Source: Schmidtea polychroa (taxonomy: Eukaryota). From it: a stretch of 64,000 nt of DNA. Below the pieces are notes generated by a model. It made no database searches and was not told where the DNA came from. It saw only the letters and a program-made list of their open reading frames with translations. Shown piece by piece: positions 1 to 64,000 of the stretch. The translations under genes were made by a program, and so were the position numbers. Position 1 is the first letter of the stretch; the number at the start of each line of letters is the position of its first letter. The stretch lies in assembly GCA_044892525.1 (NCBI GenBank), contig CM097885.1, positions 1,116,001 to 1,180,000 on the forward strand. Direction: 5' to 3'.

Positions 1-3000
1 GTGAGATATGTCAGAGAGTTCAACTATAGTTCGTAACATGTTACCTATTTCTTGCCGTGTGTTGGAGATCATGACAATGTCATCTGCATATGCCATTATG
101 CTTATATTGTGTCCATCTATAACAAGTGGGTGTTGTTTGAGGATTTTCTGGAGGATATAGTCAATGGAGAGGCTGAACAGAGTCATAGACATTGGGCAGC
201 CTTGCTTGACTCCATTGTTTATCCGTATCTCCCTTGATCGTCGGTCCTCGCATTCGTATATTGAGTAGCAGTCAGTATACATTTCTTTAATAAGATTGAT
301 TGTTTTTCCCTTCAGTTTCAGTCTCGACAGGGTATGCCAAATAAGGTCATGCGGAAGGCTACCAAAAGCATCCCCAAGGTCCAGCCAGATGATATTTATA
401 TCCGTCCCATTTCTCATTGCACATTCCTTGGCGAGACTGATAACTGTGTTATGTTCAGCGCATCCATCCGGAGTACCCACCGCTTTCTGGTTAGTGCTCA
501 ACAGGTGTCCTAGCTGAATCCAGGAGAGAAGTCTATCATTCATGATTGAGGCAAATGTGCGATATGCTGAGTCCAGTATAGCAAGCGGTCTCCAGGATGA
601 TACTTCATGCGGTGATTGCTCTTTCCCTGGTTTAAGGATGAGTTTCGTTCTAAAGGTTTTCCACGTTTTGGGACTATGTCCATTGCGTAGTATGTTGTTA
701 AAAAGTGCCAGTCTAAATTTGTTTTTCGGGTCTATCTTTTTCCACTCTTTGTATGTGATTTTGTCACTACCAGGGGCTGATGTGCTGTCAAGTTTGAGTA
801 TGGATTCGTTGAGTTCTGTGTCTGTTATGGGTTTATCTGATATAAGGTCAATGTATGAGGGTTGTGTATCTGGTGTACTATATTTAGTTATGTGTTTTGT
901 TGTGGTTTGGAAGTTTTTGTAGATGTCATCGTCTGTCGGTGTGGTCGTTGTGTTTTCATTTTTGTTGAGTATTTTTTCAATTGTTGCTTTTGGTCTTCTA
1001 TCAAAGTCTAGTCGTAGCTCGAATACTAATCGCTTAGTGTCTTTTGAGTTGAGGATGTTTATTGGTATTGTTTTACTTTTGTATTTGTTGGGGTATATAG
1101 CTTCATGTATCTTGGCAATTTCTACGAGGCTCTCATCAACATGAATAGTATTAGTGTCAAGCTGGATAATTATGTCATCAATGAATGCGGTATATCTGGT
1201 CACGTCATCAGTTGCTTTCCTTCTATATATTATTAGGTTTATTATTTTGTTAAGGTCTGTGCGTATGTTTTGTATGTCGGGGAGTGTGATGCATCTGTTG
1301 GAGGCTAGGCATTTGGCAAAGTGGCATATGTAGTATCCTGATTGCTTTGTTTCATTGCATCTTGGATATGTTAGTTCTTGTAAGGTGAAATCATTTGTGG
1401 TTATTATGTTTTGGAGGTTGGTCAGTATGTTGAGTATAGTTGTTGCTGTGTTGTAATGTTTCATGGTGCTAATTTGGCAGGTGGGGTCAATAATTGTGGC
1501 AAGGTTACGTTTTTTATTTATGTAAAAGAGTATCCAGAGGTTCCTTTCGATGTTGATGGGCCAAATTAGGTCTATCCATGTAGGATATTTATGAAATGGG
1601 AAGGCAGAAAAAAAGGTTTGGAAGTGTTTTTCAATGCATGCAAGTCCTATAAAGCTATCTATGTATATAGTGTTTTCAGTAGTTGCATGTGTTAGCATGT
1701 ATGCGGAGATCTGGTGCTGGTTTAGTCAGTCGGAGTCTATGTCTTTGGTGGTTACTGGGATGTTTGTGGGGGGTTCATTGTTTATTTCAGTGGGTTCAAG
1801 TATTCCCATGTGTGAGTGGTGGTGTTGTTTCATATTATCAAAGTTTATTGTTTCACCACAGTGGCATTTGATGTTTGTGGTCTGGTCAAATACTTTACTT
1901 TTGTGTTTTGTAGAAATGTGTTTGAGTATGTCATTGGCGGTGGTCTTCACAGTCATATGTATATCACAGGGGTTTTTCTTACATATGTATGTGCATAGTA
2001 GTGTTCCCTCTTCGTTGAGCTCTAGTGTGAGGATTCGCCTTTTGTCATTATATTGTTCTCTAGTACCAGGGATTTGTTTTTCAGGGTGATAATCAAGCCA
2101 GTGTTCTTCAATATTTGTGAGAAGGAATTTGGTTTGGTTCTGTCCTTTTTTCCTCTGTCTTTGGCATATTAGGCATTCGAATGTGTCTGTGTCTTTTATA
2201 ATTCGGTCATGCATGCTTTTCATGTGTTCATGTTGCTTGTCTTCCATCAGAGGGCCAATTTTGCCATGTTTGCAATTTTTCATCCTACATTTTAGGTAGC
2301 CTTCACTACCTAGTTTAAATAGTGCTTGTTTTTTGAGCGTGAATGGGGAGTCAATCGTGGTGAGGTTTTGGGTTACTGGTTGTTCGTTGGTGTTGAGCAG
2401 GTTATATAGTGGATTGGGTGTATTGGTGGATGATTCTGAGGTTTGTGTATCTGGTGCTGGTGGCGTTTTCATTATGTCTTTAACGATTGCAAAGTCTTTT
2501 ATGTGGAGGACATCTAGTGCATGATACATGTTAAAGGGGTCGTTGAGGTCAACTGGAGTTATGTTTTCCATTGGTGAAAAAAGGGAGCCGCTGGAAGATG
2601 TTGTTCTTTTTATTGTTTGTTCTTGTTGGGTGTTGTTGATTTGTTCATATTGTGATGGTGTTTGTTGGGTTGGGGTCTCATCAATGTCGACTTTGTTATT
2701 CACATGGATTTGTCGTTCTATTTCTGTGATGTATCCGTCATTGTCATCTTCCGATTGGGAATCATTTGATTCATTGTCTGAGGGTTCAGGTTGATGGAAT
2801 TGTGGATATATGTTTAGGTCATCATCCTTGGGCGTGAGAGTTAAGTGTACATCATCAATGTCGTGAGGGAGTTGGGAAGATGCTGCTGTATTATGTGTGA
2901 GTAGTTGTTGTTGCAATTTTGTCATCTGTGAGATTAGGAGCGCTAATGTTTCGTGTGTATTAGCTTGTTCGTGTTGTTGTTGTATTATGTATTGTTGCAG

Positions 3001-5452
3001 GTTTTTTGTGGTTGTTTCATGTTTTTTGGAGATTTCTTGATTGTTACAGTTGATTATTCTGTGGATTTCTTGTATGAGATGTTTATCCCTTTTATTGTGG
3101 GTGGTATTTGTATCCTTATTTGGGGACGAGTGTATTGTGGTTTCGATATTGTTATTGCATGTATTTAATGGAGTAGTGTAAGTGGGTGGTTTAGTTGTTG
3201 ATTGTATTGTGTTTGATTGATTAGCTTTGATTGGGGAAGATTGAGTTTCTATGGGTTTGGTAGGGGGGGAAATGGAATGAGGTTGTGGGACATTAGTGGT
3301 ACTGTTAGTGGTGGATGTAGGAATGTTGTAGTTAGACGGTGCTGGTGGGTTTGCGTCTGTTATACTGTTTACCTTAGGGTCATTATTTATGGTGGCTAAG
3401 GCGTGAAATCTGTTATTGGTGAGACTAGGTGTGGTTTCGTATTTGTCATTTTTGTTGGCTTGTGTTTTGGATAATGTAGTGTCATTATTGTTAGTGATGG
3501 GTAGTGTGGGTACGTTCATTGTAGTGTTATTGGTCAGTGGTATTGGTTGGTCGTCTTCATTGTAGTTATTTAGCTCGTTATTATAATCTTTAAGAATATT
3601 TATGTAGGTGGGGTCTTTGTGGAACATCGTCCAAAAATGTTTCGAGAGTGTTTTTATTTCTCGGCGAAAGGTATTATTGGATATTTTCGTATTTGGTATT
3701 TCAGCGTGTTGGTCATTGATGTTATTGTTGGGTAGAGGTTCTGCGGTTAAGTCGATAGTAAGGTCGTTTTTTGTGGTTTCGTCGTCGTCGTTGTTGGTCC
3801 GGGAGCCGGCGAATCGGCCGCAGGCCGATGAGCTGCGTAGGGGCTTATTTTTCTTGCCCGAAGGGCAAGAAAAATTTTGGAAATCATTATTTTTCAAAAA
3901 AGGAAATTGTTTAGGTAATTTAAACAAATTTCCAATTTTGTATTTAAAATTAATTAGACTATTATCTAATTTTAATTTAAAATCATAGAATTCATTTTCA
4001 ATTTGATTTAAATTATAGTTCAATGTATTATTAATTATAAATTTATTATTATATTTGTTTTTTGGATTTTTAGAGTTATTGGATTTATAATTTTCATTAT
4101 TTAAATTATGCTTTTTATTATTATTATATTCACTATTACTTATATCATTATTATAAATATGTTGTTTAAATATATTATTATTATCATTATTAATTAATTT
4201 AAATTTATTTTCGCCATTTTTGGCAGAGCGATTTTCGCAAAAATAACTATATTCGTCAGGACAATAGTATTTTTTACTATTGTCAATATGAGTATTACAT
4301 TCTTTATTATAATCATAATATTTCGTATCATTATGGAGACTGTATTTTCTAATATAGTCTTCATTAATTCGATCTTCATGGGCATTATTTTTATTTATTC
4401 TGTTTATTAATTTCTCTTTATAGGAAGGTGGATTTATTTTTATTGGAGCACTTCTTTCATCATATTGGGCAGAAGAAGGATGTGGAAGAAGGTAATTGTT
4501 GGCATAGGTTTGGTTATTATTGTTTATTTTATCAATTATTTTCGCATTAAGTTCATTAATTCTCATAGTTTCATCACTGTTAGGCAGATCAGGAGTATCA
4601 AGATAGTATGCCTTTTCATTTAACGGACGGCCATTCACGTAAGAAGTATTTTGTTTTTCATTATTAAAGCATTTAGAGGGAGAGTTACTTTCAGCAGGCA
4701 TATTAGGTGAAGCAAAGCCATAGGTTGATTTCTTTGTATGGCTGTCATGCGGGTAATAGTCATTATTTTTTCCTCTCATATTTGTTTGATTCGAATTATA
4801 TATTATTGATTTATTTTTATTAGAGTAATCATAATTATCGTACCCATTCATTACTCCTCCAGCATCTCTCCCGTCCACAAAGCCTCTGCCGGATACATCC
4901 TGGCAATCAAGATCACAGGATGGTGGAGTCGTTATTCGGTGCGCTGCAGCCATCTGTCTGCCAGGTCCATGTCCATAGTCCAGGTCATGAGGTGGAGTAG
5001 TCGTGTCACGGTGTTCCATCGTCATCTGCCGTCTCAAAGCAGCTTCATTTCTCCATTTATTTTGATCCTTAGAATAAATATTATTAATATTATTAAAGTT
5101 CTCTTTTTCATTATTTTTATCGTTTGTATTATTCCTGTATTTGTTATCTCGGACTCTTGTGAGCAGCGTAATCGCTCTCTGGTCCATATCGGCCGCTCTC
5201 TTCATTTTTCCCTTCAGGGTTTGCTCCACATAAAGCGCCGTGTTCGAATATCTCTGTCGTAGCCGCGTCCGAATCCGGTTCCAGCATTGTGCGAGATCAT
5301 CTCCGCTTTTCGTCCTACCATTCAATTTTATATAAAACGTTCGTAAGACCTTTGAAAGGTGCTCTTGAATGCTATATAGAGTCAATTCTGCTAAGCACTG
5401 GTAAACGGCGGGATTCTCGAATATCTTGTCAAAAATTTTCATTGGTATCATA
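1..5452 (-). mobile_element. NeSL/R5-like RLE-clade non-LTR retrotransposon, disrupted; 3' part runs off the window start
   Basis: Minus-strand RT motifs (SAPGSDKITY, WRPLAIL, QKAVG..DGCAEHN, WLDLGDAFGS, GVKQGCPMS, MAYADD at ~79-99) downstream of a degenerate Ulp1-like region (~1300-1700) and a long Asn/Thr-rich, Cys/His-containing N-terminal ORF. Confidence 0.8.
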
Positions 5453-5922
5453 TCGTTCTCGGACAATAAGCTTATCCTCTCATCCCTGCACTCTTCAATA
5501 CGTCTAAGCCTATCACGCTTCGCAAATAGTACCTCTGCCAACAGGGCTGGCACACCCAGCCCCCCATTTTTAATTTTACTATTTATAAATGATGAACAAG
5601 TATCGGTTGGCAGGTGTAACCATTTGCGAACCGCGCCTCTAGTCATTTTATCCAATACCCCTAATTCGGTGGTATCGGTTTCCCCTAGCACAGCCTCATG
5701 TAAGATACCTGGTATCAAAAAGTCACTAAGCACCTCTAACTTTTGTTGCGGCTTAATAGGTGCCCTCGTAATATACTCAAGACGTTTAGTATAAAGATTG
5801 GATAGCTTTTTAGTAGTGCGACCAAGGGCTCCAAATTGGATCCCAAAATACTTATAGTAGTCGTCAGCTGACATGGCAGGGAACTCTTCCCCATCAGCAC
5901 TTACCTTTTCGCTAGTAACCAT
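1726..5922 (-). CDS. Chimeric 1398-aa ORF: R2-like post-RT segment fused in frame to the low-complexity/zinc-finger N-terminal region of a NeSL-like element
   Basis: First ~155 aa nearly identical to ORF 49664-50482 up to ISLL(S/A)EN, then switches to NDMIPMKIF..; C-terminal CxxxxC..H..H and CxxC..H..H clusters. Confidence 0.65.
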   Translation of the reverse strand: MVTSEKVSADGEEFPAMSADDYYKYFGIQFGALGRTTKKLSNLYTKRLEYITRAPIKPQQKLEVLSDFLIPGILHEAVLGETDTTELGVLDKMTRGAVRKWLHLPTDTCSSFINSKIKNGGLGVPALLAEVLFAKRDRLRRIEECRDERISLLSENDMIPMKIFDKIFENPAVYQCLAELTLYSIQEHLSKVLRTFYIKLNGRTKSGDDLAQCWNRIRTRLRQRYSNTALYVEQTLKGKMKRAADMDQRAITLLTRVRDNKYRNNTNDKNNEKENFNNINNIYSKDQNKWRNEAALRRQMTMEHRDTTTPPHDLDYGHGPGRQMAAAHRITTPPSCDLDCQDVSGRGFVDGRDAGGVMNGYDNYDYSNKNKSIIYNSNQTNMRGKNNDYYPHDSHTKKSTYGFASPNMPAESNSPSKCFNNEKQNTSYVNGRPLNEKAYYLDTPDLPNSDETMRINELNAKIIDKINNNNQTYANNYLLPHPSSAQYDERSAPIKINPPSYKEKLINRINKNNAHEDRINEDYIRKYSLHNDTKYYDYNKECNTHIDNSKKYYCPDEYSYFCENRSAKNGENKFKLINNDNNNIFKQHIYNNDISNSEYNNNKKHNLNNENYKSNNSKNPKNKYNNKFIINNTLNYNLNQIENEFYDFKLKLDNSLINFKYKIGNLFKLPKQFPFLKNNDFQNFSCPSGKKNKPLRSSSACGRFAGSRTNNDDDETTKNDLTIDLTAEPLPNNNINDQHAEIPNTKISNNTFRREIKTLSKHFWTMFHKDPTYINILKDYNNELNNYNEDDQPIPLTNNTTMNVPTLPITNNNDTTLSKTQANKNDKYETTPSLTNNRFHALATINNDPKVNSITDANPPAPSNYNIPTSTTNSTTNVPQPHSISPPTKPIETQSSPIKANQSNTIQSTTKPPTYTTPLNTCNNNIETTIHSSPNKDTNTTHNKRDKHLIQEIHRIINCNNQEISKKHETTTKNLQQYIIQQQHEQANTHETLALLISQMTKLQQQLLTHNTAASSQLPHDIDDVHLTLTPKDDDLNIYPQFHQPEPSDNESNDSQSEDDNDGYITEIERQIHVNNKVDIDETPTQQTPSQYEQINNTQQEQTIKRTTSSSGSLFSPMENITPVDLNDPFNMYHALDVLHIKDFAIVKDIMKTPPAPDTQTSESSTNTPNPLYNLLNTNEQPVTQNLTTIDSPFTLKKQALFKLGSEGYLKCRMKNCKHGKIGPLMEDKQHEHMKSMHDRIIKDTDTFECLICQRQRKKGQNQTKFLLTNIEEHWLDYHPEKQIPGTREQYNDKRRILTLELNEEGTLLCTYICKKNPCDIHMTVKTTANDILKHISTKHKSKVFDQTTNIKCHCGETINFDNMKQHHHSHMGILEPTEINNEPPTNIPVTTKDIDSD

Positions 5923-7700
5923 CCATTTTTTCTGCTTACCGTCCCCTCGCGCTATAATGGAGGCACTCTTGGATTAACACTAAGGCCATTAGAAACCAAT
6001 TCATTTAAAACCGTTGTTAACAGGTGTTCTAACACCGCTTTGGTTTCACTAACTATTACTAAGTCGTCGGCATACGCCAAAATGGGATAGGTTATTCCCC
6101 CCACCTTATAGCCAATACCAGTTTCATATGCTTTCTGGATGTCGAGATCGATGACATTGTTGAACAGCGCGGGTGAAAGCGGGTCGCCCTGTTTCACCCC
6201 CCTGTTAAACTTTGCCCCAATGCCATCGACCGTAGTTGTAGCATTGTTATAGCTCTCTTTAACATACCTTAAAAGCAATTCGGGATAACCCGCTAATTTC
6301 GCCGCTCTCATTATACTATCATGATTCACAGAATCGAAGGCATTTTTCCTATCGACAAAGGCAATTGCTACATTCCTAAATTTAGTTCGCGCATCAGAAA
6401 GGATGCAATCCAGCAAAGTGGTGTTTTCAAGGCACCCATCCACTGGCTTAAACCCCTTCTGTGCATTCGAACCCCAGCGACAACTACTTACTATTGCCGC
6501 CAAGATCTTATTAAGTGTCCTAGTTAACACTGAGTTAACGGAAATAGGCCTATAGTCCCCTGGACTTTTGGGGTTTTCAACTTTTGGGATTAATGAGGTT
6601 CGTGCTGTCTTTAATACTGGGGGTAAATGTCCTAGAGCTAATATAAGATTAAACAACTTGTAGAGCGCAGCATGCGGTATAGTTCTCAAGGCCTTCGCGC
6701 TAATGCCGCCAGGACCACTAGCCGTTTTCAATTTCATCTTTTTCACAGCAGCTGCGATCTCCTCCAATGAGATGTGTGCAGCTACTGACTTATCCTCAGT
6801 TGTCCTCTGGACAGGCCGGGTATCGGGTTCAGACTCTTTTTCGAAAACCTGTTTCCAATAGTCCCCTCTACCCGGCATTGGATCATCCTCCAACAGCAGA
6901 CTATCCAGCTTACCTTCAAGGATAGTGCTAGCGGCCGCACTTCGATCCTTCTGGAATAATCTCTGCAAATCCCCATAAATAGCTCTCTTCCTAGCTACCT
7001 TTATGTGCTTTTTAACCTTTGTACCATCCACGGGGACCTGGTACGTTTGGTTAAACTTGTTTTTCCTCTTTTTGAGTTTTACTTGAAACTGCTTAGTTAC
7101 TGATAAGCAATATTCATCAAGCAAAACTCGTTGAGAATTTTCATCTTCAGTAAGGATGATCCTATCCAGTTGGTCCTCATGCCAAATGCTATGACCCTTG
7201 CTTCGAGGGAATTTCCTTAAAATAGTCATGATGTCTGGAGATGGACTCGGGGCTTGTGGGTTCTCCATCGCATCCTCCATGCCCATCCCCTTCATCTTGT
7301 CTTCTAACTCTTTAAACACTGCTTTATATTTATTACTATCTAAGTGTTTGCGAATGGATTCCTTTGAACGTTTGAAGGCTGAACATCCAAGGTGAAGTAT
7401 ATCAAGAAGGTGAGATTGAGGTCTATAACGATTTTCAAGGTGAAGTTAAGCCATGAGGAGCTCTTCTTCATTACTTTAGTAATAAGCAAGATTTTTTGTA
7501 TAGTTTCCTCAAGATGGCCTCATCACGTAAGGTGCGATGGGCTTTAGATATATGGACTCCACGTCCCCTCAGCGTTAAGAAAGGTAAAAAGCAATATTCA
7601 CAGACAAACTACTGTTCCACATCCCTCTCCAGTTTTGTAGTGTTGTTATTTCCTGTCATTTCATATTTATTTTGTTCGTGGAAGTTCATTCGTGTTGGAT
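5453..7700 (-). mobile_element. R2-like non-LTR retrotransposon copy 1 (zinc finger, Myb, RT), 3'-truncated, with stops/frameshift
   Basis: C2H2 finger FVCEYCFLPFLTLRGRGVHISKAH (~7535-7610), Myb-like region, RT ORF 5952-7319 (YRPIS, QKGF, AFDSV, GVKQGDPLSP, YADD); 5' boundary approximate. Confidence 0.85.
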
Positions 7701-8221
7701 ATCCTCCAACATGATACCCAACTGGCCAACAAGTAAAAATAGTAAAAGGGGACCTCACGAATGAAGTGGTGTGGGGAATAAAGAACAAAATGCGACGAGG
7801 GCTAATATATCAATAGTAAACTTTAGTAGTCAAATAAAAAAAATTTAAATTTAAACTTTTAGTTCATAAAACTTCATATCTTAAAAAAAAACAAAAACAA
7901 AAAATATTTTTTAAAACTTTAAAAATTAAAACTGTACTGTCATTCTTGTCATCGCGGGATTGATGACATTTTATAAGCATATAATAATAATAGTAATGAT
8001 AATAATAATAATAATTATAATAATATTAGTAATAATAATAATAATATTAGTAATAATAGTATTAATAATATTTCAACTAAATACTAGGCAAATGTTTTTT
8101 TTGAAATATTTTTTTTTAAAATATTTTTTTTTAAAATTTTTGATACAGTTTGGAGATGATTATTATTAGTTAATTTGTTTAGATATTGCATATTTTATGT
8201 CTTATTATTGATTATCCAGAT

Positions 8222-8263
8222 TGCAGCCTGACGAAGATTGTTGTACAATTGAAATATATCGCG
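8222..8263 (+). ncRNA. Possible minimal hammerhead ribozyme, Penelope-like element remnant
   Basis: CTGACGA (8228-8234), short stem GATTG/CAATT, GAAA (8251-8254), palindromic ATATAT then C; stem I degenerate. Confidence 0.45.
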
Positions 8264-8399
8264 TTTATGTTGAATTTATTGAGTTGGCGTTTCTCTAATA
8301 TTAGTAATAATAGTATTAATAATATTTCAACTAAATACTAGGCAACACACAAAATTTAACTAGAACAAAAGTAAAGATAAAAAATTTATTCAATAATAT

Positions 8400-10130
8400 T
8401 CTTCATGGTCTGTTAATATGACCTCTTCTATAATCATCGGTTTCTGCATCAATTTCTATTTGTTCATTTTCTCCATCGGTTTCTCCATAATTAACCTTAT
8501 ATAATCTTACATGTCCATATGCAAAACTAGTATTTTTCCCCACCAAAACCGTTTTATCATCTGCATTTGTAAGAGCTATTTTTTTATTTTTTATTGTATA
8601 TATTTGATGATTTTTTGATGTTATCCTTAATTGTGGTATTGAAAAAATTTGTTTTGTATTGTAAAAATGTAGATATCACTGATGTTTTAAGTCATTACCT
8701 TTCAATGTTACTCCTTTTGCTTTTTAATTTCATCTTCACCTAACAAACTATAATATTATGGCATAAGAAAACCACATTCTTTATATTTAAGACCTTTATT
8801 CATATCTTTGAATTTTCAAATGACAGAATCAAGGTTCTTACTGTATAAGGGATGATTTGGGTTATAATTTCAAGTGTCTGGAAGGTTATCCCTAATCATC
8901 ATACATTATTTAATAGTAAATTGTTCCTATAATAATCAAAACTATTCATAAAATTGTTGTTGCTAAATCTTATTCAAATTTTACTTATAGGTTTCCTACC
9001 CATTTTTTAATAATAAATGTAAGGTTAAATCCTCTACAGCACCTAACAGTATTACAAAATTACAAACTAAAATTTAATAAAACCTTTTAATAAATTTAAT
9101 AAATTAAAACTTTGATTAGCATGCATCCAATCAAAATTTAATAAATGAAAGTATTTAATTATCTAAATTTAAAAAATGTCTAATAAAAATAGCACTAATA
9201 TAAATAGAAAATAGTACATCTGTTATTGGAATGACATGTAAACCTCCTGTTCATTACCTTCAATATAATATGTAATATTCGAAATATCCTATTGCTTATT
9301 CTTTTAAGGTATTTATTTTTAATTATCTCTATTGATTTTTGGTTGGAACAAGTTAATTTAAAAGCCTAATCAAAAGTCTATCAATATTGCAATGTTCAAC
9401 AATGTCCTTGAATAAATTTACTGTATAAGGAATGATTTGGGTCATAATTTGAAGTGTCTAGTAGGTTATCTCTAATCATCACAGGTGAAAGAATATCAAG
9501 AGAAAAAATTTTAATTTCCAAGATTAATAGATATCAATGTCCCCCAGCAACGATATTAATTATATTACAATATATTTTTGTAACTCTTCATGATGCAGCT
9601 GATATATTCTAAGTATCGATAGATCAAGTGCAGATTGTCCAATGTAACTTGGTCTATTTAAACATATAGAATCAGGATTTAACAATGCTGCTATTAAATT
9701 ATCATCGATTTTTATTGATTTTTAAATGTAGGTTTTGATGTACACGAGACTATAAAACTTCTTCCGCTTAACCTACTTATTTAATTATTTCAGTGATAGT
9801 GAAATGAATTTCTGTTATTTTATTAATTAACAAGCTACTTCCTTGTGATTTTTTAATACTTGTGATTTATACTTGTTATTTGTGAAATTCTTTTTTAGAT
9901 TTTTTCATTTTTTCATTTTATTCCCTAATTTCTTCATCGAAAAATGTATCAGTTAAAGGTTTTGCATTATTATACGTAACCTTATTCGTTAATGATATAT
10001 TAATTTATCTATTAGTGATTCAGGAAATATTATTTCTTTAATATTTAAGTCACTAGTGTTAATACTTAATATTTGGTGGTAACTCTTAAATCACTTAGAA
10101 CAATTGGTAAATTTTCTCCTATTTGTATAT
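8400..10130 (-). pseudogene. Heavily degraded Polinton-type pPolB copy (A), divergent subfamily
   Basis: Minus-strand fragments NKKIALTNADDKTVLVGKNTSFAYGHVRL, AKGVTLKG, PSYIGQSALDLS; homology to the copies at 24.5-25.2 kb and 21.7-22.0 kb. Confidence 0.75.
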
Positions 10131-10617
10131 TATTTAATAGTAAATTGTTCCTATAATAATCAAAGTTATTCATCAAATTGTTGTTGCTCAATATTAGTCA
10201 AATTTTTAAAATTTTATAAAAAATTACAATCTAAAATTTAATAAAAACTTTTAGTAAATTTATTAAATTAAAACTTTAATTAGCATGCATCCAATCAAAA
10301 TGAAAATATTTAATTATCTAAATTTAAAAAATGTCTAATATAAATAGAAAATAGTATATCTGTTATTGGTATGACATGTTAACCTCCTGTTCATTACCTT
10401 CAATATAATATGTAATATTTGAAATATCCTATTACTTATTCTTTTAAGGTATTTATATTTCATTATCTATATTATTGATTTTTGGTAGGAACAAGTTAAT
10501 TTAAAAGTCTATCAATTCAGTATTCAAATTGATATTATTTGGGATGAAAATAGAAAATATCTTGGAGAAATTCTTCGATTAATTAATAAAGACAAGTATT
10601 TTAACTAAAAACTTTCA

Positions 10618-10755
10618 TTTATCAACTGCGAAAAAGATTGTCAAATTAAGATAGTTGAAGGTAAAAAATCTAAAATTCAGATACTTATTCAAGGACTCAA
10701 GATAAATGGAGTTATAATTAAACCAATTTGGAAAATTAAAAATGTCTATGAATAA
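10618..10755 (+). pseudogene. 3' fragment of a paralog of ORF 30931-31341
   Basis: KIQILIQGLKINGVIIKPIWKI aligns with YITIAIQGYKVDNNDVYSPIWKI. Confidence 0.6.
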
Positions 10756-12835
10756 ATTTATGAATAAAATTTGAGTTTTTTATTGTTATTTAAAATATAT
10801 TTTAAAGAAATCTATAATTTGGTTTATAAAATTATTAGTTGTCTGTAAAGTTAATATTTGACTATAAAATTAAGATTTTTAATTTATCTATAAAAGTTTA
10901 ATGTGGACAATACATAATTAAAATACTCTAAAATTATCATAATAATTAATAAAATGGAATAAAAAAAATTTTGCATAGGATATGCTCTTATAAAAAATTT
11001 TATCAATTCAAAAATATATGTAGCATAAGATAAATCATTTAAAAAAATTTAAATAAATTATAATATATAAAAAAATCCAATTAAAATATTTATAATTCAA
11101 AAATATATAGCATAAAATAAATCATTTAAAAAAAATGAATTAAAATTCAAAAAAATATATACATTTGTTTTCATCTTTTTCTTTCTTGTTTTTCTTGTGT
11201 TCATTTTTTTCATGAAAATTTTCTGTCAAAGTTTCATGAATATTTTAAGCTATATTTATCTAAAAAAAATTTTAAATTTAATTCTTTAACAAAAAGATTA
11301 TATATTTACCATCGTTATGAAAGAGCTTTATTTCGCCAAAAATCCAGAACATATGAAAAATTAATGAATAAACAACAATAAAATACAAGGTACATGATAT
11401 AAATCTTTATTTATAGTAAACGACAACGTCTAACTAAATGATCATAAGCAGATAAGCACGGAATACAGTTAAAGTAGTCGAATTCGTGGATTCGATAATG
11501 GTTCGACTTCCCAGAAACTACTACTATTCGCATCGGCAAAGAGAGTGTCCAGAAACCCTTTTCTCCCAGCGTGTTCCTGCCACTGGGATTACCCGATATT
11601 TGCTAGACTTTTCATAGAGTTGCATAGGTTTCACGAAAGTATAGCATGAAGTGTACCACAGCGATGAATAGGGTTGTATAGTTTTTATTTAAAAAATAGA
11701 TTAAATGAATGAAATTGAAAGGAAATGAAAAGTTTAATTAAAAAGGAAATTAAACAAAAACTAAGGTTGGTGGATTTTAAAGATGAAGCAAATCAAGTAT
11801 GGAGAAAAGTATTATGTAGTGTCCACATAATAATAATCAAGTTTTTTTTACATTTATTAAATGGAAGAGTCGTTTGGATTTGCAGTAAAATATAATAACG
11901 TTGACCCAAACATATTGATAAAAACAGCCGAACTTAAAAACCTAAATGAATTTCAACAAGTAAAAACTGCATCTCCTAATAGGAATATGTACAAGCACCC
12001 TTAAAAGACTTAAATTAGATCCTAATTGTTCTAGTTTTTATAGATATGACATTCCATTAGAATAGTATATAGTGAGGACTCCAGTGCACTTTCAAGGTCA
12101 TGGAATATCAAGATCAAATATAGACCAATCGAATCATTTATTTTTTAAATTAACATTTTATTTAATTACTTCTTTTTAAATTTTTTCTTTTTAATTTTAT
12201 TAATTAATTATTTTATTATGTTTTATTTTAATTTATTACATTTAATTAAATTATTAGTTTATTAATATTTTATTTTAATTACTTACGCTATTTAATTATT
12301 ATTATTATTATTATTTTTAAATAATTTATTTATTTTTTAATTTAAATTTTATTTAATTACTTCTATTTAATTTTTTTTCTTTTAAATTTTCTTAATTAAT
12401 TATTTTATTATGTTTTTATTTTAGTATTATTTAATTTATTTATTTATTATTATTATTATTATTTTTTTTTAATTATACATTTACATTATATTCTAACAAG
12501 AGGTAAATTATAACAATAATATTTCAATTTCTAATTAAAATTTTATTCAAATTGAATAATTACTAATTAAAATTTTATTCAAATTAAAATATTATTGTTA
12601 TAATTTAACTTTTGTTAGAATATAATGTAAATGTAAAATTTAAAAAAAATAATAATTTTAAAAAATAAAAGGTCAAGGTCAAGGTCAAGGTCATTTTTTT
12701 AAAATAAGTGATCCTGAGGGCCCATACTTTTTTTCATCCCAAAGATTTATGTTCCCGCCAACAGATTTTATTGATCGATAGCTCATCGTAAAGCCCAGTG
12801 CAAGACCTTTAAGTTGAATTAAAGATTCCTATCAT

Positions 12836-13260
12836 CCGATGACTCATCATATTTTTAGAACAAAGACAATGACTCATTAAGGTCATTCTATTTTTACTAA
12901 TAAAGACATCCATTTTTAGTAACATTTGAATCTATTTTTAGTAACATTTTTGAACAAAGACAATGATTTAACCGAGGACTCATCGTTTTTAGAACAATGA
13001 ATCAGCCGGTGACTAATCAGATTTTAAGAACGATGACTCATTCGATGACTCATCAAAATTTTAGAACAAAGACAAAGGCTCACCCAATGACTCATCACAT
13101 TTTTAGAACGATGACTCTTCATAGTTTTAGAACGATGATTCATACGGTGACTCATCATATTTTAAGAACAAATATAATGACTCATCATTATTTTAGAACG
13201 GTTACTCATTCGATGACTCGTCAAGGTCATTCTATTTTAAGTAACAAAAACATCTATTTT
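12836..13260. repeat. Degenerate tandem array rich in TGACTCA and TTTTAGAAC, preceded by (AAGGTC)4
   Basis: Repeated ATGACTCAT..TTTTAGAAC units; related in opposite orientation to array 33370-33910. Confidence 0.8.
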
Positions 13261-13389
13261 TAGTAACATTTCGATCCGATGTTTAATTATCGATAATAAT
13301 TTAATTTATCATTATTATTTGGAAAGATATTAACCCCCGCGTGGAAGATGTTATTTTCAAAATTATTATTATTATTTTCAAAGTTCTAT

Positions 13390-13457
<68 letters not shown>

Positions 13458-13946
13458 TGCAATTATTCATAAAACTTAATTTCTACATCAATTTCATGAT
13501 TTTCAACATTTTCATCATTTGCATGAATATTTTAATAATTTTCAATATTTTTCAATATTTTTTTACTATTATTATTATTTTAAATTATTATTTTTACAGT
13601 TATTTTGAAAGTTTTTCATCTTATTATTATTAATATTTTCAAAGTTATTTTCAAAGAATTATTATTATTATTTGCAAAGTTCTAATTATTATTTTTTTTA
13701 GAAGTTTCATTATTATTATTTACTTACATATTCATAAAACTTAATTTCTACGTCAATTTCATGATTCTCAACTATTTCATCATTTGCATTTTTTAATAAT
13801 TATCAATATTTTCATAATTTTCTACATTTTCAATATTTTCACGATTTTCATGATTTTCAACATTTTCATGATTATTTCAGGAACTTTTTCATCAAATATT
13901 GTTCAAAGTATTATTTTCAAAGAATTATTTTCAAAGTTTTAATCAA

Positions 13947-13986
<40 letters not shown>

Positions 13987-15477
13987 GAAAAACCTAAAAT
14001 ATTTTTTACACACACATACACAAATCATTAAACTTTATTATTATTATTATTATTATTATTAATATTATTATTATTATTATTATTGCAAATAATAGTCAAA
14101 AACATAAAATATTTTTACACACACACAACCCATTAACAGTTATTATTATCAATATTAATGAAAACCAAAAATAATTTTTACACACTAAGTTATGGGGTAG
14201 AGAATTATTATATGTTTGCAGTATTCTGTGTTTTCCTTTACAAGAAATTTTTGATAAGGAGCGAATAATTCAATTTTACATATACATTCTATATACACAT
14301 ACATTGTTTAACATGGGTGTATATACTCCTAGTCTATCCGACAAGATATTCTGTCCCCCTATGGGTATTGCTAGCAAGGGTACTACTCACATTCAACATG
14401 TCGCAAGGGTATATTAATTAAGGTTAGTAAATAAAACTTATAACACATACTATTTTTAATAATATTTAAACGATAAAAATCAAGACAAGAGAGGACAAGG
14501 CAAAGTTTATGCATTTAGTATTGCCAGGCCTAATGAGCAGTGACCAAATATCTGTGCCTGAAAGACACGGTGGATATTTGTTCGCGTCCACAAAGGTCGT
14601 GGAGTCAGAAGAACCTGGGCATTATAGTTTTCTGTACAGAACATTACGCCTAGCATGGGTAGTCAACTACCAGCACATTCGAAACGTATAAAATTACATT
14701 ACAAAATACATGCGTCATTGGCACTATGACCAAATTAATTAATGTTTTCACTAACAACAATATATATTTACAGAGGCCTCCCACTAGTTGGATTACAACC
14801 GCCCATCACGACGATCAGCTTCTAAATATATATTAATTAAGGGATAAAGAGCACCCAACCAACCCTATTATATTTAATTTACAAAGGGTTTCTCGCTCTT
14901 CTGCTGGTAATCTATCTCAAAATTATTAATAATAGTTAATAAAATGAGAAAAATATGGTCATTATTCATTGATAATTTTAAATTCTTTATCATTTGTAGT
15001 AAATTTGATTGAGGCAAAAATAATTAAAGGAGTCATAATAGAAATATGGTTAGAAATAGAAATAATTTTAGACCTTAATTTACTTAATTGAAATTTTAGA
15101 CCTTAATTTACTTAAGTTTAAAAATATATACCATAATTTACTGTAATTGAAAAATTTGGACCATAATTTACTGTAATTTAATTTTTTAGAACCATAATTT
15201 ACTGTAATTGAAAAATTCGAGCGACTAATTTATTGGTTAACTTTGCAGTCATTTAAAGCAAAACTTAATTTATTCATCTAATGTTCGTTACAATAGTTAA
15301 TAATATGAGAAAAATATGGTCATTATTGATTGATAATTTTAAATTCTTTATCATTTGGAGTAAATTTGTTTGAGGCAAAAATAATTAAAGGAGTCATAAT
15401 AGAAATATGGTTATCATTTAACCAATTAAGGGGCTTATTAGTTAGAAATATATATATTATAAAGTAACAATTATTTT

Positions 15478-16535
15478 TGTGTTTAAGGTATTCCTTGGTA
15501 ATATTTTTTTTAGAGTTGATGGTTTTTGTGAATTTTTATCATTTTCATGAATTTCATGTGGATAGAATGAATATTTAAAAATTTTAAGTTAGTTCTAAGA
15601 TAAATTTAATTAATTTCTTGATAATTGGATGCATTTTTATTGATTGGTTTTTTAATTTTAAATAAAAATTATTTTTATTGACAGTTAGGTTAATAATCAC
15701 GTGATAGGATATGACTTTGTAATAATATTTTTTTTCATATATTTTCTAAGAATTTCATGTAGATTTATTTAAAAATTTAAAGTTTTAATGACGATTTTAT
15801 TTGAATTTCTTGATAATTTGTTAAATTTTAAATAAAAATTAATTTTTTTTAATGACTGTTAGGTTAATAATTAAGTAATTGGTTTAATTTTAGATGACTT
15901 TGTAATGCATTTGACTAAATAATTTTTTTCAATAATTTTCTAAGAATATTAACACATTGATGAACTTTTTAAAAAAAAACATAAGCTAAGAAACCAGTTA
16001 ACCTTATAAAGAACTTTAAATTTACTTGATAATTTACAGAAATAATATACAAAATTTAATTTACAGAAATAATTTACAAAATAATAATACAGAAATTTAT
16101 GATTAAGTTTGGTTTTATGAACAATCAATATATATCATCTCTAGTTAGGTATTTGATAGGTGTAATATTTGTAGAAAATAATAAGTTTATTATGTCTTTG
16201 TTACATAACTCGAATTTAGCGTCAAAATGTGTTTTTAAAATAAATTTTAATTTTAAAATACCGCAATGTAATATATTAATTTTTTCTAACCTTCCTTGAT
16301 TTTGATTGGTTAGAATTTGTTACTATAAACAATAATAATCTATAAACAATAATAATCTATAAACAATAATCAATCATTAGTCAAATTTAACAAATAATTA
16401 ACCTTTAAAAATATTCTTTAATAGAAAACGTTATGAATGTTCGAGAAAAAATTCAGGAATTTGGTAAATTTTAATTTATTTATTAATTAATTTATTAATT
16501 AATTTAGATAATATTAATGAAGACAATTTAAAATC
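15478..16535 (+). repeat. Direct duplicate of ~19829-20870 (pPolB upstream region plus exon 1 and start of exon 2)
   Basis: Near-identical ~1.05 kb, including the twin short ORFs 16099 and 20451. Confidence 0.9.
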
Positions 16536-17162
16536 TTTATTTTTTCTTAAATTTTACATTTACATTATATTCTAAAAAGAGAGTTAATTATAACAATAAT
16601 ATTTCAATTTGTATAAAATTTTAATTAGTAATTATTCAATTTGAATAAAATATTTATTAGAAATTATTTAATTTATTATAAAATAAAACGCTGTGTTAAT
16701 TTTAAATAAACTGGATATTAATTTTTTGGAAAAAATAAATAAATAAAATAGTCTAAAAGGTTAAATTATGGTCTAAAATTTAAAATTTAAAAATTGAAAA
16801 TTGAAAATTAAAAACTAAACTAATCAAACTAAATCAAACGCTATAACCTTAATTCAAGAATTCACTAAAGTAGATCAGAAGATATTAATTATCAAAATGT
16901 AACAAAGACTCTGAAATTCATCAATTTCATCTAATGACCTGGTGATATTCAATACCATTCTCAAGAATGCTAAAGTCGGGAATTCTTTGAATTTACCAAT
17001 TTCATCTAACTATCCGGCGATATTCGATCCGATTCTATAAAGTATTTATCTTTGTAGTTGAATAAAAGTTTATTGTTGATTATAGTTTATCATTAATTAT
17101 TTTTTTGTTAGGGGTGTTAAAGAAAATACTTGACTGATTCATTTTTCTCAGATAAAATTTGT

Positions 17163-17510
17163 TCTGTAATCGGGAAATTCAAGAATGAGAATAAAGGAAA
17201 TCAATATAAAGAATGGGTGTTTCTTCGTCCCAAGTGCTACTCACTCCAAGGCGATAAAACACTCTAAAAGCCAAAGGAATAAGACTTACAAATTCTAATA
17301 TCACCCATGAAGCTTATAAAAAAAGTGTATACTGATGGTGGAACAGTGAGCATCCCATTAAAAAAGAATAGGAAGTGTCAATCATCAGTTGTATACTTTC
17401 ATGACAGAAAAACGAGCTCTCCAATGTTTGGACGATAAAAGGTATTGGTACAATTGTAATGAAAGCTATGCCTACGGTCACTATAAGATTCGTCACATGC
17501 ATATTGCAAC
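17163..17510 (+). pseudogene. C-terminal pPolB fragment (B), another divergent variant
   Basis: SVIGKFKNENKGNQYKEWVFLRPKCYSL, KAKGI, DDKRYW, YAYGHYK with frameshifts. Confidence 0.8.
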
Positions 17511-18176
17511 TTCTATGTCTAGAAATGAATGCAAATCGAAACAAGCACTTTAACAATTAAATTTATGTGAATAATAAAATATATATTGTGAATTATTTGA
17601 CTTCGTTAATTAAAATATGTTTTATCATTTAATAATTCATTTGTCCAATTAATTTAGATAATTAGTTTTAAGTAAGAATTATTATTTATCATGAAAAACT
17701 TTGCTTTGTTTTGAAAAATTAATGCCCATTTTATTTTAAATTAACACAGCTTTATTTTATGATTATTACTAATTAAAATTTTATTCAAATTGAAATATTA
17801 TTGTTACAATTTACACTCTTGTTAGAATATATTAAATGTAAATGTAAAATAATAACAATAAAAAAAAAATAATAATAATAATAAATAAATAAAAATTAAA
17901 TTAAAAAAAAAATTAATTAAATAACGTAAGTAATTAAAATAAAATATTAATAAATAATTAATTAATTAAATGTAATAAATTGAAAATTAACTAAAGTAAT
18001 TAATTAAAACAAAAAACATAATAAAATAATTAATTAATAAATTTAAAAAAAAAATTAAATAGTAGTAATTAAATAAATTTAAAAAAAAATAAATAGAAAT
18101 GATTCTATTGACCTATATTTGACCTGGACATTGGGATGACCTTGAAAGTGTCCTGGAGTCCTCACTATATACTACT

Positions 18177-19645
18177 AATTATAATCATAATTTTCTTTAA
18201 TTTAACCCTTTATTTACTTAATTTAGCCCTTGTTTACCGAATATAGAAGTTTAAAATATAGACCATTGATTACTTTAATTTAAAAATGTATCCCTTAATT
18301 TACATAATTTCCATCTAAAATTATTTCAAAAAAATTTTTTTTCTAAAATTGTCATTGAAAAATATTTCATAAAAGTTTTCATTTAAAATTTTCATTGAAA
18401 AATATTTCATAAAAATTTTTTTTAAAAATTATCTTAAAAATTATTCCATAAAAATTTTCATTAAAAAATTTCAATTCTCAAACACCTTCTATTATTTTGT
18501 TAATAAATTTAAAATCTTACTTTAATTTGCTTATTACATTACTTATTTAAAAATTATTACTTTAATTTACTTATTTAAAATATTTGACCATTGATTACTT
18601 AATTTAAAAATTTGGACCTTAATTAACTTTAATTTAATTTTTTAGAACCTTCATTTACTTTAATTTTAAATTTTGACCCTTAATTAACTTTAATTCAAAA
18701 TTTGGACATTAATTGAAAATTTTAGACCATACTTTTCCATAAAATTGTCATTGAAAAAATTTTCATTTCTCAGGCGCCGTTTAGTAGGTGGTTAGGAGCC
18801 CGCTTCAAATGCAAGCCGTTTTTTTGCTGCAACATTTGATTGCGCAATTGTTGCAACTTGTTTTTTTTTCTATTGAAAATACTAGAAAAGAAAAATAATC
18901 GTAGCTTACTGTACAACAAAAAAAATGAGTTGCAACAATTGCGTAATCAAAATTTGCAGCAAAAAAAAAGTTGCCGCAGACCCCCTCCCCCCCCTAAAAT
19001 TTTCAATTAAAGTCTAAAATTTTCAATTAAGTAATTAAGGTCTAAATATCTCAATTACAGTAAATTATGGTTCTAAAAAATTAAATTACAGTAAATTATG
19101 GTCCAAATATTCAAAAACAGTAAATTATGGTATATATTTTTAAACTTAAGTAAATTAAGGTCTAAAATTTTCAATTAAAGTAAATTAAGGTACAAATTTT
19201 GAATTAAAGTTAATTAAGGGTCAAAATTTAAAATTAAAGTAAATTAAGGTTCTAAAAAATTAAATTAAAGTTAATTAAGGTCCAAATTTTTAAATTAAGT
19301 AATCAATGGTCAAATATTTTAAATAAGTAAATTAAAGTAATAATTTTTAAATAAGTAATGTAATAAGCAAATTAAAGTAAGATTTTAAATTTATTAACAA
19401 AATAATAGAAGGTGTTTGAGAATTGAAATTTTTTAATGAAAATTTTTATGAAATATTTTTCAATGACAATTTTAGAAAAAAAAATTTTTGAAATAATTTT
19501 AGATGGAAATTATTTAAATTAAGGGATACATTTTTAAATTAAAGTAATCAATGATCTATATTTTAAACTTCTATATTCGGTAAACAAGGACTAAATTAAG
19601 TAAATAAAGGGTTAAATTAAAGAAAATTATGATTATAATTATAAT
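18177..19645. repeat. Foldback-like long inverted repeat built of ~30-bp subrepeats, with an inner ~40-bp inverted repeat
   Basis: ~18177-18715 is the reverse complement of ~19170-19645; inner arms ~18819-18859 / ~18928-18968. Confidence 0.8.
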
Positions 19646-20770
19646 TAGATTTAAAGAATAATTACCTTTTCATTTAACACTACAGTGTTAATTCTTACCA
19701 TTTTAGAATAATATTTTTTATCAAAGTTCTTATCTTGATTTATTTAATTTTAATTGAAAGTAATGACGAAATAGAACGTGTTGTCTTCAATTTTAATGAA
19801 TTAATTTGAAAGATTATTTAGATAAATATTTGTGTTTAAGGTATTCCTTAGTAATATTTTTTTTAGAGTTGATGGTTTTTGTGAATTTTTATCATTTTCA
19901 TGAATTTCATGTGGATAGAATGAATATTTAAAAATTTTAAGTTAGTTCTAAGATAAATTTAATTAATTTCTTGATAATTGGATGCATTTTTATTGATTGG
20001 TTTTTTAATTTTAAATAAAAATTATTTTTAATGACAGTTAGGTTAATAATCACGTGATAGGATATGACTTTGTAATTATTTTTTTTTCATATATTTTCTA
20101 AGAATTTCATGTAGATTTATTTAAAAATTTAAAGTTTTAATGACGATTTTAATTGAATTTCTTGATAATTTGCTAAATTTTAAATAAAAATTAATTTTTT
20201 TTTAATGACTGTTAGGTTAATAATTAAGTAATTGGTTTAATTTTAGATGACTTTGTAATGCATTTGACTAAATAATTTTTTTCAATAATTTTCTAAGAAT
20301 ATTAACACACTGATGAACTTTTTTAAAAAAAAATATGCTAAGAAACCAGTTAACCTTATCAAGAACTTTAAATTTACTTGATAATTTACAGAAATAATAT
20401 ACAAAATTTAATTTACAGAAATTATTTACAAAATAATAATACAGAAATTTATGATTAAGTTTGCTTTTATGAACAATCAATATATATCATTTCTAGTTAG
20501 GTATTTGATAGGTGAAATATTTGTAGTAAATAATAAGTTTATTATGTCTTTGTTACATAACTCGACTTTAGCGTCAAAATGTGTTTTTAAAATAAATTTT
20601 AATTTTAAAATACCGCAATGTAATATATTAATTTTTTCCTAACCTTCCTTGATTTTGATTGGTTAGAATTTGTTCCTATAAACAATAATAATCTATAAAC
20701 AATAATCAATCATTAGTCACATTTAACAAATAATTAACCTTTAAAAATGAATTCTTTAATAGAAAACGTT

Positions 20771-22335
20771 ATGAATGTTCGAGAAAAAATTCAGGAATTT
20801 GGTAAATTTTAATTTATTTATTAATTAATTTATTAATTAATTTAGATAATATTAATGAAGACAATTTAAAATCGAAGATTAAAGGAAATTTGAAAAGAAA
20901 AAGTAAACATAATTTTTAATTTATTAATTTAATTAATTAATAATTTAGGTAATACGAATAAAGAGAAAAAATATGTCAATGTGTCAATAAATCGAAATGG
21001 AAATTTACAATGTAAGTATTGATTACTTTTTATAATTTAAAGGAAATTTAATATAATTTTTTATTTAAGTAAATGTTAATATTTTTAATTTAGTAAATTT
21101 TTATTTTTTAGTAAATAAAATTTGTAAAATAATAATAATTTGCAAATTTTTGCGTAAACATTTATTAAAATCTTTCATTTAAATTATATATTTTTATTAA
21201 ATTTTTATTTTATAGGTATACTTTATCCAAATTATTGTTCATCGAAAAAACATGATAATAATTGCCATTCTATAATGGAGAATTATTACACGAAAAAATA
21301 TTATAATAAAACTTATTTTATATGTCCCGTATGTAAGACTAGTGACCCTGTAACATATAGCGTTTTTTATAATAAACATAAAAATCATTTAGATAGGTTT
21401 AATTTTAAAAAAGATAGTGTTTTTAAAAGACCATCAACTATAGAAAAAAATAATACAAATAAAAAAATTAAATTAGATACTTCTTCTTTTGAATCCCAGG
21501 TCGGATTAGAGGTTGAATCCCAGGCTGGATTGCCTTTTGTTGAATCCCAGGTCGGATTGGTTGTTGAATTCAATGATGGATTATTCACTTCCTTTGATTC
21601 TTGGGATGGATTAAATATAATACAAATAGGTGGAAATGTATCGACAATACAAAGAGATTTAAGAGGTACCCATCAAATATTAAGTTTAAATACTAGCGAC
21701 TTAAATATAAAAGAAATAATATTTCCTGAACAACTAATAATAAAATTACGAGATATTATTAACGAATTAGGATCCGTCAAAATTCAATTCGGAATAACAA
21801 TCGAATTTGAAAAAGACGGGTAAATAAAGGTTAATAATATCTCAAATTACGCAAAACCTTTAACTGCATCATTTTTTGATCAAGGCATTAAGGAACTAAA
21901 TGAGAAAATAACTAATATTACAAAGTTAGGAAGCAATTGGATTATAAAAAATATAACAGAAATCCACTTTACTATAACAAAAATAAGTAGGTTAAGTAGA
22001 TTAAGTGGTAGGAGTTTCATTGAAACACCTACTTATCTATAAAATAAATATTGTTTAATTAATATAAAAAACACTGATGATTCATGTTTTTTATATAGCA
22101 TTTTAGCTATTTTAAAATATGATGAAGTTAGTAGTTATGCTAGAAATAGGACATCGAGTTATAATTTATCCGACTTAGTATATAACCCGTTAGAATTACC
22201 TATGAAATTTAAAGACATTAGGAAATTTGAATCTAAAAATTCGGGTTTAATAATTAATGTTTTTTCATATGATAATAGCAAATAATTAACTGATAAATAT
22301 GTATTAAAACATCCACATTTAGATATTATACATCC
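20771..22335 (+). pseudogene. Spliced pPolB 5' portion (copy C); exons 20771-20801, 20846-20902, 20949-21011, 21216-
   Basis: Three GT-AG phase-1 introns give a continuous frame into ORF 21275-21823; stops downstream; INIKNTDDSCFLYSILA motif. Confidence 0.75.
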
Positions 22336-22369
22336 CAAAAACGCCATCGCTCTGATAGACAACTTACCC

Positions 22370-24474
22370 GTAAAGGCAAAGAATTCAATGTTTGACTGCT
22401 TTAGCTAAAGAATCATTAACAAATTCAAAAGAATCAATTCTTTTGCCTAATTGCGCAATCAAAGAAATAAATTTTTCAGTCGTTATTGGGATGCAACCTT
22501 AAGTCTAAATTTTAAATTTATTTAATCCGTATTTAAGTATATGATGCATATCGTATCCCTTCAAGTTGTGAAATACGATAGGCAAAATTTTATTTATTTT
22601 CTTATTTTTGTTATATGTGCTACAAGCTGCATCCAAATATTTCCCCGTAAAATGATCGTGATCTCTAACAGGATCAACGATAGATTTCATACAAAGATAA
22701 CAAACAGATGCACTAACAAATTGACGTTGTTTAATTTTCGTTAATTTAATCATAGGTTTCCTACCCATTTTATAATAAAAAGGAAGAACCTTATTTAATG
22801 CTATATCCTCTATAGCACTTAAAAAACTTTCGACGCAATCTAAACCTATGAACTGTTGATAAGATTTAGATACGTCAAAGTTATTTACAAGTAAAAGACC
22901 AGCAGATATTGTCATGTGTCGTTGGAAATGAACATTATCAGAAGGTAAAATAGCCTCAAAATCGGCATCAACTACAAAAGGAGGAGTTACTGTTTTCGAC
23001 CAGTCAGTAAACTGCAGTAATTTATTTTGAGGGAAAGTGTAAAGAGTTGTTCCTAATTGATTACGTTTACATAATATTTCATGTTTTTCCAGTGCGTGTT
23101 TGTACCTAAACATATTCAAACACCGATGGCACCATAATGAACGTATGCGTGTAGGACAACTAGTGTTGATACCACAATTCAGTAACCTATTTAAATTACT
23201 TATAGCAACGTAATGGAAATTGTTTCCTTTATTTAAAAGTAGTAAATTAATTACAGTTCCATTTAAAACTTTGGAACGATGTATAATATCTAAATGTGGA
23301 TGTTTTAATACATAATTATCAATTAATTGTTTGCTATTATCATATGAAAAAAAATTAATTATTAAACCCGAATTTTTAGATTCAAATTTCCTAATGTCTT
23401 TTAATTTCATACGTAATTCTAACGGGTCGTATACTAAGTCAGATAAATTATAACTCGATGTCCTATCTCTAGCATAACTACTAACTTCATCATATTTTAA
23501 AATAGCTAAAATGCTATATAAAAAACATGAATCATCAGTGTTTTTTATATTAATTAAACGATATTTATTTTTTAGATAAGTAGGTGTTTCAATGAAACTC
23601 CTACTACTTAATCTACTTAACCTACTTATTTTTGTTATGGTGAAATGTATTTCAGTAATATTTTTTATATTCCAACTGCTTCCTAACTCAGTAATATTAG
23701 TAATTTTCTCATTTAATTCTTTAATGCCTTCATCAAAAAATGATGCAGTTAAAGGCTTTGCCAAATTTGAGATATTATTAACCTTTATTTCCCCGTCTTT
23801 TTCAAATTCGATTGTTATTCCGAATTGAATTTTGACGGAGCCTTATTCGTTAATAATATCTCGTAATTTTATTATTAGTTGTTCAGGAAATATTACTTCT
23901 TTTATATTTAAGTCGCTGTATTTAGGCTTAATATTTGATGGGTACCCCTTAAATCTCTTTGTGCTGTCGGTACATTTCCACCTATTTGTATTATATTTAA
24001 TCCATCCCAAGAATCAAAGGAAGTGAATAATCCATCATTGTATTCAACAACCAATCCGACCTGGGATTCAACAAAAGGCAATCCGACCTGGGATTCAACA
24101 ACCAATCCATCATTGGATTCAACAAAAGGCAATCCGACCTGGGATTCAACAAAAGACAATCCGTCCTGGAATTCAACCTCTAATCCGACCTGGGATTCAA
24201 AAGAAGAAGTATCTAATTTAATTTTTTTATTTGTATTATTTTTTTCTATAGTTGATGGTCTTTTAAAAACACTATCTTTTTTAAAATTAAACCTATCTAA
24301 ATGATTTTTATGTTTATTATAAAAAACGCTATATGTTACAGGGTCACTAGTCTTACATACGGGACATATAAAATAAGTTTTATTATAATATTTTTTCGTG
24401 TAGTAATTCTCCATTATAGAAATGGCAATTATTATCATGTTCTTTCGATGAACAATAATTTGGATAAAGTATAC
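22370..24474 (-). pseudogene. pPolB copy D (N-terminal region, Exo I, endonuclease VII-like insert, Exo II)
   Basis: INIKNTDDSCFLYSIL, HYVAISNLNRLL, CHRCL, (D)ADFEAIL, CYLC..RDHDHFTGKY..AAC, VFHNLKGYDMH; frameshifts. Confidence 0.88.
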
Positions 24475-24489
24475 CTATAAAATAAAAAT

Positions 24490-25275
24490 TTAAATAACGT
24501 CATCGATATCGATATCATATTCTCCAAAATCTTCTCCAACATCTTCAATAAATTCTTCCTTATCTTCTCCAACATTTTCATCAAATTCATCTCCAACAAT
24601 TTCTCCAACATTTTCTCCAACAATTTCTCCAACATTTTCGCCAATATTTAATTCACTTAATCTTACATGCCTATATGCAAGACTAGTATTTTTCCCCACC
24701 CAAACCCTTTTGTCATCTTTGTTAGTTAGTGCTATTTTATTATTTTTAATTGTAAAAATTTGATGATTTTTGTTTGTTAATTTTGTTTGAGGAATCGAAA
24801 AAATTTGATTAGTTTTATAACAATCCAGGTATGACTGATGTTTTATGTCACTACCTTTCAATGTTACACCTTTAGCCTTTTTTGTTTCTTCATCACCCAA
24901 CAAGCTATAACACTTGGGTCTAAGAAAAACCCATTCCTTATATTTAAGACCTTTATTCTCGTCTTTGAACTATCCAATGACAGAATCAAGGTTCTTACTA
25001 TATAACGAATGACAACTTTTGTAATCGAAGTATGTAATAAATTATCTCGAATCATTGCAGGTAAAAGAACCTCAAGTTTACAGTTAATGACTTCGAGGAA
25101 AAAAGAGTCTGTATCACCTGCAACGATATTAATTTTATTAACAAATTGATAAAAATCAATGAATCTTAAGCTTATTTTGCCTAAATGCGCAATCAAAGAA
25201 ATAAATTTTTCAGTCGTGATTGGGATGCAACCTAAAGTCCAATTTTTAAATTTGTTTAAACCATATTTAAGAATA
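24490..25275 (-). pseudogene. pPolB copy E (C-terminal part with large internal deletion)
   Basis: RFID.YQFVN fused to KINIVAGDTDS; KKAKGV, DDKR, acidic tail. Confidence 0.85.
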
Positions 25276-25762
25276 AAATTTTATGTATCCTTTCCTTTGT
25301 TGTTGTGATTATTATTATTATTATTAATATTATTATTATTATTATTATTAATATTATTATTATTAATATTATTATTATTAATATTATTAATATTATTATT
25401 ATTATTATTAATATTATTATTATTGTGAAAAATATTATTATTTTTAATTAATTTTATTATTATTCGAATAAATATTATTATTTGTAACATAAAGACTGCC
25501 TTTGCCTGAAGCATGCACAGTGCAAGTTAACAAAGGCATGACTAACAAAGACAGTCACATGTAATTTTGAGTGATTTACATTACATACATGCATGCGTGT
25601 GATTGGTTGAGAGAGTAAAATATTCAATGTATATGTGTGTGTGTCTATATTCTCATTGGCTGGGACAGGAAAATATTCATTCTCTTTATAAACATTGACA
25701 AATCTAAAATTTGTCACAATTATTTTGAAATTTTGAAAATCAATTTGAAAAAAAAAACCAAA

Positions 25763-27014
25763 ATGGAAACCAACAATAATAATAATAATCGAGTATTGAG
25801 AGGTCTTTTGACTAACGGTAAATTATTATTATTTTTATTCGATTTTTATTATATTTTATTCTAGGACCGTTCGACTGGTATGAAGTTACCGAAAACGATG
25901 CCATTTTAAATGTGGAAAATATCTTTGGTAAATTTAATATTTTAATTTTTATTAAATTAATTTTCATTACAGAAAATGATAATAGCGACGATGATGTCGT
26001 TTTTCTTGGTCAAACGGCTGCCCCAGTTATTGATGTTGGGCAAAACAATGTTTTCAAAGAAAAAAGTACATTTATTTTATTTTAATTTTTATTAAATTAA
26101 TTTTCATTACAGAAAATGAAAATAGCGACGATGATGTCGTTTTTCTTGGACAAAGTGATGCCCCAGTTAATGATGTTGGGCAAAACAAGGTTATCAAAGA
26201 AAAAAGTAAATTTTTTTTACTTTAGTAATTTATTTTTAAAAATTTTATTTTTTAGCGTTTAATGTTTCAAATGCCCCTTATTTCAATGTCGACATCGATG
26301 AAGACGAAAATAATAATAGTATGGAAGATTTTATGGAAAATGACTCTTCAAAGGTATCGGAAAATGAGTCTTCTGATGTGGTGGACCGAATTCCTCATGA
26401 CTCTTCGGAGGATGATTCTGACATTGAATCACAATGTAAGATATATTTATTTATTTTATATATATATATTTTTTTTTTGATATTAAAATTTCGTAAACAC
26501 TTTTTTAAATATTTTTGATGAAAATTTCTTAAATATTTTGATGAACCTTTTGATCAAACTTATGAAGAAAATGAATTATGAATTTATGAAGAAAATGATT
26601 TATGCCCAAATTATGAAGAAAATGATTTATGCCCAAATTATGATGATTTATGATTTATGCCCAAATTATGAAGAAAATGATTTATGCCCAAATTATGATG
26701 ATTTATGATTTATGCCAAAATTATGAAGAAAATGATTTATGCCCAAATTATGAAGAAAATGATTTATGCCCAAATTATGATGATTTATGATTTATGACCA
26801 AAATTATGATGAAAATTATGATGAAAATGATTTATGACCAAAATTATGATGAAAATATGACCAAAATTATGATGAAAATGATGAAAATATGACGAAAATT
26901 ATGAAGAAAATACTATGTTTTTGAAATATAATCAAAGTATTTAAAAAAGTGATTACAAAATTATAGTTATAAAATAAATCCTTGTAGTTTGCAATGTGCA
27001 TCTACAATAGTTAA

Positions 27015-27096
<82 letters not shown>

Positions 27097-27462
27097 TTAA
27101 TAATAATATTATTAATAATGTAGTCTACAGTAAGCATGTAGCTACATAGTAGTCTGCAGTGGGCATGCAGCTACTTCTCTTTAATATAAATAATAATAAT
27201 GTAGTCTACAGTAAGCATGTAGCTACATAGTAGTCTGCAGTGGGCATGCAGCTACTTCTCTTTAATATAAATAATAATGTATTCTACAGTAAGCATGTAG
27301 CTACATAGTAGTCTGCAGTGGGCATGCAGCTACTTCTATTTAATATAATAATAATATAATAATAATAATAATAATATAAATAATCTGACCCTTCTACTGT
27401 AGTCTGCAGTGAGCATGCAGCTACATAGTAGTCTGCAGTGAGCATGCAGCTACTTCTCTTCA

Positions 27463-27511
<49 letters not shown>

Positions 27512-29694
27512 CTGACTCGTCTAATATTTAACATATTCATATAATAATCTGACCTATCTACTAAAATCTCTCTAATATTCTCTCGAATATATTAACCTAT
27601 TTTCTATAAGGATTTATCATCATTTGTTATATAGTTCATTTGAATTAAATAACAAATGATGATAAATCCTTATAGATGTAACAATTAATAACAATTAGAA
27701 AAAGAATAAAACTTTAATTTTATTATTTAACAGGTAGACTATATCCGAACTATTGTCAAACATCAATTGGACATAGCGATAAATGTCATCGAACAATGAA
27801 AAAGTATTATAGAAAGACGTTTAATTCGCTCAACTTTTTTATATGCCCCAAATGTGTAACGAGCGAAAAAATAAAATATAGGGAATTTTTTAATAAACAT
27901 CATAGTCACTTAGGGCAATTTTCGATATCAAAAAATGTTTTATTTAAAAAAATAAATAAAAAAAAATTACAAAAAAATTTATCAAAAAATTTACCAAAAA
28001 ATACTATTAAAAAAGATATAAAAAAAGATATTAAAAAAGATTTAAAAAATATTAAAAAAAATATTATAAAAGAAAAAACAGATTCTATTAAAAAAGATGC
28101 TATTATTATTAAAAAAGATACTATAAATATTATTAAAAAAGATATTATAAATATTAAAAAAGATTCTATTAAAAGACCTGCTGGTTTAATTAAAAATTGC
28201 ATTCCTAATAAATTATCGCGACCTGAAGTGATAGTCATCAGCAAAGATGAATGTGTAGCTTCAACATCGTTCACACAGCATGCACCCTCTACACAACAAG
28301 CACCCTCTACACAACAAGCACCCTCTACACAACAAGAAGTGATAGTCATCAATGATGAATGTGTAGCTTCAACGTCTTTCAACATATGTCAAATAGGCGG
28401 CTCTTTGTTTGAACCTATGGTAGAATCCGATTTGAACGGATCGCGTAAAACTTTAAAATTTGATATTAGAAATCAAAACTTAGTAAAAATAGCCCTAACA
28501 TCAAAAATTGAAGATAGATTAATAGAGGAAATAGAAAAGATGGGCAATGTAAAAATTCAATTCACAATTTTAATTAAATTTGAAAAAGATGGGGAGATCC
28601 GGGATAATTATTTTTCAAACAATGCTCAAGTTTTTACATCAAACTTTATAAACGAGGGGGTGAGCAAATTAAATGAAAAGATTGAGCAATTCACCTATTT
28701 AGGAAGCGGGTGGCGAGTAATGAATATTTTAGAAATAGATTTTATTTTAACGAAATACGCACCCGTTAGTAGATTATCCGGACATAGCTATATAAAAACC
28801 CCATCAGCATTAAAATTAAAACATGCAATAATTAATGTTAAAAACAACGACCATAAGTGCTTCTTGTATAGCATTCTTGCACTTTTAAAAAGAGAAGAAA
28901 TAGGTCGTAATCACCAAAGAGCCGCTAAATATATAGAATTTTTACCTCTATTAAATTATGACGAAGACAGCGATTGCCCGATGAGGCTATGCAACATTCC
29001 CAAATTTGAAAGAAAAAATAGAGATTTAAACTTGAGCATAAACGTTCTGTCTTATAATCCAGCCAGTTCTGATTTAGATATTTCTGAGGATTATGTAGCT
29101 CACCACCCTCATTTTAATATAGTACATCGCTCCAAGGTTATAGACGGTAGACCAATTTATTTATTACTTTTGAGTAATAAAAATAAATATCATTATACAG
29201 CCGTGACAGACTTGGACAAATTAATGAATTGTCATGAAAATGAAAATGTAAATGTTCAAATAAGGTGTAACTGGTGCCCACATTGCTTAAATGGCTTTAG
29301 ATATAAGAATGCTTTCGATCAGCATGTTGCTCTATGCTGTAAAAATCAGACTGGCACAACTTTGTATACACTTCCTAAAAATAAAGATTTATTATTCACA
29401 GATTACGCAAAAACCGTTACACCTCCCTTCGTAATTTATGCCGATTTTGAATCGGTTTTACCAGAACATGAAACATATCATCAAATACATTTACCCATAT
29501 CAGCAGGTCTTTTATTAATTAATAATTATACACACACTAAATTTTATTATTATTTTTTTGGACCTAATTGTATTTTGGATTTTTTGAGGAAAGTGGAGGA
29601 AATTGCTGTCACAATTGTCCTGCCATATTACGAACTTGAAGGTCATAAAGGCATGTCCGATGATTTAATGAACTCGTGCTCAATTTATATATAA
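25763..29694 (+). CDS. Six-exon Polinton-type pPolB gene (copy F, distinct paralog), 3'-truncated after Exo I
   Basis: Exons 25763-25817, 25865-25927, 25973-26065, 26113-26205, 26256-26435, 27734-29694 join in frame via GT-AG phase-1 introns; GSGW, INVKNNDHKCFLYSILA, HY, CPHCL, VIYADFES. Confidence 0.8.
26559..26910. repeat. Intronic minisatellite, ~27-bp core TTATGAAGAAAATGATTTATGCCCAAA
   Basis: Directly visible tandem copies decaying toward the right. Confidence 0.9.
27118..27460. repeat. Intronic array of ~80-bp units, each a dimer of GTAGTCT(A/G)CAGTRRGCATG(C/T)AGCTAC, embedded in (TAA)n
   Basis: Four units visible with AT-rich spacers. Confidence 0.9.
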
Positions 29695-29721
29695 AGACTA
29701 ATTTTCATAAATGATTTAATA

Positions 29722-30159
29722 ATGTTAGCAAATATAAATTATCGAGGAAATTTTGATGTATCGAATATGAGGTTCCCACCAGGGAAACCCCAGCAAATTA
29801 TCGATAGAAGTGGGAAATATCCGATAATATTTTTCAAGACTGGTAAATGCCGAATCATGGGATGTAAGAAACCTTTGGATATTAATAAATTACAATATCG
29901 AATAAATAATATTACAATCCAATCAATTACCGTTACTATGGATATGGGACATAGTATCAATCTATATAACATGTCGAAAAAATGTGATTGTATGTTTGAA
30001 CCGGAATTGTTTCCGGCACTAAGACTATTAAAATATAACCCTATATGTGTCAACGTGTTTGCTAGTGGAAATGTTGTCATGTTGGGGTTGAGAAATTTGG
30101 AGTATAGAGAATTTGTTGACAATGTTCGAAATGAGATAATTTCATTGGTCGATTTCTAA
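29722..30159 (+). CDS. Divergent TATA-binding-protein-like protein (core fold only, 145 aa)
   Basis: Two TBP repeats: NINYRG..IIFFKTGKCRIMG and IQSITVTMD..INL..FEPELFPAL..VNVFASGNVVMLG. Confidence 0.85.
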   Translation: MLANINYRGNFDVSNMRFPPGKPQQIIDRSGKYPIIFFKTGKCRIMGCKKPLDINKLQYRINNITIQSITVTMDMGHSINLYNMSKKCDCMFEPELFPALRLLKYNPICVNVFASGNVVMLGLRNLEYREFVDNVRNEIISLVDF

Positions 30160-30235
30160 TTGGTTAATTTCTTATTGGTTATTGATTGATTTAAACAAAC
30201 GGTTTTTGTTTAGAATTCATTTTTTTTTCAACATC

Positions 30236-30590
30236 ATGTACAAATTACCAAGCTCTGCAAACCTCATGAAGGATATCGACGATTACGGTAAATTTTAAAT
30301 TTTTATTTTCACATTATTTACTATTTATTATTTTAGAAAAATATTTAGATGTAATGATCAATACACTCAAATACTATTATCCTCAAATTATTGAAATCAT
30401 CAAGGATCGAGAAGCAGAAATAATTCCGGACCTCATTTTCTACTCAACCCAAATAAGAATTATGGAGGTATTCCATCAATTCTTATGGGATATAAAGATT
30501 AACAGAACAGTGAAAGAAATGAAGCCGGAATATCAATGTATGTTCGGATGTTCCTGCTGTGCCGATCGATATCGGCGATATGTGGAATGA
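30236..30590 (+). CDS. Hypothetical two-exon protein with C-terminal Cys cluster (CMFGCSCC)
   Basis: Exon 30236-30287, 49-nt GT-AG intron, exon 30337-30590 in frame; AATAAA downstream. Confidence 0.6.
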
Positions 30591-30930
30591 AAGTTAGTGA
30601 AAACTCTGAGAAGGTTTCACTACTCCCGGATTGTAGATAAATATCAATAAATGTATTTTTGTATTGAGTTTTTTTTTTATATTTGATGTAGAATTAGAAA
30701 TAATAATAATAATAATAATAATATAAATAATAGAATTAGAAATAATAATAATAGAAGTAATGATAGTAATAATAAAACATTAATAATATGTACATTAATA
30801 GAACATAAATGCAGCATTAATGCAAATGAAATGCAAATTTAAACAAAGACATACTGTAATCTGATTGGTTGATAGGCATGAGTCAAAGGTATAAAAACCC
30901 TGTAACATTTAAATTTATTCATTATTCACG

Positions 30931-31341
30931 ATGACCAAGAAAATTTCAAGCACCGAAAAACCTAAAGAAATGGTACAACCAGTTCAAATGTTCCACAACT
31001 ACAAAATGTATTTTTTGAAAGAAGAAATCAATATGAAATTGGTTGCACCAGTCAAGCTAATTCCGACTAAATTCGAATTCTTATCCGGCACGCTTTCAAT
31101 GATTGATGTCAAAACTATTGATGATGTTTTTAAACGGATAGATTCGAATCTATCGTGTAATCAACATGCATGGTTCAACAATAGATATGCAAGATTTTAT
31201 GATGCTTTTGATGAAATCAGTTTCAAAGAAAATGAAAATTGGTATATAACAATAGCAATCCAGGGATATAAAGTTGATAATAATGATGTATATTCTCCTA
31301 TTTGGAAAATTATGTCTGCTAGACTTTCACAAGTATTTTAA
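30931..31341 (+). CDS. Hypothetical 136-aa protein, possible OB-fold ssDNA-binding protein
   Basis: CCAAT box, TGAGTCA and TATAAAA upstream, AATAAA downstream, paralog fragment at 10618-10755; function is inference only. Confidence 0.65.
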   Translation: MTKKISSTEKPKEMVQPVQMFHNYKMYFLKEEINMKLVAPVKLIPTKFEFLSGTLSMIDVKTIDDVFKRIDSNLSCNQHAWFNNRYARFYDAFDEISFKENENWYITIAIQGYKVDNNDVYSPIWKIMSARLSQVF

Positions 31342-31467
31342 TGTTATATTTAATAAATGTATTAGTCAGATTTGTTTTTCTCTTTATTAATTGCAACATA
31401 AATGCAAATGACATGCAAATTTAACAAAGAAAATCTATAAACAAAATTATAATATAGTCTTAAAGTG

Positions 31468-31853
31468 ATGAAAATGACTGCAGAAAAAGGTTAACATGAT
31501 TAATTAATTACCGAATTATTTATTATTTAGAATTTTTAATCAACTTTTTGTTGGAAAAGTTACCAGAAATATCTGGTGTGAAAATTGAGGACATATTATC
31601 TATTACAAATGCCTTAAATATCGGCTGGTTAGTTGAGAGTCAAGATACAGGATTTGATGATGAGGAAGAAACTCAAGAAACCGATACTCAAGAAATTGAT
31701 GAGGAAATCTATGAACCTATAGATGAACCTATAGAGGAACCTATAGAGGAACCTATAGAGGAATCTAAAGATAATATTACGAATGATTGTATTGATCATG
31801 TCGTTGAAAATATAATGAAATGTGGAGATGACGACTGCGAATGTGTTAATTAA
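31468..31853 (+). CDS. Hypothetical two-exon highly acidic protein with (EEPI)n repeats
   Basis: Exon 31468-31489, 41-nt GT-AG intron, exon 31531-31853 in frame. Confidence 0.6.
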
Positions 31854-31936
31854 TAAATCTTAGTTAATTAGTGTTTGTAAATTTATTTAAAATGTTATTT
31901 AAAAATTTATTTAAAAATCAAACAAAAATAACTATA

Positions 31937-32457
31937 TTAATTTTTATTTAAAAATCTGGTTAATATATACAAAATAGCAACACCTGTTGCAAGTTTTACA
32001 TAGTTTTTAAATTTTCTTTTCTGATCATCAATTTCCTTCGCATTTCTGGCGAGTTGATTGAGTAGTCCCCATCCGCCATTGGCTTCAATCCATGGTTGAA
32101 ACTTTGACTTGATTATCTAGAAAATAAATATTAATAAAATATAAATTATAAAAGTATTACTTCTTGAGACCACTGATAATAGTGCTCTGAGTCCCATAGA
32201 CTTCTTTGGATTATTATTTTCATATAAGCGAACCCTACTAGTATTCGGGTCCACTTCATCTGATCGTCGCATAGACAGTTAAAAATTCTATTAAAATAGA
32301 ATTTTTTGGTTTCGAGACAATCAGAATTGATCACATCTTCATAATCAATGTGATTACCTTCTATAATCTTTTCGGTCTGATCGACCAGGAAACATAGGCT
32401 TTCCATAATATTCCTGTTGACGAGTTCTCTTAAAAGATTTTCCATAAATTGAGACAT
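31937..32457 (-). CDS. Bcl-2 family protein, two exons (32457-32161, 32116-31937), 158 aa
   Basis: BH1-like LCDDQMKWTRILVGFAY, 44-nt GT-AG intron, BH2 FQPWIEANGGW, C-terminal anchor KLATGVAILYILTRFLNKN. Confidence 0.85.
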
Positions 32458-32562
32458 TTTTACAATAATTTAAAATATGATGTTTTATTTATACTAATAC
32501 CGGATGATTTTGATTGGTTGATAGACTATAAATGTAAAAGAAAGGTTTTGATTTGATACACC

Positions 32563-33060
32563 ATGAAAACTATATTCATATTGCTAATTATTATAACGAG
32601 TGTGTGCTCACACAATACAACAATAACAGTGGAGTCTTTTAATAAATCAATATGTGTTTGTCCGAATACAGCCAAGTTGATGGATATTTTATATATTCTG
32701 GACAAACCAAAATGGTCAAAGCATCCAGGAAAAAGAATATCTCAAAGATTGGAGAATTTAGAAAACAGTTATGAACTATCATTTGAATATATACAAAATA
32801 TAAAATTTGAATTGATTGATCATATTAAGGTTTTCAATAACTCTATTGTTGAAAATAAAATGAATATGAAAATAATTGATAAGAAGCATGATTATTTGTA
32901 AAAAAAGATTGAATTATTATTAAGAAAAATTCAAACAATCAAAGGATCAATAGAATCTCTGAAAATCAATTCTACGTTACCAATTTCAAACAATATTGCT
33001 GCGAATAGTACATCAATATTTAGTTTACCTTTGTTAATTTTACATTATTTTATTGTTTAA
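32563..33060 (+). pseudogene. Secreted/surface coiled-coil glycoprotein with one in-frame stop (32899-32901)
   Basis: Signal peptide MKTIFILLIIITSVCS, several NxS/T sites, frame stays open after the TAA to hydrophobic tail SIFSLPLLILHYFIV. Confidence 0.6.
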
Positions 33061-33180
33061 ATAAATGTATGTTTTGTTGATTTGTTGAGCGTGACCAGTA
33101 CCTTTGTGAGCATTACCCATAGGGGGACAAAATATTTTGTCGGATAGACTAGGAGTATATAGACTCGGAGTATATAGATT

Positions 33181-33227
<47 letters not shown>

Positions 33228-33369
33228 TAATAATAGTAATATATGGCTCATTCGAAAGGTCTTGGATTGAGCTTTAAAATGAGCTATCGATTATTAATTT
33301 TCGTTGGCGAGAACTTTGAAAAAATTAAAAATAAAATAATAATAAAAATAATAATATTTTTTAAAAATA

Positions 33370-33910
33370 ATAATATGACCTTGGGAATTCTGATGAGTCA
33401 TCGGATGAGTCATATGACCTTGGAAATTTTCAATGAGTCATAGTATGACTCACATGACCTTGAAAATGACCTTGGTGAATCATAGGATGAGTCAGATGAC
33501 CCTGAGGAAATTTTTTCAAGGTCATATGACTCATACTATGACTCATATGTCCTTGAAAATGTCCTTGATGAGGCATAGGATGAGTCAGATGGCCTTGAAA
33601 ATTTTTTTCAAGGGCATATGAGTCATACTATGAGTCATATGGCCTTGGGAAAAAATTTCCATGGCCACATGAGTCATAGTATGAGTCATATGACCTTGAT
33701 AGTGACCTTGATGAGTCATGGACTTTGTTTAAATGACCTTGAAAAATTTTTTTGACCTTGATGAGTTATATTATGAGTCATACGACCTTGAAAATGACCT
33801 TGATGAGTCATAGGATGAGTCATGGTCTTTGTTTAAATGGCCTTGAGAAATTTGATGAGTCATACTATGAGTCATGGTCTTTGTTTCAATGACCTTGATG
33901 AGTCATATGT
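33370..33910. repeat. Subterminal array of TGA(G/C)TCA pairs and TGACCTTG motifs
   Basis: More than 15 TGAGTCA/TGACTCA, often paired 12 bp apart, interleaved with TGACCTTGA. Confidence 0.9.
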
Positions 33911-33949
33911 CTTTGTTTTACTTTTAGACTTAGCATATTTTTGAAAAAT

Positions 33950-33996
33950 ATGACGACCGGGGGGGTACTGTGCTAGCGGTGCCCAATCCATCTACT
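33950..33996 (-). other. Candidate Polinton-type terminus (5'-AGTAGATGGATTGGGCACC.. on the minus strand)
   Basis: GC-rich block ending CATCTACT, abutting (ATA)n; AGTAG start resembles the terminus at 18176; partner end not found. Confidence 0.45.
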
Positions 33997-34170
33997 ATAA
34001 TAATAATAATATATCAACCAAATACTATACAACACATAAAAGATTAACTAAACACATAAAAATAACTAGACACATAACAAAACATATAAACATTAACTAG
34101 ACACATAAAAAACATAAAAATTTACCAAACAAATAACAAATGTATGTATATAAACTTTTATTTAATAAAA

Positions 34171-37100
34171 TTAGTCCTCATCAGACAAAATAACGTCATC
34201 GATATCGATATCATCTTCTCCAAAATCTTCTCCAACATCTTCAATAAGTTCTTCCTCATCTTCTCCAACATTTTCACCAAATTCATCTCCAACAATTTCT
34301 CCAACATTTTCTCCAACAATTTCTCCAACATTTTCTCCAATATTTAATTCACTTAATCTTACATGCCCATTTTTTCAGCAGCTTCAGGGAAATCATCCAA
34401 CTTCTCATTTAGCTCAGAATAAATTACAAAATCAACTTCAAGAGTGTATCCATAAGACAAAGAATCAAGATTTAAATTCCTACATTCATCCATTATTAAA
34501 TCAAATCCATCAAGAACCCAACTAAATTCACCACAAGGTAATGATTGACTTAAAGCCCAACCATATAGATTATTAATACTTATATAAAGTAACTCGGTGT
34601 TCTCATCGGTTTTTACGTAATGCTAATTCACAAAAGTAATACCGCCTCTTATTCCACCCTCATAAAAGCTAAACATTTCGTTTTCAGTTATGAGCTCAAT
34701 TGGTTCATTTAAAGACATTAATGCCGAAGACCAAGACATACCTGGAATTCCGAAATAATTCAATGGTTCCAATCTATTGTGAGCAATAGATTTCAACCGA
34801 AACTGATGAAAGAAATCAGCCAAAAGAAAACAATCAAGTTTTAAGTAGATCATCATATAATCTAATAAAATTAGGCAATTAGTTTCTACCCAAATCTCCT
34901 GAGCTTTTTCATACTAAAGCTCAGTAACACCCTCCCAGATTGGTGGTAATTCATAAGTAGTTTGGAGAATATCTAAAGATGTAGCGAAATTATAAGGGAA
35001 GATTCCTTTTTCAGAAACTATAGTGCCAGAAAAAACAGAATTAGTAAAAGGCAAAGAATTCAAAGTTTTGACTGCTTTAGCTAAAGAATCATTAACAAAT
35101 TGATAAGAATCAATGAATTGATAAGAATCAATTCTTTTGCCTAAATGCGCAATCAAAGAAATAAATTTTTCAGTCGTTATTGGGATGCAACCTAAAGTCC
35201 AATTTTTAAATTTATTTAATCCGTATTTAAGTATATGATGCATATCGTATCCCTTCAAGTTGTGAAATACGATAGGCAAAATTTTATTTATTTTCTTATT
35301 TTTGTTACATGTGCTACAAGCTGCACCCAAATATTTCCCCGTTAAATGATCGTGATCTCTAACAGGATCAACGATAGATTTCATACAAAGATAACAAACA
35401 GATGCACTAACAAATTGACGTTGTTCAATTTTCGTTAATTTAATCATAGGTTTCCTACCCATTTTATAATAAAAAGGAAGAACCTTATTTAATGCTATAT
35501 CCTCTATAGCACTTAAAAAACTCTCGACGCAATCTAAACCTATGAACTGTTGATAAGATTTAGATACGTCAAAGTTATTTACAAGTAAAAGACCAGCAGA
35601 TATTGGCATGTGTCGTTGGAAATGAACATTATCAGAAGGTAAAATAGCCTCAAAATCGGCATAAACTACAAAAGGAGGAGTTACTGTTTTTGACCAGTCA
35701 GTAAACTGCAATAATTTATTTTGAGGGAAAGTGTAAAGAGTTGTTCCTAATTGATTACGTTTACATAATATTTCATGTTTTTCCAGTGCGTGTTTATACC
35801 TAAACCCATTCAAACACCGATGGCACCATAATGAACGTATGCGTGTAGGACAACTAGTGTTGATACCACAATTCAGTAACCTATTTAAATTACTTATAGC
35901 AACGTAATGGAAATTGTTTCCTTTATTTAAAAGTAGTAAATTAATTACAGTTCCATTTAAAACTTTGGAACGATGTATAATATCTAAATGTGGATGTTTT
36001 AATACATAATTATCAATTAATTGTTTGCTATTATCATATGAAAAAACATTAATTATTAAACCCGAATTTTTAGATTCAAATTTCCTAATGTCTTTTAATT
36101 TCATAGGTAATTCTAACGGGTCGTATACTAAGTCAGATAAATTATAACTCGATGTCCTATCTCTAGCATAACTACTAACTTCATCATATTTTAAAATAGC
36201 TAAAATGCTATATAAAAAACATGAATCATCAGTGTTTTTTATATTAATTAAACAATATTTATTTTTTAGATAAGTAGGTGTTTCAATGAAACTCCTACCA
36301 CTTAATCTACTTAACCTACTTATTTTTGTTATGGTGAAATGTATTTCAGTAATATTTTTTATATTCCAACTGCTTCCTAACTCAGTAATATTAGTAATTT
36401 TCTCATTTAATTCTTTAATGCCTTCATCAAAAAATGATGCAGTTAAAGGCTTTGCATAATTTGAGATATTATTAACCTTTATTTCCCCGTCTTTTTCAAA
36501 TTCGATTGTTATTCCGAATTGAATTTTGACGGAGCCTTATTCGTTAATAATATCTCGTAATTTTATTATTAGTTGTTCAGGAAATATTACTTCTTTTATA
36601 TTTAAGTTGCTGTATTTAAGCTTAATATTTGATGGGTACCTCTTAAATCTCTTTTACTGTCGGTACATTTCCACCTATTTGTATTATATTTAATCCATCC
36701 CAAGAATCAAAGGAAGTGAATAATCCATCATTGGATTCAACAACCAATCCGACCTGGGATTCAACAAAAGGCAATCTGACCTGGGATTCAACAAAAGACA
36801 ATCCGTCCTGGGATTCAACAACCAATCCATCATTGGATTCAACAAAAGACAATCCGACCTGGAATTCAACAAAAGACAATCCAGCCTGGGATTCAACCTC
36901 TTATCCGACCTGGGATTCAAAAGAAGAAGTATCTAATTTAATTTTTTTATTTGTATTATTTTTTTCTATAGTTGAGGGTCTTTTAAAAACACTATCTTTT
37001 TTAAAATTAAACCTATCTTAATGATTTTTATGTTTATTATAAAAAACGCTATATGTTACAGGGTCACTAGTCTTACATACGAGACATATAAAATAAGTTT

Positions 37101-37193
37101 TATTATAATATTTTTTCGTGTAATAATTCTCCGTTATAGAATGGCAATTATTATCATGTTCTTTCGATGAACAATAATTTGGATAAAGTATAC
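34171..37193 (-). pseudogene. pPolB copy G (N-terminus to motif A, then deletion to the acidic C-terminus)
   Basis: VYADFEAIL, RDHDHLTGKYLGAAC, FHNLKGYD, KGIFPY, YLKLDCFLLAD, GIRGGIT, INNLYGWA; deletion junction ~34368. Confidence 0.9.
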
Positions 37194-37208
37194 CTATAAA
37201 ATAAAAAT

Positions 37209-38441
37209 TTAAATAACGTCATCGCTATCGATATCATATTCTCCAAAATCTTCTCCAACATCTTCAATAAATTCTTCCTTATCTTCTCCAACATTTTCAT
37301 CAAATTCATCTCCAACAATTTCTCCAACATTTTCTCCAACAATTTCTCCAACATTTTCTCCAACAATTTCTCCAACATTTTCTCCAATATTTTATTCACT
37401 TAATCTTACATGCCTATATGCAAGACTAGTATTTTTTCCCACCCAAACCCTTTTGTCATCTTTGTTAGTTAGTGCTATTTTATTATTTTTAATTGTAAAA
37501 ATTTGATGATTTTTGTTTGTTAATTTTGTTTGAGGAATCGAAAAAATTTGATTAGTTTTATAACAATCCAGGTATGACTGATGTTTTATGTCACTACCTT
37601 TCAATGTTACACCTTTAGCCTTTTTTGTTTCCTCATCACCCAACAAGCTATAACACTTGGGTCTAAGAAAAACCCATTTCTTATATTTAAGACCTTTATT
37701 CTCGTCTTTGAACTTTCCAATGACAGAATCAAGGTTCTTACTATATAAGGAATGACAACTATTGTAATTGGAAGTATGTAATAAATTATTTCGAATCATT
37801 GCAGGTAAAAGAACCTCAAGTTTACAGTTAATGACTTCGAGGAAAAAAGAGTCTGTATCACCTGTAACGATATTAATTTTATTAACAAATTGATAAGAAT
37901 CAATGAATCTTAAGCTTATTTTGTCTAAATGCGCAATCAAAGAAATAAATTTTTCAGTCGTGATTGGGATGCAACCTAAAGTCCAATTTTTAAATTTGTT
38001 TAAACCATATTTAAGAATATGGTGCATATCGTATCTCTTCAAGTTGTGAAATACGATAGGCAAAATTTTATTTATTTTCCTATTTATGTTGCATGTGCTA
38101 CAAGCTGCACCCAAGTATTTCCCAGTAAAATGATTGTGATCTCTAACCGGATCGACGATACATTTCAAACAAAGGTAACAAACAGATGCACTATAGCACT
38201 TAAAAAACTCTCGACGCAATCTAAACCTATGAACTGTTGATAAGATTTAGATCCATCAAAGTTATTTACAAGTAAACGACCAGAAGATATTGGCATGTGT
38301 CGTTTGAAATGAACATTATCGGAAGGTAAAATAGCCTCAAAATCGGCATCAGCTACAAAAGGAGGAGTTACTGTTTTCGACCAGTCAGTAAACTGTAATA
38401 ATTTATTTTGAGGGAAGGTGTAAAGAATTGTTCCTAACTGA
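37209..38441 (-). pseudogene. pPolB copy H, multiply deleted
   Basis: ORF 37392-38219 with RDHNHFTGKYLGAAC, GDTDS, GKFKDE, LRPKCYS, KAKGV, DDKR. Confidence 0.88.
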
Positions 38442-40269
38442 TTTTTTATGTGTTTAGTTAATGTTTATATGTTTTGTTATGTGTCTAGTTATTTTTATGT
38501 GTTTAGTTAATTTTTATGTGTTGTATAGTATTTGGTTGAAATAATAATATTATTATTAATCTATAAAAAAAAATTTCATTAAAAAAATTTACTTAAAAAA
38601 TTAATCCACTAAAATTTTCGTTGAAAATTATCTTAAAAAATTTTTATTAAAGATTTTCATTAAAAAATTTCAATTCTTAATTACTGACTATTATTCCAAC
38701 TTTTTGTTAATAAATTTAAAAATCTTACTTTAATTTACTTATTACTTTAATTAAAAAATTTGAAACTTAATTTACTTATTTCAGCCCATTGATTACCAAA
38801 TATATCTATTAATTTACTTTAATTCAAAATTCTTAGCCCATAATTTACTATATTTCAATTTTTAGACCCTTAATTTACTGTAATTCAATTTTTGAACCAT
38901 CATTTACTTTAATTTTAAATTTAAGAACCATAATTTACTTTAGTTTAAAAATTTGAACCTTAATTAACTAATAAAAGTTAAATTATCATTTTCAATTAAT
39001 ATTTTACAAACATAAAATTACAATATTTGAAATTCTAAATATCTCTATTAACATGTTTGCAATTAATTTTAAAAATACAAAAATTTTACAAAATTTTCAA
39101 ATTGAATATTAAATATTTTTTTAATTTGCATTTGATAATGTTTATTCTTAATAAGATTTTCCCATGAGAAAATTCATATTTGTTTAAATGCAAAACTTTA
39201 AATTTAATTCTATAAAAAAAAATTATTTTTCAAGACGTCTAAAAGCTCTAGGACAAGAAGAAAATACAGTTTAGAAAGGTAGTGAGTGAATTTCCTAATG
39301 AATTACAGAAGGGTATAGGACAAAGTTCCAGTTCTCTATTCTCAATTTATCATCAATCAGCAGCGACATTGACAAAGTTTTTCTTAAACAAGCTGCAAAT
39401 TTATATATAAAATTACATAAAAATTGTTGATAAATTGTTAAAGTTTTAATAATATATTTCGAATAATAAAAATTTCCCTTGATAAAATTCTGAATATGAA
39501 ATAAATATTAAAAATTATATTAAAATTTAAAACTGTAAAAATTTTAAATTTTATTTATAAATTTCATTTTTAAATTGTTTTATTAATCAATTTATTAGAA
39601 AATAATCTTAATGAAGCATTTTAAGTATTATTTTAGTTTTAACTAATTTTTCTAAATTTTATTTAAATTTATTTTTGTAGTCGTTTATGATATGGAGGCC
39701 TTTAAGCAGTTAGTCTTAGTTAACGTAGCTCTCTTCGCTGGTAATAATACAAATTACCTTTTACCTTGACTGCATTGATGGAGGTGCTACTCGTCATGAA
39801 CCTACCTCATGCAGTTATCAATTTGTATGCCGAATGTACTTTACCGTCGAACTTCCTGTGGCTTCGTCATAATCATTCTTATTGGTCTAACAATGTACCG
39901 CACTACGTCGATCCCTCTTATAAGGTTTCTGAATTTCAACATTTTGCTCTTATCATAGCCCATTTTTGACTACTTTGGTGACAACATCAGAGTGCCTTCT
40001 TTTATTTTTTACCTTTTTAGGATCTGACCTTCACAGTGGATACATAAAGATTTTCAGCAAAAGCCTCAGCGATATGTAATTTCATTTATTTCCATTTTCA
40101 GCGTAGATTAGACTAGTAATGTCATGTAATTCTGAACACTTCTCATGCTTTCTTTCTTTATTTTCAATTTCTAGTTTAATATTTACATCCATCATTTTTA
40201 TTTTTATTTTTATTTTTATTCTGATATTGCATTTATTATTTCTATGTAGATAGTTTAATACCTAAATCG

Positions 40270-40507
40270 GTATTCCTTACTAAATCGAAAGGTTTAAGCG
40301 GTCCTTATACATGCATCCTACTGATCCCAGTTGGTGTATAAAATAAACTGCATTGATGAAGGTTCGAACCGTCATCGTTTTCTCTCTTGCAGTCAGTCAT
40401 TTGTGTGGACCTTTTCTTTGTCTTTTTTGCCAGATCCTCTATCTCAGTGGTAGATAGGCCAATAATCCTTAGTATTGTGTATATTTATCCCAATACCCTA
40501 AGGTACC
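40270..40507 (-). pseudogene. Old divergent R2-like fragment interrupted by the Gypsy element (continues 46375-46665)
   Basis: Nucleotide similarity to 49730-49930 on the left and 49960-50090 / 57730-57810 on the right. Confidence 0.65.
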
Positions 40508-41065
40508 TGTAATGTACAGTTATTTTTGTTAATATTTTAGTATTCACAATTAGGAATTGTGTATACTAAGATATAAAATACAACCATCTGGGAAATCCAG
40601 ATTTGTAATAAAAAACTATATAGCGATAATTTACTATAGTAAATTATCGCTATAGTAAATGACAAAAAAATTGAAAATAAAAAATCAATGACGAATAGAA
40701 TATGGAAACGATAATTTGTTTTGAGAACTGAAAATTCATTTCTTTACCAAAGACTTTTAAGTAGAATTTATGGTATAGAAAAATCAAAGAAAACATTTGG
40801 AAGTATAATTCTCGAATATCAAAGACAGATACAAGGTTTTAATTTTTTGTTGTAATAAATTTTTAAAGTTGTAACGTTTATTATTGTTTTACATTATATC
40901 TATAACTTTATATTGTTTGTAAATTTTATATATTGAACATAACACGCACCCCGATTGTCCCGCTACAAGTTTTAACGGTGACTCTTTCGGGCTCTTCAAA
41001 TTCTCCTCCAGAATAACATAAGTTAACAATAATTAACAATAATAACAACTATAACCTCCATAACA
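40508..41065 (+). repeat. 5' LTR
   Basis: TGTAATG..TAACA; no differences from the 3' LTR seen by eye. Confidence 0.97.
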
Positions 41066-41067
41066 AC

Positions 41068-41079
41068 TGGTGTCAGAAG
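41068..41079 (+). other. Primer-binding site TGGTGTCAGAAG (tRNA-Leu type)
   Basis: 2 nt after the LTR, begins TGG, complementary to a tRNA-Leu 3' end. Confidence 0.8.
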
Positions 41080-41257
41080 AAAAAATATATACAACACACG
41101 CATTCTACGTTTTCTTTCAATCACGAAACCTTTCAGTATAGTTATTATAGAACTATAAAGGCTAGTGACACTGTTGGCCGAACACAGTAGGCCATATCCT
41201 TCAAACAAACCACAATTTTTTTCGCACAACAAGCAATAAAAAATAACAAAACAATTA

Positions 41258-42433
41258 ATGGCATCAAATCAAACAAATCCAATAAATATTCCACAAACAC
41301 CCAACAACTACGATAATACTCAAACTTCAGAAAACACCAATTACTACTACAACCCAAACACCAACCCAGAAAACACACATACCATTAATTCAATAATCAA
41401 CCCAAAAACAAATATCCCCAACTATTTCACAGATGACAACGGAACACCGCAAAAATGGTTAGAATTCGCGAAACTAACCTTGACACTATCGGGAGTCAAA
41501 TCAACAAAATCCCTATGCTCCAACATAATAGCAGCACTACCAAGTAACAAATTAAACGAAATCGCCGACCAAATTGATGAAATATCGAAAGACGATGACC
41601 CTTTTACAAAACTGTGTAACATATTGACCAACAAAAACAAAGTCAACAGAAGGCAAATGCTAGAGTCATGCCTCAACAACACACAGTTAGGGGACAACAA
41701 GCCCACAGATTTCCTACGACAGTTAAAACAAAAACTGGAATATCTACAACCAAACATAACAAACTCCGGTTCCAACGAATTGGTGAAAGAATTCTTCATG
41801 CGCGCTATGCCACCGGAAATTAGACGAATCCTAGCTGCTAGCAGTAACGCTGACGTCGAAACACTCGCTGACATAGCGGATAAAATAAACGAAGAAATCT
41901 ACCCCACAATCTGCAGTACCCAAAACTACAACAGAAATAAAACTAATCACAACACCCAATCAACCAACAAAAACACAGAACCAAATGAAACAACAAACCG
42001 ATTAATAAACACTTTGATCAGCAAATTCGACGAAATAATTGTCGAAAACAGACAAATAAAAGCGGAACTAGCCGAAATAAAAGAGAAATACAACAGGCAA
42101 AATTTCAATCCAAACGAAAACAGAGACCTATTCAACAGAAACAATTTCAACACAGACCAACTATCATACAATCATAACAGACAAAACTACGACCGACCAC
42201 CCAACGAAAACAATAGACAGAACTACAGCCACAGACAATCCCCAAACGGTCACGACAGAAACCGGTCAAACTCACCAAATCGATACAACAATTACCGAAA
42301 TAGCAGCCCAGAAAGAAATTCAAGAAAAGATTTCCTAAACAAAAACCACTGCTACTTTCATAACAAATTCGGCGACAAAGCATATAAATGCATAAAACCC
42401 TGCGAATTCCACAAAACAGAGCAGGAAAACTAA
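41258..42433 (+). CDS. gag: Gag
   Basis: LGDNKPTDFLRQL, ADKI, C-terminal CYFHNKFGDKAYKCIKPC knuckle. Confidence 0.93.
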   Translation: MASNQTNPINIPQTPNNYDNTQTSENTNYYYNPNTNPENTHTINSIINPKTNIPNYFTDDNGTPQKWLEFAKLTLTLSGVKSTKSLCSNIIAALPSNKLNEIADQIDEISKDDDPFTKLCNILTNKNKVNRRQMLESCLNNTQLGDNKPTDFLRQLKQKLEYLQPNITNSGSNELVKEFFMRAMPPEIRRILAASSNADVETLADIADKINEEIYPTICSTQNYNRNKTNHNTQSTNKNTEPNETTNRLINTLISKFDEIIVENRQIKAELAEIKEKYNRQNFNPNENRDLFNRNNFNTDQLSYNHNRQNYDRPPNENNRQNYSHRQSPNGHDRNRSNSPNRYNNYRNSSPERNSRKDFLNKNHCYFHNKFGDKAYKCIKPCEFHKTEQEN

Positions 42434-45400
42434 AAATGTCACCATTGATAGCACCCACATTTGGTGACAACAATAATACTTTCACGGTGCGTTCAAACAA
42501 TACAGATTTTCTAATCGACACAGGTTCTGTGATCTCCCTATTACCACACTACTTATACAAAAATACAAAAACTACAGAAAAGTCACTAACCGCTGCCAAT
42601 GGCTCCAAAATTAAAACATTTGGCCAATATACAATAACACTCACAATAAATTCAAAAAAATACAGTTGGCCATTCACAATCGCAGAAGTACAACAGTCAA
42701 TAATCGGGGCCGATTTCTTAGCAAATTACAACCTAATAGTGGACTGTCGAAACAAGAAAATAGTCGAAAACAACAAAACAGACAAAGAAACAGCCAGGAA
42801 CACAACATCAAACTTTTCGAAAGTAGACATCGGCGTGATTCAAACAAGTACACCAACTATCAAAACAATTAAAACTATTGAACACGTACCAGAAATAGTC
42901 ACACTACTGGCAAAATACGATAAACTCTGCGAACCAGTAACTTTCGATGGAAATTCAAACCACACTACTGAACACGCAATACTGACAAACGGAAACCCAG
43001 TCCACTCAAAAGTAAGACCACTGGATCCAAAAAAAATAGAAATCACAAAAAATATATTTAACGAACTGTTGGAAAATAATATAGTAAAACATTCAAACTC
43101 AGAATGGTCTTCAGCACTGATGCTAAAACAAAAAGCTAACGGGGAATGGAGAGCTTGTGGCGATTACAGACTCCTGAACAAAATAACAGAGCCCGACAGC
43201 TATCCATTACCGATAATAAAAGACATAATAAATCGACTAAATGGCGCAAAATATTTTTCAAAAATTGACCTACAAAAAGCATATCATCAGATCCCAATTA
43301 GAAAAGAGGACATAAAAAAGACAGCAATAACAACACCGATCGGCATGTTCGAATACAACCGAATGCCTTTCGGTCTACGAAATGCCGCAGCAACTTTCCA
43401 ACGATTCATGGATCAAACAATGAAAAACAACAAAAACACAATCGCTTATCTGGACGACATCCTAATAACAAGCCCAGACAAAGAAACACATCTAAAGGAC
43501 GTGGAAAAAGTGTTCAAAACGCTGGACAATGCAAAACTAAAAATAAACACTCAAAAGTGCGAATTTATGAAAACGGAAATAAATTTCCTTGGTCACACGC
43601 TAAACGACAAAGGAACACAACCAATAGAAAACAAAATAAACAATATAAAAAACTACAAACTGCCGACAAACACAAGAGAGTTGAGGAGATTTCTAGGAAT
43701 GGTAAACTTTTATCATTCTTACATCCCAAATTGCAGCAACCTACTGGCACCACTAAACGACATTATCAAAACCAAACGAAACGTAACAATAAACTGGACA
43801 CAACAAACAACCGACACATTCAATAAAGCCAAAGAAAGCCTATCAACGGCAACACTACTCGGTTACCCAGATCCAGAACTAGAGTATCAACTAACTACAG
43901 ACTGTTCTGGTTTTGCAATGGGCGCAACAATTTTCCAGGAAAATAAATTCGGCAAACAACCACTGGGATTTTTCTCGAAAAAACTAAAATCACATCAAAC
44001 AAGATACTCAACATTTGACAGAGAACTCCTAGCAATACACGAAGCAATCAAACACTTTCAACATTTACTCGAAGGACGAACCTTCAAAATATTCACAGAC
44101 CACAAACCGCTAACAAACGCAATAGAAATGAAAAACCCTTCACCAAGGCAGATCAGACAAATCAATTTCATTTCACAATTCAACTGCACAATAAACTACG
44201 TAGCAGGAAAATCAAACATAGCAGCAGATGCTCTATCCAGAATTGAAAGTGACATAAACGCCCTAGAATTCGGAGAAATAATTGAATTGGATCAAATCAA
44301 ATCCAGACAAACCGATACATTAAGCAAACTGCCTACTAAACACAGCCTGAAACTACAGGAACTCGACGGAATATGGCACGATGTCTCCAACGAAAGCAAC
44401 AAACGAATCCTACTACCCGAAGAACTCCGACAAGACTGCATAAAAAAGATACATACTATCAATCATCCCGGAAACAAAATAACATTCGAGTTAATACATA
44501 ACAAATATGTATGGCCTCACATGCGGGAAGACATCAAGAATTACGTCAAAAGTTGCCACAGCTGCCAATTAAATAAAACAACAAAAAAACCCAAAACACA
44601 AAAAGTAAACTTCCCAAGCAGTGAAGCGTTTGAAACAATACACACAGACGTAGTAGGACCACTACCACCAAACGACAACTACAAATATCTACTAACAATT
44701 ATAGACAGAAAAACCAATTGGTTCGAAGCGATCCCAATAAAAGAAATCACAGCAAAAAATATCTGCGAAATGATCGAACTAAACTGGATAGCTCGTTACG
44801 GCCAACCGAAAACAATCATAACTGATCAAGGCAGACAATTCGAATCAGAAATGTTCAAAATACTGTGCAATAAATACAATATGAAAAGAAATCGAACAAC
44901 AGCTTACAACCCACAATCAAATGGGAAAATCGAACGGTTTCACAGAACATTAAAAGAAAGTATCAGGACAAAAGCCAATGACCAAAACTGGTTAAACCAA
45001 CTTCCAACAATATTAATCGGACTAAGAAATAGCCCAAATTCAACAGATAATGAAAGTCCAGCATACAAAGTTTTCGGAAAAGCAACAAACTTGCCATCAC
45101 TTAAATCAGATACAAACAAAAACACCGAAAACAGCAAACAAATAACAAACAAAAATAGCGAAACCACCGAACAGAAACCAAAAGGAATTTTAAAAAGAAG
45201 ACCGGACTCCGAATTAGACGGAAAAATAGTATTAACAACAGATTTCATCCTAATAAAAAAACCATTCACAAAAGGATTCGAATCCAAATACGAGGGTCCA
45301 TTCAAACTCCTAGAAATTAACAAAAACGTCGCCACAATAATCAAAAACCACAACAAAATGAAAATAAACATAAGACGAATAAAACCCTATCACCAAAACA

Positions 45401-45573
45401 AAAACCCACAAAACAACTCACCGCAAGACAAAACACAAACCCAAACACAAACAAAAAAACAACCAATTCAGAAAAACATCACATTCAACCACAAAAATTC
45501 AATCAAAATATTCGACAAAGACACAATACTGGCTCCACTATACAAAAAACGTTACAGCGAATGCTTTAAATAA
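42388..45573 (+). CDS. pol: Pol (protease, RT, RNase H, integrase), -1 frame relative to gag
   Basis: LIDTGS, DYRLLN, MPFGL, YLDD, RELLAI, TDHKPL, HHCC, TDQGRQF, NGKIERFHR. Confidence 0.97.
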   Translation: MHKTLRIPQNRAGKLKMSPLIAPTFGDNNNTFTVRSNNTDFLIDTGSVISLLPHYLYKNTKTTEKSLTAANGSKIKTFGQYTITLTINSKKYSWPFTIAEVQQSIIGADFLANYNLIVDCRNKKIVENNKTDKETARNTTSNFSKVDIGVIQTSTPTIKTIKTIEHVPEIVTLLAKYDKLCEPVTFDGNSNHTTEHAILTNGNPVHSKVRPLDPKKIEITKNIFNELLENNIVKHSNSEWSSALMLKQKANGEWRACGDYRLLNKITEPDSYPLPIIKDIINRLNGAKYFSKIDLQKAYHQIPIRKEDIKKTAITTPIGMFEYNRMPFGLRNAAATFQRFMDQTMKNNKNTIAYLDDILITSPDKETHLKDVEKVFKTLDNAKLKINTQKCEFMKTEINFLGHTLNDKGTQPIENKINNIKNYKLPTNTRELRRFLGMVNFYHSYIPNCSNLLAPLNDIIKTKRNVTINWTQQTTDTFNKAKESLSTATLLGYPDPELEYQLTTDCSGFAMGATIFQENKFGKQPLGFFSKKLKSHQTRYSTFDRELLAIHEAIKHFQHLLEGRTFKIFTDHKPLTNAIEMKNPSPRQIRQINFISQFNCTINYVAGKSNIAADALSRIESDINALEFGEIIELDQIKSRQTDTLSKLPTKHSLKLQELDGIWHDVSNESNKRILLPEELRQDCIKKIHTINHPGNKITFELIHNKYVWPHMREDIKNYVKSCHSCQLNKTTKKPKTQKVNFPSSEAFETIHTDVVGPLPPNDNYKYLLTIIDRKTNWFEAIPIKEITAKNICEMIELNWIARYGQPKTIITDQGRQFESEMFKILCNKYNMKRNRTTAYNPQSNGKIERFHRTLKESIRTKANDQNWLNQLPTILIGLRNSPNSTDNESPAYKVFGKATNLPSLKSDTNKNTENSKQITNKNSETTEQKPKGILKRRPDSELDGKIVLTTDFILIKKPFTKGFESKYEGPFKLLEINKNVATIIKNHNKMKINIRRIKPYHQNKNPQNNSPQDKTQTQTQTKKQPIQKNITFNHKNSIKIFDKDTILAPLYKKRYSECFK

Positions 45574-45802
45574 AAACACAAACATACACAAACAAACACA
45601 CGCACAAACAGCGTTAATTGTACAGTTTTTATTTTTCTTGTAAATACAAAACAAAATGTAAATTTTTAATTTTATTGAAGTTGTAGATACAAAGAAACAG
45701 AAACAAAATACACAAAAACATATAAAACATACGAAAAAAAAAGGTTATTGAATGTAATTTTTTTACGTTACTTTTTATTGATTCATGTTAACCTCCGGTT
45801 TT

Positions 45803-45813
45803 AAAGGGGGAAG
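45803..45813 (+). other. Polypurine tract
   Basis: AAAGGGGGAAG just upstream of the 3' LTR. Confidence 0.85.
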
Positions 45814-45816
45814 TTA

Positions 45817-46374
45817 TGTAATGTACAGTTATTTTTGTTAATATTTTAGTATTCACAATTAGGAATTGTGTATACTAAGATATAAAATACAACCATCTGG
45901 GAAATCCAGATTTGTAATAAAAAACTATATAGCGATAATTTACTATAGTAAATTATCGCTATAGTAAATGACAAAAAAATTGAAAATAAAAAATCAATGA
46001 CGAATAGAATATGGAAACGATAATTTGTTTTGAGAACTGAAAATTCATTTCTTTACCAAAGACTTTTAAGTAGAATTTATGGTATAGAAAAATCAAAGAA
46101 AACATTTGGAAGTATAATTCTCGAATATCAAAGACAGATACAAGGTTTTAATTTTTTGTTGTAATAAATTTTTAAAGTTGTAACGTTTATTATTGTTTTA
46201 CATTATATCTATAACTTTATATTGTTTGTAAATTTTATATATTGAACATAACACGCACCCCGATTGTCCCGCTACAAGTTTTAACGGTGACTCTTTCGGG
46301 CTCTTCAAATTCTCCTCCAGAATAACATAAGTTAACAATAATTAACAATAATAACAACTATAACCTCCATAACA
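45817..46374 (+). repeat. 3' LTR
   Basis: Matches 40508-41065. Confidence 0.97.
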
Positions 46375-46669
46375 GTACCTATTACAAGGACATGTAACGT
46401 GTGTGGTCGTTTATGGAGGTGTCCGATTTCCACTTGTTGTTCCACCGATTGTTCCACTTTACCAACTGTGCTTTAACAGCTTCGTACTCAGCCAGTGAGC
46501 TTATCCTTTCATCCCTGCACTCTTCAATTCGTCAATTCGCCTATCACGCTTCGCAAGTAGAACTTCTGCTACTTGTTTGAATCCTTTCTGTGCATTCGGA
46601 CCCCAACGGCAACTACTTACTCTTGCCGCTAGTATCTTTTTAAGTGTCCTAGTTAATACTGAGCACGCT

Positions 46670-48900
46670 CTTCCTCTATTTTTGAAGGCTTTCTTAAATC
46701 GGCATCCAAGCTAGTTCGCTGGTCATGTTTTCGGTTATTGGGAGTCATTTCCTAATATTTTTGATTTCAAGCTTTGGCTGGGTGCTTTGTTTTGCCTGTG
46801 TTTTAATAGAATGGGAATAGGTACCTTTTCTCGGAGAGATGCTTTTTCAGGAATGGTGATGTTGAAGTGATGGACTCCTTCTCCTGGTAGTATTCCTCAC
46901 TATATCTGCGTATGTTTTTGATGTAGCTTCTTTTGCATTCATTTTGTTTTCGTCTAAGTACCTAATGATATAGATAAATATTGGAACTGGGGCATAATTT
47001 ATTCATAATCCGAAGGCTTCAATGGTTATACGTCAGCTGCCTCCTGGCTTCTCTGATAAAGTTCTCTTTTTCTCCTTGGAATTTCTGCGCAGTGCTAGGA
47101 ATCTTATATGGGAGTGATTCTCCTAAGCACTGGTAAACGGCGGGAGTTATATTGTAACGATTGTCATTGAATTCTGAGGAGGCATTCCAAACAGATCGGG
47201 AAAGATTTCGCAGATATAGTAAAAAAAAAAATCAAATTTTATTTTATGTAATTCACGAGCCACATGGCCAAGAAGGGGAGATCGATTCTCACCCTTATGA
47301 AATCTACAGCTTTTATTCCAATAGTCCATGGATACCAGAGTTATCCTCCTGCAGCAGAATTATCTTTTTCATTTTCCTTAACTTTTAATTTTTCTATTTC
47401 TTTAACCTTTTTATAGAAAACTTTATTATCCTTTTCTATATTTGAAAATTTTACATTATTAAAAGCGAAAATATCATTAATACCGCAATTTTGATTATTA
47501 ATTACCGTTATTTTAGCTTTCGGATAATTTTGAAATAATAAATATGGCATTTTCATGCTTTTCCTTGTCATCGGGCGAGATTTTTTTCCAATCGGCCAGT
47601 GTGATTCCATCAAGTCCTGGAGCAGTGTTTTGGAGTTGTGAGAAGATTTATTATTTAGGATCTTCGTTATCTCCTCTTTAGGTTTTGTTTTATATTTGAA
47701 TCTTTTAATACAAAGCAGTTCATTTTAAGTCCAGGTTTTTTTATGGACAATGTCTGCTGGTTTTTTAATTTTCTTTTTTTTCCATTTCATTAAGGGCTGT
47801 TTCACGGTCCATATTGTCGTTATTTAAATTAGTTATTAAACCTTTAATAAGTGGGAGGTATTTTTTAATATTATCGTCAGGTATTTTGTAGGTAAAATAG
47901 TTTTCCTCAACAGTTCTGATATTTTTTTGCATAATAGTAATTTTAGGAATGGTTAGTTTAGTATTCTTTATCAGGCATTGGATGAGGTGGCACACAAAAA
48001 AGGCAACTGGGATATTCATATTTTGTGAGTGTAATTGCGAGTGGTGAAACGATTTTTTGCAGATCAAGAATGGTATTCAGTATGCTATAAGCGAGAGATA
48101 AGTGTATGGAGTGGCTATCGTCAAGTAAAGAATCTATTATAACAGCTAATTGTCTCCGCTTATCAAGATAAAAGAAAAACCAGTTGTCTTTGCCATTTGA
48201 CATTGGCATAATAATTTCGTTCCACTCTGCGAAGTCTTTGAAGGGGAAGGAGGAGAAGAAGGTTTTGTAATTATGCTGGATTAGAAAGTTATCAACATAA
48301 GGGTCAACAAACATGGTAGATTTTTTCATGGCGAAAGAGTAAACGAAGCTGATTCCTTATCCACCTTATTACAAGCAATCATTTGGTATTTCTCTACTAT
48401 AGTTAAAATCAAAACCATTTAGACATTCTTCATCTGATGAAGTTTGTTTCCCATCCTTTGTGTTTCAAGGTTATCTGCAATCACGTCCTGGGTGTTTAAT
48501 ACATTATTCATAATATTATAGTCATAATACTATTGTTAGTATTTGGTGGTATTGGGTGGCGTTGAGCTATATGATTGATAATGCCATCTATTGGGACCCA
48601 GCTCCTACATGCACAGTATATATCGGCATTTTTAACAATAATTCCATTTCTATGTTTTTTTGACATGTGCTCCCATACATATGCCAATGAAGTGTCCCAA
48701 TTCCACGTCGTAAAGCATTTTTTGTAGTTCTTATTGTGGCTATTACATGTGAGGTGATTATTTTTGTCGATTTTAATAAATATCATTTTGAGGGTATCTT
48801 TATCATTTTGTATTTCATGCACATATTGTTCGACATATGCATTGACAATACAGAAAATGTAAATACAAATAATGTATATAGTAATAATATTTATCAATTA
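46670..48900 (-). mobile_element. Fragments of NeSL-like elements (N-terminal homolog, Cys/His region, degenerate Ulp1-like domain); no RT
   Basis: ORF 47958-48329 homologous to ~1480-1690 and ~53550-53700; 47085-47146 homologous to 56625-56687. Confidence 0.6.
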
Positions 48901-49079
48901 ATAACAAAATTACGGTTTATGAAGTAGGGGGACTCGATCTTGTCTGTCTCCGCCAGTTAATCAGGCTTGACACGTAAATCTGGATAGGGGCTTCAAGCGG
49001 CTCACAAACACTGTGCGTTTTTCGCCGGAGTTATATTGCCTAACCCTACGGCGAGGCATCCTAAATAACTACCAGATAA

Positions 49080-49156
49080 AGGGACTTTTATTCCCTACTA
49101 CAAGGGACTTTTATTCCCTACTACAAGGGACTTTTATTCCCTACTACAAGGGACTT
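49080..49156. repeat. 23-bp tandem repeat AGGGACTTTTATTCCCTACTACA x3 in the R2-like 3' UTR
   Basis: Directly visible. Confidence 0.9.
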
Positions 49157-51079
49157 GGGATGTAGACCAGTCGTCCACCGTAAACACTACTTTAACCACT
49201 GGAACAATCATGTGAGTCATATCAAATGTCTTAAGTGAATAAGGAAGTTTGGAATTAGAGTCGACACCACGCACTATATAGTCGCGAAGTCCAGCTAAGT
49301 GTTTTTAGGGATAAAATCATCACATCATGCTTGCCGAGATTGATTCTCAACAAGCTCTCAAAGGAGGGCATAGCCATAAGACCTCGCCAGTTTAGAGTGA
49401 CTGCTCCAAAACCTACCTCATATGCTCCTTTATTTTTAATCCATTGTGTGACTTCATCCACTTGATACTTTCCTGCCTTCTCAGTATTTCTAGTATAAAG
49501 ATTCTCGTTGTCGTTGATGATCTGGACGTCCAGAACCATCGCTTGGTTGTCTTTAAGAAGAATAAGATCCGGTTTGCGGTAGCTCTCCTTGTAGGGAGTA
49601 ATCGGTTCTATTAATGCCTCCCACCCTTTGCTCCGTGCCGCAGACACTATATAATTAACTAACTTATTGTGCCTTTTTACTCTCAGACCATGCAAGTCTG
49701 GGCACTTCTGAGCAACCGACTTTACATATAAGAGGTCCTTTTGCATGCATTCTACTGATCCTAGTGGGTGTATACATTAAACTACCTCTCACTTTTACTG
49801 CATTGATGAAAGTTCGACCAGTCATCAATTTCCCTCGTGCAGTTAACAATTTGTGTGCACACTGCACTTCTTTGGCTTCACAAAGCCCTTTACCATCTAA
49901 CTTACTATAAAGATTCATAGCAGTGGCTTCGTAGTATTGTTTCTTGGTGGCTATTGGCGTCTCTTGTAGGAACAACGGTTTATTCCATTTTGCCAATTGT
50001 GACCTGACCGCTTCGTTCTCGGCCAATAAGCTTATCTTCTCATCCCTGCACTCTTCAATACGTCTAAGCCTATCACGCTTCGCAAATAGTACCTCTGTCA
50101 ACAGGGCTGGCACACCCAGCCCCCCATTTTTAATTTTACTATTTATAAATGATGAACAAGTATCGGTTGGCAGGTGTAACCATTTGCGAACCGGGCCTCT
50201 AGTCATTTTATCCAATACCCCTAATTCGGTGGTATCGGTTTCCCCCAGCACAGCCTCATGTAAGATACCTGGTATCAAAAAGTCACTAAGCACCTCTAAC
50301 TTTTGTTGCGGCTTAATAGGTGCCCTCGTAATATACTCAAGACGCTTAGTATAAAGATTGGATAGCTTTTTAGTAGTGCGACCAAGGGCTCCAAATTGGA
50401 TCCCAAAATACTTATAGTAGTCGTCAGGTGACATGGCAGGGAACTCTTCCCCATCAGCACTTACCTTTTCGCTAGTAACCATCCATTTTTTCTGCTTACC
50501 GTCCCCTCGCGCTATAATGGAGGCACCTTAAAAGCGATTCAGGATAACCCGCTAATTTCGCCGCTCTCATGATACTATCATGATTCACAGAATCGAAGGT
50601 CTTTTTCATATCGACAAAGGCAATTGCTACATTCCTAAATTTAGTTCGCGCATCAGAAAGGATGCAATCCAGCAAAGTGGTGTTTTCAAGGCACCCATCC
50701 ACTGGCTAGCTTGAAGAGCGGAGCATGCGGTATAGTTCTCAAGGCCTTCGCGCTAATGCCGTCAGGACCACTAGCCGTGTGCAGCTACTGACTTATCCTC
50801 AGTTGTCCTCTGGACAGGCCGGGTATCGGGTTTAGACTCTTTTTCGAAAACCTGTTTCCAATAGTCCCCTCTACCCGGCATTGGATCATCCTCCAACAGC
50901 AGACTATCCAGCTTACCTTCAAGGATAGTGCTAGCGGCCGCACTTCGATCCTTCTGGAATAATCTCTGCAAATCCCCATAAATAGCTCTCTTCTTAGCTA
51001 CCTTTATGTGCTTTTTAACCTTTGTACCATCCACGGGGACCTGGTACGTTTGGTTAAACTTGTTTTTCCTCTTTTTGAG

Positions 51080-52835
51080 TTTTACTTGAAACTGCTTAGT
51101 TACTGATAAGCAATATTCATCAAGCAAAACTCGTTGAGAATTTTCATCTTCAGTAAGGATGATCCTATCCAGTTGGTCCTCATGCCAAATGCTATGACCC
51201 TTGCTCCGAGGGAATTTCCTTAAAATAGTCATGATGCCTGGAGATGGACTCGGGGCTTGTAGGTTCTCCATCGCCTGCTCCATCGCCTGCTCCATCGCCT
51301 GCTCCATGCCCATCCCCTTCATCTTGTCTTCTAACTCTTTAAACACTGCTTTATATTTATTACTATCTAAGTGTTTGCGAATGGATTCCTTTGAACGTTT
51401 GAAGGCTGAACATCCAAGGTGAAGTATATCAAGAAGGTGAGATTGAGGTCTATAACGATTTTCAAGGTGAAGTTGAGCCATGAGGAGCTCTTCTTCATTA
51501 CTCCAGTAATAAGCAGGTTTATTGGAAAGTTTCCTCAAGATGGCCTCATCACGTAAGGTGCGATGGGATTTAGATATTTTACTTGAAACTGCTTAGTTAC
51601 TGATAAGCAATATTCATCAAGCAAAACTCGTTGAGAATTTTCATCTTCAGTAAGGATGATCCTATCCAGTTGGTCCTCATGCCAAATGCTATGACCCTTG
51701 CTCCGAGGGAATTTCCTTAAAATAGTCATGATGCCTGGAGATGGACTCGGGGCTTGTAGGTTCTCCATCGCCTGCTCCATCGCCTGCTCCATCGCCTGCT
51801 CCATCGCCTGCTCCATGCCCATCCCCTTCATCTTGTCTTCTAACTCTTTAAACACTGCTTTATATTTATTACTATCTAAGTGTTTGCGAATGGATTCCTT
51901 TGAACGTTTGAAGGCTGAACATCCAAGGTGAAGTATATCAAGAAGGTGAGATTGAGGTCTATAACGATTTTCAAGGTGAAGTTGAGCCATGAGGAGCTCT
52001 TCTTCATTACTCCAGTAATAAGCAGGTTTATTGGAAAGTTTCCTCAAGATGGCCTCATCACGTAAGGTGCGATGGGATTTAGATATTTTACTTGAAACTG
52101 CTTAGTTACTGATAAGCAATATTCATCAAGCAAAACTCGTTGAGAATTTTCATCTTCAGTAAGGATGATCCTATCCAGTTGGTCCTCATGCCAAATGCTA
52201 TGACCCTTGCTCCGAGGGAATTTCCTTAAAATAGTCATGATGCCTGGAGATGGACTCGGGGCTTGTAGGTTCTCCATCGCCTGCTCCATCGCCTGCTCCA
52301 TCGCCTGCTCCATGCCCATCCCCTTCATCTTGTCTTCTAACTCTTTAAACACTGCTTTATATTTATTACTATCTAAGTGTTTGCGAATGGATTCCTTTGA
52401 ACGTTTGAAGGCTGAACATCCAAGGTGAAGTATATCAAGAAGGTGAGATTGAGGTCTATAACGATTTTCAAGGTGAAGTTGAGCCATGAGGAGCTCTTCT
52501 TCATTACTCCAGTAATAAGCAGGTTTATTGGAAAGTTTCCTCAAGATGGCCTCATCACGTAAGGTGCGATGGGATTTAGATATTTTACTTGAAACTGCTT
52601 AGTTACTGATAAGCAATATTCATCAAGCAAAACTCGTTGAGAATTTTCATCTTCAGTAAGGATGATCCTATCCAGTTGGTCCTCATGCCAAATGCTATGA
52701 CCCTTGCTTCGAGGGAATTTCCTTAAAATAATCATGATGTCTGGAGATGGACTCGGGGCTTGTGGGTTCTCCATCGCCTGCTCCATGCCCATCCCCTTCA
52801 TCTTGTCTTCTAACTCTTTAAACACTGCTTTATAT
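51080..52835 (-). repeat. ~500-bp head-to-tail repeat (3.5 copies) of the R2-like Myb region
   Basis: Junctions at ~51577, 52086, 52583; internal 12-bp MEQA repeat varies 3/4/3/1. Confidence 0.93.
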
Positions 52836-55800
52836 TAAAAAAAAAATCAAATTTTATTTTAATCAAAACGCGGGCCCCAAGGCCAGGAAGGGGAGATCGA
52901 TTCTCACCCTTAAGAATTCTGCATCTTTTAATCAAATAATCGAAGGATATCAGAACGTGTTCATTTCGGTTATCATGTCATCAGGAGTAAGGATTTTTGG
53001 AGAGGCAGTGATGATCGGATTATTATTGTTGTCGAGGTCGGTATTGGAATTGAAGTTGATGAATTAGCATGGATATTTGATCTAGATGCTCAGTCGTAAG
53101 GGGTTCGGATAGGTCTTGATAGTTTGAGTTGATGGAGTTTATGAGTTCCGATATGGAAGTTGGATGGTCTTCATTAAGTTGATCATTTTCTTGGTTATTT
53201 TGGTGGATAAGTCTGGGTATTTGATTCAGATCTTCAGTAGCAAGGCGTTCGGAGAGGTCTGGATTTTGGTTAGTAGGATCATCAGGAGGCTTTTATAGCT
53301 AGTCTCTGAGTATTGGAGGTCAGCCATTTGCAGGGAGGGCATGATCTAAATAAAAAAGTTTCGGGGCAGGAAGGCTCCCATGCGAAGTTTATAGCGAGAA
53401 ATAAGTACTTATTATAATATATATTATAAGGAGTTAGTGAAGGTTGAGGTAAGTATATTAGTATTAATAGTTAATAGAGGTGTTGATTATAGTATCAATA
53501 GTATAATAATAATGATTATAGTATTAATAAAAACAACTAAAAAGACCACCAAATAGGCAGAACCTAATCTCATTCCAGTGAGCAAATTCAGAGAAAGGAA
53601 AGGTGGCAAAGAAGGTTACATAGTTATGCTGAATAAGTGCATTTCCTATGAATGGGTCTACAAAAATAGAAGAGTTTTTCAAGGCATTTGAAAAGATATA
53701 TGCCTTGATTGCATGTTGTGACCATCATGTCGACTCCTTCTCAACATTATTACCGAAGATAAGGGTATCAGGAAGGGGACGGGTGACAATTTCGCTTTCA
53801 GAGAAGGTAGCCTCAAATTCTTGCGACTCAAGAATTGGGCGCAAGTTGTTCACATTTTCAGGGGGGCTATCCTGTATCTGGGAGATCACAAGCGGAGTGG
53901 GGATATTGCCTGGATACACATAAGGTTCTGGGTGATATTCGAGGATATGTTGTCGAATAAGGTGATGGGAGATCCATGATCCACAGAAGCAGTATAAAAA
54001 GAAGCAGGGTAAAAGATAAGTTTTTTATGTTTGACCTTTATGTGGTTAATAATGGTCATAAGGGGGGTGTCGATGTCAAAGATGGTTTTACATTTATTGC
54101 GATTTTTACTATAGTTGAAGCATATGAGGTTATTGGAGGGTGAAATCCGGATTTCAGCGCGGCTCATATATTCCAGGTCGCATTGGTCTATGTGTTGAAA
54201 GTGGGTGATGTGATTATAAATTTGTTTGAAAGTTATTGGATTTGGCGCAAATTTAATCTCACCAGGAGTTCTACATTGAATGCAATCGATAAGAGAATTT
54301 TCGTCAATTTTTAATCTATGAAAGTCCCACGCGTGCTTAAAGATTTTTTTGCGATTATGGACAGAAACAGGACAGCAAAGTGTTGTCCTGCATTTGGACC
54401 TGCATTCGATTTTGCCCCTACCATTAAGTTTGAGAAGTATTTTGTTATCAAGTTCACTCTCATCTGCTGTTTTTGGGACGAAGGTATTGTGTGTGTGTTT
54501 GGCCAATGTTATGGGTGTGAGGTATTTAGGAGATGGGGCAGGGATATTATTCGCAATCACTTGTATTTTTTTATTAAATACTTCCATTTGTGATTGTATT
54601 CTTAATGCCTCTTGGATTTCGTTGCATTCAGATTCAGAAGGAGTAGGTGCGGTGACTTTAGGTGTACTGCTAAGCTCAGTAGCGTTTGTAGTTTTAGATT
54701 GGATAAATTCAGGCGTATTATGAAGACAGGCAGTTGTCATAGGGTTGTCAGTGTTGTTGTTGGAAGAGGCTGTGGGCTGGAGAGGTGGTTCTTGGTCGAT
54801 AGAGGCTACACTGCTGCTCGATAGATTCACATCATCTATGTCCGAGTTAAAAAGATCATTATTTGGCTGGGGATTTACAAGAGATTGAGAAGGGTTTTGA
54901 GGAGTTTGAGAATTAGACTCATCTATTGGAAGGGGGTCAATGGTGTCATCAAGGTCACAGCTGTAGTGTGAAGTGTCAAGAATGTATTCAGAGCAAGAGG
55001 AGGACAAGGGGTTAGGAGAGAGATCAGAGTCATTGTCAATAGTATCATTTAATGGAGAGCGTTTAACATGGGGAAGGGCAATGAGGGAATCATCAGTATT
55101 GTTCTCATAATTATTAATTTTATTTTTATTTTTATAAATAGAGTAGAGGGTTGTGTATTTACCCTTACGTATGATTTTTTTAACAAAACAAGATTTTATT
55201 ACTTTACTATTGTTATCGTTAAAAATTGGAGGAAGGGTTTTAAGATCCTTGGGCTTATGGATGAAATCATTCGGGATAGGCTCAGAATAATGACGTTTCA
55301 AGGAAGTTCCAAGGTTTTTATTAGAAAGAGTTTGAGGTATAGTGTAAGTATTTCGATTGTCAGGTACATAATTAGCCATATTCACAGGAGAAAGAAAGGT
55401 ATCAGTTGTTTGTGAGTTTGGAGTTTGATTATAAACTAAGTTGTTTAAGGTAGGTTCAGAACTAACGAGCTTTTCGCTGAAGGTGACAGTCTTTGAAGAG
55501 GCGAGTCGGCCGCAGGAACACGAGAAAAATTTTTTTGAGAAAGAGTGTGGTTAAATAAGTGATATTTAAACAAAGAAAAGTCTTTATTTAAAATAGATAG
55601 TTTATTTAAATTAATAAATTTTGATATATTTTGTATTATAATATTAATTAACTCACTAGAAAATCCATTAAAAGGGACTTCTGTGAAGTTTGTATTTTTA
55701 TACTCCATAATTAATTTTTTAATGATATATTTAATTTTATTTTTAAAAAATTTCTCATATTTATAATTAATTTGATTATCACAATAATTATTCAAATTCT

Positions 55801-56630
55801 TATTTAAGTTATCACTATTTTTAAATTTATCATTACAAGTTAAATTATCATTATCATGAGAGTCATAAGTATAATTATTAGAAGGTCTAAAATTATTAAT
55901 ACTATAATCTCTATAATAATTTTGATTATGATTACCCTTTTTTAATAAGTGAATCTTTCGAGCTGGGCAAAAAGTTTTCCAAGAGGTGGCATATATATCG
56001 GGAGTTTCATTCACTTTAGCATTCTTCTCAGAATAGTATCTCTTAGGCATACGGTTCACTTCATTGTTACAGGTAAGAGAACTTCCATTATTGATCGGCT
56101 CCTTGTGATTAATTGTATCCGTTATTTTAGTACGTGCTGTGGCAAATGTGCCATATTGCTTGAGGATCATCCTAACCGGGCAGTAAGATCTGATTTTCCT
56201 CGTTTCATATGTATCAGCAGGTGATTCGTCGGGTGGGGTCTCATCGGTTCTATATATATGTTTAGGATGCAATAAATTTACTTTATCGATTGGTTTATCT
56301 CTGGAAGAAGAGCCTCTCCCATGTGGATCTGAGGGGCCGAAGGAGATACATGAGGTCGAATATCATCAGCTCTATTAAAAAGTTTAGATAGTAATAACAA
56401 TAAGTTGTTCTTAATATTGTCTCCATTATTGGAGCTTCTTCCATCCAGGTAGGTATTATTATTCCTGGAATCCTGGATTATTTTTGATCAAAGAAAAACT
56501 TTTTTGAGAAAGAGTTGTTGTGGGAGTTCTTTCGTGTTAGATATCCTCCCACATGATGTTATTGAGTTATTGAGTTATTGAGTTCAATTAGGTTATTTAA
56601 ATGAAAATCATTTATATGGTTTTTTCTGCC
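52836..56630 (-). mobile_element. NeSL-like element N-terminal half (low-complexity ORFs, Cys/His region, degenerate Ulp1-like), RT absent
   Basis: ORFs 55445-56272 and 53886-55385 (LLKLNGRGKIECR similar to LFKLGSEGYLKCR in ORF 1726-5922); FVDPFIGNALIQHNYVTFFATFPF. Confidence 0.65.
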
Positions 56631-56726
56631 CAGTGCTCTTGAATGCTATATAGAGGCAATTCTGCTAAGCACTGGTAAACGGCGGGATTCTCGAATATCT
56701 TGTCAAAAATTTTCATTGGTATCATA

Positions 56727-58361
56727 TCGTTCTCGGCCAATAAGCTTATCCTCTCATCCCTGCACTCTTCAATACGTCTAAGCCTATCACGCTTCGCAAA
56801 TAGTACCTCTGCCAACAGGGCTGGCACACCCAGCCCCCCATTTTTAATTTTACTATTTATAAATGATGAACAAGTATCGGTTGGCAGGTGTAACCATTTG
56901 CGAACCGCGCCTCTAGTCATTTTATCCAATACCCCTAATTCGGTGGTATCGGTTTCCCCTAGCACAGCCTCATGTAAAATACCTGGTATCAAAAAGTCAC
57001 TAAGCACCTCTAACTTTTGTTGCGGCTTAATAGGTGCCCTCGTAATATACTCAAGACGTTTAGTATAAAGATTGGATAGCTTTTTAGTAGTGCGACCAAG
57101 GGCTCCAAATTGGATCCCAAAATACTTATAGTAGTCGTCAGCTGACATGGCAGGGAACTCTTCCCCATCAGCACTTACCTTTTCGCTAGTAACCATCCAT
57201 TTTTTCTGCTTACCGTCCCCTCGCGCTATAATGGAGGCACTCTTACTTGGATTAACACTAAGGCCATTAGAAACCAATTCATTTAAAACCGTTGTTAACA
57301 GGTGTTCTAACACCGCTTTGGTTTCACTAACTATTACTAAGTCGTCGGCATACGCCAAAATGGGATAGGTTATTCCCCCCACCTTATAGCCAATACCAGT
57401 TTCATATGCTTTCTGGATGGCAAGATCGATGACATTGTTGAACAGCGCGGGTGAAAGCTGGTCGCCCTGTTTCACCCCCCTGTTAAACTTTGCCTCAATG
57501 CCATCGACCGTAGTTGTAGCATTGTTATAGCTCTCTTTAACATACCTTAAAAGCAATTCGGGATAACCCGCTAATTTCGCCGCTCTCATGATACTATCAT
57601 GATTCACAGAATCGAAGGCCTTTTTCGTATCGACAAAGGCAATTGCTACATTCCTAAATTTAGTTCGCGCATCAGAAAGGATGCAATCCAGCAAAGTGGT
57701 GTTTTCAAGGCACCCATCCACTGGCTTAAACCCCTTCTGTGCATTCGAACCCCAGCGACAACTACTTACTCTTGCCGCCAAGATCTTATTAAGTGTCCTA
57801 GTTAACACTGAGTTAACGGAAATAGGCCTATAGTCCCCTGGACTTTTGGGGTTTTCAACTTTTGGGATTAATGAGGTTCGTGCTGTCTTTAATACTGGGG
57901 GTAAATGTCCTAGAGCTAATATAAGATTAAACAACTTGAAGAGCGCAGCATGCGGTATAGTTCTCAAGGCCTTCGCGCTAATGCCGTCAGGACCACTAGC
58001 CGTTTTCAATTTCATCTTTTTCACAGCAGCTGCGATCTCCTTCAATGAGATGTGTGCAGCTACTGACTTATCCTCAGTTGTCCTCTGGACAGGCCGGGTA
58101 TCGGGTTCAGACTCTTTTTCGAAAACCTGTTTCCAATAGTCCCCTCTACCCGGCATTGGATCATCCTCCAACAGCAGACTATCCAGCTTACCTTCAAGGA
58201 TAGTGCTAGCGGCCGCACTTCGATCCTTCTGGAATAATCTCTGCAAATCCCCATAAATTGCTCTCTTCCTAGTTACCTTTATGTGCTTTTTAACCTTTGT
58301 ACCATCAACGGGGACCTGGTACGTTTGGTTAAACTTGTTTTTCCTCTTTTTGAGTTTTACT
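56727..58361 (-). mobile_element. R2-like copy 3, internal fragment with uninterrupted RT domain (ORF 56612-58246)
   Basis: YRPIS, QKGF, AFDSV, GVKQGD, YADD, GGLGV; near-identical to 5453-7083. Confidence 0.9.
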
Positions 58362-61300
58362 CAAGTCACTTTAGGTTTACATTGATATTGCATCCCTATC
58401 GTGAAGTTTGAACCTAACAGGTGTAGGATTCAACCTGTTAGGTGGGCATATTTTTTTCTAGGTGGTCATTGAGATGAGTCCACAATTCATCCATTATTCT
58501 TCTTATCATCCATTATTGAAGTTTCTGTGATGATCATATGTTTTCCTTGATCCATGGATCACTTTTTGAATCATTTTGTTTCTCATCTCCTTTGTGTCTT
58601 CGTATGTTAGACCAAGTTGACGGATGATATCATTATTCCTGATATCCCATGTTCCCAATGAGCAGACAACAAAGGTAAAGATTTTTGTTGGAAGTCCTGT
58701 TTTGGCTTGGATTTCTTTAGCAATTTCTCTGTATTTTTCTATATTTGCATCCCGTGCCCTTTCAATAGCCGATTCTTCATCAAATGGGCATTTTATATCA
58801 ATAATCATTATCTTTCCTTTCAGTCTAACTACGAGATCTGGTCTTAAATTACAGCTTATTTCTTTTGGAATCGAATCTTTTTCAAAGTGGATATTCTTAT
58901 TTTTCAACACTCCGGCTAATATGTTCATTATTGTGTTATGTTTTTCGACTCGGCTCCATTGTCCAGCCAGGCAATGGTTGATTACATGACTTGCGGATTC
59001 TTTGTCTTCGCATTTTCTACATTTTGTGCTTCCAAGCCTTCCTCCTTGGTTTGCTTGCTTCATGGCTACATCTAGCATATTTGTTCTGGCTTTTATCAGG
59101 AATCTCCAGTCAGCATTTGGGAGACCTTTTGGCATTTTTCATTCCATGTTTTCGGATTTCTTTAGGTTTATTATATATCCTTGACATTTGAGACCACTCC
59201 ATTGTTTGTAGTATGCATCTTTGATCATCCAGTGAAGAGTCTTAGATAAATCACTTAGTTCTTTTAGGCATTCCTCATCTTCCTGCGTTTTGCATTTGAT
59301 TTTACATATTAAACATCCTTCTTCCAATATAATCCGCAGCGTTATTCCATGTTTCTTATTTAGAGTTTGGATTGATTCTCTTACTCTTGTAAGCCATGTC
59401 GTTTTGGCATTGGTATTTTTCTTATATTTGTGTGTACCATCAAGCCATTTTAGAGCGTCTTCCAGTGAATTTATTTCTTTTTCGGATCTCAGTCTGGCAA
59501 CTTCAATAAGTTCTTCATGTATTATAAATCTGATTGCCTTATGATCACTAGTTATCAGTTTTAAGGTACGATTTATTGTTTGGATTATTTGTTCATCAAT
59601 TACTTTCGTGATACCGAGTCCTCCTTTTTCTCTTGGGGAGTATATAACCAGGTCTGTAAAGGCGCTGTTTTCCTGGAGTTGAAGGATATCTTCTTTAATT
59701 TTCTTTTTTATTTCATCATCATATTTATTTATGTTTATCTTTGAGATGTCTTCGCCTTGCAATACATACACAAATTTTGATTGGCCAAATGTGTTATATG
59801 CTTCCAATTTTTGATCGTTTCGTAGATTAGATTTGAATATAGCTTCCATTTTTTCTTTTACCTCAGAGAACAGAGTATTTAAGTCCTTTTTCTTTGAGTG
59901 CCCAATTCTTACTCCAAGATAGGTATACACATTTTCTTGATTAACTAATTTTATCTCTTCATTATAGATCTTGACTCTTGAGGATTTATCTTTAGAGTCT
60001 CTATAATAACCACATTTTGCCGGTTTGAATATGAGGTTTGCGAGATTAGCCAGCTCTTCAATTTTCCCCAATAACAGTTGAAGATCAATTGCTGAATTTG
60101 CGATAATTACGAGGTCATCAGCGTATGCTAGGATATTAATTTCTTGTCCAGCAACTACTGCCCCTTTCTTCATACTTGTAATGCCTTGTATCAAGTATTG
60201 TATGCACAGACTGAAAAGGGTCATAGATAGAGGGCATCCTTGCTTGACACCTTTTACAATTTTTATTCTTTCAGATTCAGTTTTTCCACTTTTATATCTT
60301 GTGACATTATCTTTATAGATTTCTTTTATAAGTTCAATAGTATTTGTGTCTAGTCCCATTATTCCCAACGTATGCCAGATTACAGGAAAAGGGATGCTTC
60401 CAAAGGCGTCAGCCAGATCCAGAAACGCTAGGTGACACTCTTCATTTTTATATTTTAATCTGTTGGATTTCTCTATGAGAGCTTGGATGATGTAATTATG
60501 TTCATCACAACCATTGGCCTTATCCACTGCCTTTTGCCATGGGGATATTAATTTTCCCTCGTTTGCCCATTGCAGTACTCTGACGTTCAGAATCTTCATG
60601 AACAATCTGTAGCTAGTAGGTAAGATTGCAATTGGCCTCCAGTTCGCCGGATTGTTGCTTTCTGCGTGTTTGCCAGGTTTTATTATTAATGTTGTGCCGA
60701 AGTCTTTCCATATATCAGGGACTATATGTGTTCTTTTTATATAATTAAATATTTCAAATAGGACTCCATCTTCCATCCATTTTTTCCACTGTCTAATGGG
60801 GATATTGTCTTCTCCAGGTGCTGAATCACTGGTTTTTTTAATTGCCAATTCAATCTCTTTGTCATCTATTTCTGGCTTTGTTTTCCAGTCCTGGTGATGT
60901 TGGTATTTGATCTTGCATTCCTCAATTACTGGGCTTTCCTTGACAAAATAAGTATCCAGAATACTTTTTCCAAGATCTATTGGAGCAGATTCGTCTTTAT
61001 ATATCTCTTTGACTGCTCTTTTTGGGGCTATTGCATATAGTCTTTGTAGCTGATAGGAGCATTTTGTGATCTTGAATTTACCCTTTTTACTATTTCTCAA
61101 CTCCGGGATTGTGCTATTATATTTATCAGTAAACCATTGTAGGGTGCTGTTTATATCCATCTGTAATAGTTTCAGTTTTTGTAATATTTCTTGGATTTCA
61201 ACGTCCGGGTTGATTGCCTTTCTGTTCTTACTTTCTTTTAGTTCTTTAATTATCAGGTTTCCGATTATATTCCTGATTTTTGTTGAGTCAGGAGTCTGAT

Positions 61301-64000
61301 AATGAACTCTATTTGGATCATCCAGAAAATCATTTATGTATTGCAAGACATATACACCACAATCATAGTCGTTTGGTTGTTGTGGATATATTCTTTGTTC
61401 TAGAGTTTTTAGTTGGATTCTTTCTTCTACTGTATTTTCTAGGAATTTATCCAGCTTGTCTTTGATATTTGAGCGCTGCAGAGTAGACATACTATTGTCA
61501 GAATCCAAGATAATCGAAGTCCTAGTTTCAAGATTAGCTAGGTACACAATCCAATGGCATTTGTTCCAGTGGATAAGCCAGACTATTTGTTCCCATCCAA
61601 TAAGTGAGTCTATTTCCATTTGTTTGTGGAAGGCCCGGAGATTTCTATCAATTAGATGTTTTGCCATTATCGGTTCAATATATTTGATGCTTCTTTCTTG
61701 GTAATTACTTTTTTGAATTAGGCTCCTCAGGTAGACTTCGATTGCGGCCTGTGAGAGTCAGCTACTCTGATTTGGGATGTCCTTGTGATCCGGATTTAAA
61801 GTTCCAACTTTGTTTTTTTGTTCGTCATTCCTTGTGTGGATTTTTATATGGTCATCGGATTCGTTCCCTTTAAAGGGTATTTCGCATTGCACACATTTGA
61901 CCACTACATCGGTTTTGCTTGGAAAATTATGCTTTTGTCTGTAGTGGTTCATAGCATTTTTGTAATTTTCCGAGATCTTCCCACATGTGTTGCATTCAAT
62001 TTGGTAGCCATTATTAATTGTTAATTGGCTTACTGGTTCCTGAATGTTGGAGGAATTGCCTGCTCCTGTCAAGTTCAGTTTATTTGTTGTGATGGGTTCA
62101 GTCTGCCTTCTCTTTAGTACGGAATTGTCCTCATCTGAAGAGAGGTTCCTATCTCTTTTTTTCTTTGATTTGTCGTTATCTACTATCATAGATATCACCT
62201 CCGGTAGTGGTACATCACATTGTATTGGATCCATGATGTTTTAATTGATTACATTTTCCTCATTTGTTGGACTCACTGAAGGAATGTATACTTTTTGAAT
62301 ATTATGATGCAGCACCTGTTGTTGGGCACATTTCCTTTTATCTTTCAATAGTGTTATTCCTTTTTGGAATTTATAACCTTTTTCAATCCCAATAATTGCT
62401 CTGTTTATAAAGAATTGGAAGAAATTAGCCACCCTCGTTTGTGTGTCCTGGTCTGCGAACGGGTATGCATTCACCAATGCAGTTAGGCAGTTCAATAAGT
62501 TACGGTCATTGTTTCTCAGCTCCGGGTTCATCGGCGAGTTCGTGATTTGGTAGAGCCATCCTTTGGGAATATCTAGGTCCGTGATGAGTTGGGCCATGTT
62601 GAATTCCACGTCCCTGAGGTCAGGACATAATCTTTTTAGGGTTTCTTCAACCACTAGGTGGGTTATTTGTTGAATTTCTATCTGGTCAAAGTTGTATCGG
62701 AAAAGGCCGAGGAAGAATTTCCGGAACAGCGCGAAGCTCTCACCCGATATCTCCTTCTCCAGATAGTATTCTAGATTTCTTTTATTAAAGATATATCTTC
62801 TGTTGTTTTTCTTTTTGAGGTCTTCCATTATTCCCCCCTTCTTGTGGCCATTGTTCTCTTCTTCCACAGATAGTTACTTTTGTGGGTCTGGCCCTTGTCC
62901 AGACCACTGCTCTGCTGGAGGGCGCACCCCTGGGCTACTGAGTCCGGGTCTTGTGTCAGCTTTTGTGCCCAGTTCTTCTTTGATGTCTTTTGCTGCATAT
63001 GGGGCCTTTGATAAGGGGCTTCAATTTCTTGTGTGCCCTCATCCTCTATCAGTATCTTGTCTTCATCTTGAATTAGACCATTAAAATGGTTATCTTGGAT
63101 GGGCTGTTTCCTTTCTTTGGTATACTCCTTATACCCATTTCGGTTTATAGTTTTAGTGTCACGTTTTTTGCTATTTGGATTAGAGATATTTGTATTTAAA
63201 TTTGATTTTGATTTATTATTTCTTAAATTTATATTATTATTTGTATTAAAATTAGAGTTATTATTTACAAAACTATCTTTAGTTAAATTCATTTTAATAA
63301 AATTATGATTATCTTTAGTTAAGTTTGTATTATTAAAATTATAATTATCTTTATTTAGGTTTAAATTAATATTATTAGAATTTTCAATATTTAATTTTAA
63401 ATTATCATTATTAATTAATAGATTTGTTTTAAAAATATGTTTATTATAATTTTGAATATTGTAATTATCTTTATTTAAATTAAATTTAAAGATATCATGA
63501 TTATTATTAACTTCATTTAGATTAGGATTAAAATTAAAAACATCTTGATTTTTAGCAGATGTAACATTTTTGTAGATAGTAGCCTGATTTTTATCTGTGC
63601 TACTATCCTTAGTAATTTTTGTAATTTCTATATTATGGATTTCATCACTTTTAATTTTGTTAATATTGTAATTATCTATCATTTTGTTGTATTTTTCTAG
63701 TGCATCAAATATTATTCGTTTTTGCTCTATCATTCTCTGTATTTCAGGATCATTTCCATACAGTAGCTTGCTCTTATAGGACGGTTGGTTTTCATAGGTA
63801 TATAATTTATCATCTTGATAATTTAATTTTATATCATCAAAATTAGGATTCATTATTTGATCATTCATTCCATCAATACATGCAGTCTTCTCATCACAGT
63901 TCAAATCATTATCATCGTTTATTATATTATTACATAATGGCAATGAAAATGAAATTGGGGACTTACTCCTACCAACTGTAGGTATGCCGTCAGATATCTT
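58362..64000 (-). mobile_element. Near-full-length NeSL/R5-like non-LTR retrotransposon (zinc fingers, Ulp1-like protease, RT, CCHC, RLE), lightly disrupted
   Basis: ORFs 62828-63943, 62241-62867, 61758-62234 (two C2H2), 59139-61667, 58506-59135 (CRKC..HVINHC, LRPDLV, IDIKCPF, K..KY). Confidence 0.9.
59139..61667 (-). CDS. Ulp1/C48-like cysteine protease + reverse transcriptase; single in-frame stop before the RLE ORF
   Basis: CHW..ILDS..QQPNDYDCGVYVL; APGED, WRPIA, LDLADAFGS, GVKQGCPLS, YADD, GGLGI. Confidence 0.9.
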   Translation of the reverse strand: MAKHLIDRNLRAFHKQMEIDSLIGWEQIVWLIHWNKCHWIVYLANLETRTSIILDSDNSMSTLQRSNIKDKLDKFLENTVEERIQLKTLEQRIYPQQPNDYDCGVYVLQYINDFLDDPNRVHYQTPDSTKIRNIIGNLIIKELKESKNRKAINPDVEIQEILQKLKLLQMDINSTLQWFTDKYNSTIPELRNSKKGKFKITKCSYQLQRLYAIAPKRAVKEIYKDESAPIDLGKSILDTYFVKESPVIEECKIKYQHHQDWKTKPEIDDKEIELAIKKTSDSAPGEDNIPIRQWKKWMEDGVLFEIFNYIKRTHIVPDIWKDFGTTLIIKPGKHAESNNPANWRPIAILPTSYRLFMKILNVRVLQWANEGKLISPWQKAVDKANGCDEHNYIIQALIEKSNRLKYKNEECHLAFLDLADAFGSIPFPVIWHTLGIMGLDTNTIELIKEIYKDNVTRYKSGKTESERIKIVKGVKQGCPLSMTLFSLCIQYLIQGITSMKKGAVVAGQEINILAYADDLVIIANSAIDLQLLLGKIEELANLANLIFKPAKCGYYRDSKDKSSRVKIYNEEIKLVNQENVYTYLGVRIGHSKKKDLNTLFSEVKEKMEAIFKSNLRNDQKLEAYNTFGQSKFVYVLQGEDISKININKYDDEIKKKIKEDILQLQENSAFTDLVIYSPREKGGLGITKVIDEQIIQTINRTLKLITSDHKAIRFIIHEELIEVARLRSEKEINSLEDALKWLDGTHKYKKNTNAKTTWLTRVRESIQTLNKKHGITLRIILEEGCLICKIKCKTQEDEECLKELSDLSKTLHWMIKDAYYKQWSGLKCQGYIINLKKSENME

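What the first reader, a model, noticed from the sequence alone, without database searches (positions are those of the whole stretch)
25763..33996. Intron-bearing Polinton-like element carrying its own TBP, a Bcl-2 homolog and other virus-style accessory genes
Seen: a pPolB gene is followed by six tightly packed small genes (TBP-like, Cys-cluster protein, putative SSB, acidic protein, Bcl-2-like, secreted coiled-coil), then a subterminal array and an AGTAG-type end. Known: canonical Polintons encode pPolB, integrase, ATPase, protease and capsids; Bcl-2 and TBP homologs are host-control genes typical of larger DNA viruses. Inference: this is one arm of an endogenous Polinton-like virus or element with basal-transcription and anti-apoptosis cargo, possibly undescribed. 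Its core was probably lost in the deletion that truncates pPolB near 29660.
Basis: partly seen in the sequence, partly recalled or inferred. Interest (0 to 1): 0.92.

Follow-up and report, generated by a model that had tools for sequence, protein, structure and literature searches.

The report
Rearranged fragment of an abundant Polinton
This stretch is a broken, rearranged piece of a virus-like jumping element (a Polinton/Maverick) present in over a thousand copies in this genome, whose family carries its own TATA-binding-like factor, a DNA-strand-binding protein and a cell-death blocker; the kind of element is known, these extras are only sketchily described.

Summary
Window 25272-33996 carries a truncated pPolB, six small genes, a subterminal repeat array and a ...CTACT end at exactly 33996.

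It is not one arm with a deletion. Full copies are about 18.7 kb, with ~1-kb TIRs and a 6-bp TSD. Their order is TIR, RING gene, pPolB(-), spliced acidic gene(-), 5.4-kb core(-) with protease, MCP-like, penton-like, integrase and ATPase, then the TBP block(+) and TIR. In the window the pPolB piece is inverted and joined bluntly at 29657|29658 to the TBP block. Core, pPolB C-half and left TIR are missing. This junction occurs only 4 times, all in segmental duplicates on C1.

- **TBP-like gene:** real (Pfam 2e-14; fold TM 0.79 to TBPs). It is a conserved gene of a broad Polinton clade, not one-off cargo.
- **"Putative SSB":** resembles viral gp2.5-type SSBs (Z about 7).
- **Bcl-2 homolog:** real, with a 44-nt intron; BH2 and a membrane tail lie in exon 2.
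- **Introns:** two further accessory genes have short in-frame GT-AG introns; core genes have none.

Adintovirus papers already report Bcl2 and IAP homologs and a "TBP" label. I file this as a new member of a known kind, of moderate interest.

The parts
22391..25275 (-). Fragment of a second, distinct pPolB-bearing element family ('family B'). It is a direct repeat of 35067-38019 and forms the left flank of the composite.
   Evidence: Direct repeats D3, D4, D8, D9, D12 and D16 at 86-98% identity. pPolB region about 66% nt identical to family A.
25272..25275 (.). Left junction. The 4-nt AATA is shared by the family-B sequence and the family-A sequence. In full copies this point lies at the stop codon of the protease gene.
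   Evidence: Three-way comparison.
25763..26435 (+). Five-exon acidic gene upstream of and co-directional with pPolB. Exons: 25763-25817, 25865-25927, 25973-26065, 26113-26205, 26256-26435. Exons 3 and 4 with their introns form a 140-bp tandem duplication.
   Evidence: Four GT..AG introns of 47, 45, 47 and 50 nt. The spliced frame has 161 codons without a stop; unspliced, it stops at codon 33. Tandem repeat 25938-26224. No RNA evidence.
26555..27520 (.). Tandem arrays (27-nt and 81-nt units) and (AAT)n microsatellites between the acidic gene and pPolB.
27796..29657 (+). First 620 codons of pPolB, cut before the EndoVII-like insert and the polymerase motifs. The ORF reads on by chance to 29694.
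   Evidence: Full form in L019:1808-5896(-).
29657..29658 (.). Blunt junction between the inverted pPolB piece and the TBP block. In full copies 29658 lies in the ~100-bp divergent spacer between the ATPase and TBP-like genes.
   Evidence: Of 40 scored matches to a 200-nt junction probe, 4 span it (all C1 0.64-1.36 Mb, one being the window) and 36 match only the right half. Sequence comparison.
29722..30159 (+). Compact TBP-like protein, 145 aa. Repeat 2 is complete; repeat 1 is reduced to strands.
   Evidence: Pfam PF00352 E 2e-14. PDB TBPs at 1e-8. Model pLDDT 95.7. Foldseek gave 44 PDB hits at E<=0.001, with TBP-containing entries filling the listed ranks down to 44 and TMq up to 0.79.
30354..30590 (+). 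Cys-cluster ORF, 78 aa here and 98 aa in the C2 copy. Function unknown.
   Evidence: No Pfam hit. Atlas uninformative.
30931..31341 (+). OB-fold protein resembling viral gp2.5-type ssDNA-binding proteins.
   Evidence: Model pLDDT 91. VIA-align top four: ASFV CP312R Z 7.4, DUF2815 Z 7.2, phage Enc34 SSB Z 7.1, T7 gp2.5 Z 6.9; the next row is 5.5. Relatives lie within 1 kb of the TBP-like gene in 19 of the 20 metagenome loci that have it.
31468..31853 (+). Acidic protein gene with a C-terminal Cys cluster and one 41-nt intron (31490-31530).
   Evidence: splice sites and frame read by eye; ORF.
31937..32457 (-). Bcl-2 homolog, 158 codons when spliced. Exon 1 is 32457-32161, the intron 32160-32117 (44 nt), exon 2 32116-31937. 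Exon 2 carries a WIEANGGW BH2-type motif and a hydrophobic tail.
   Evidence: Bcl-2 is the only Pfam family hit by either exon, colinear on the profile: positions 12-66 at E 0.005 and 86-100 at E 0.33. PDB profile search gives Bfl-1/A1 at E 0.026-0.04. Atlas: Bcl-2 clusters score 0.93 with 205 shared features, 18 of 30 hits.
32563..32901 (+). 112-aa ORF with a hydrophobic, signal-peptide-like N-terminus. Function unknown.
   Evidence: Only a weak coiled-coil-type Pfam hit at E 0.047.
33016..33996 (.). Right terminal inverted repeat: tandem array 33375-33906 and terminus ...AATCCATCTACT at 33996.
   Evidence: Matches both TIRs of the C2 full copy. Termini. Motif counts.
33997..38533 (-). Family-B element fragment forming the right flank. 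pPolB pieces at 34623-36536 and 37392-38246; inverted terminal arrays at 34031-34140 and 38442-38533.

Best explanation
Window 25272-33996 is a dead, rearranged fragment of a very abundant, young family of Polinton/Maverick elements of the adintovirus-like type.

**The intact form (shown).** It is about 18.7 kb, bounded by ~1-kb inverted repeats made of tandem arrays. Its ends read 5'-AGTAG...CTACT-3' and it inserts with a 6-bp target duplication. Gene order is:
1. left TIR;
2. RING-finger gene;
3. pPolB;
4. a spliced acidic gene;
5. a 5.4-kb morphogenesis and integration core: adenain-type protease, 427-aa MCP-like ORF, small ORF, 360-aa penton-like ORF, rve integrase with chromodomain, Lys-rich ORF, A32-like ATPase;
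6. on the other strand, the accessory block seen in the window: TBP-like, Cys protein, SSB-like, acidic protein, Bcl-2 homolog, ORF with a signal-peptide-like N-terminus;
7. right TIR.

**The window copy (shown).** The N-terminal 46% of pPolB with its upstream gene has been inverted and joined without homology to the start of the accessory block. The core, the pPolB catalytic half, the RING gene and the left TIR are gone. The composite lies between fragments of a second Polinton family, and the whole nest was copied four times by segmental duplication.

**How the family works (inferred).**
- It is transcribed in the nucleus by host Pol II, because three accessory genes need splicing.
- The compact TBP-like protein nucleates initiation on the element's own AT-rich promoters.
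- pPolB replicates the linear genome by protein priming from the TIR ends, with the gp2.5-like SSB coating displaced strands.
- The membrane-anchored Bcl-2 homolog, and probably the RING protein, hold off host-cell death.
- Capsid, ATPase and protease build particles.
- The integrase inserts the DNA.

The window copy itself cannot move. Its small ORFs remain open apart from the shortened Cys ORF.
For: **Copy number**
- 1,460 first-look candidates for the TBP gene; 40 of 40 scored are 99-100% identical.
- MCP-like ORF: 98 scored of 5,096 candidates, 96 without a stop, 98-100% aa identity.

**Canonical architecture**
- In 6 of 6 copies read with 20-30 kb of context, the window's 25272-29657 lies on the opposite strand, 5.39-5.48 kb upstream of 29658-33984.
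- The C2 copy spans 18,739 bp with ~1-kb TIRs at 78-80% identity and AACAAA on both flanks.
- Core genes: Peptidase_C5 at 27.1 bits, above its cut-off; rve E 9.6e-6; Chromo E 3.3e-4; Pox_A32 E 0.005; RING zf-C3HC4_3 E 1.5e-9.
- The order INT, minor capsid, small ORF, major capsid, protease equals that given for vertebrate Mavericks, which also have AGT/ACT-type ends, 6-bp TSDs and TIRs of 46-1,447 bp (PMC8097293, passages).

**Junctions**
-.
- Segmental duplicate at 95-99% identity over window 23991-38188.

**TBP-like**
-.
- 108 relatives of 96-232 aa (most 144-165 aa) at 37-97% identity.
- Next to the ATPase (within 2 kb) in 25 of the 27 loci that hold an ATPase.
- Kept even where MCP identity falls to 26-28%.

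**Other accessory genes**
- SSB-like.
- Bcl-2.
- Introns.
- No intron in the ATPase: 5 of 6 copies are contiguous.
Against: - No RNA evidence. No run on record as RNA holds the stretch, and the contigs laid showed no listed joint at the predicted introns. Splicing and expression are inferred from sequence only.
- The MCP and penton labels rest on position, size and conservation. There was no Pfam hit and no PDB sequence hit, alone or as a profile, and no fold was predicted for them.
- The rve, Chromo and A32 hits are below Pfam gathering scores.
- The window's own pPolB piece and the full 1,362-aa frame do not reach PF03175 in hmmscan. The family assignment comes from its homologs' precomputed domains.
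- Each Bcl-2 exon alone is below Pfam's cut-off, and an exhaustive phmmer search found only one relative.
- SSB-like Z-scores of about 7 lie in the range the tool calls 'middling'.
- A TSD was read for one copy only.
- The order of rearrangement events cannot be reconstructed.
Confidence: 0.88

Rival explanations
1. One reading: one contiguous arm of the element (pPolB followed by accessory genes), whose core was lost in a simple internal deletion near 29660.
For: The breakpoint is real and the core is absent.
Against: In 6 of 6 full copies pPolB is on the opposite strand, at the other arm. Its 5' end, not its 3' end, faces the core. A deletion alone cannot put truncated pPolB head-to-tail with the TBP gene; an inversion or a join between two inverted copies is needed.
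Confidence: 0.04
2. The TBP-like and Bcl-2-like genes are host genes that merely lie beside transposon debris at this locus.
For: Both have cellular homologs, and the Bcl-2-like gene has an intron.
Against: There are more than a thousand near-identical copies. In 6 of 6 full copies examined they lie inside TIR-bounded elements. TBP-like relatives in metagenomes sit next to Polinton core genes.
Confidence: 0.01
3. Same element, different role for the TBP-like protein. It acts as a decoy that sequesters host TFIIB, TAFs or TATA boxes and shuts down host Pol II/III transcription, or represses the element itself, rather than activating the element's promoters.
For: Repeat 1 lacks both helices in the model. 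From recalled knowledge, those surfaces in cellular TBP contact partners, so the protein may bind DNA but recruit differently.
Against: None is direct. Long-term conservation next to the packaging ATPase across a clade fits either role.
Confidence: 0.25
4. The 29657|29658 junction is an assembly artefact in a repeat-rich region.
For: The region is a nest of repeats with thousands of near-identical copies elsewhere.
Against: The same junction stands at four places on C1. One paralog has diverged 1-5% from the window over about 14 kb that includes both junctions. A chimeric join would not be copied with divergence.
Confidence: 0.03

Closest known systems
Vertebrate Mavericks/Polintons (Barreat & Katzourakis 2021, PMC8097293; passages read)
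   Same: - pPolB, ATPase, integrase, minor capsid, small 'PW'-position ORF, major capsid and protease, in the same local order.
- TIRs of hundreds of bp.
- 6-bp TSD.
- AGT.../...ACT-type end motif.
- Accessory regions flanking the core.
- Intronless core genes.
   Different: - Here almost all core genes and pPolB share one strand.
- The accessory block holds TBP-like, SSB-like and Bcl-2-like genes.
- Three accessory genes carry short introns; that paper reports no introns in the genes of the intact elements.
- Copy number is in the thousands with near-identical ORFs; that paper found 96% of loci degraded.
Adintoviruses (Starrett et al. 2021, PMC8502044, passages and section 3.4; Buck et al. 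preprint, PMC11071296, passages)
   Same: - Adenovirus-like morphogenesis genes plus an rve integrase with a C-terminal chromodomain.
- Acidic genes upstream of PolB, in the position of 'Oncoid' genes.
- Bcl2 and IAP homologs are reported for adintoviruses.
[quoted passage not shown] 5 legend for related MELD viruses.
   Different: - An OTU-like domain in PolB was not detected here by Pfam.
- Hexon similarity to the reference adintoviruses could not be tested.
- The papers do not describe, in the text I could read, a conserved compact TBP plus SSB module or spliced accessory genes.
- Their figures and Supplementary Figs S1 and S2 were not available to me and may show more.
Adenoviruses (functional analogy; recalled knowledge)
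   Same: - Protein-primed pPolB replication from inverted terminal repeats, helped by a virus-coded ssDNA-binding protein.
- Adenain protease and a packaging ATPase.
- A Bcl-2-like death blocker (E1B-19K). The Atlas also lists a Preplasmiviricota cluster that mixes Adeno_E1B_19K and Bcl-2.
   Different: - Adenoviruses have no integrase.
- Their DBP is not gp2.5-like.
- They encode no TBP of their own.
TBP-like and gp2.5-like SSB proteins of large DNA viruses
   Same: - SSB-like fold: best PDB match is ASFV CP312R. There are 20 BFVD matches at E<=0.001; those that carry an organism name (15 of the 20) are giant-virus proteins.
- Virus-coded TBP-like factors are known in giant viruses (recalled). 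One IMG/VR contig holds a 25%-identical relative.
   Different: Here both genes sit in an 18.7-kb integrating element that is transcribed in the nucleus. The TBP-like protein is shorter (145 aa) than cellular TBP cores (about 180 aa).

Membership tests
Polinton/Maverick | [quoted passage not shown] | tested here: met
   The full copy has a 1,362-codon frame. It has 4,854 homologs at E<=1e-10 of 7,999 scored, many with precomputed PF03175 and PF02945; one is named 'DNA polymerase type B, organellar and viral' by its source. The window copy keeps only codons 1-620. Direct hmmscan of this protein did not reach PF03175.
Polinton/Maverick | Retrovirus-type (rve) integrase | tested here: met
   Full copies only. 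Pfam rve E 9.6e-6 (26.2 bits, under the 32.6 cut-off) and rve_3 E 0.009. 32-58% aa identity to ORFs in 18 of 80 metagenome loci. Absent from the window copy.
Polinton/Maverick | Terminal inverted repeats and a 6-bp target site duplication | tested here: met
   TIRs of about 1 kb at 78-80% identity in the C2 copy. AACAAA on both flanks of that copy. A TSD was read for one copy only. The window copy has the right end only.
Polinton/Maverick | Morphogenesis module: double-jelly-roll MCP, penton, packaging ATPase, adenain-like protease | tested here: inconclusive
   Protease: Peptidase_C5 at 27.1 bits against a cut-off of 21.3. ATPase: Walker-A region with Pox_A32 E 0.005. The MCP-like (427 aa) and penton-like (360 aa) ORFs are labelled by position, length and conservation. 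There was no Pfam or PDB sequence hit, and no fold was predicted.
Adintovirus (definition quoted in PMC11071296) | [quoted passage not shown] | tested here: inconclusive
   No OTU hit in Pfam at E<=10 for window 28735-29262 or 27796-28764. Cys-box-like and His-box-like motifs were seen by eye only.
Adintovirus | rve integrase with a C-terminal chromodomain | tested here: inconclusive
   Pfam Chromo E 3.3e-4, 20.9 bits against a cut-off of 25.1, at residues 346-377 of 382.
Adintovirus | Hexon reciprocally recognisable by BLASTp with the reference Alpha/Beta adintoviruses | not testable with these tools
TATA-binding protein family (PF00352) | Two TBP repeats forming the saddle fold | tested here: met
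   Repeat 2: Pfam 53.6 bits against a cut-off of 22.9. The whole model aligns to TBP cores with TMq 0.67-0.79. Repeat 1 is shortened to four strands without helices, so this is a reduced version of the fold.
TATA-binding protein family (PF00352) | Binding of TATA-type DNA and recruitment of TFIIB-type factors | not testable with these tools
   Only conservation is shown: F97 and F113 are invariant and F38 nearly invariant in 33 sequences. That these are the DNA-kinking phenylalanine positions is recalled, not tested.
Bcl-2 family (PF00452) | BH1-BH2 helical core | tested here: inconclusive
   Each exon hits only PF00452, colinear, at 17.8 and 12.0 bits against a cut-off of 31.4. PDB profile search gives Bfl-1/A1 at E 0.026. 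Atlas score 0.93 with 205 features. The KWTRI (BH1-like) and WIEANGGW (BH2-like) motifs were read.
Bcl-2 family (PF00452) | C-terminal membrane anchor | tested here: met
   Exon 2 ends in a hydrophobic stretch followed by basic residues (translation read). No transmembrane predictor was run.
T7 gp2.5-type viral SSB | OB fold with an inserted helix, as in gp2.5, Enc34 SSB and ASFV CP312R | tested here: inconclusive
   Z 6.9-7.4 to exactly these four entries, with the next row at 5.5. Foldseek probability 0.95 but E 0.055. The tool warns that Z under 8 may reflect only a common arrangement.
T7 gp2.5-type viral SSB | Acidic C-terminal tail (a recalled hallmark of gp2.5) | tested here: not met
   The 136-aa protein and its 15 aligned relatives end without an acidic tail. 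The claim is therefore 'works like an SSB of this fold', not membership.

The most novel reading that the evidence does not exclude
A compact TBP-like factor paired with a gp2.5-type SSB is a previously unrecognised, conserved module of a wide, largely metagenomic clade of Polinton/adintovirus-like viruses. On this reading, 15-20-kb integrating nuclear viruses bring their own basal transcription factor, something otherwise associated with giant viruses. This genome also holds thousands of near-identical copies with open capsid genes and spliced, host-adapted accessory genes (Bcl-2 homolog, acidic proteins). That would point to a very recent or ongoing invasion.
Probability: 0.4. Interest if true: 0.7.

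Novelty: new member of a known kind. Interest (0 to 1): 0.5.

Why it matters
- **Annotation of this genome.** More than a thousand TBP-like and Bcl-2-like ORFs belong to one transposon/virus family and should not be annotated as host genes. The family may make up several percent of the assembly.
- **Polinton biology.** The data give a concrete, testable gene set for three steps that are poorly understood in these elements:
  - who starts transcription (a virus-coded reduced TBP);
  - what coats the displaced strand during protein-primed replication (a gp2.5-type SSB);
  - how the host cell is kept alive (a Bcl-2 homolog and a RING protein).
- **Conservation.** The TBP-like gene stays next to the packaging ATPase across relatives whose capsid proteins are only about 27% identical. 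This suggests it is a functional part of the lineage and not passing cargo.
- **Introns.** They are confined to accessory genes, which shows which genes were probably taken from, or adapted to, a spliceosome-rich host.

Tried and rejected
- **RNA support.** No RNA holder was listed. I laid four contig-only runs of unknown or guessed type. No joint at the predicted introns appeared in the rows shown, though 26 rows were not shown. One contig of run X1 ends exactly at the exon-2 boundary 32116, which proves nothing.
- **IMG/VR scan for TBP-like relatives.** One distant locus at 25% identity.
- **Bcl-2 exon 1 searches.** The word-indexed search found only its own cluster. The exhaustive phmmer search found one relative at 63% identity.
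- **ATPase intron hypothesis.** Rejected. The two overlapping frames in the C2 copy come from a short deletion private to that copy; 5 of 6 copies are contiguous.
- **Penton intron hypothesis.** Likewise rejected; 5 of 6 copies have one 356-360-aa frame.
- **OTU domain in pPolB.** Not found by Pfam.
- **MCP against PDB by sequence and by profile.** Nothing.
- **Cys-cluster protein.** No Pfam hit and no Atlas lead.
- **Short host introns nearby.** My regex test returned nothing and was dropped, so I make no claim about host intron sizes.
- **Names of relatives.** Cluster look-up gave no organism names. The host organism was not identified.
- **Earlier findings of this scan.** Nothing by place, sequence or words.
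- **Literature.**
  - 'polinton' + 'TATA-binding protein': 5 papers, none about a Polinton TBP judging by titles and abstract starts in the listing.
  - 'polinton' + 'TBP': 6 papers; only the adintovirus paper and its preprint are relevant.
  - 'adintovirus' + 'Bcl-2': 0 papers.
  - One badly framed search was useless.
  - 'Schmidtea'/'Polinton'/'Maverick': nothing specific (passages concern LTR elements).
  - No mention of TBP or Bcl in the nematode, vertebrate or capsid papers (passages).

Full report
**1. What is in the window**

The window lies in a 781-Mb, AT-rich eukaryotic assembly with four chromosome-scale contigs, at C1:1116001-1180000. I did not identify the organism.

- a long ORF, 27796-29694 (+), that is the N-terminal part of a protein-primed family-B polymerase;
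- a TBP-like ORF, 29722-30159 (Pfam TBP E 2e-14);
- a Cys-cluster ORF, 30354-30590;
- a 136-aa ORF, 30931-31341;
- an acidic ORF ending at 31853;
- a Bcl-2-like gene on the minus strand, 32457-31937;
- an ORF with a hydrophobic N-terminus, 32563-32901;
- a tandem array, 33375-33906;
- an end reading ...AATCCATCTACT at 33996.

**2. The block is a high-copy repeat, and the window copy is rearranged**

A 501-nt probe from the TBP-like gene gave 1,460 first-look candidates in the genome. All 40 scored were 99-100% identical and lay on C1-C4.

With 20 kb of the window as query, 11 of 13 long matches to the accessory block began exactly at window 29658. The pPolB side (25272/25308-29657) matched elsewhere as a separate piece that ended exactly at 29657.

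A 200-nt probe across 29657|29658 matched end to end at only 4 of 40 scored places: C1:640777, 1017285, 1145558 (the window itself) and 1358619. The other 36 matched only the right half.

One of those paralogous places aligns with window 23991-38188 at 95-99% identity. The rearranged structure was therefore copied by segmental duplication within the first 1.4 Mb of C1. That also argues against a misassembly.

**3. The intact element**

I fetched 20-30 kb around seven other copies. In all six that carry the accessory block on the plus strand, the window's 25272-29657 lies upstream on the opposite strand. Its 25272 end is 5.39-5.48 kb from base 29658.

The C2 copy is 18,739 bp long. It has ~1-kb inverted repeats at 78-80% identity built from the same tandem array, and AACAAA directly outside both ends.

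All 11 termini read end in AATCCAT(C/T)TACT and are followed by unrelated sequence. That count is nine from other copies, the window, and its paralog. Nine of the 11 have an extra 16-nt duplicated unit that the window and its paralog lack.

ORFs of the full copies, with Pfam results, run from the left TIR as follows:
- a RING-finger ORF (zf-C3HC4_3, E 1.5e-9);
- pPolB, a 1,362-codon frame with an EndoVII-like insert;
- the spliced acidic gene;
- then, all on the same strand:
  - an adenain-type protease (Peptidase_C5, 27.1 bits, above its cut-off);
  - a 427-aa ORF;
  - a 124-129-aa ORF;
  - a 356-360-aa ORF;
  - an integrase (rve E 9.6e-6, Chromo E 3.3e-4);
  - a 179-aa Lys-rich ORF;
  - a 222-aa ATPase (Walker A region, Pox_A32 E 0.005);
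- then the accessory block on the other strand and the right TIR.

The local order integrase, minor capsid, small ORF, major capsid, protease is the order described for vertebrate Mavericks. So are the AGT/ACT-type ends, the 6-bp duplication and the TIR length (PMC8097293, passages). I label the 427-aa and 360-aa ORFs as capsid proteins on that positional basis only. Neither Pfam nor PDB sequence or profile searches hit them.

Individual copies carry private lesions. In the C2 copy the ATPase and penton-like frames are interrupted and the small ORF is missing.

Across the genome the 427-aa ORF had 5,096 first-look candidates. Of 98 scored, 96 had no stop and were 98-100% identical. Accessory-block copies range from 89 to 99% nucleotide identity, so insertions of several ages exist, many of them young.

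**4. Anatomy of the window copy**

- **Left junction (25272-25275).** Four bases, AATA, are shared between a fragment of a second Polinton family and the family-A sequence. In full copies this point lies at the protease stop codon.
- **Middle junction (29657|29658).** It is blunt, with no shared bases. On the pPolB side it falls after codon 620. On the other side it falls in the ~100-bp divergent spacer between the ATPase and TBP-like genes.
- **What is lost.** Relative to the accessory block, the pPolB piece is inverted. The core, the catalytic half of pPolB, the RING gene and the left TIR are absent from the whole window. Only one terminus motif occurs in the window.
- **How it arose.** At least two non-homologous joins are needed, for example an inversion followed by a deletion, or joins between neighbouring inverted copies. 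Their order cannot be told.
- **Consequence.** This copy cannot transpose. Its TBP-like, SSB-like, Bcl-2-like and hydrophobic-N-terminus ORFs are open. The Cys ORF ends 20 codons early compared with the C2 copy.

**5. The accessory genes**

*TBP-like protein*
- PDB TBPs match at E about 1e-8.
- A model built on 33 sequences has pLDDT 95.7.
- Foldseek finds 44 PDB chains at E<=0.001. TBP-containing entries fill the listed ranks down to 44, with TMq 0.67-0.79.
- The second repeat is complete (strand, helix, four strands, long helix). The first repeat is cut down to four strands.
- The protein has 108 relatives at E<=0.001 of 112 candidates. Their lengths run from 96 to 232 aa, most between 144 and 165 aa, and they are 37-97% identical.
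- In 80 metagenome loci fetched with the family alignment:
  - 51 hold another gene of this element and 38 hold a core gene;
  - 14 of the 16 loci of 5 kb or more hold a core gene;
  - the ATPase lies within 2 kb in 25 of the 27 loci that have one;
  - the 29 loci with only the TBP-like gene are short (median 1.7 kb).
- The gene is kept in relatives whose MCP-like protein is only 26-28% identical. It is therefore a conserved gene of a clade, not cargo of one element.

- Relatives lie within 1 kb of the TBP-like gene in 19 of 20 loci.
- The model has pLDDT 91.
- An all-against-representatives structural search puts four viral ssDNA-binding proteins on top: ASFV CP312R Z 7.4, DUF2815 Z 7.2, phage Enc34 SSB Z 7.1 and T7 gp2.5 Z 6.9. 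Generic OB folds follow at 5.5 or less.
- Foldseek agrees weakly.
- 20 predicted viral proteins match at E<=0.001. Those that carry an organism name (15 of the 20) come from giant viruses.
- It lacks an acidic tail.
- I read it as an SSB of that fold, with moderate confidence.

*Bcl-2 homolog*
- Exon 1 has 99 codons and carries a BH1-like KWTRI segment that aligns to Bfl-1/A1.
- After a 44-nt GTAATA...TTCTAG intron, exon 2 continues in frame with a WIEANGGW BH2-type motif and a hydrophobic C-terminal stretch.
- Bcl-2 is the only Pfam family hit by either exon, and the hits are colinear on the profile.
- The protein-language-model atlas puts Bcl-2 clusters first: score 0.93, 205 shared features, 18 of 30 hits.
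- Sequence relatives are almost absent. None of the 80 metagenome loci has the gene. It is therefore lineage-specific.

*Introns*
- The gene starting at 25763 has four GT..AG introns of 45-50 nt. Removing them gives 161 codons without a stop; unspliced, the frame stops at codon 33.
- The acidic gene has one 41-nt intron.
- Core genes have none.
- None of this is confirmed by RNA.

**6. How it most likely works**

*Shown*
- the architecture, ends and target duplication;
- copy number;
- gene content;
- the folds of two accessory proteins.

*Inferred from the families involved*
- transcription in the nucleus with splicing of accessory genes;
- promoter recognition by the TBP-like factor on the element's AT-rich spacers;
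- protein-primed, strand-displacing replication by pPolB from the TIR ends, assisted by the SSB-like protein;
- delay of host-cell death by the membrane-anchored Bcl-2 homolog and possibly the RING protein;
- particle assembly by capsid proteins, ATPase and protease;
- integration by the rve integrase, with the chromodomain steering it to chromatin.

A rival role for the TBP-like protein, as a decoy or repressor, cannot be excluded.

**7. Comparison with what is known**

- The element meets the defining features of Polintons/Mavericks: pPolB, rve integrase, TIRs, 6-bp TSD and size. Two caveats apply. The integrase hit is below Pfam's cut-off, and the capsid labels are positional.
- It resembles adintoviruses in having a chromodomain integrase, acidic genes upstream of PolB, and Bcl2- and IAP-type genes. 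I could not show an OTU domain and could not test hexon similarity.
- Starrett et al. state that adintovirus homologs of Bcl2 and IAP were observed. [quoted passage not shown] 5 (PMC8502044; preprint). The figures and supplements were not visible to me.
- My searches and the passages read did not turn up three things: a compact TBP-like gene as a conserved, syntenic Polinton gene; a gp2.5-type SSB next to it; or introns in Polinton accessory genes. The vertebrate study reports no introns in the genes of the intact elements.

**8. Verdict**

The finding is real and well observed. The locus itself is a dead, rearranged fragment, and the kind of element is well known, with the 'surprising' genes partly anticipated in print. 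What remains of interest is the conserved TBP-like and SSB-like module, the spliced accessory genes, and the scale and youth of the family in this genome.

- Interest: 0.5.
- Novelty: new member of a known kind.

Noticed in passing
window 21197-25275 and 33997-38533: Fragments of a second pPolB-bearing element family. It is about 66% nt identical to family A in pPolB and has its own inverted terminal arrays (34031-34140 and 38442-38533). These fragments flank the composite as direct repeats. Matches to 33999-37212 were seen only in the first 1.4 Mb of C1 among the candidates scored.
   Followed up: partly
window 12092-13229: A second cluster of the TIR-array motifs, with 6 ATGAGTCAT and 5 TCAAGGTCA, but without the terminus motif. 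It is probably a stray terminal-array fragment of the same or a related family.
   Followed up: no
window 33375-33906: The TIR array is built from ATGAGTCAT (16 copies) and TCAAGGTCA (8 copies). From memory these resemble AP-1/GCN4-type and NR5A/ERR-type binding sites. They could be enhancer or replication-origin elements.
   Followed up: no
L027:4403-5551 (C2 copy) and the same gene in other copies: An in-frame AT-rich trinucleotide microsatellite inside the integrase core encodes a run of about 35-40 Ile (or Leu in another frame). Its length varies between copies.
   Followed up: no
window 33955-33962 and the same place in other copies: A G-run just inside the terminus varies from about 6 to 14 G among the 11 ends read.
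   Followed up: no
window 25938-26217: A 140-bp tandem duplication corresponds exactly to one exon plus one intron of the acidic gene upstream of pPolB. The gene has gained an exon by unit duplication.
   Followed up: partly
window 30070-30072 (TBP-like residue 117): The window copy has Asn where the C2 copy and at least 90% of 33 family members have Lys, in the conserved SGK motif.
   Followed up: no
L019:378-926 (C2 copy, left arm): A 182-aa ORF with a C-terminal RING of the type found in IAPs (zf-C3HC4_3, E 1.5e-9). No BIR domain was detected. One metagenome locus (L064) has a relative.
   Followed up: partly
pPolB, L019 residues 661-694; window 34914-36536: A His-Me/EndoVII-like insert sits inside pPolB (Pfam PF02945, E 0.0057 in family A and 3.4e-4 in family B). 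Many relatives share it, by their precomputed domains.
   Followed up: no

Follow-up and report, generated by a model that had tools for sequence, protein, structure and literature searches.

Does the open reading frame of 103 aa on the minus strand of this planarian locus represent a complete gene, or is it the first part of a spliced Bcl-2 homologue, and if so, which element carries the gene, where did it come from and what would its product do? The stretch of DNA that was analysed (the window) comprises 64,000 nucleotides of Schmidtea polychroa, whose genome of 781 Mb is mostly contained in four large contigs. A sequence-only reading had proposed that a GT-AG intron of 44 nt (32160–32117) joins two exons into a protein of 158 aa, and that the motif WIEANGGW (BH2) and a hydrophobic tail are gained through the second exon. 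The coordinates and borders of this intron were confirmed, and both the motif and the tail were found at 32116–31937 (Table 1).

Table 1 Features of the Bcl-2-like gene and of its carrier element in the window
Feature	Position	Strand	Description
Exon 1	32161..32457	-	297 nt, 99 codons from ATG; N-terminal helices through BH1
Intron	32117..32160	-	44 nt, phase-0 GT-AG, GTAATA...TTCTAG, 9 % G+C
Exon 2	31937..32116	-	59 codons and stop; end of core helix, BH2, linker, tail anchor
BH1 core KWTR	32245..32256	-	Trp and Arg kept; Thr at the Gly position
BH2 motif WIEANGGW	32069..32092	-	without intron after GGW
Predicted C-terminal membrane anchor	31949..31999	-	17 aa, mean Kyte-Doolittle hydropathy 1.62; basic residues upstream and at the end
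Putative divergent promoter	32486..32532		TATA 32486–32493 (-), CCAAT 32513–32517 (-), TATA for the neighbouring ORF 32527–32532 (+)
Right end of element	33976..33996	+	terminal inverted repeat motif ending in CT; flanks diverge right after
TBP-like gene	29722..30159	+	Pfam TBP E=2e-14; homologue also beside the intronless gene in L043
Truncated pPolB-like ORF, 632 aa	27796..29694	+	52 % identity over 220 aa to a DNA_pol_B_2-positive fragment at 34914–36104

Motifs and fold of the predicted product

Scored separately, neither exon of the window gene reaches the curated cut-off of the Pfam Bcl-2 family (PF00452; 31.4 bits): exon 1 matches positions 12–66 with 17.8 bits and exon 2 positions 86–100 with 12.0 bits. 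Above the cut-off are a sister copy read through with X (L039, 34.6 bits) and the intronless gene L043 (32.7 bits). The BH2 motif, defined by the pattern W-x(3)-GGW, has the expected distance to the helix before it and aligns free of gaps on the unnamed protein P0004, which itself falls into a Bcl-2 cluster of the Atlas with a score of 0.95. The tail is hydrophobic in all three subfamilies (mean hydropathy 1.44–1.66 in a window of 17 aa), and the predicted anchor may target the product to membranes, possibly those of mitochondria. The tiling of both exons on P0004, the Pfam scores and the comparison of copies together bear out the earlier proposal of a Bcl-2-family gene that is spliced and encodes BH1, BH2 and a tail anchor.

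The evidence for the fold comes from models of sister copies. For the intronless sister L043 (pLDDT 73) all listed Foldseek rows are Bcl-xL or Bcl-2 (E 0.004–0.015), and the top eight rows of a wide structure search all belong to the Bcl-2 family with Z 7.3–9.0, a range which is common for helical bundles. The model of the read-through sister is poorer (pLDDT 57), with Bcl-2-family rows at E ≥ 0.02 and rmsd 12–18 Å and an unrelated protein as best match in the wide search, probably due to the 15 intron codons included. Matches of the family profile to PPR proteins were rejected as summed weak repeats.

The canonical BH1 core NWGR is absent from the window gene, which reads KWTR instead. This had been taken as a change that may alter binding specificity, and the first part of the claim stands: the glycine is gone, and since the loss of this residue affects the groove or the selectivity of other proteins, an altered specificity is plausible. 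A working BH3 groove is considered unlikely in one placozoan protein without the BH1 glycine, and a serine at this position alters the selectivity of mouse Boo, as stated in PMC8998228. However, the change is not special to the window gene. The corresponding core is RWSR in the host-type locus L032, KWSQ in P0004 and CWSK in L043, and NWGR was found in only two of eight host-like loci aligned; the same source describes NWGR as a common, not a universal, feature of the family (PMC8998228). As the glycine is also missing from the host-type relatives, its loss appears to be inherited and not an invention of the element.

The best reading of the product is that of a tail-anchored pro-survival protein of the mitochondria, to which we give a probability of roughly 55 %. 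A tentative and clearly less probable reading is a spliced protein with the Bcl-2 fold and a closed groove, which would act in innate-immune or stress signalling or in autophagy like the poxvirus proteins N1, A46, A52, B14 and K7. Such a role would agree with the missing BH1 glycine, a loss which points to other functions (PMC8998228), and with the inhibition of NF-kB by poxviral Bcl-2 folds (PMC7022251), but BH1 Trp and Arg, BH2 and the tail anchor are retained in three of three subfamilies, and PMC7022251 describes NF-kB activity as not found outside the poxviruses.

It is rather improbable that the gene encodes a dominant-negative or pro-death factor which ties up host pro-survival Bcl-2 proteins or aids the release of particles. 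The consensus LxxxGD in helix 2 marks killers of the Bak/Bax type. Helix 2 of the window gene reads LCFLVD and has no glycine at the place of that in LxxxGD, so that an intact BH3 is not found there. When the family is combined with its relatives in one profile, Bak chains do lead the Bcl-2 structures matched (E 1.6e-4), but the match is confined to the BH1 region, and a single sister sequence used as query matches A1 and Bcl-xL first.

Evidence for the intron

GT..AG is present at the same phase-0 codon boundary in all 49 copies having both exons, a count made after nine duplicate loci had been taken out. The intron is 44 nt long in 41 of these copies, 45 nt in three, 48 nt in three, and 42 and 51 nt in one copy each; five of the 49 copies are broken by a stop or a frameshift. 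Introns of 42, 45, 48 and 51 nt are in frame and contain TAG, those of 44 nt are out of frame. Splicing is the only explanation that covers both the in-frame TAG of some subfamilies and the changed frame of another.

Between subfamilies exon 1 evolves with a dN/dS of about 0.1. For exon 2, which is under purifying selection, the value is 0.12 and 0.13 against the subfamily L039/L041 (p 1.5e-7 and 3e-7) and 0.44 against L036 (p 0.039), and L039/L041 against L036 gives 0.28; the two other frames of exon 2 range from 0.99 to 8.4. Furthermore, six of the seven exon 2 variants common to at least five young copies are synonymous. The exon 1 changes among 19 near-identical copies (10 non-synonymous, 5 synonymous) look neutral, and single genomic copies therefore need not be functional. 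Synonymous divergence between subfamilies is far lower in exon 2 (0.46–0.82) than in exon 1 (1.4 or more), perhaps due to recombination or to an extra constraint.

Comparison with relatives leads to the same splice pair. Residue 97 of exon 1 aligns with residue 109 of the full-length relative P0004 and residue 1 of exon 2 with its residue 112; the two exons thus abut and their join leaves no gap. Under a profile from which the intron-bearing family was left out, the read-through of both exons with X reaches 47.5 bits and the unspliced ORF 28.2 bits, and among 14 frame-keeping GT-AG pairs the pair 32160–32117 ranks first under the same family-free profile (47.5 bits; next 43.1 and 42.5 bits).

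No intron junction was seen among the joints listed for four sequencing runs, X1, X2, X4 and X6, of which three are presumed RNA and one is of uncertain type; the joint table was filled by the deep run X6, 13 further joints stand outside it, and none of 16 runs is recorded as RNA. The intron sequence is present in X1 at a depth of 186 vs 40 for the exon-2 contig, with all 30 bins covered, and this run may hold DNA. One X1 contig starts exactly at 32116, as expected where a spliced and an unspliced path fork, which is a weak hint of splicing.

The view that splicing does not occur, in which case the 44 nt would be an insertion or a site of recoding and the 103-aa ORF, if anything, would be translated, could draw on these reads, on the public gene calls P0001 and P0003, which end at the unspliced stop, and on the identity of the AT-rich intron between subfamilies (0.71–0.84), which is no lower than that of the exons. 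It is very unlikely nevertheless: both calls come from short contigs with the calling method unstated, the unspliced C-terminus differs from subfamily to subfamily, and in-frame and out-of-frame introns alike keep GT..AG together with a selected exon 2. From the sequence comparisons the window gene is very probably a real spliced gene, and it serves as a warning that annotation by ORFs only truncates the accessory genes of Polintons.

Two neighbouring genes of the element, at 30236–30590 and 31468–31853 (+), also look split by short AT-rich phase-1 GT-AG introns (30288–30336 and 31490–31530), where splicing opens frames of ~101 aa and ~114 aa, respectively. Host-type introns hence appear to be normal in the element.

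The carrier element

The gene is almost certainly cargo of a Polinton/Maverick element of the adintovirus type. The flank of copy L002 (L081) has Pfam matches to rve (E=3e-5), Pox_A32 (E=4e-7) and Peptidase_C5 (E=1e-4), the latter an adenain-type protease, TBP is found there as well, and ORFs of 427 aa and 360 aa stand in the expected cassette. From their position and from motifs we take these two ORFs as putative capsid genes; neither has a Pfam capsid match. A match to the 427-aa ORF lies 5.8–6.5 kb from the Bcl-2 gene in at least 13 of 20 copies, among the 103 listed of 5006 candidates. The copies stop at a common end motif and their flanks are unique directly after it. Genome-wide, this motif was matched 851 times on the forward and 833 times on the reverse strand (0 for the control), and among its first 100 places inverted motifs 17.7–21.5 kb apart surround at least five Bcl-2 copies. 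Polintons/Mavericks are reported to range from 15 to 25 kb (PMC6431247).

The copy in the window is rearranged. It has kept its right end (33996), its pPolB-like ORF ends after 632 aa, shortly before TBP, and the segment 25392–26960 is inverted relative to L081; integrase, A32-type ATPase, protease and the capsid cassette are absent from the window copy. Matches to DNA_pol_B_2 are located ~4 kb from copies of the L043 family, while the window family shows only the truncated ORF. The gene in L043 adjoins homologues of the same TBP and of the same 136-aa ORF.

Full-length DNA matches to the gene reach 98–100 % identity in all 40 that were scored of 2085 candidates, and those to exon 1 reach 96–100 % in all 150 scored (the best 150 of 2345 candidates). 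That the gene is by now domesticated by the host and no longer selfish cargo is most improbable: 149 of these 150 exon-1 matches are free of stops, but they are the best-scoring ones, the count of 49 copies includes the five broken ones, and the copies, 96–100 % alike, are scattered with unique flanks.

Bcl-2 cargo in Polinton/adintovirus elements is already known, and the present gene adds a member. Bcl2 and IAP homologues are reported from adintoviruses (Starrett et al. 2021, PMC8502044), and at least three Bcl2 labels are found on the genome maps of the supplement; in the available text of this supplement, whose maps are figures with labels that may be missed, no planarian term or TBP occurs. 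Both the adintovirus Bcl2 and the planarian gene are accessory genes of elements that also encode pPolB, integrase, A32/FtsK ATPase and protease, along with capsid genes, which are putative in the planarian element. Unlike the adintovirus gene, the planarian one is interrupted by an intron of the spliceosomal type and clusters with a paralogue from the genome of its host, and it resembles the lancelet adintovirus protein (UniProt A0A5H3CWZ2, Branchiostoma) only remotely (15 % identity and E 0.25 by fold, with the model of the intronless sister). Its grouping with the host paralogue and its distance from the lancelet protein make it look like a separate capture. A literature search, which covered sources other than Repbase reports and subscription papers, gave no report of a planarian Polinton Bcl-2.

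A BCL2-like motif is also carried by the giant Burro LTR retrotransposons of planarians (PMC6431247). Both are mobile elements with Bcl-2-like cargo, but in Burro it is a domain of a retroelement polyprotein, whereas here it is a free-standing spliced gene; L042, the one giant-ORF locus aligned, is 16 % identical. Dozens of Pfam Bcl-2 matches in the genome lie inside ORFs of 700–3000 codons, as expected of giant LTR elements of the Burro type.

Several further features of the elements were observed. The integrase ORF at L081:4748–5839 has an in-frame trinucleotide expansion of ~69 codons within the catalytic region; an interpretation of this long Ile run as an intron was rejected, as there is no GT donor and the run is an in-frame microsatellite. 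Four near-identical tandem eIF4E ORFs, ~1.7 kb apart, adjoin a Polinton end at L082:1315–7032. A subterminal repeat array at 33375–33900 of the window, variable between copies, is rich in TGAGTCA, an AP-1-like site. At C1:1346303–1363396 and C1:29602228–29617439 inverted end pairs enclose two Bcl-2 copies in opposite orientation, which suggests palindromic derivatives of two right arms. Within the window the Bcl-2 element is flanked by pPolB fragments that belong to another Polinton family and are nested, inverted and duplicated (21197–25275 and 34200–38500). In addition, a Gypsy-type LTR element is located at 40508–46374; its 558-bp LTRs are 100 % identical and its insertion is therefore recent. 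Non-LTR retroelements occupy 58506–62828 and 49255–58156; in one of them an Ulp1 protease precedes the RT, and another contains tandem partial duplications (50771–52801).

Relatives, origin and proposed role

A resemblance to viral Bcl-2 proteins, which the sequence-only reading had put forward, found no support in that form. The nearest relatives are the host-type locus L032 and P0004, both at 26–29 % identity, and the viral fold matches are weak (E ≥ 0.02). With adenovirus E1B-19K, EBV BHRF1, ASFV A179L and poxvirus F1L/M11L the gene has in common that it is compact and tail-anchored (PMC7022251), and the purpose, to keep the host cell alive, is probably shared, but no close sequence kinship to these mimics was found. 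Like the cellular family members L032 and P0004, it has BH1, BH2 and tail anchor in register and a BH1 without glycine.

Two divergent subfamilies were obtained from a Pfam scan of the genome (68 % and 75 % protein identity). L043 represents a second Polinton family with an intronless Bcl-2 of 144 aa, which is 22 % identical to the intron-bearing gene and 45 % to L032. A profile of the intron-bearing family alone scores P0004 with 64.9, L032 with 56.7 and L043 with 45.9 bits, and seven other host-like loci with 19 bits or less. In a tree of 11 rows, from which L033, L034, L035, L042 and P0005 were left out, the intron-bearing family, P0004, L032 and L043 form a clade with support 96/93; a first tree with all 16 rows gave 69/91 for the same clade, and long branches meet there. 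The test for one clade of all Polinton Bcl-2 genes was uninformative (p-AU 0.42). Outside the genome, three related proteins were detected by a full HMMER scan and one by a word-index search with exon 1; L043 as query in the word-index protein search and scans of viral and metagenome contigs gave no relative. In more distant subfamilies the match to L043 stops near the intron position.

L032 has one match in the genome search, and no Polinton gene was found in its 3.3-kb locus. GT follows directly after GGW in L032, and a search of 1.5 kb for its second exon gave none. An exon boundary after GGW is described as conserved across the Bcl-2 family (PMC8998228); the GT after the BH2 Trp is missing in three of six host-like loci compared. 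Unlike L032, the Polinton Bcl-2 genes read through GGW into the tail, and the window family has its intron 16 codons upstream. This reading through GGW fits a capture from spliced mRNA with a later gain of a new intron, and we infer this order of events. A descent from the host lineage of L032 is likely.

The following course is proposed. A Polinton/Maverick would have captured a divergent host Bcl-2 paralogue long ago, and the gene would then have been kept under purifying selection. Planarian Polintons are reported to be under repression by PIWI and to become de-silenced during differentiation (PMC8532177). Once the element is de-silenced, host RNA polymerase II would transcribe the gene from the putative CCAAT/TATA promoter; CCAAT and TATA are found upstream in all four intron-bearing sequences compared. 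The host spliceosome would remove the short AT-rich intron, and the tail would anchor the protein of 158 aa in the outer membrane of the mitochondria. There it might restrain host killers of the Bak type, and the cell would survive while the element replicates or packages. Bak, Bcl-2 and cytochrome c are reported to take part in planarian apoptosis (PMC7022251, PMC8998228). With Thr at the BH1 Gly position, the set of BH3 partners is probably narrower or different.

A more far-reaching possibility, which we consider doubtful, is a survival drive in stem cells: hundreds of copies would supply a groove-altered Bcl-2 to differentiating cells with active Polintons, which would so escape culling; two Polinton families and giant LTR elements would have converged on one host checkpoint in an animal that regenerates, and through the new intron the splicing machinery of the host would gain control over the gene.

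A pro-survival cargo would point to cell death as a limit on these endogenous elements and offers a target testable by RNAi in a planarian. The likely capture from host to Polinton is traceable in one genome, which holds the donor lineage, an intronless and an intron-bearing version. Two observations concern other Bcl-2 loci of the genome. A Polinton-like TBP lies less than 1 kb from a host-like Bcl-2 exon at L033:275–658, and seven near-identical, clustered genes of the NWGR type (L021–L027; C4, 89.9–90.8 Mb) read through GGW with no intron.
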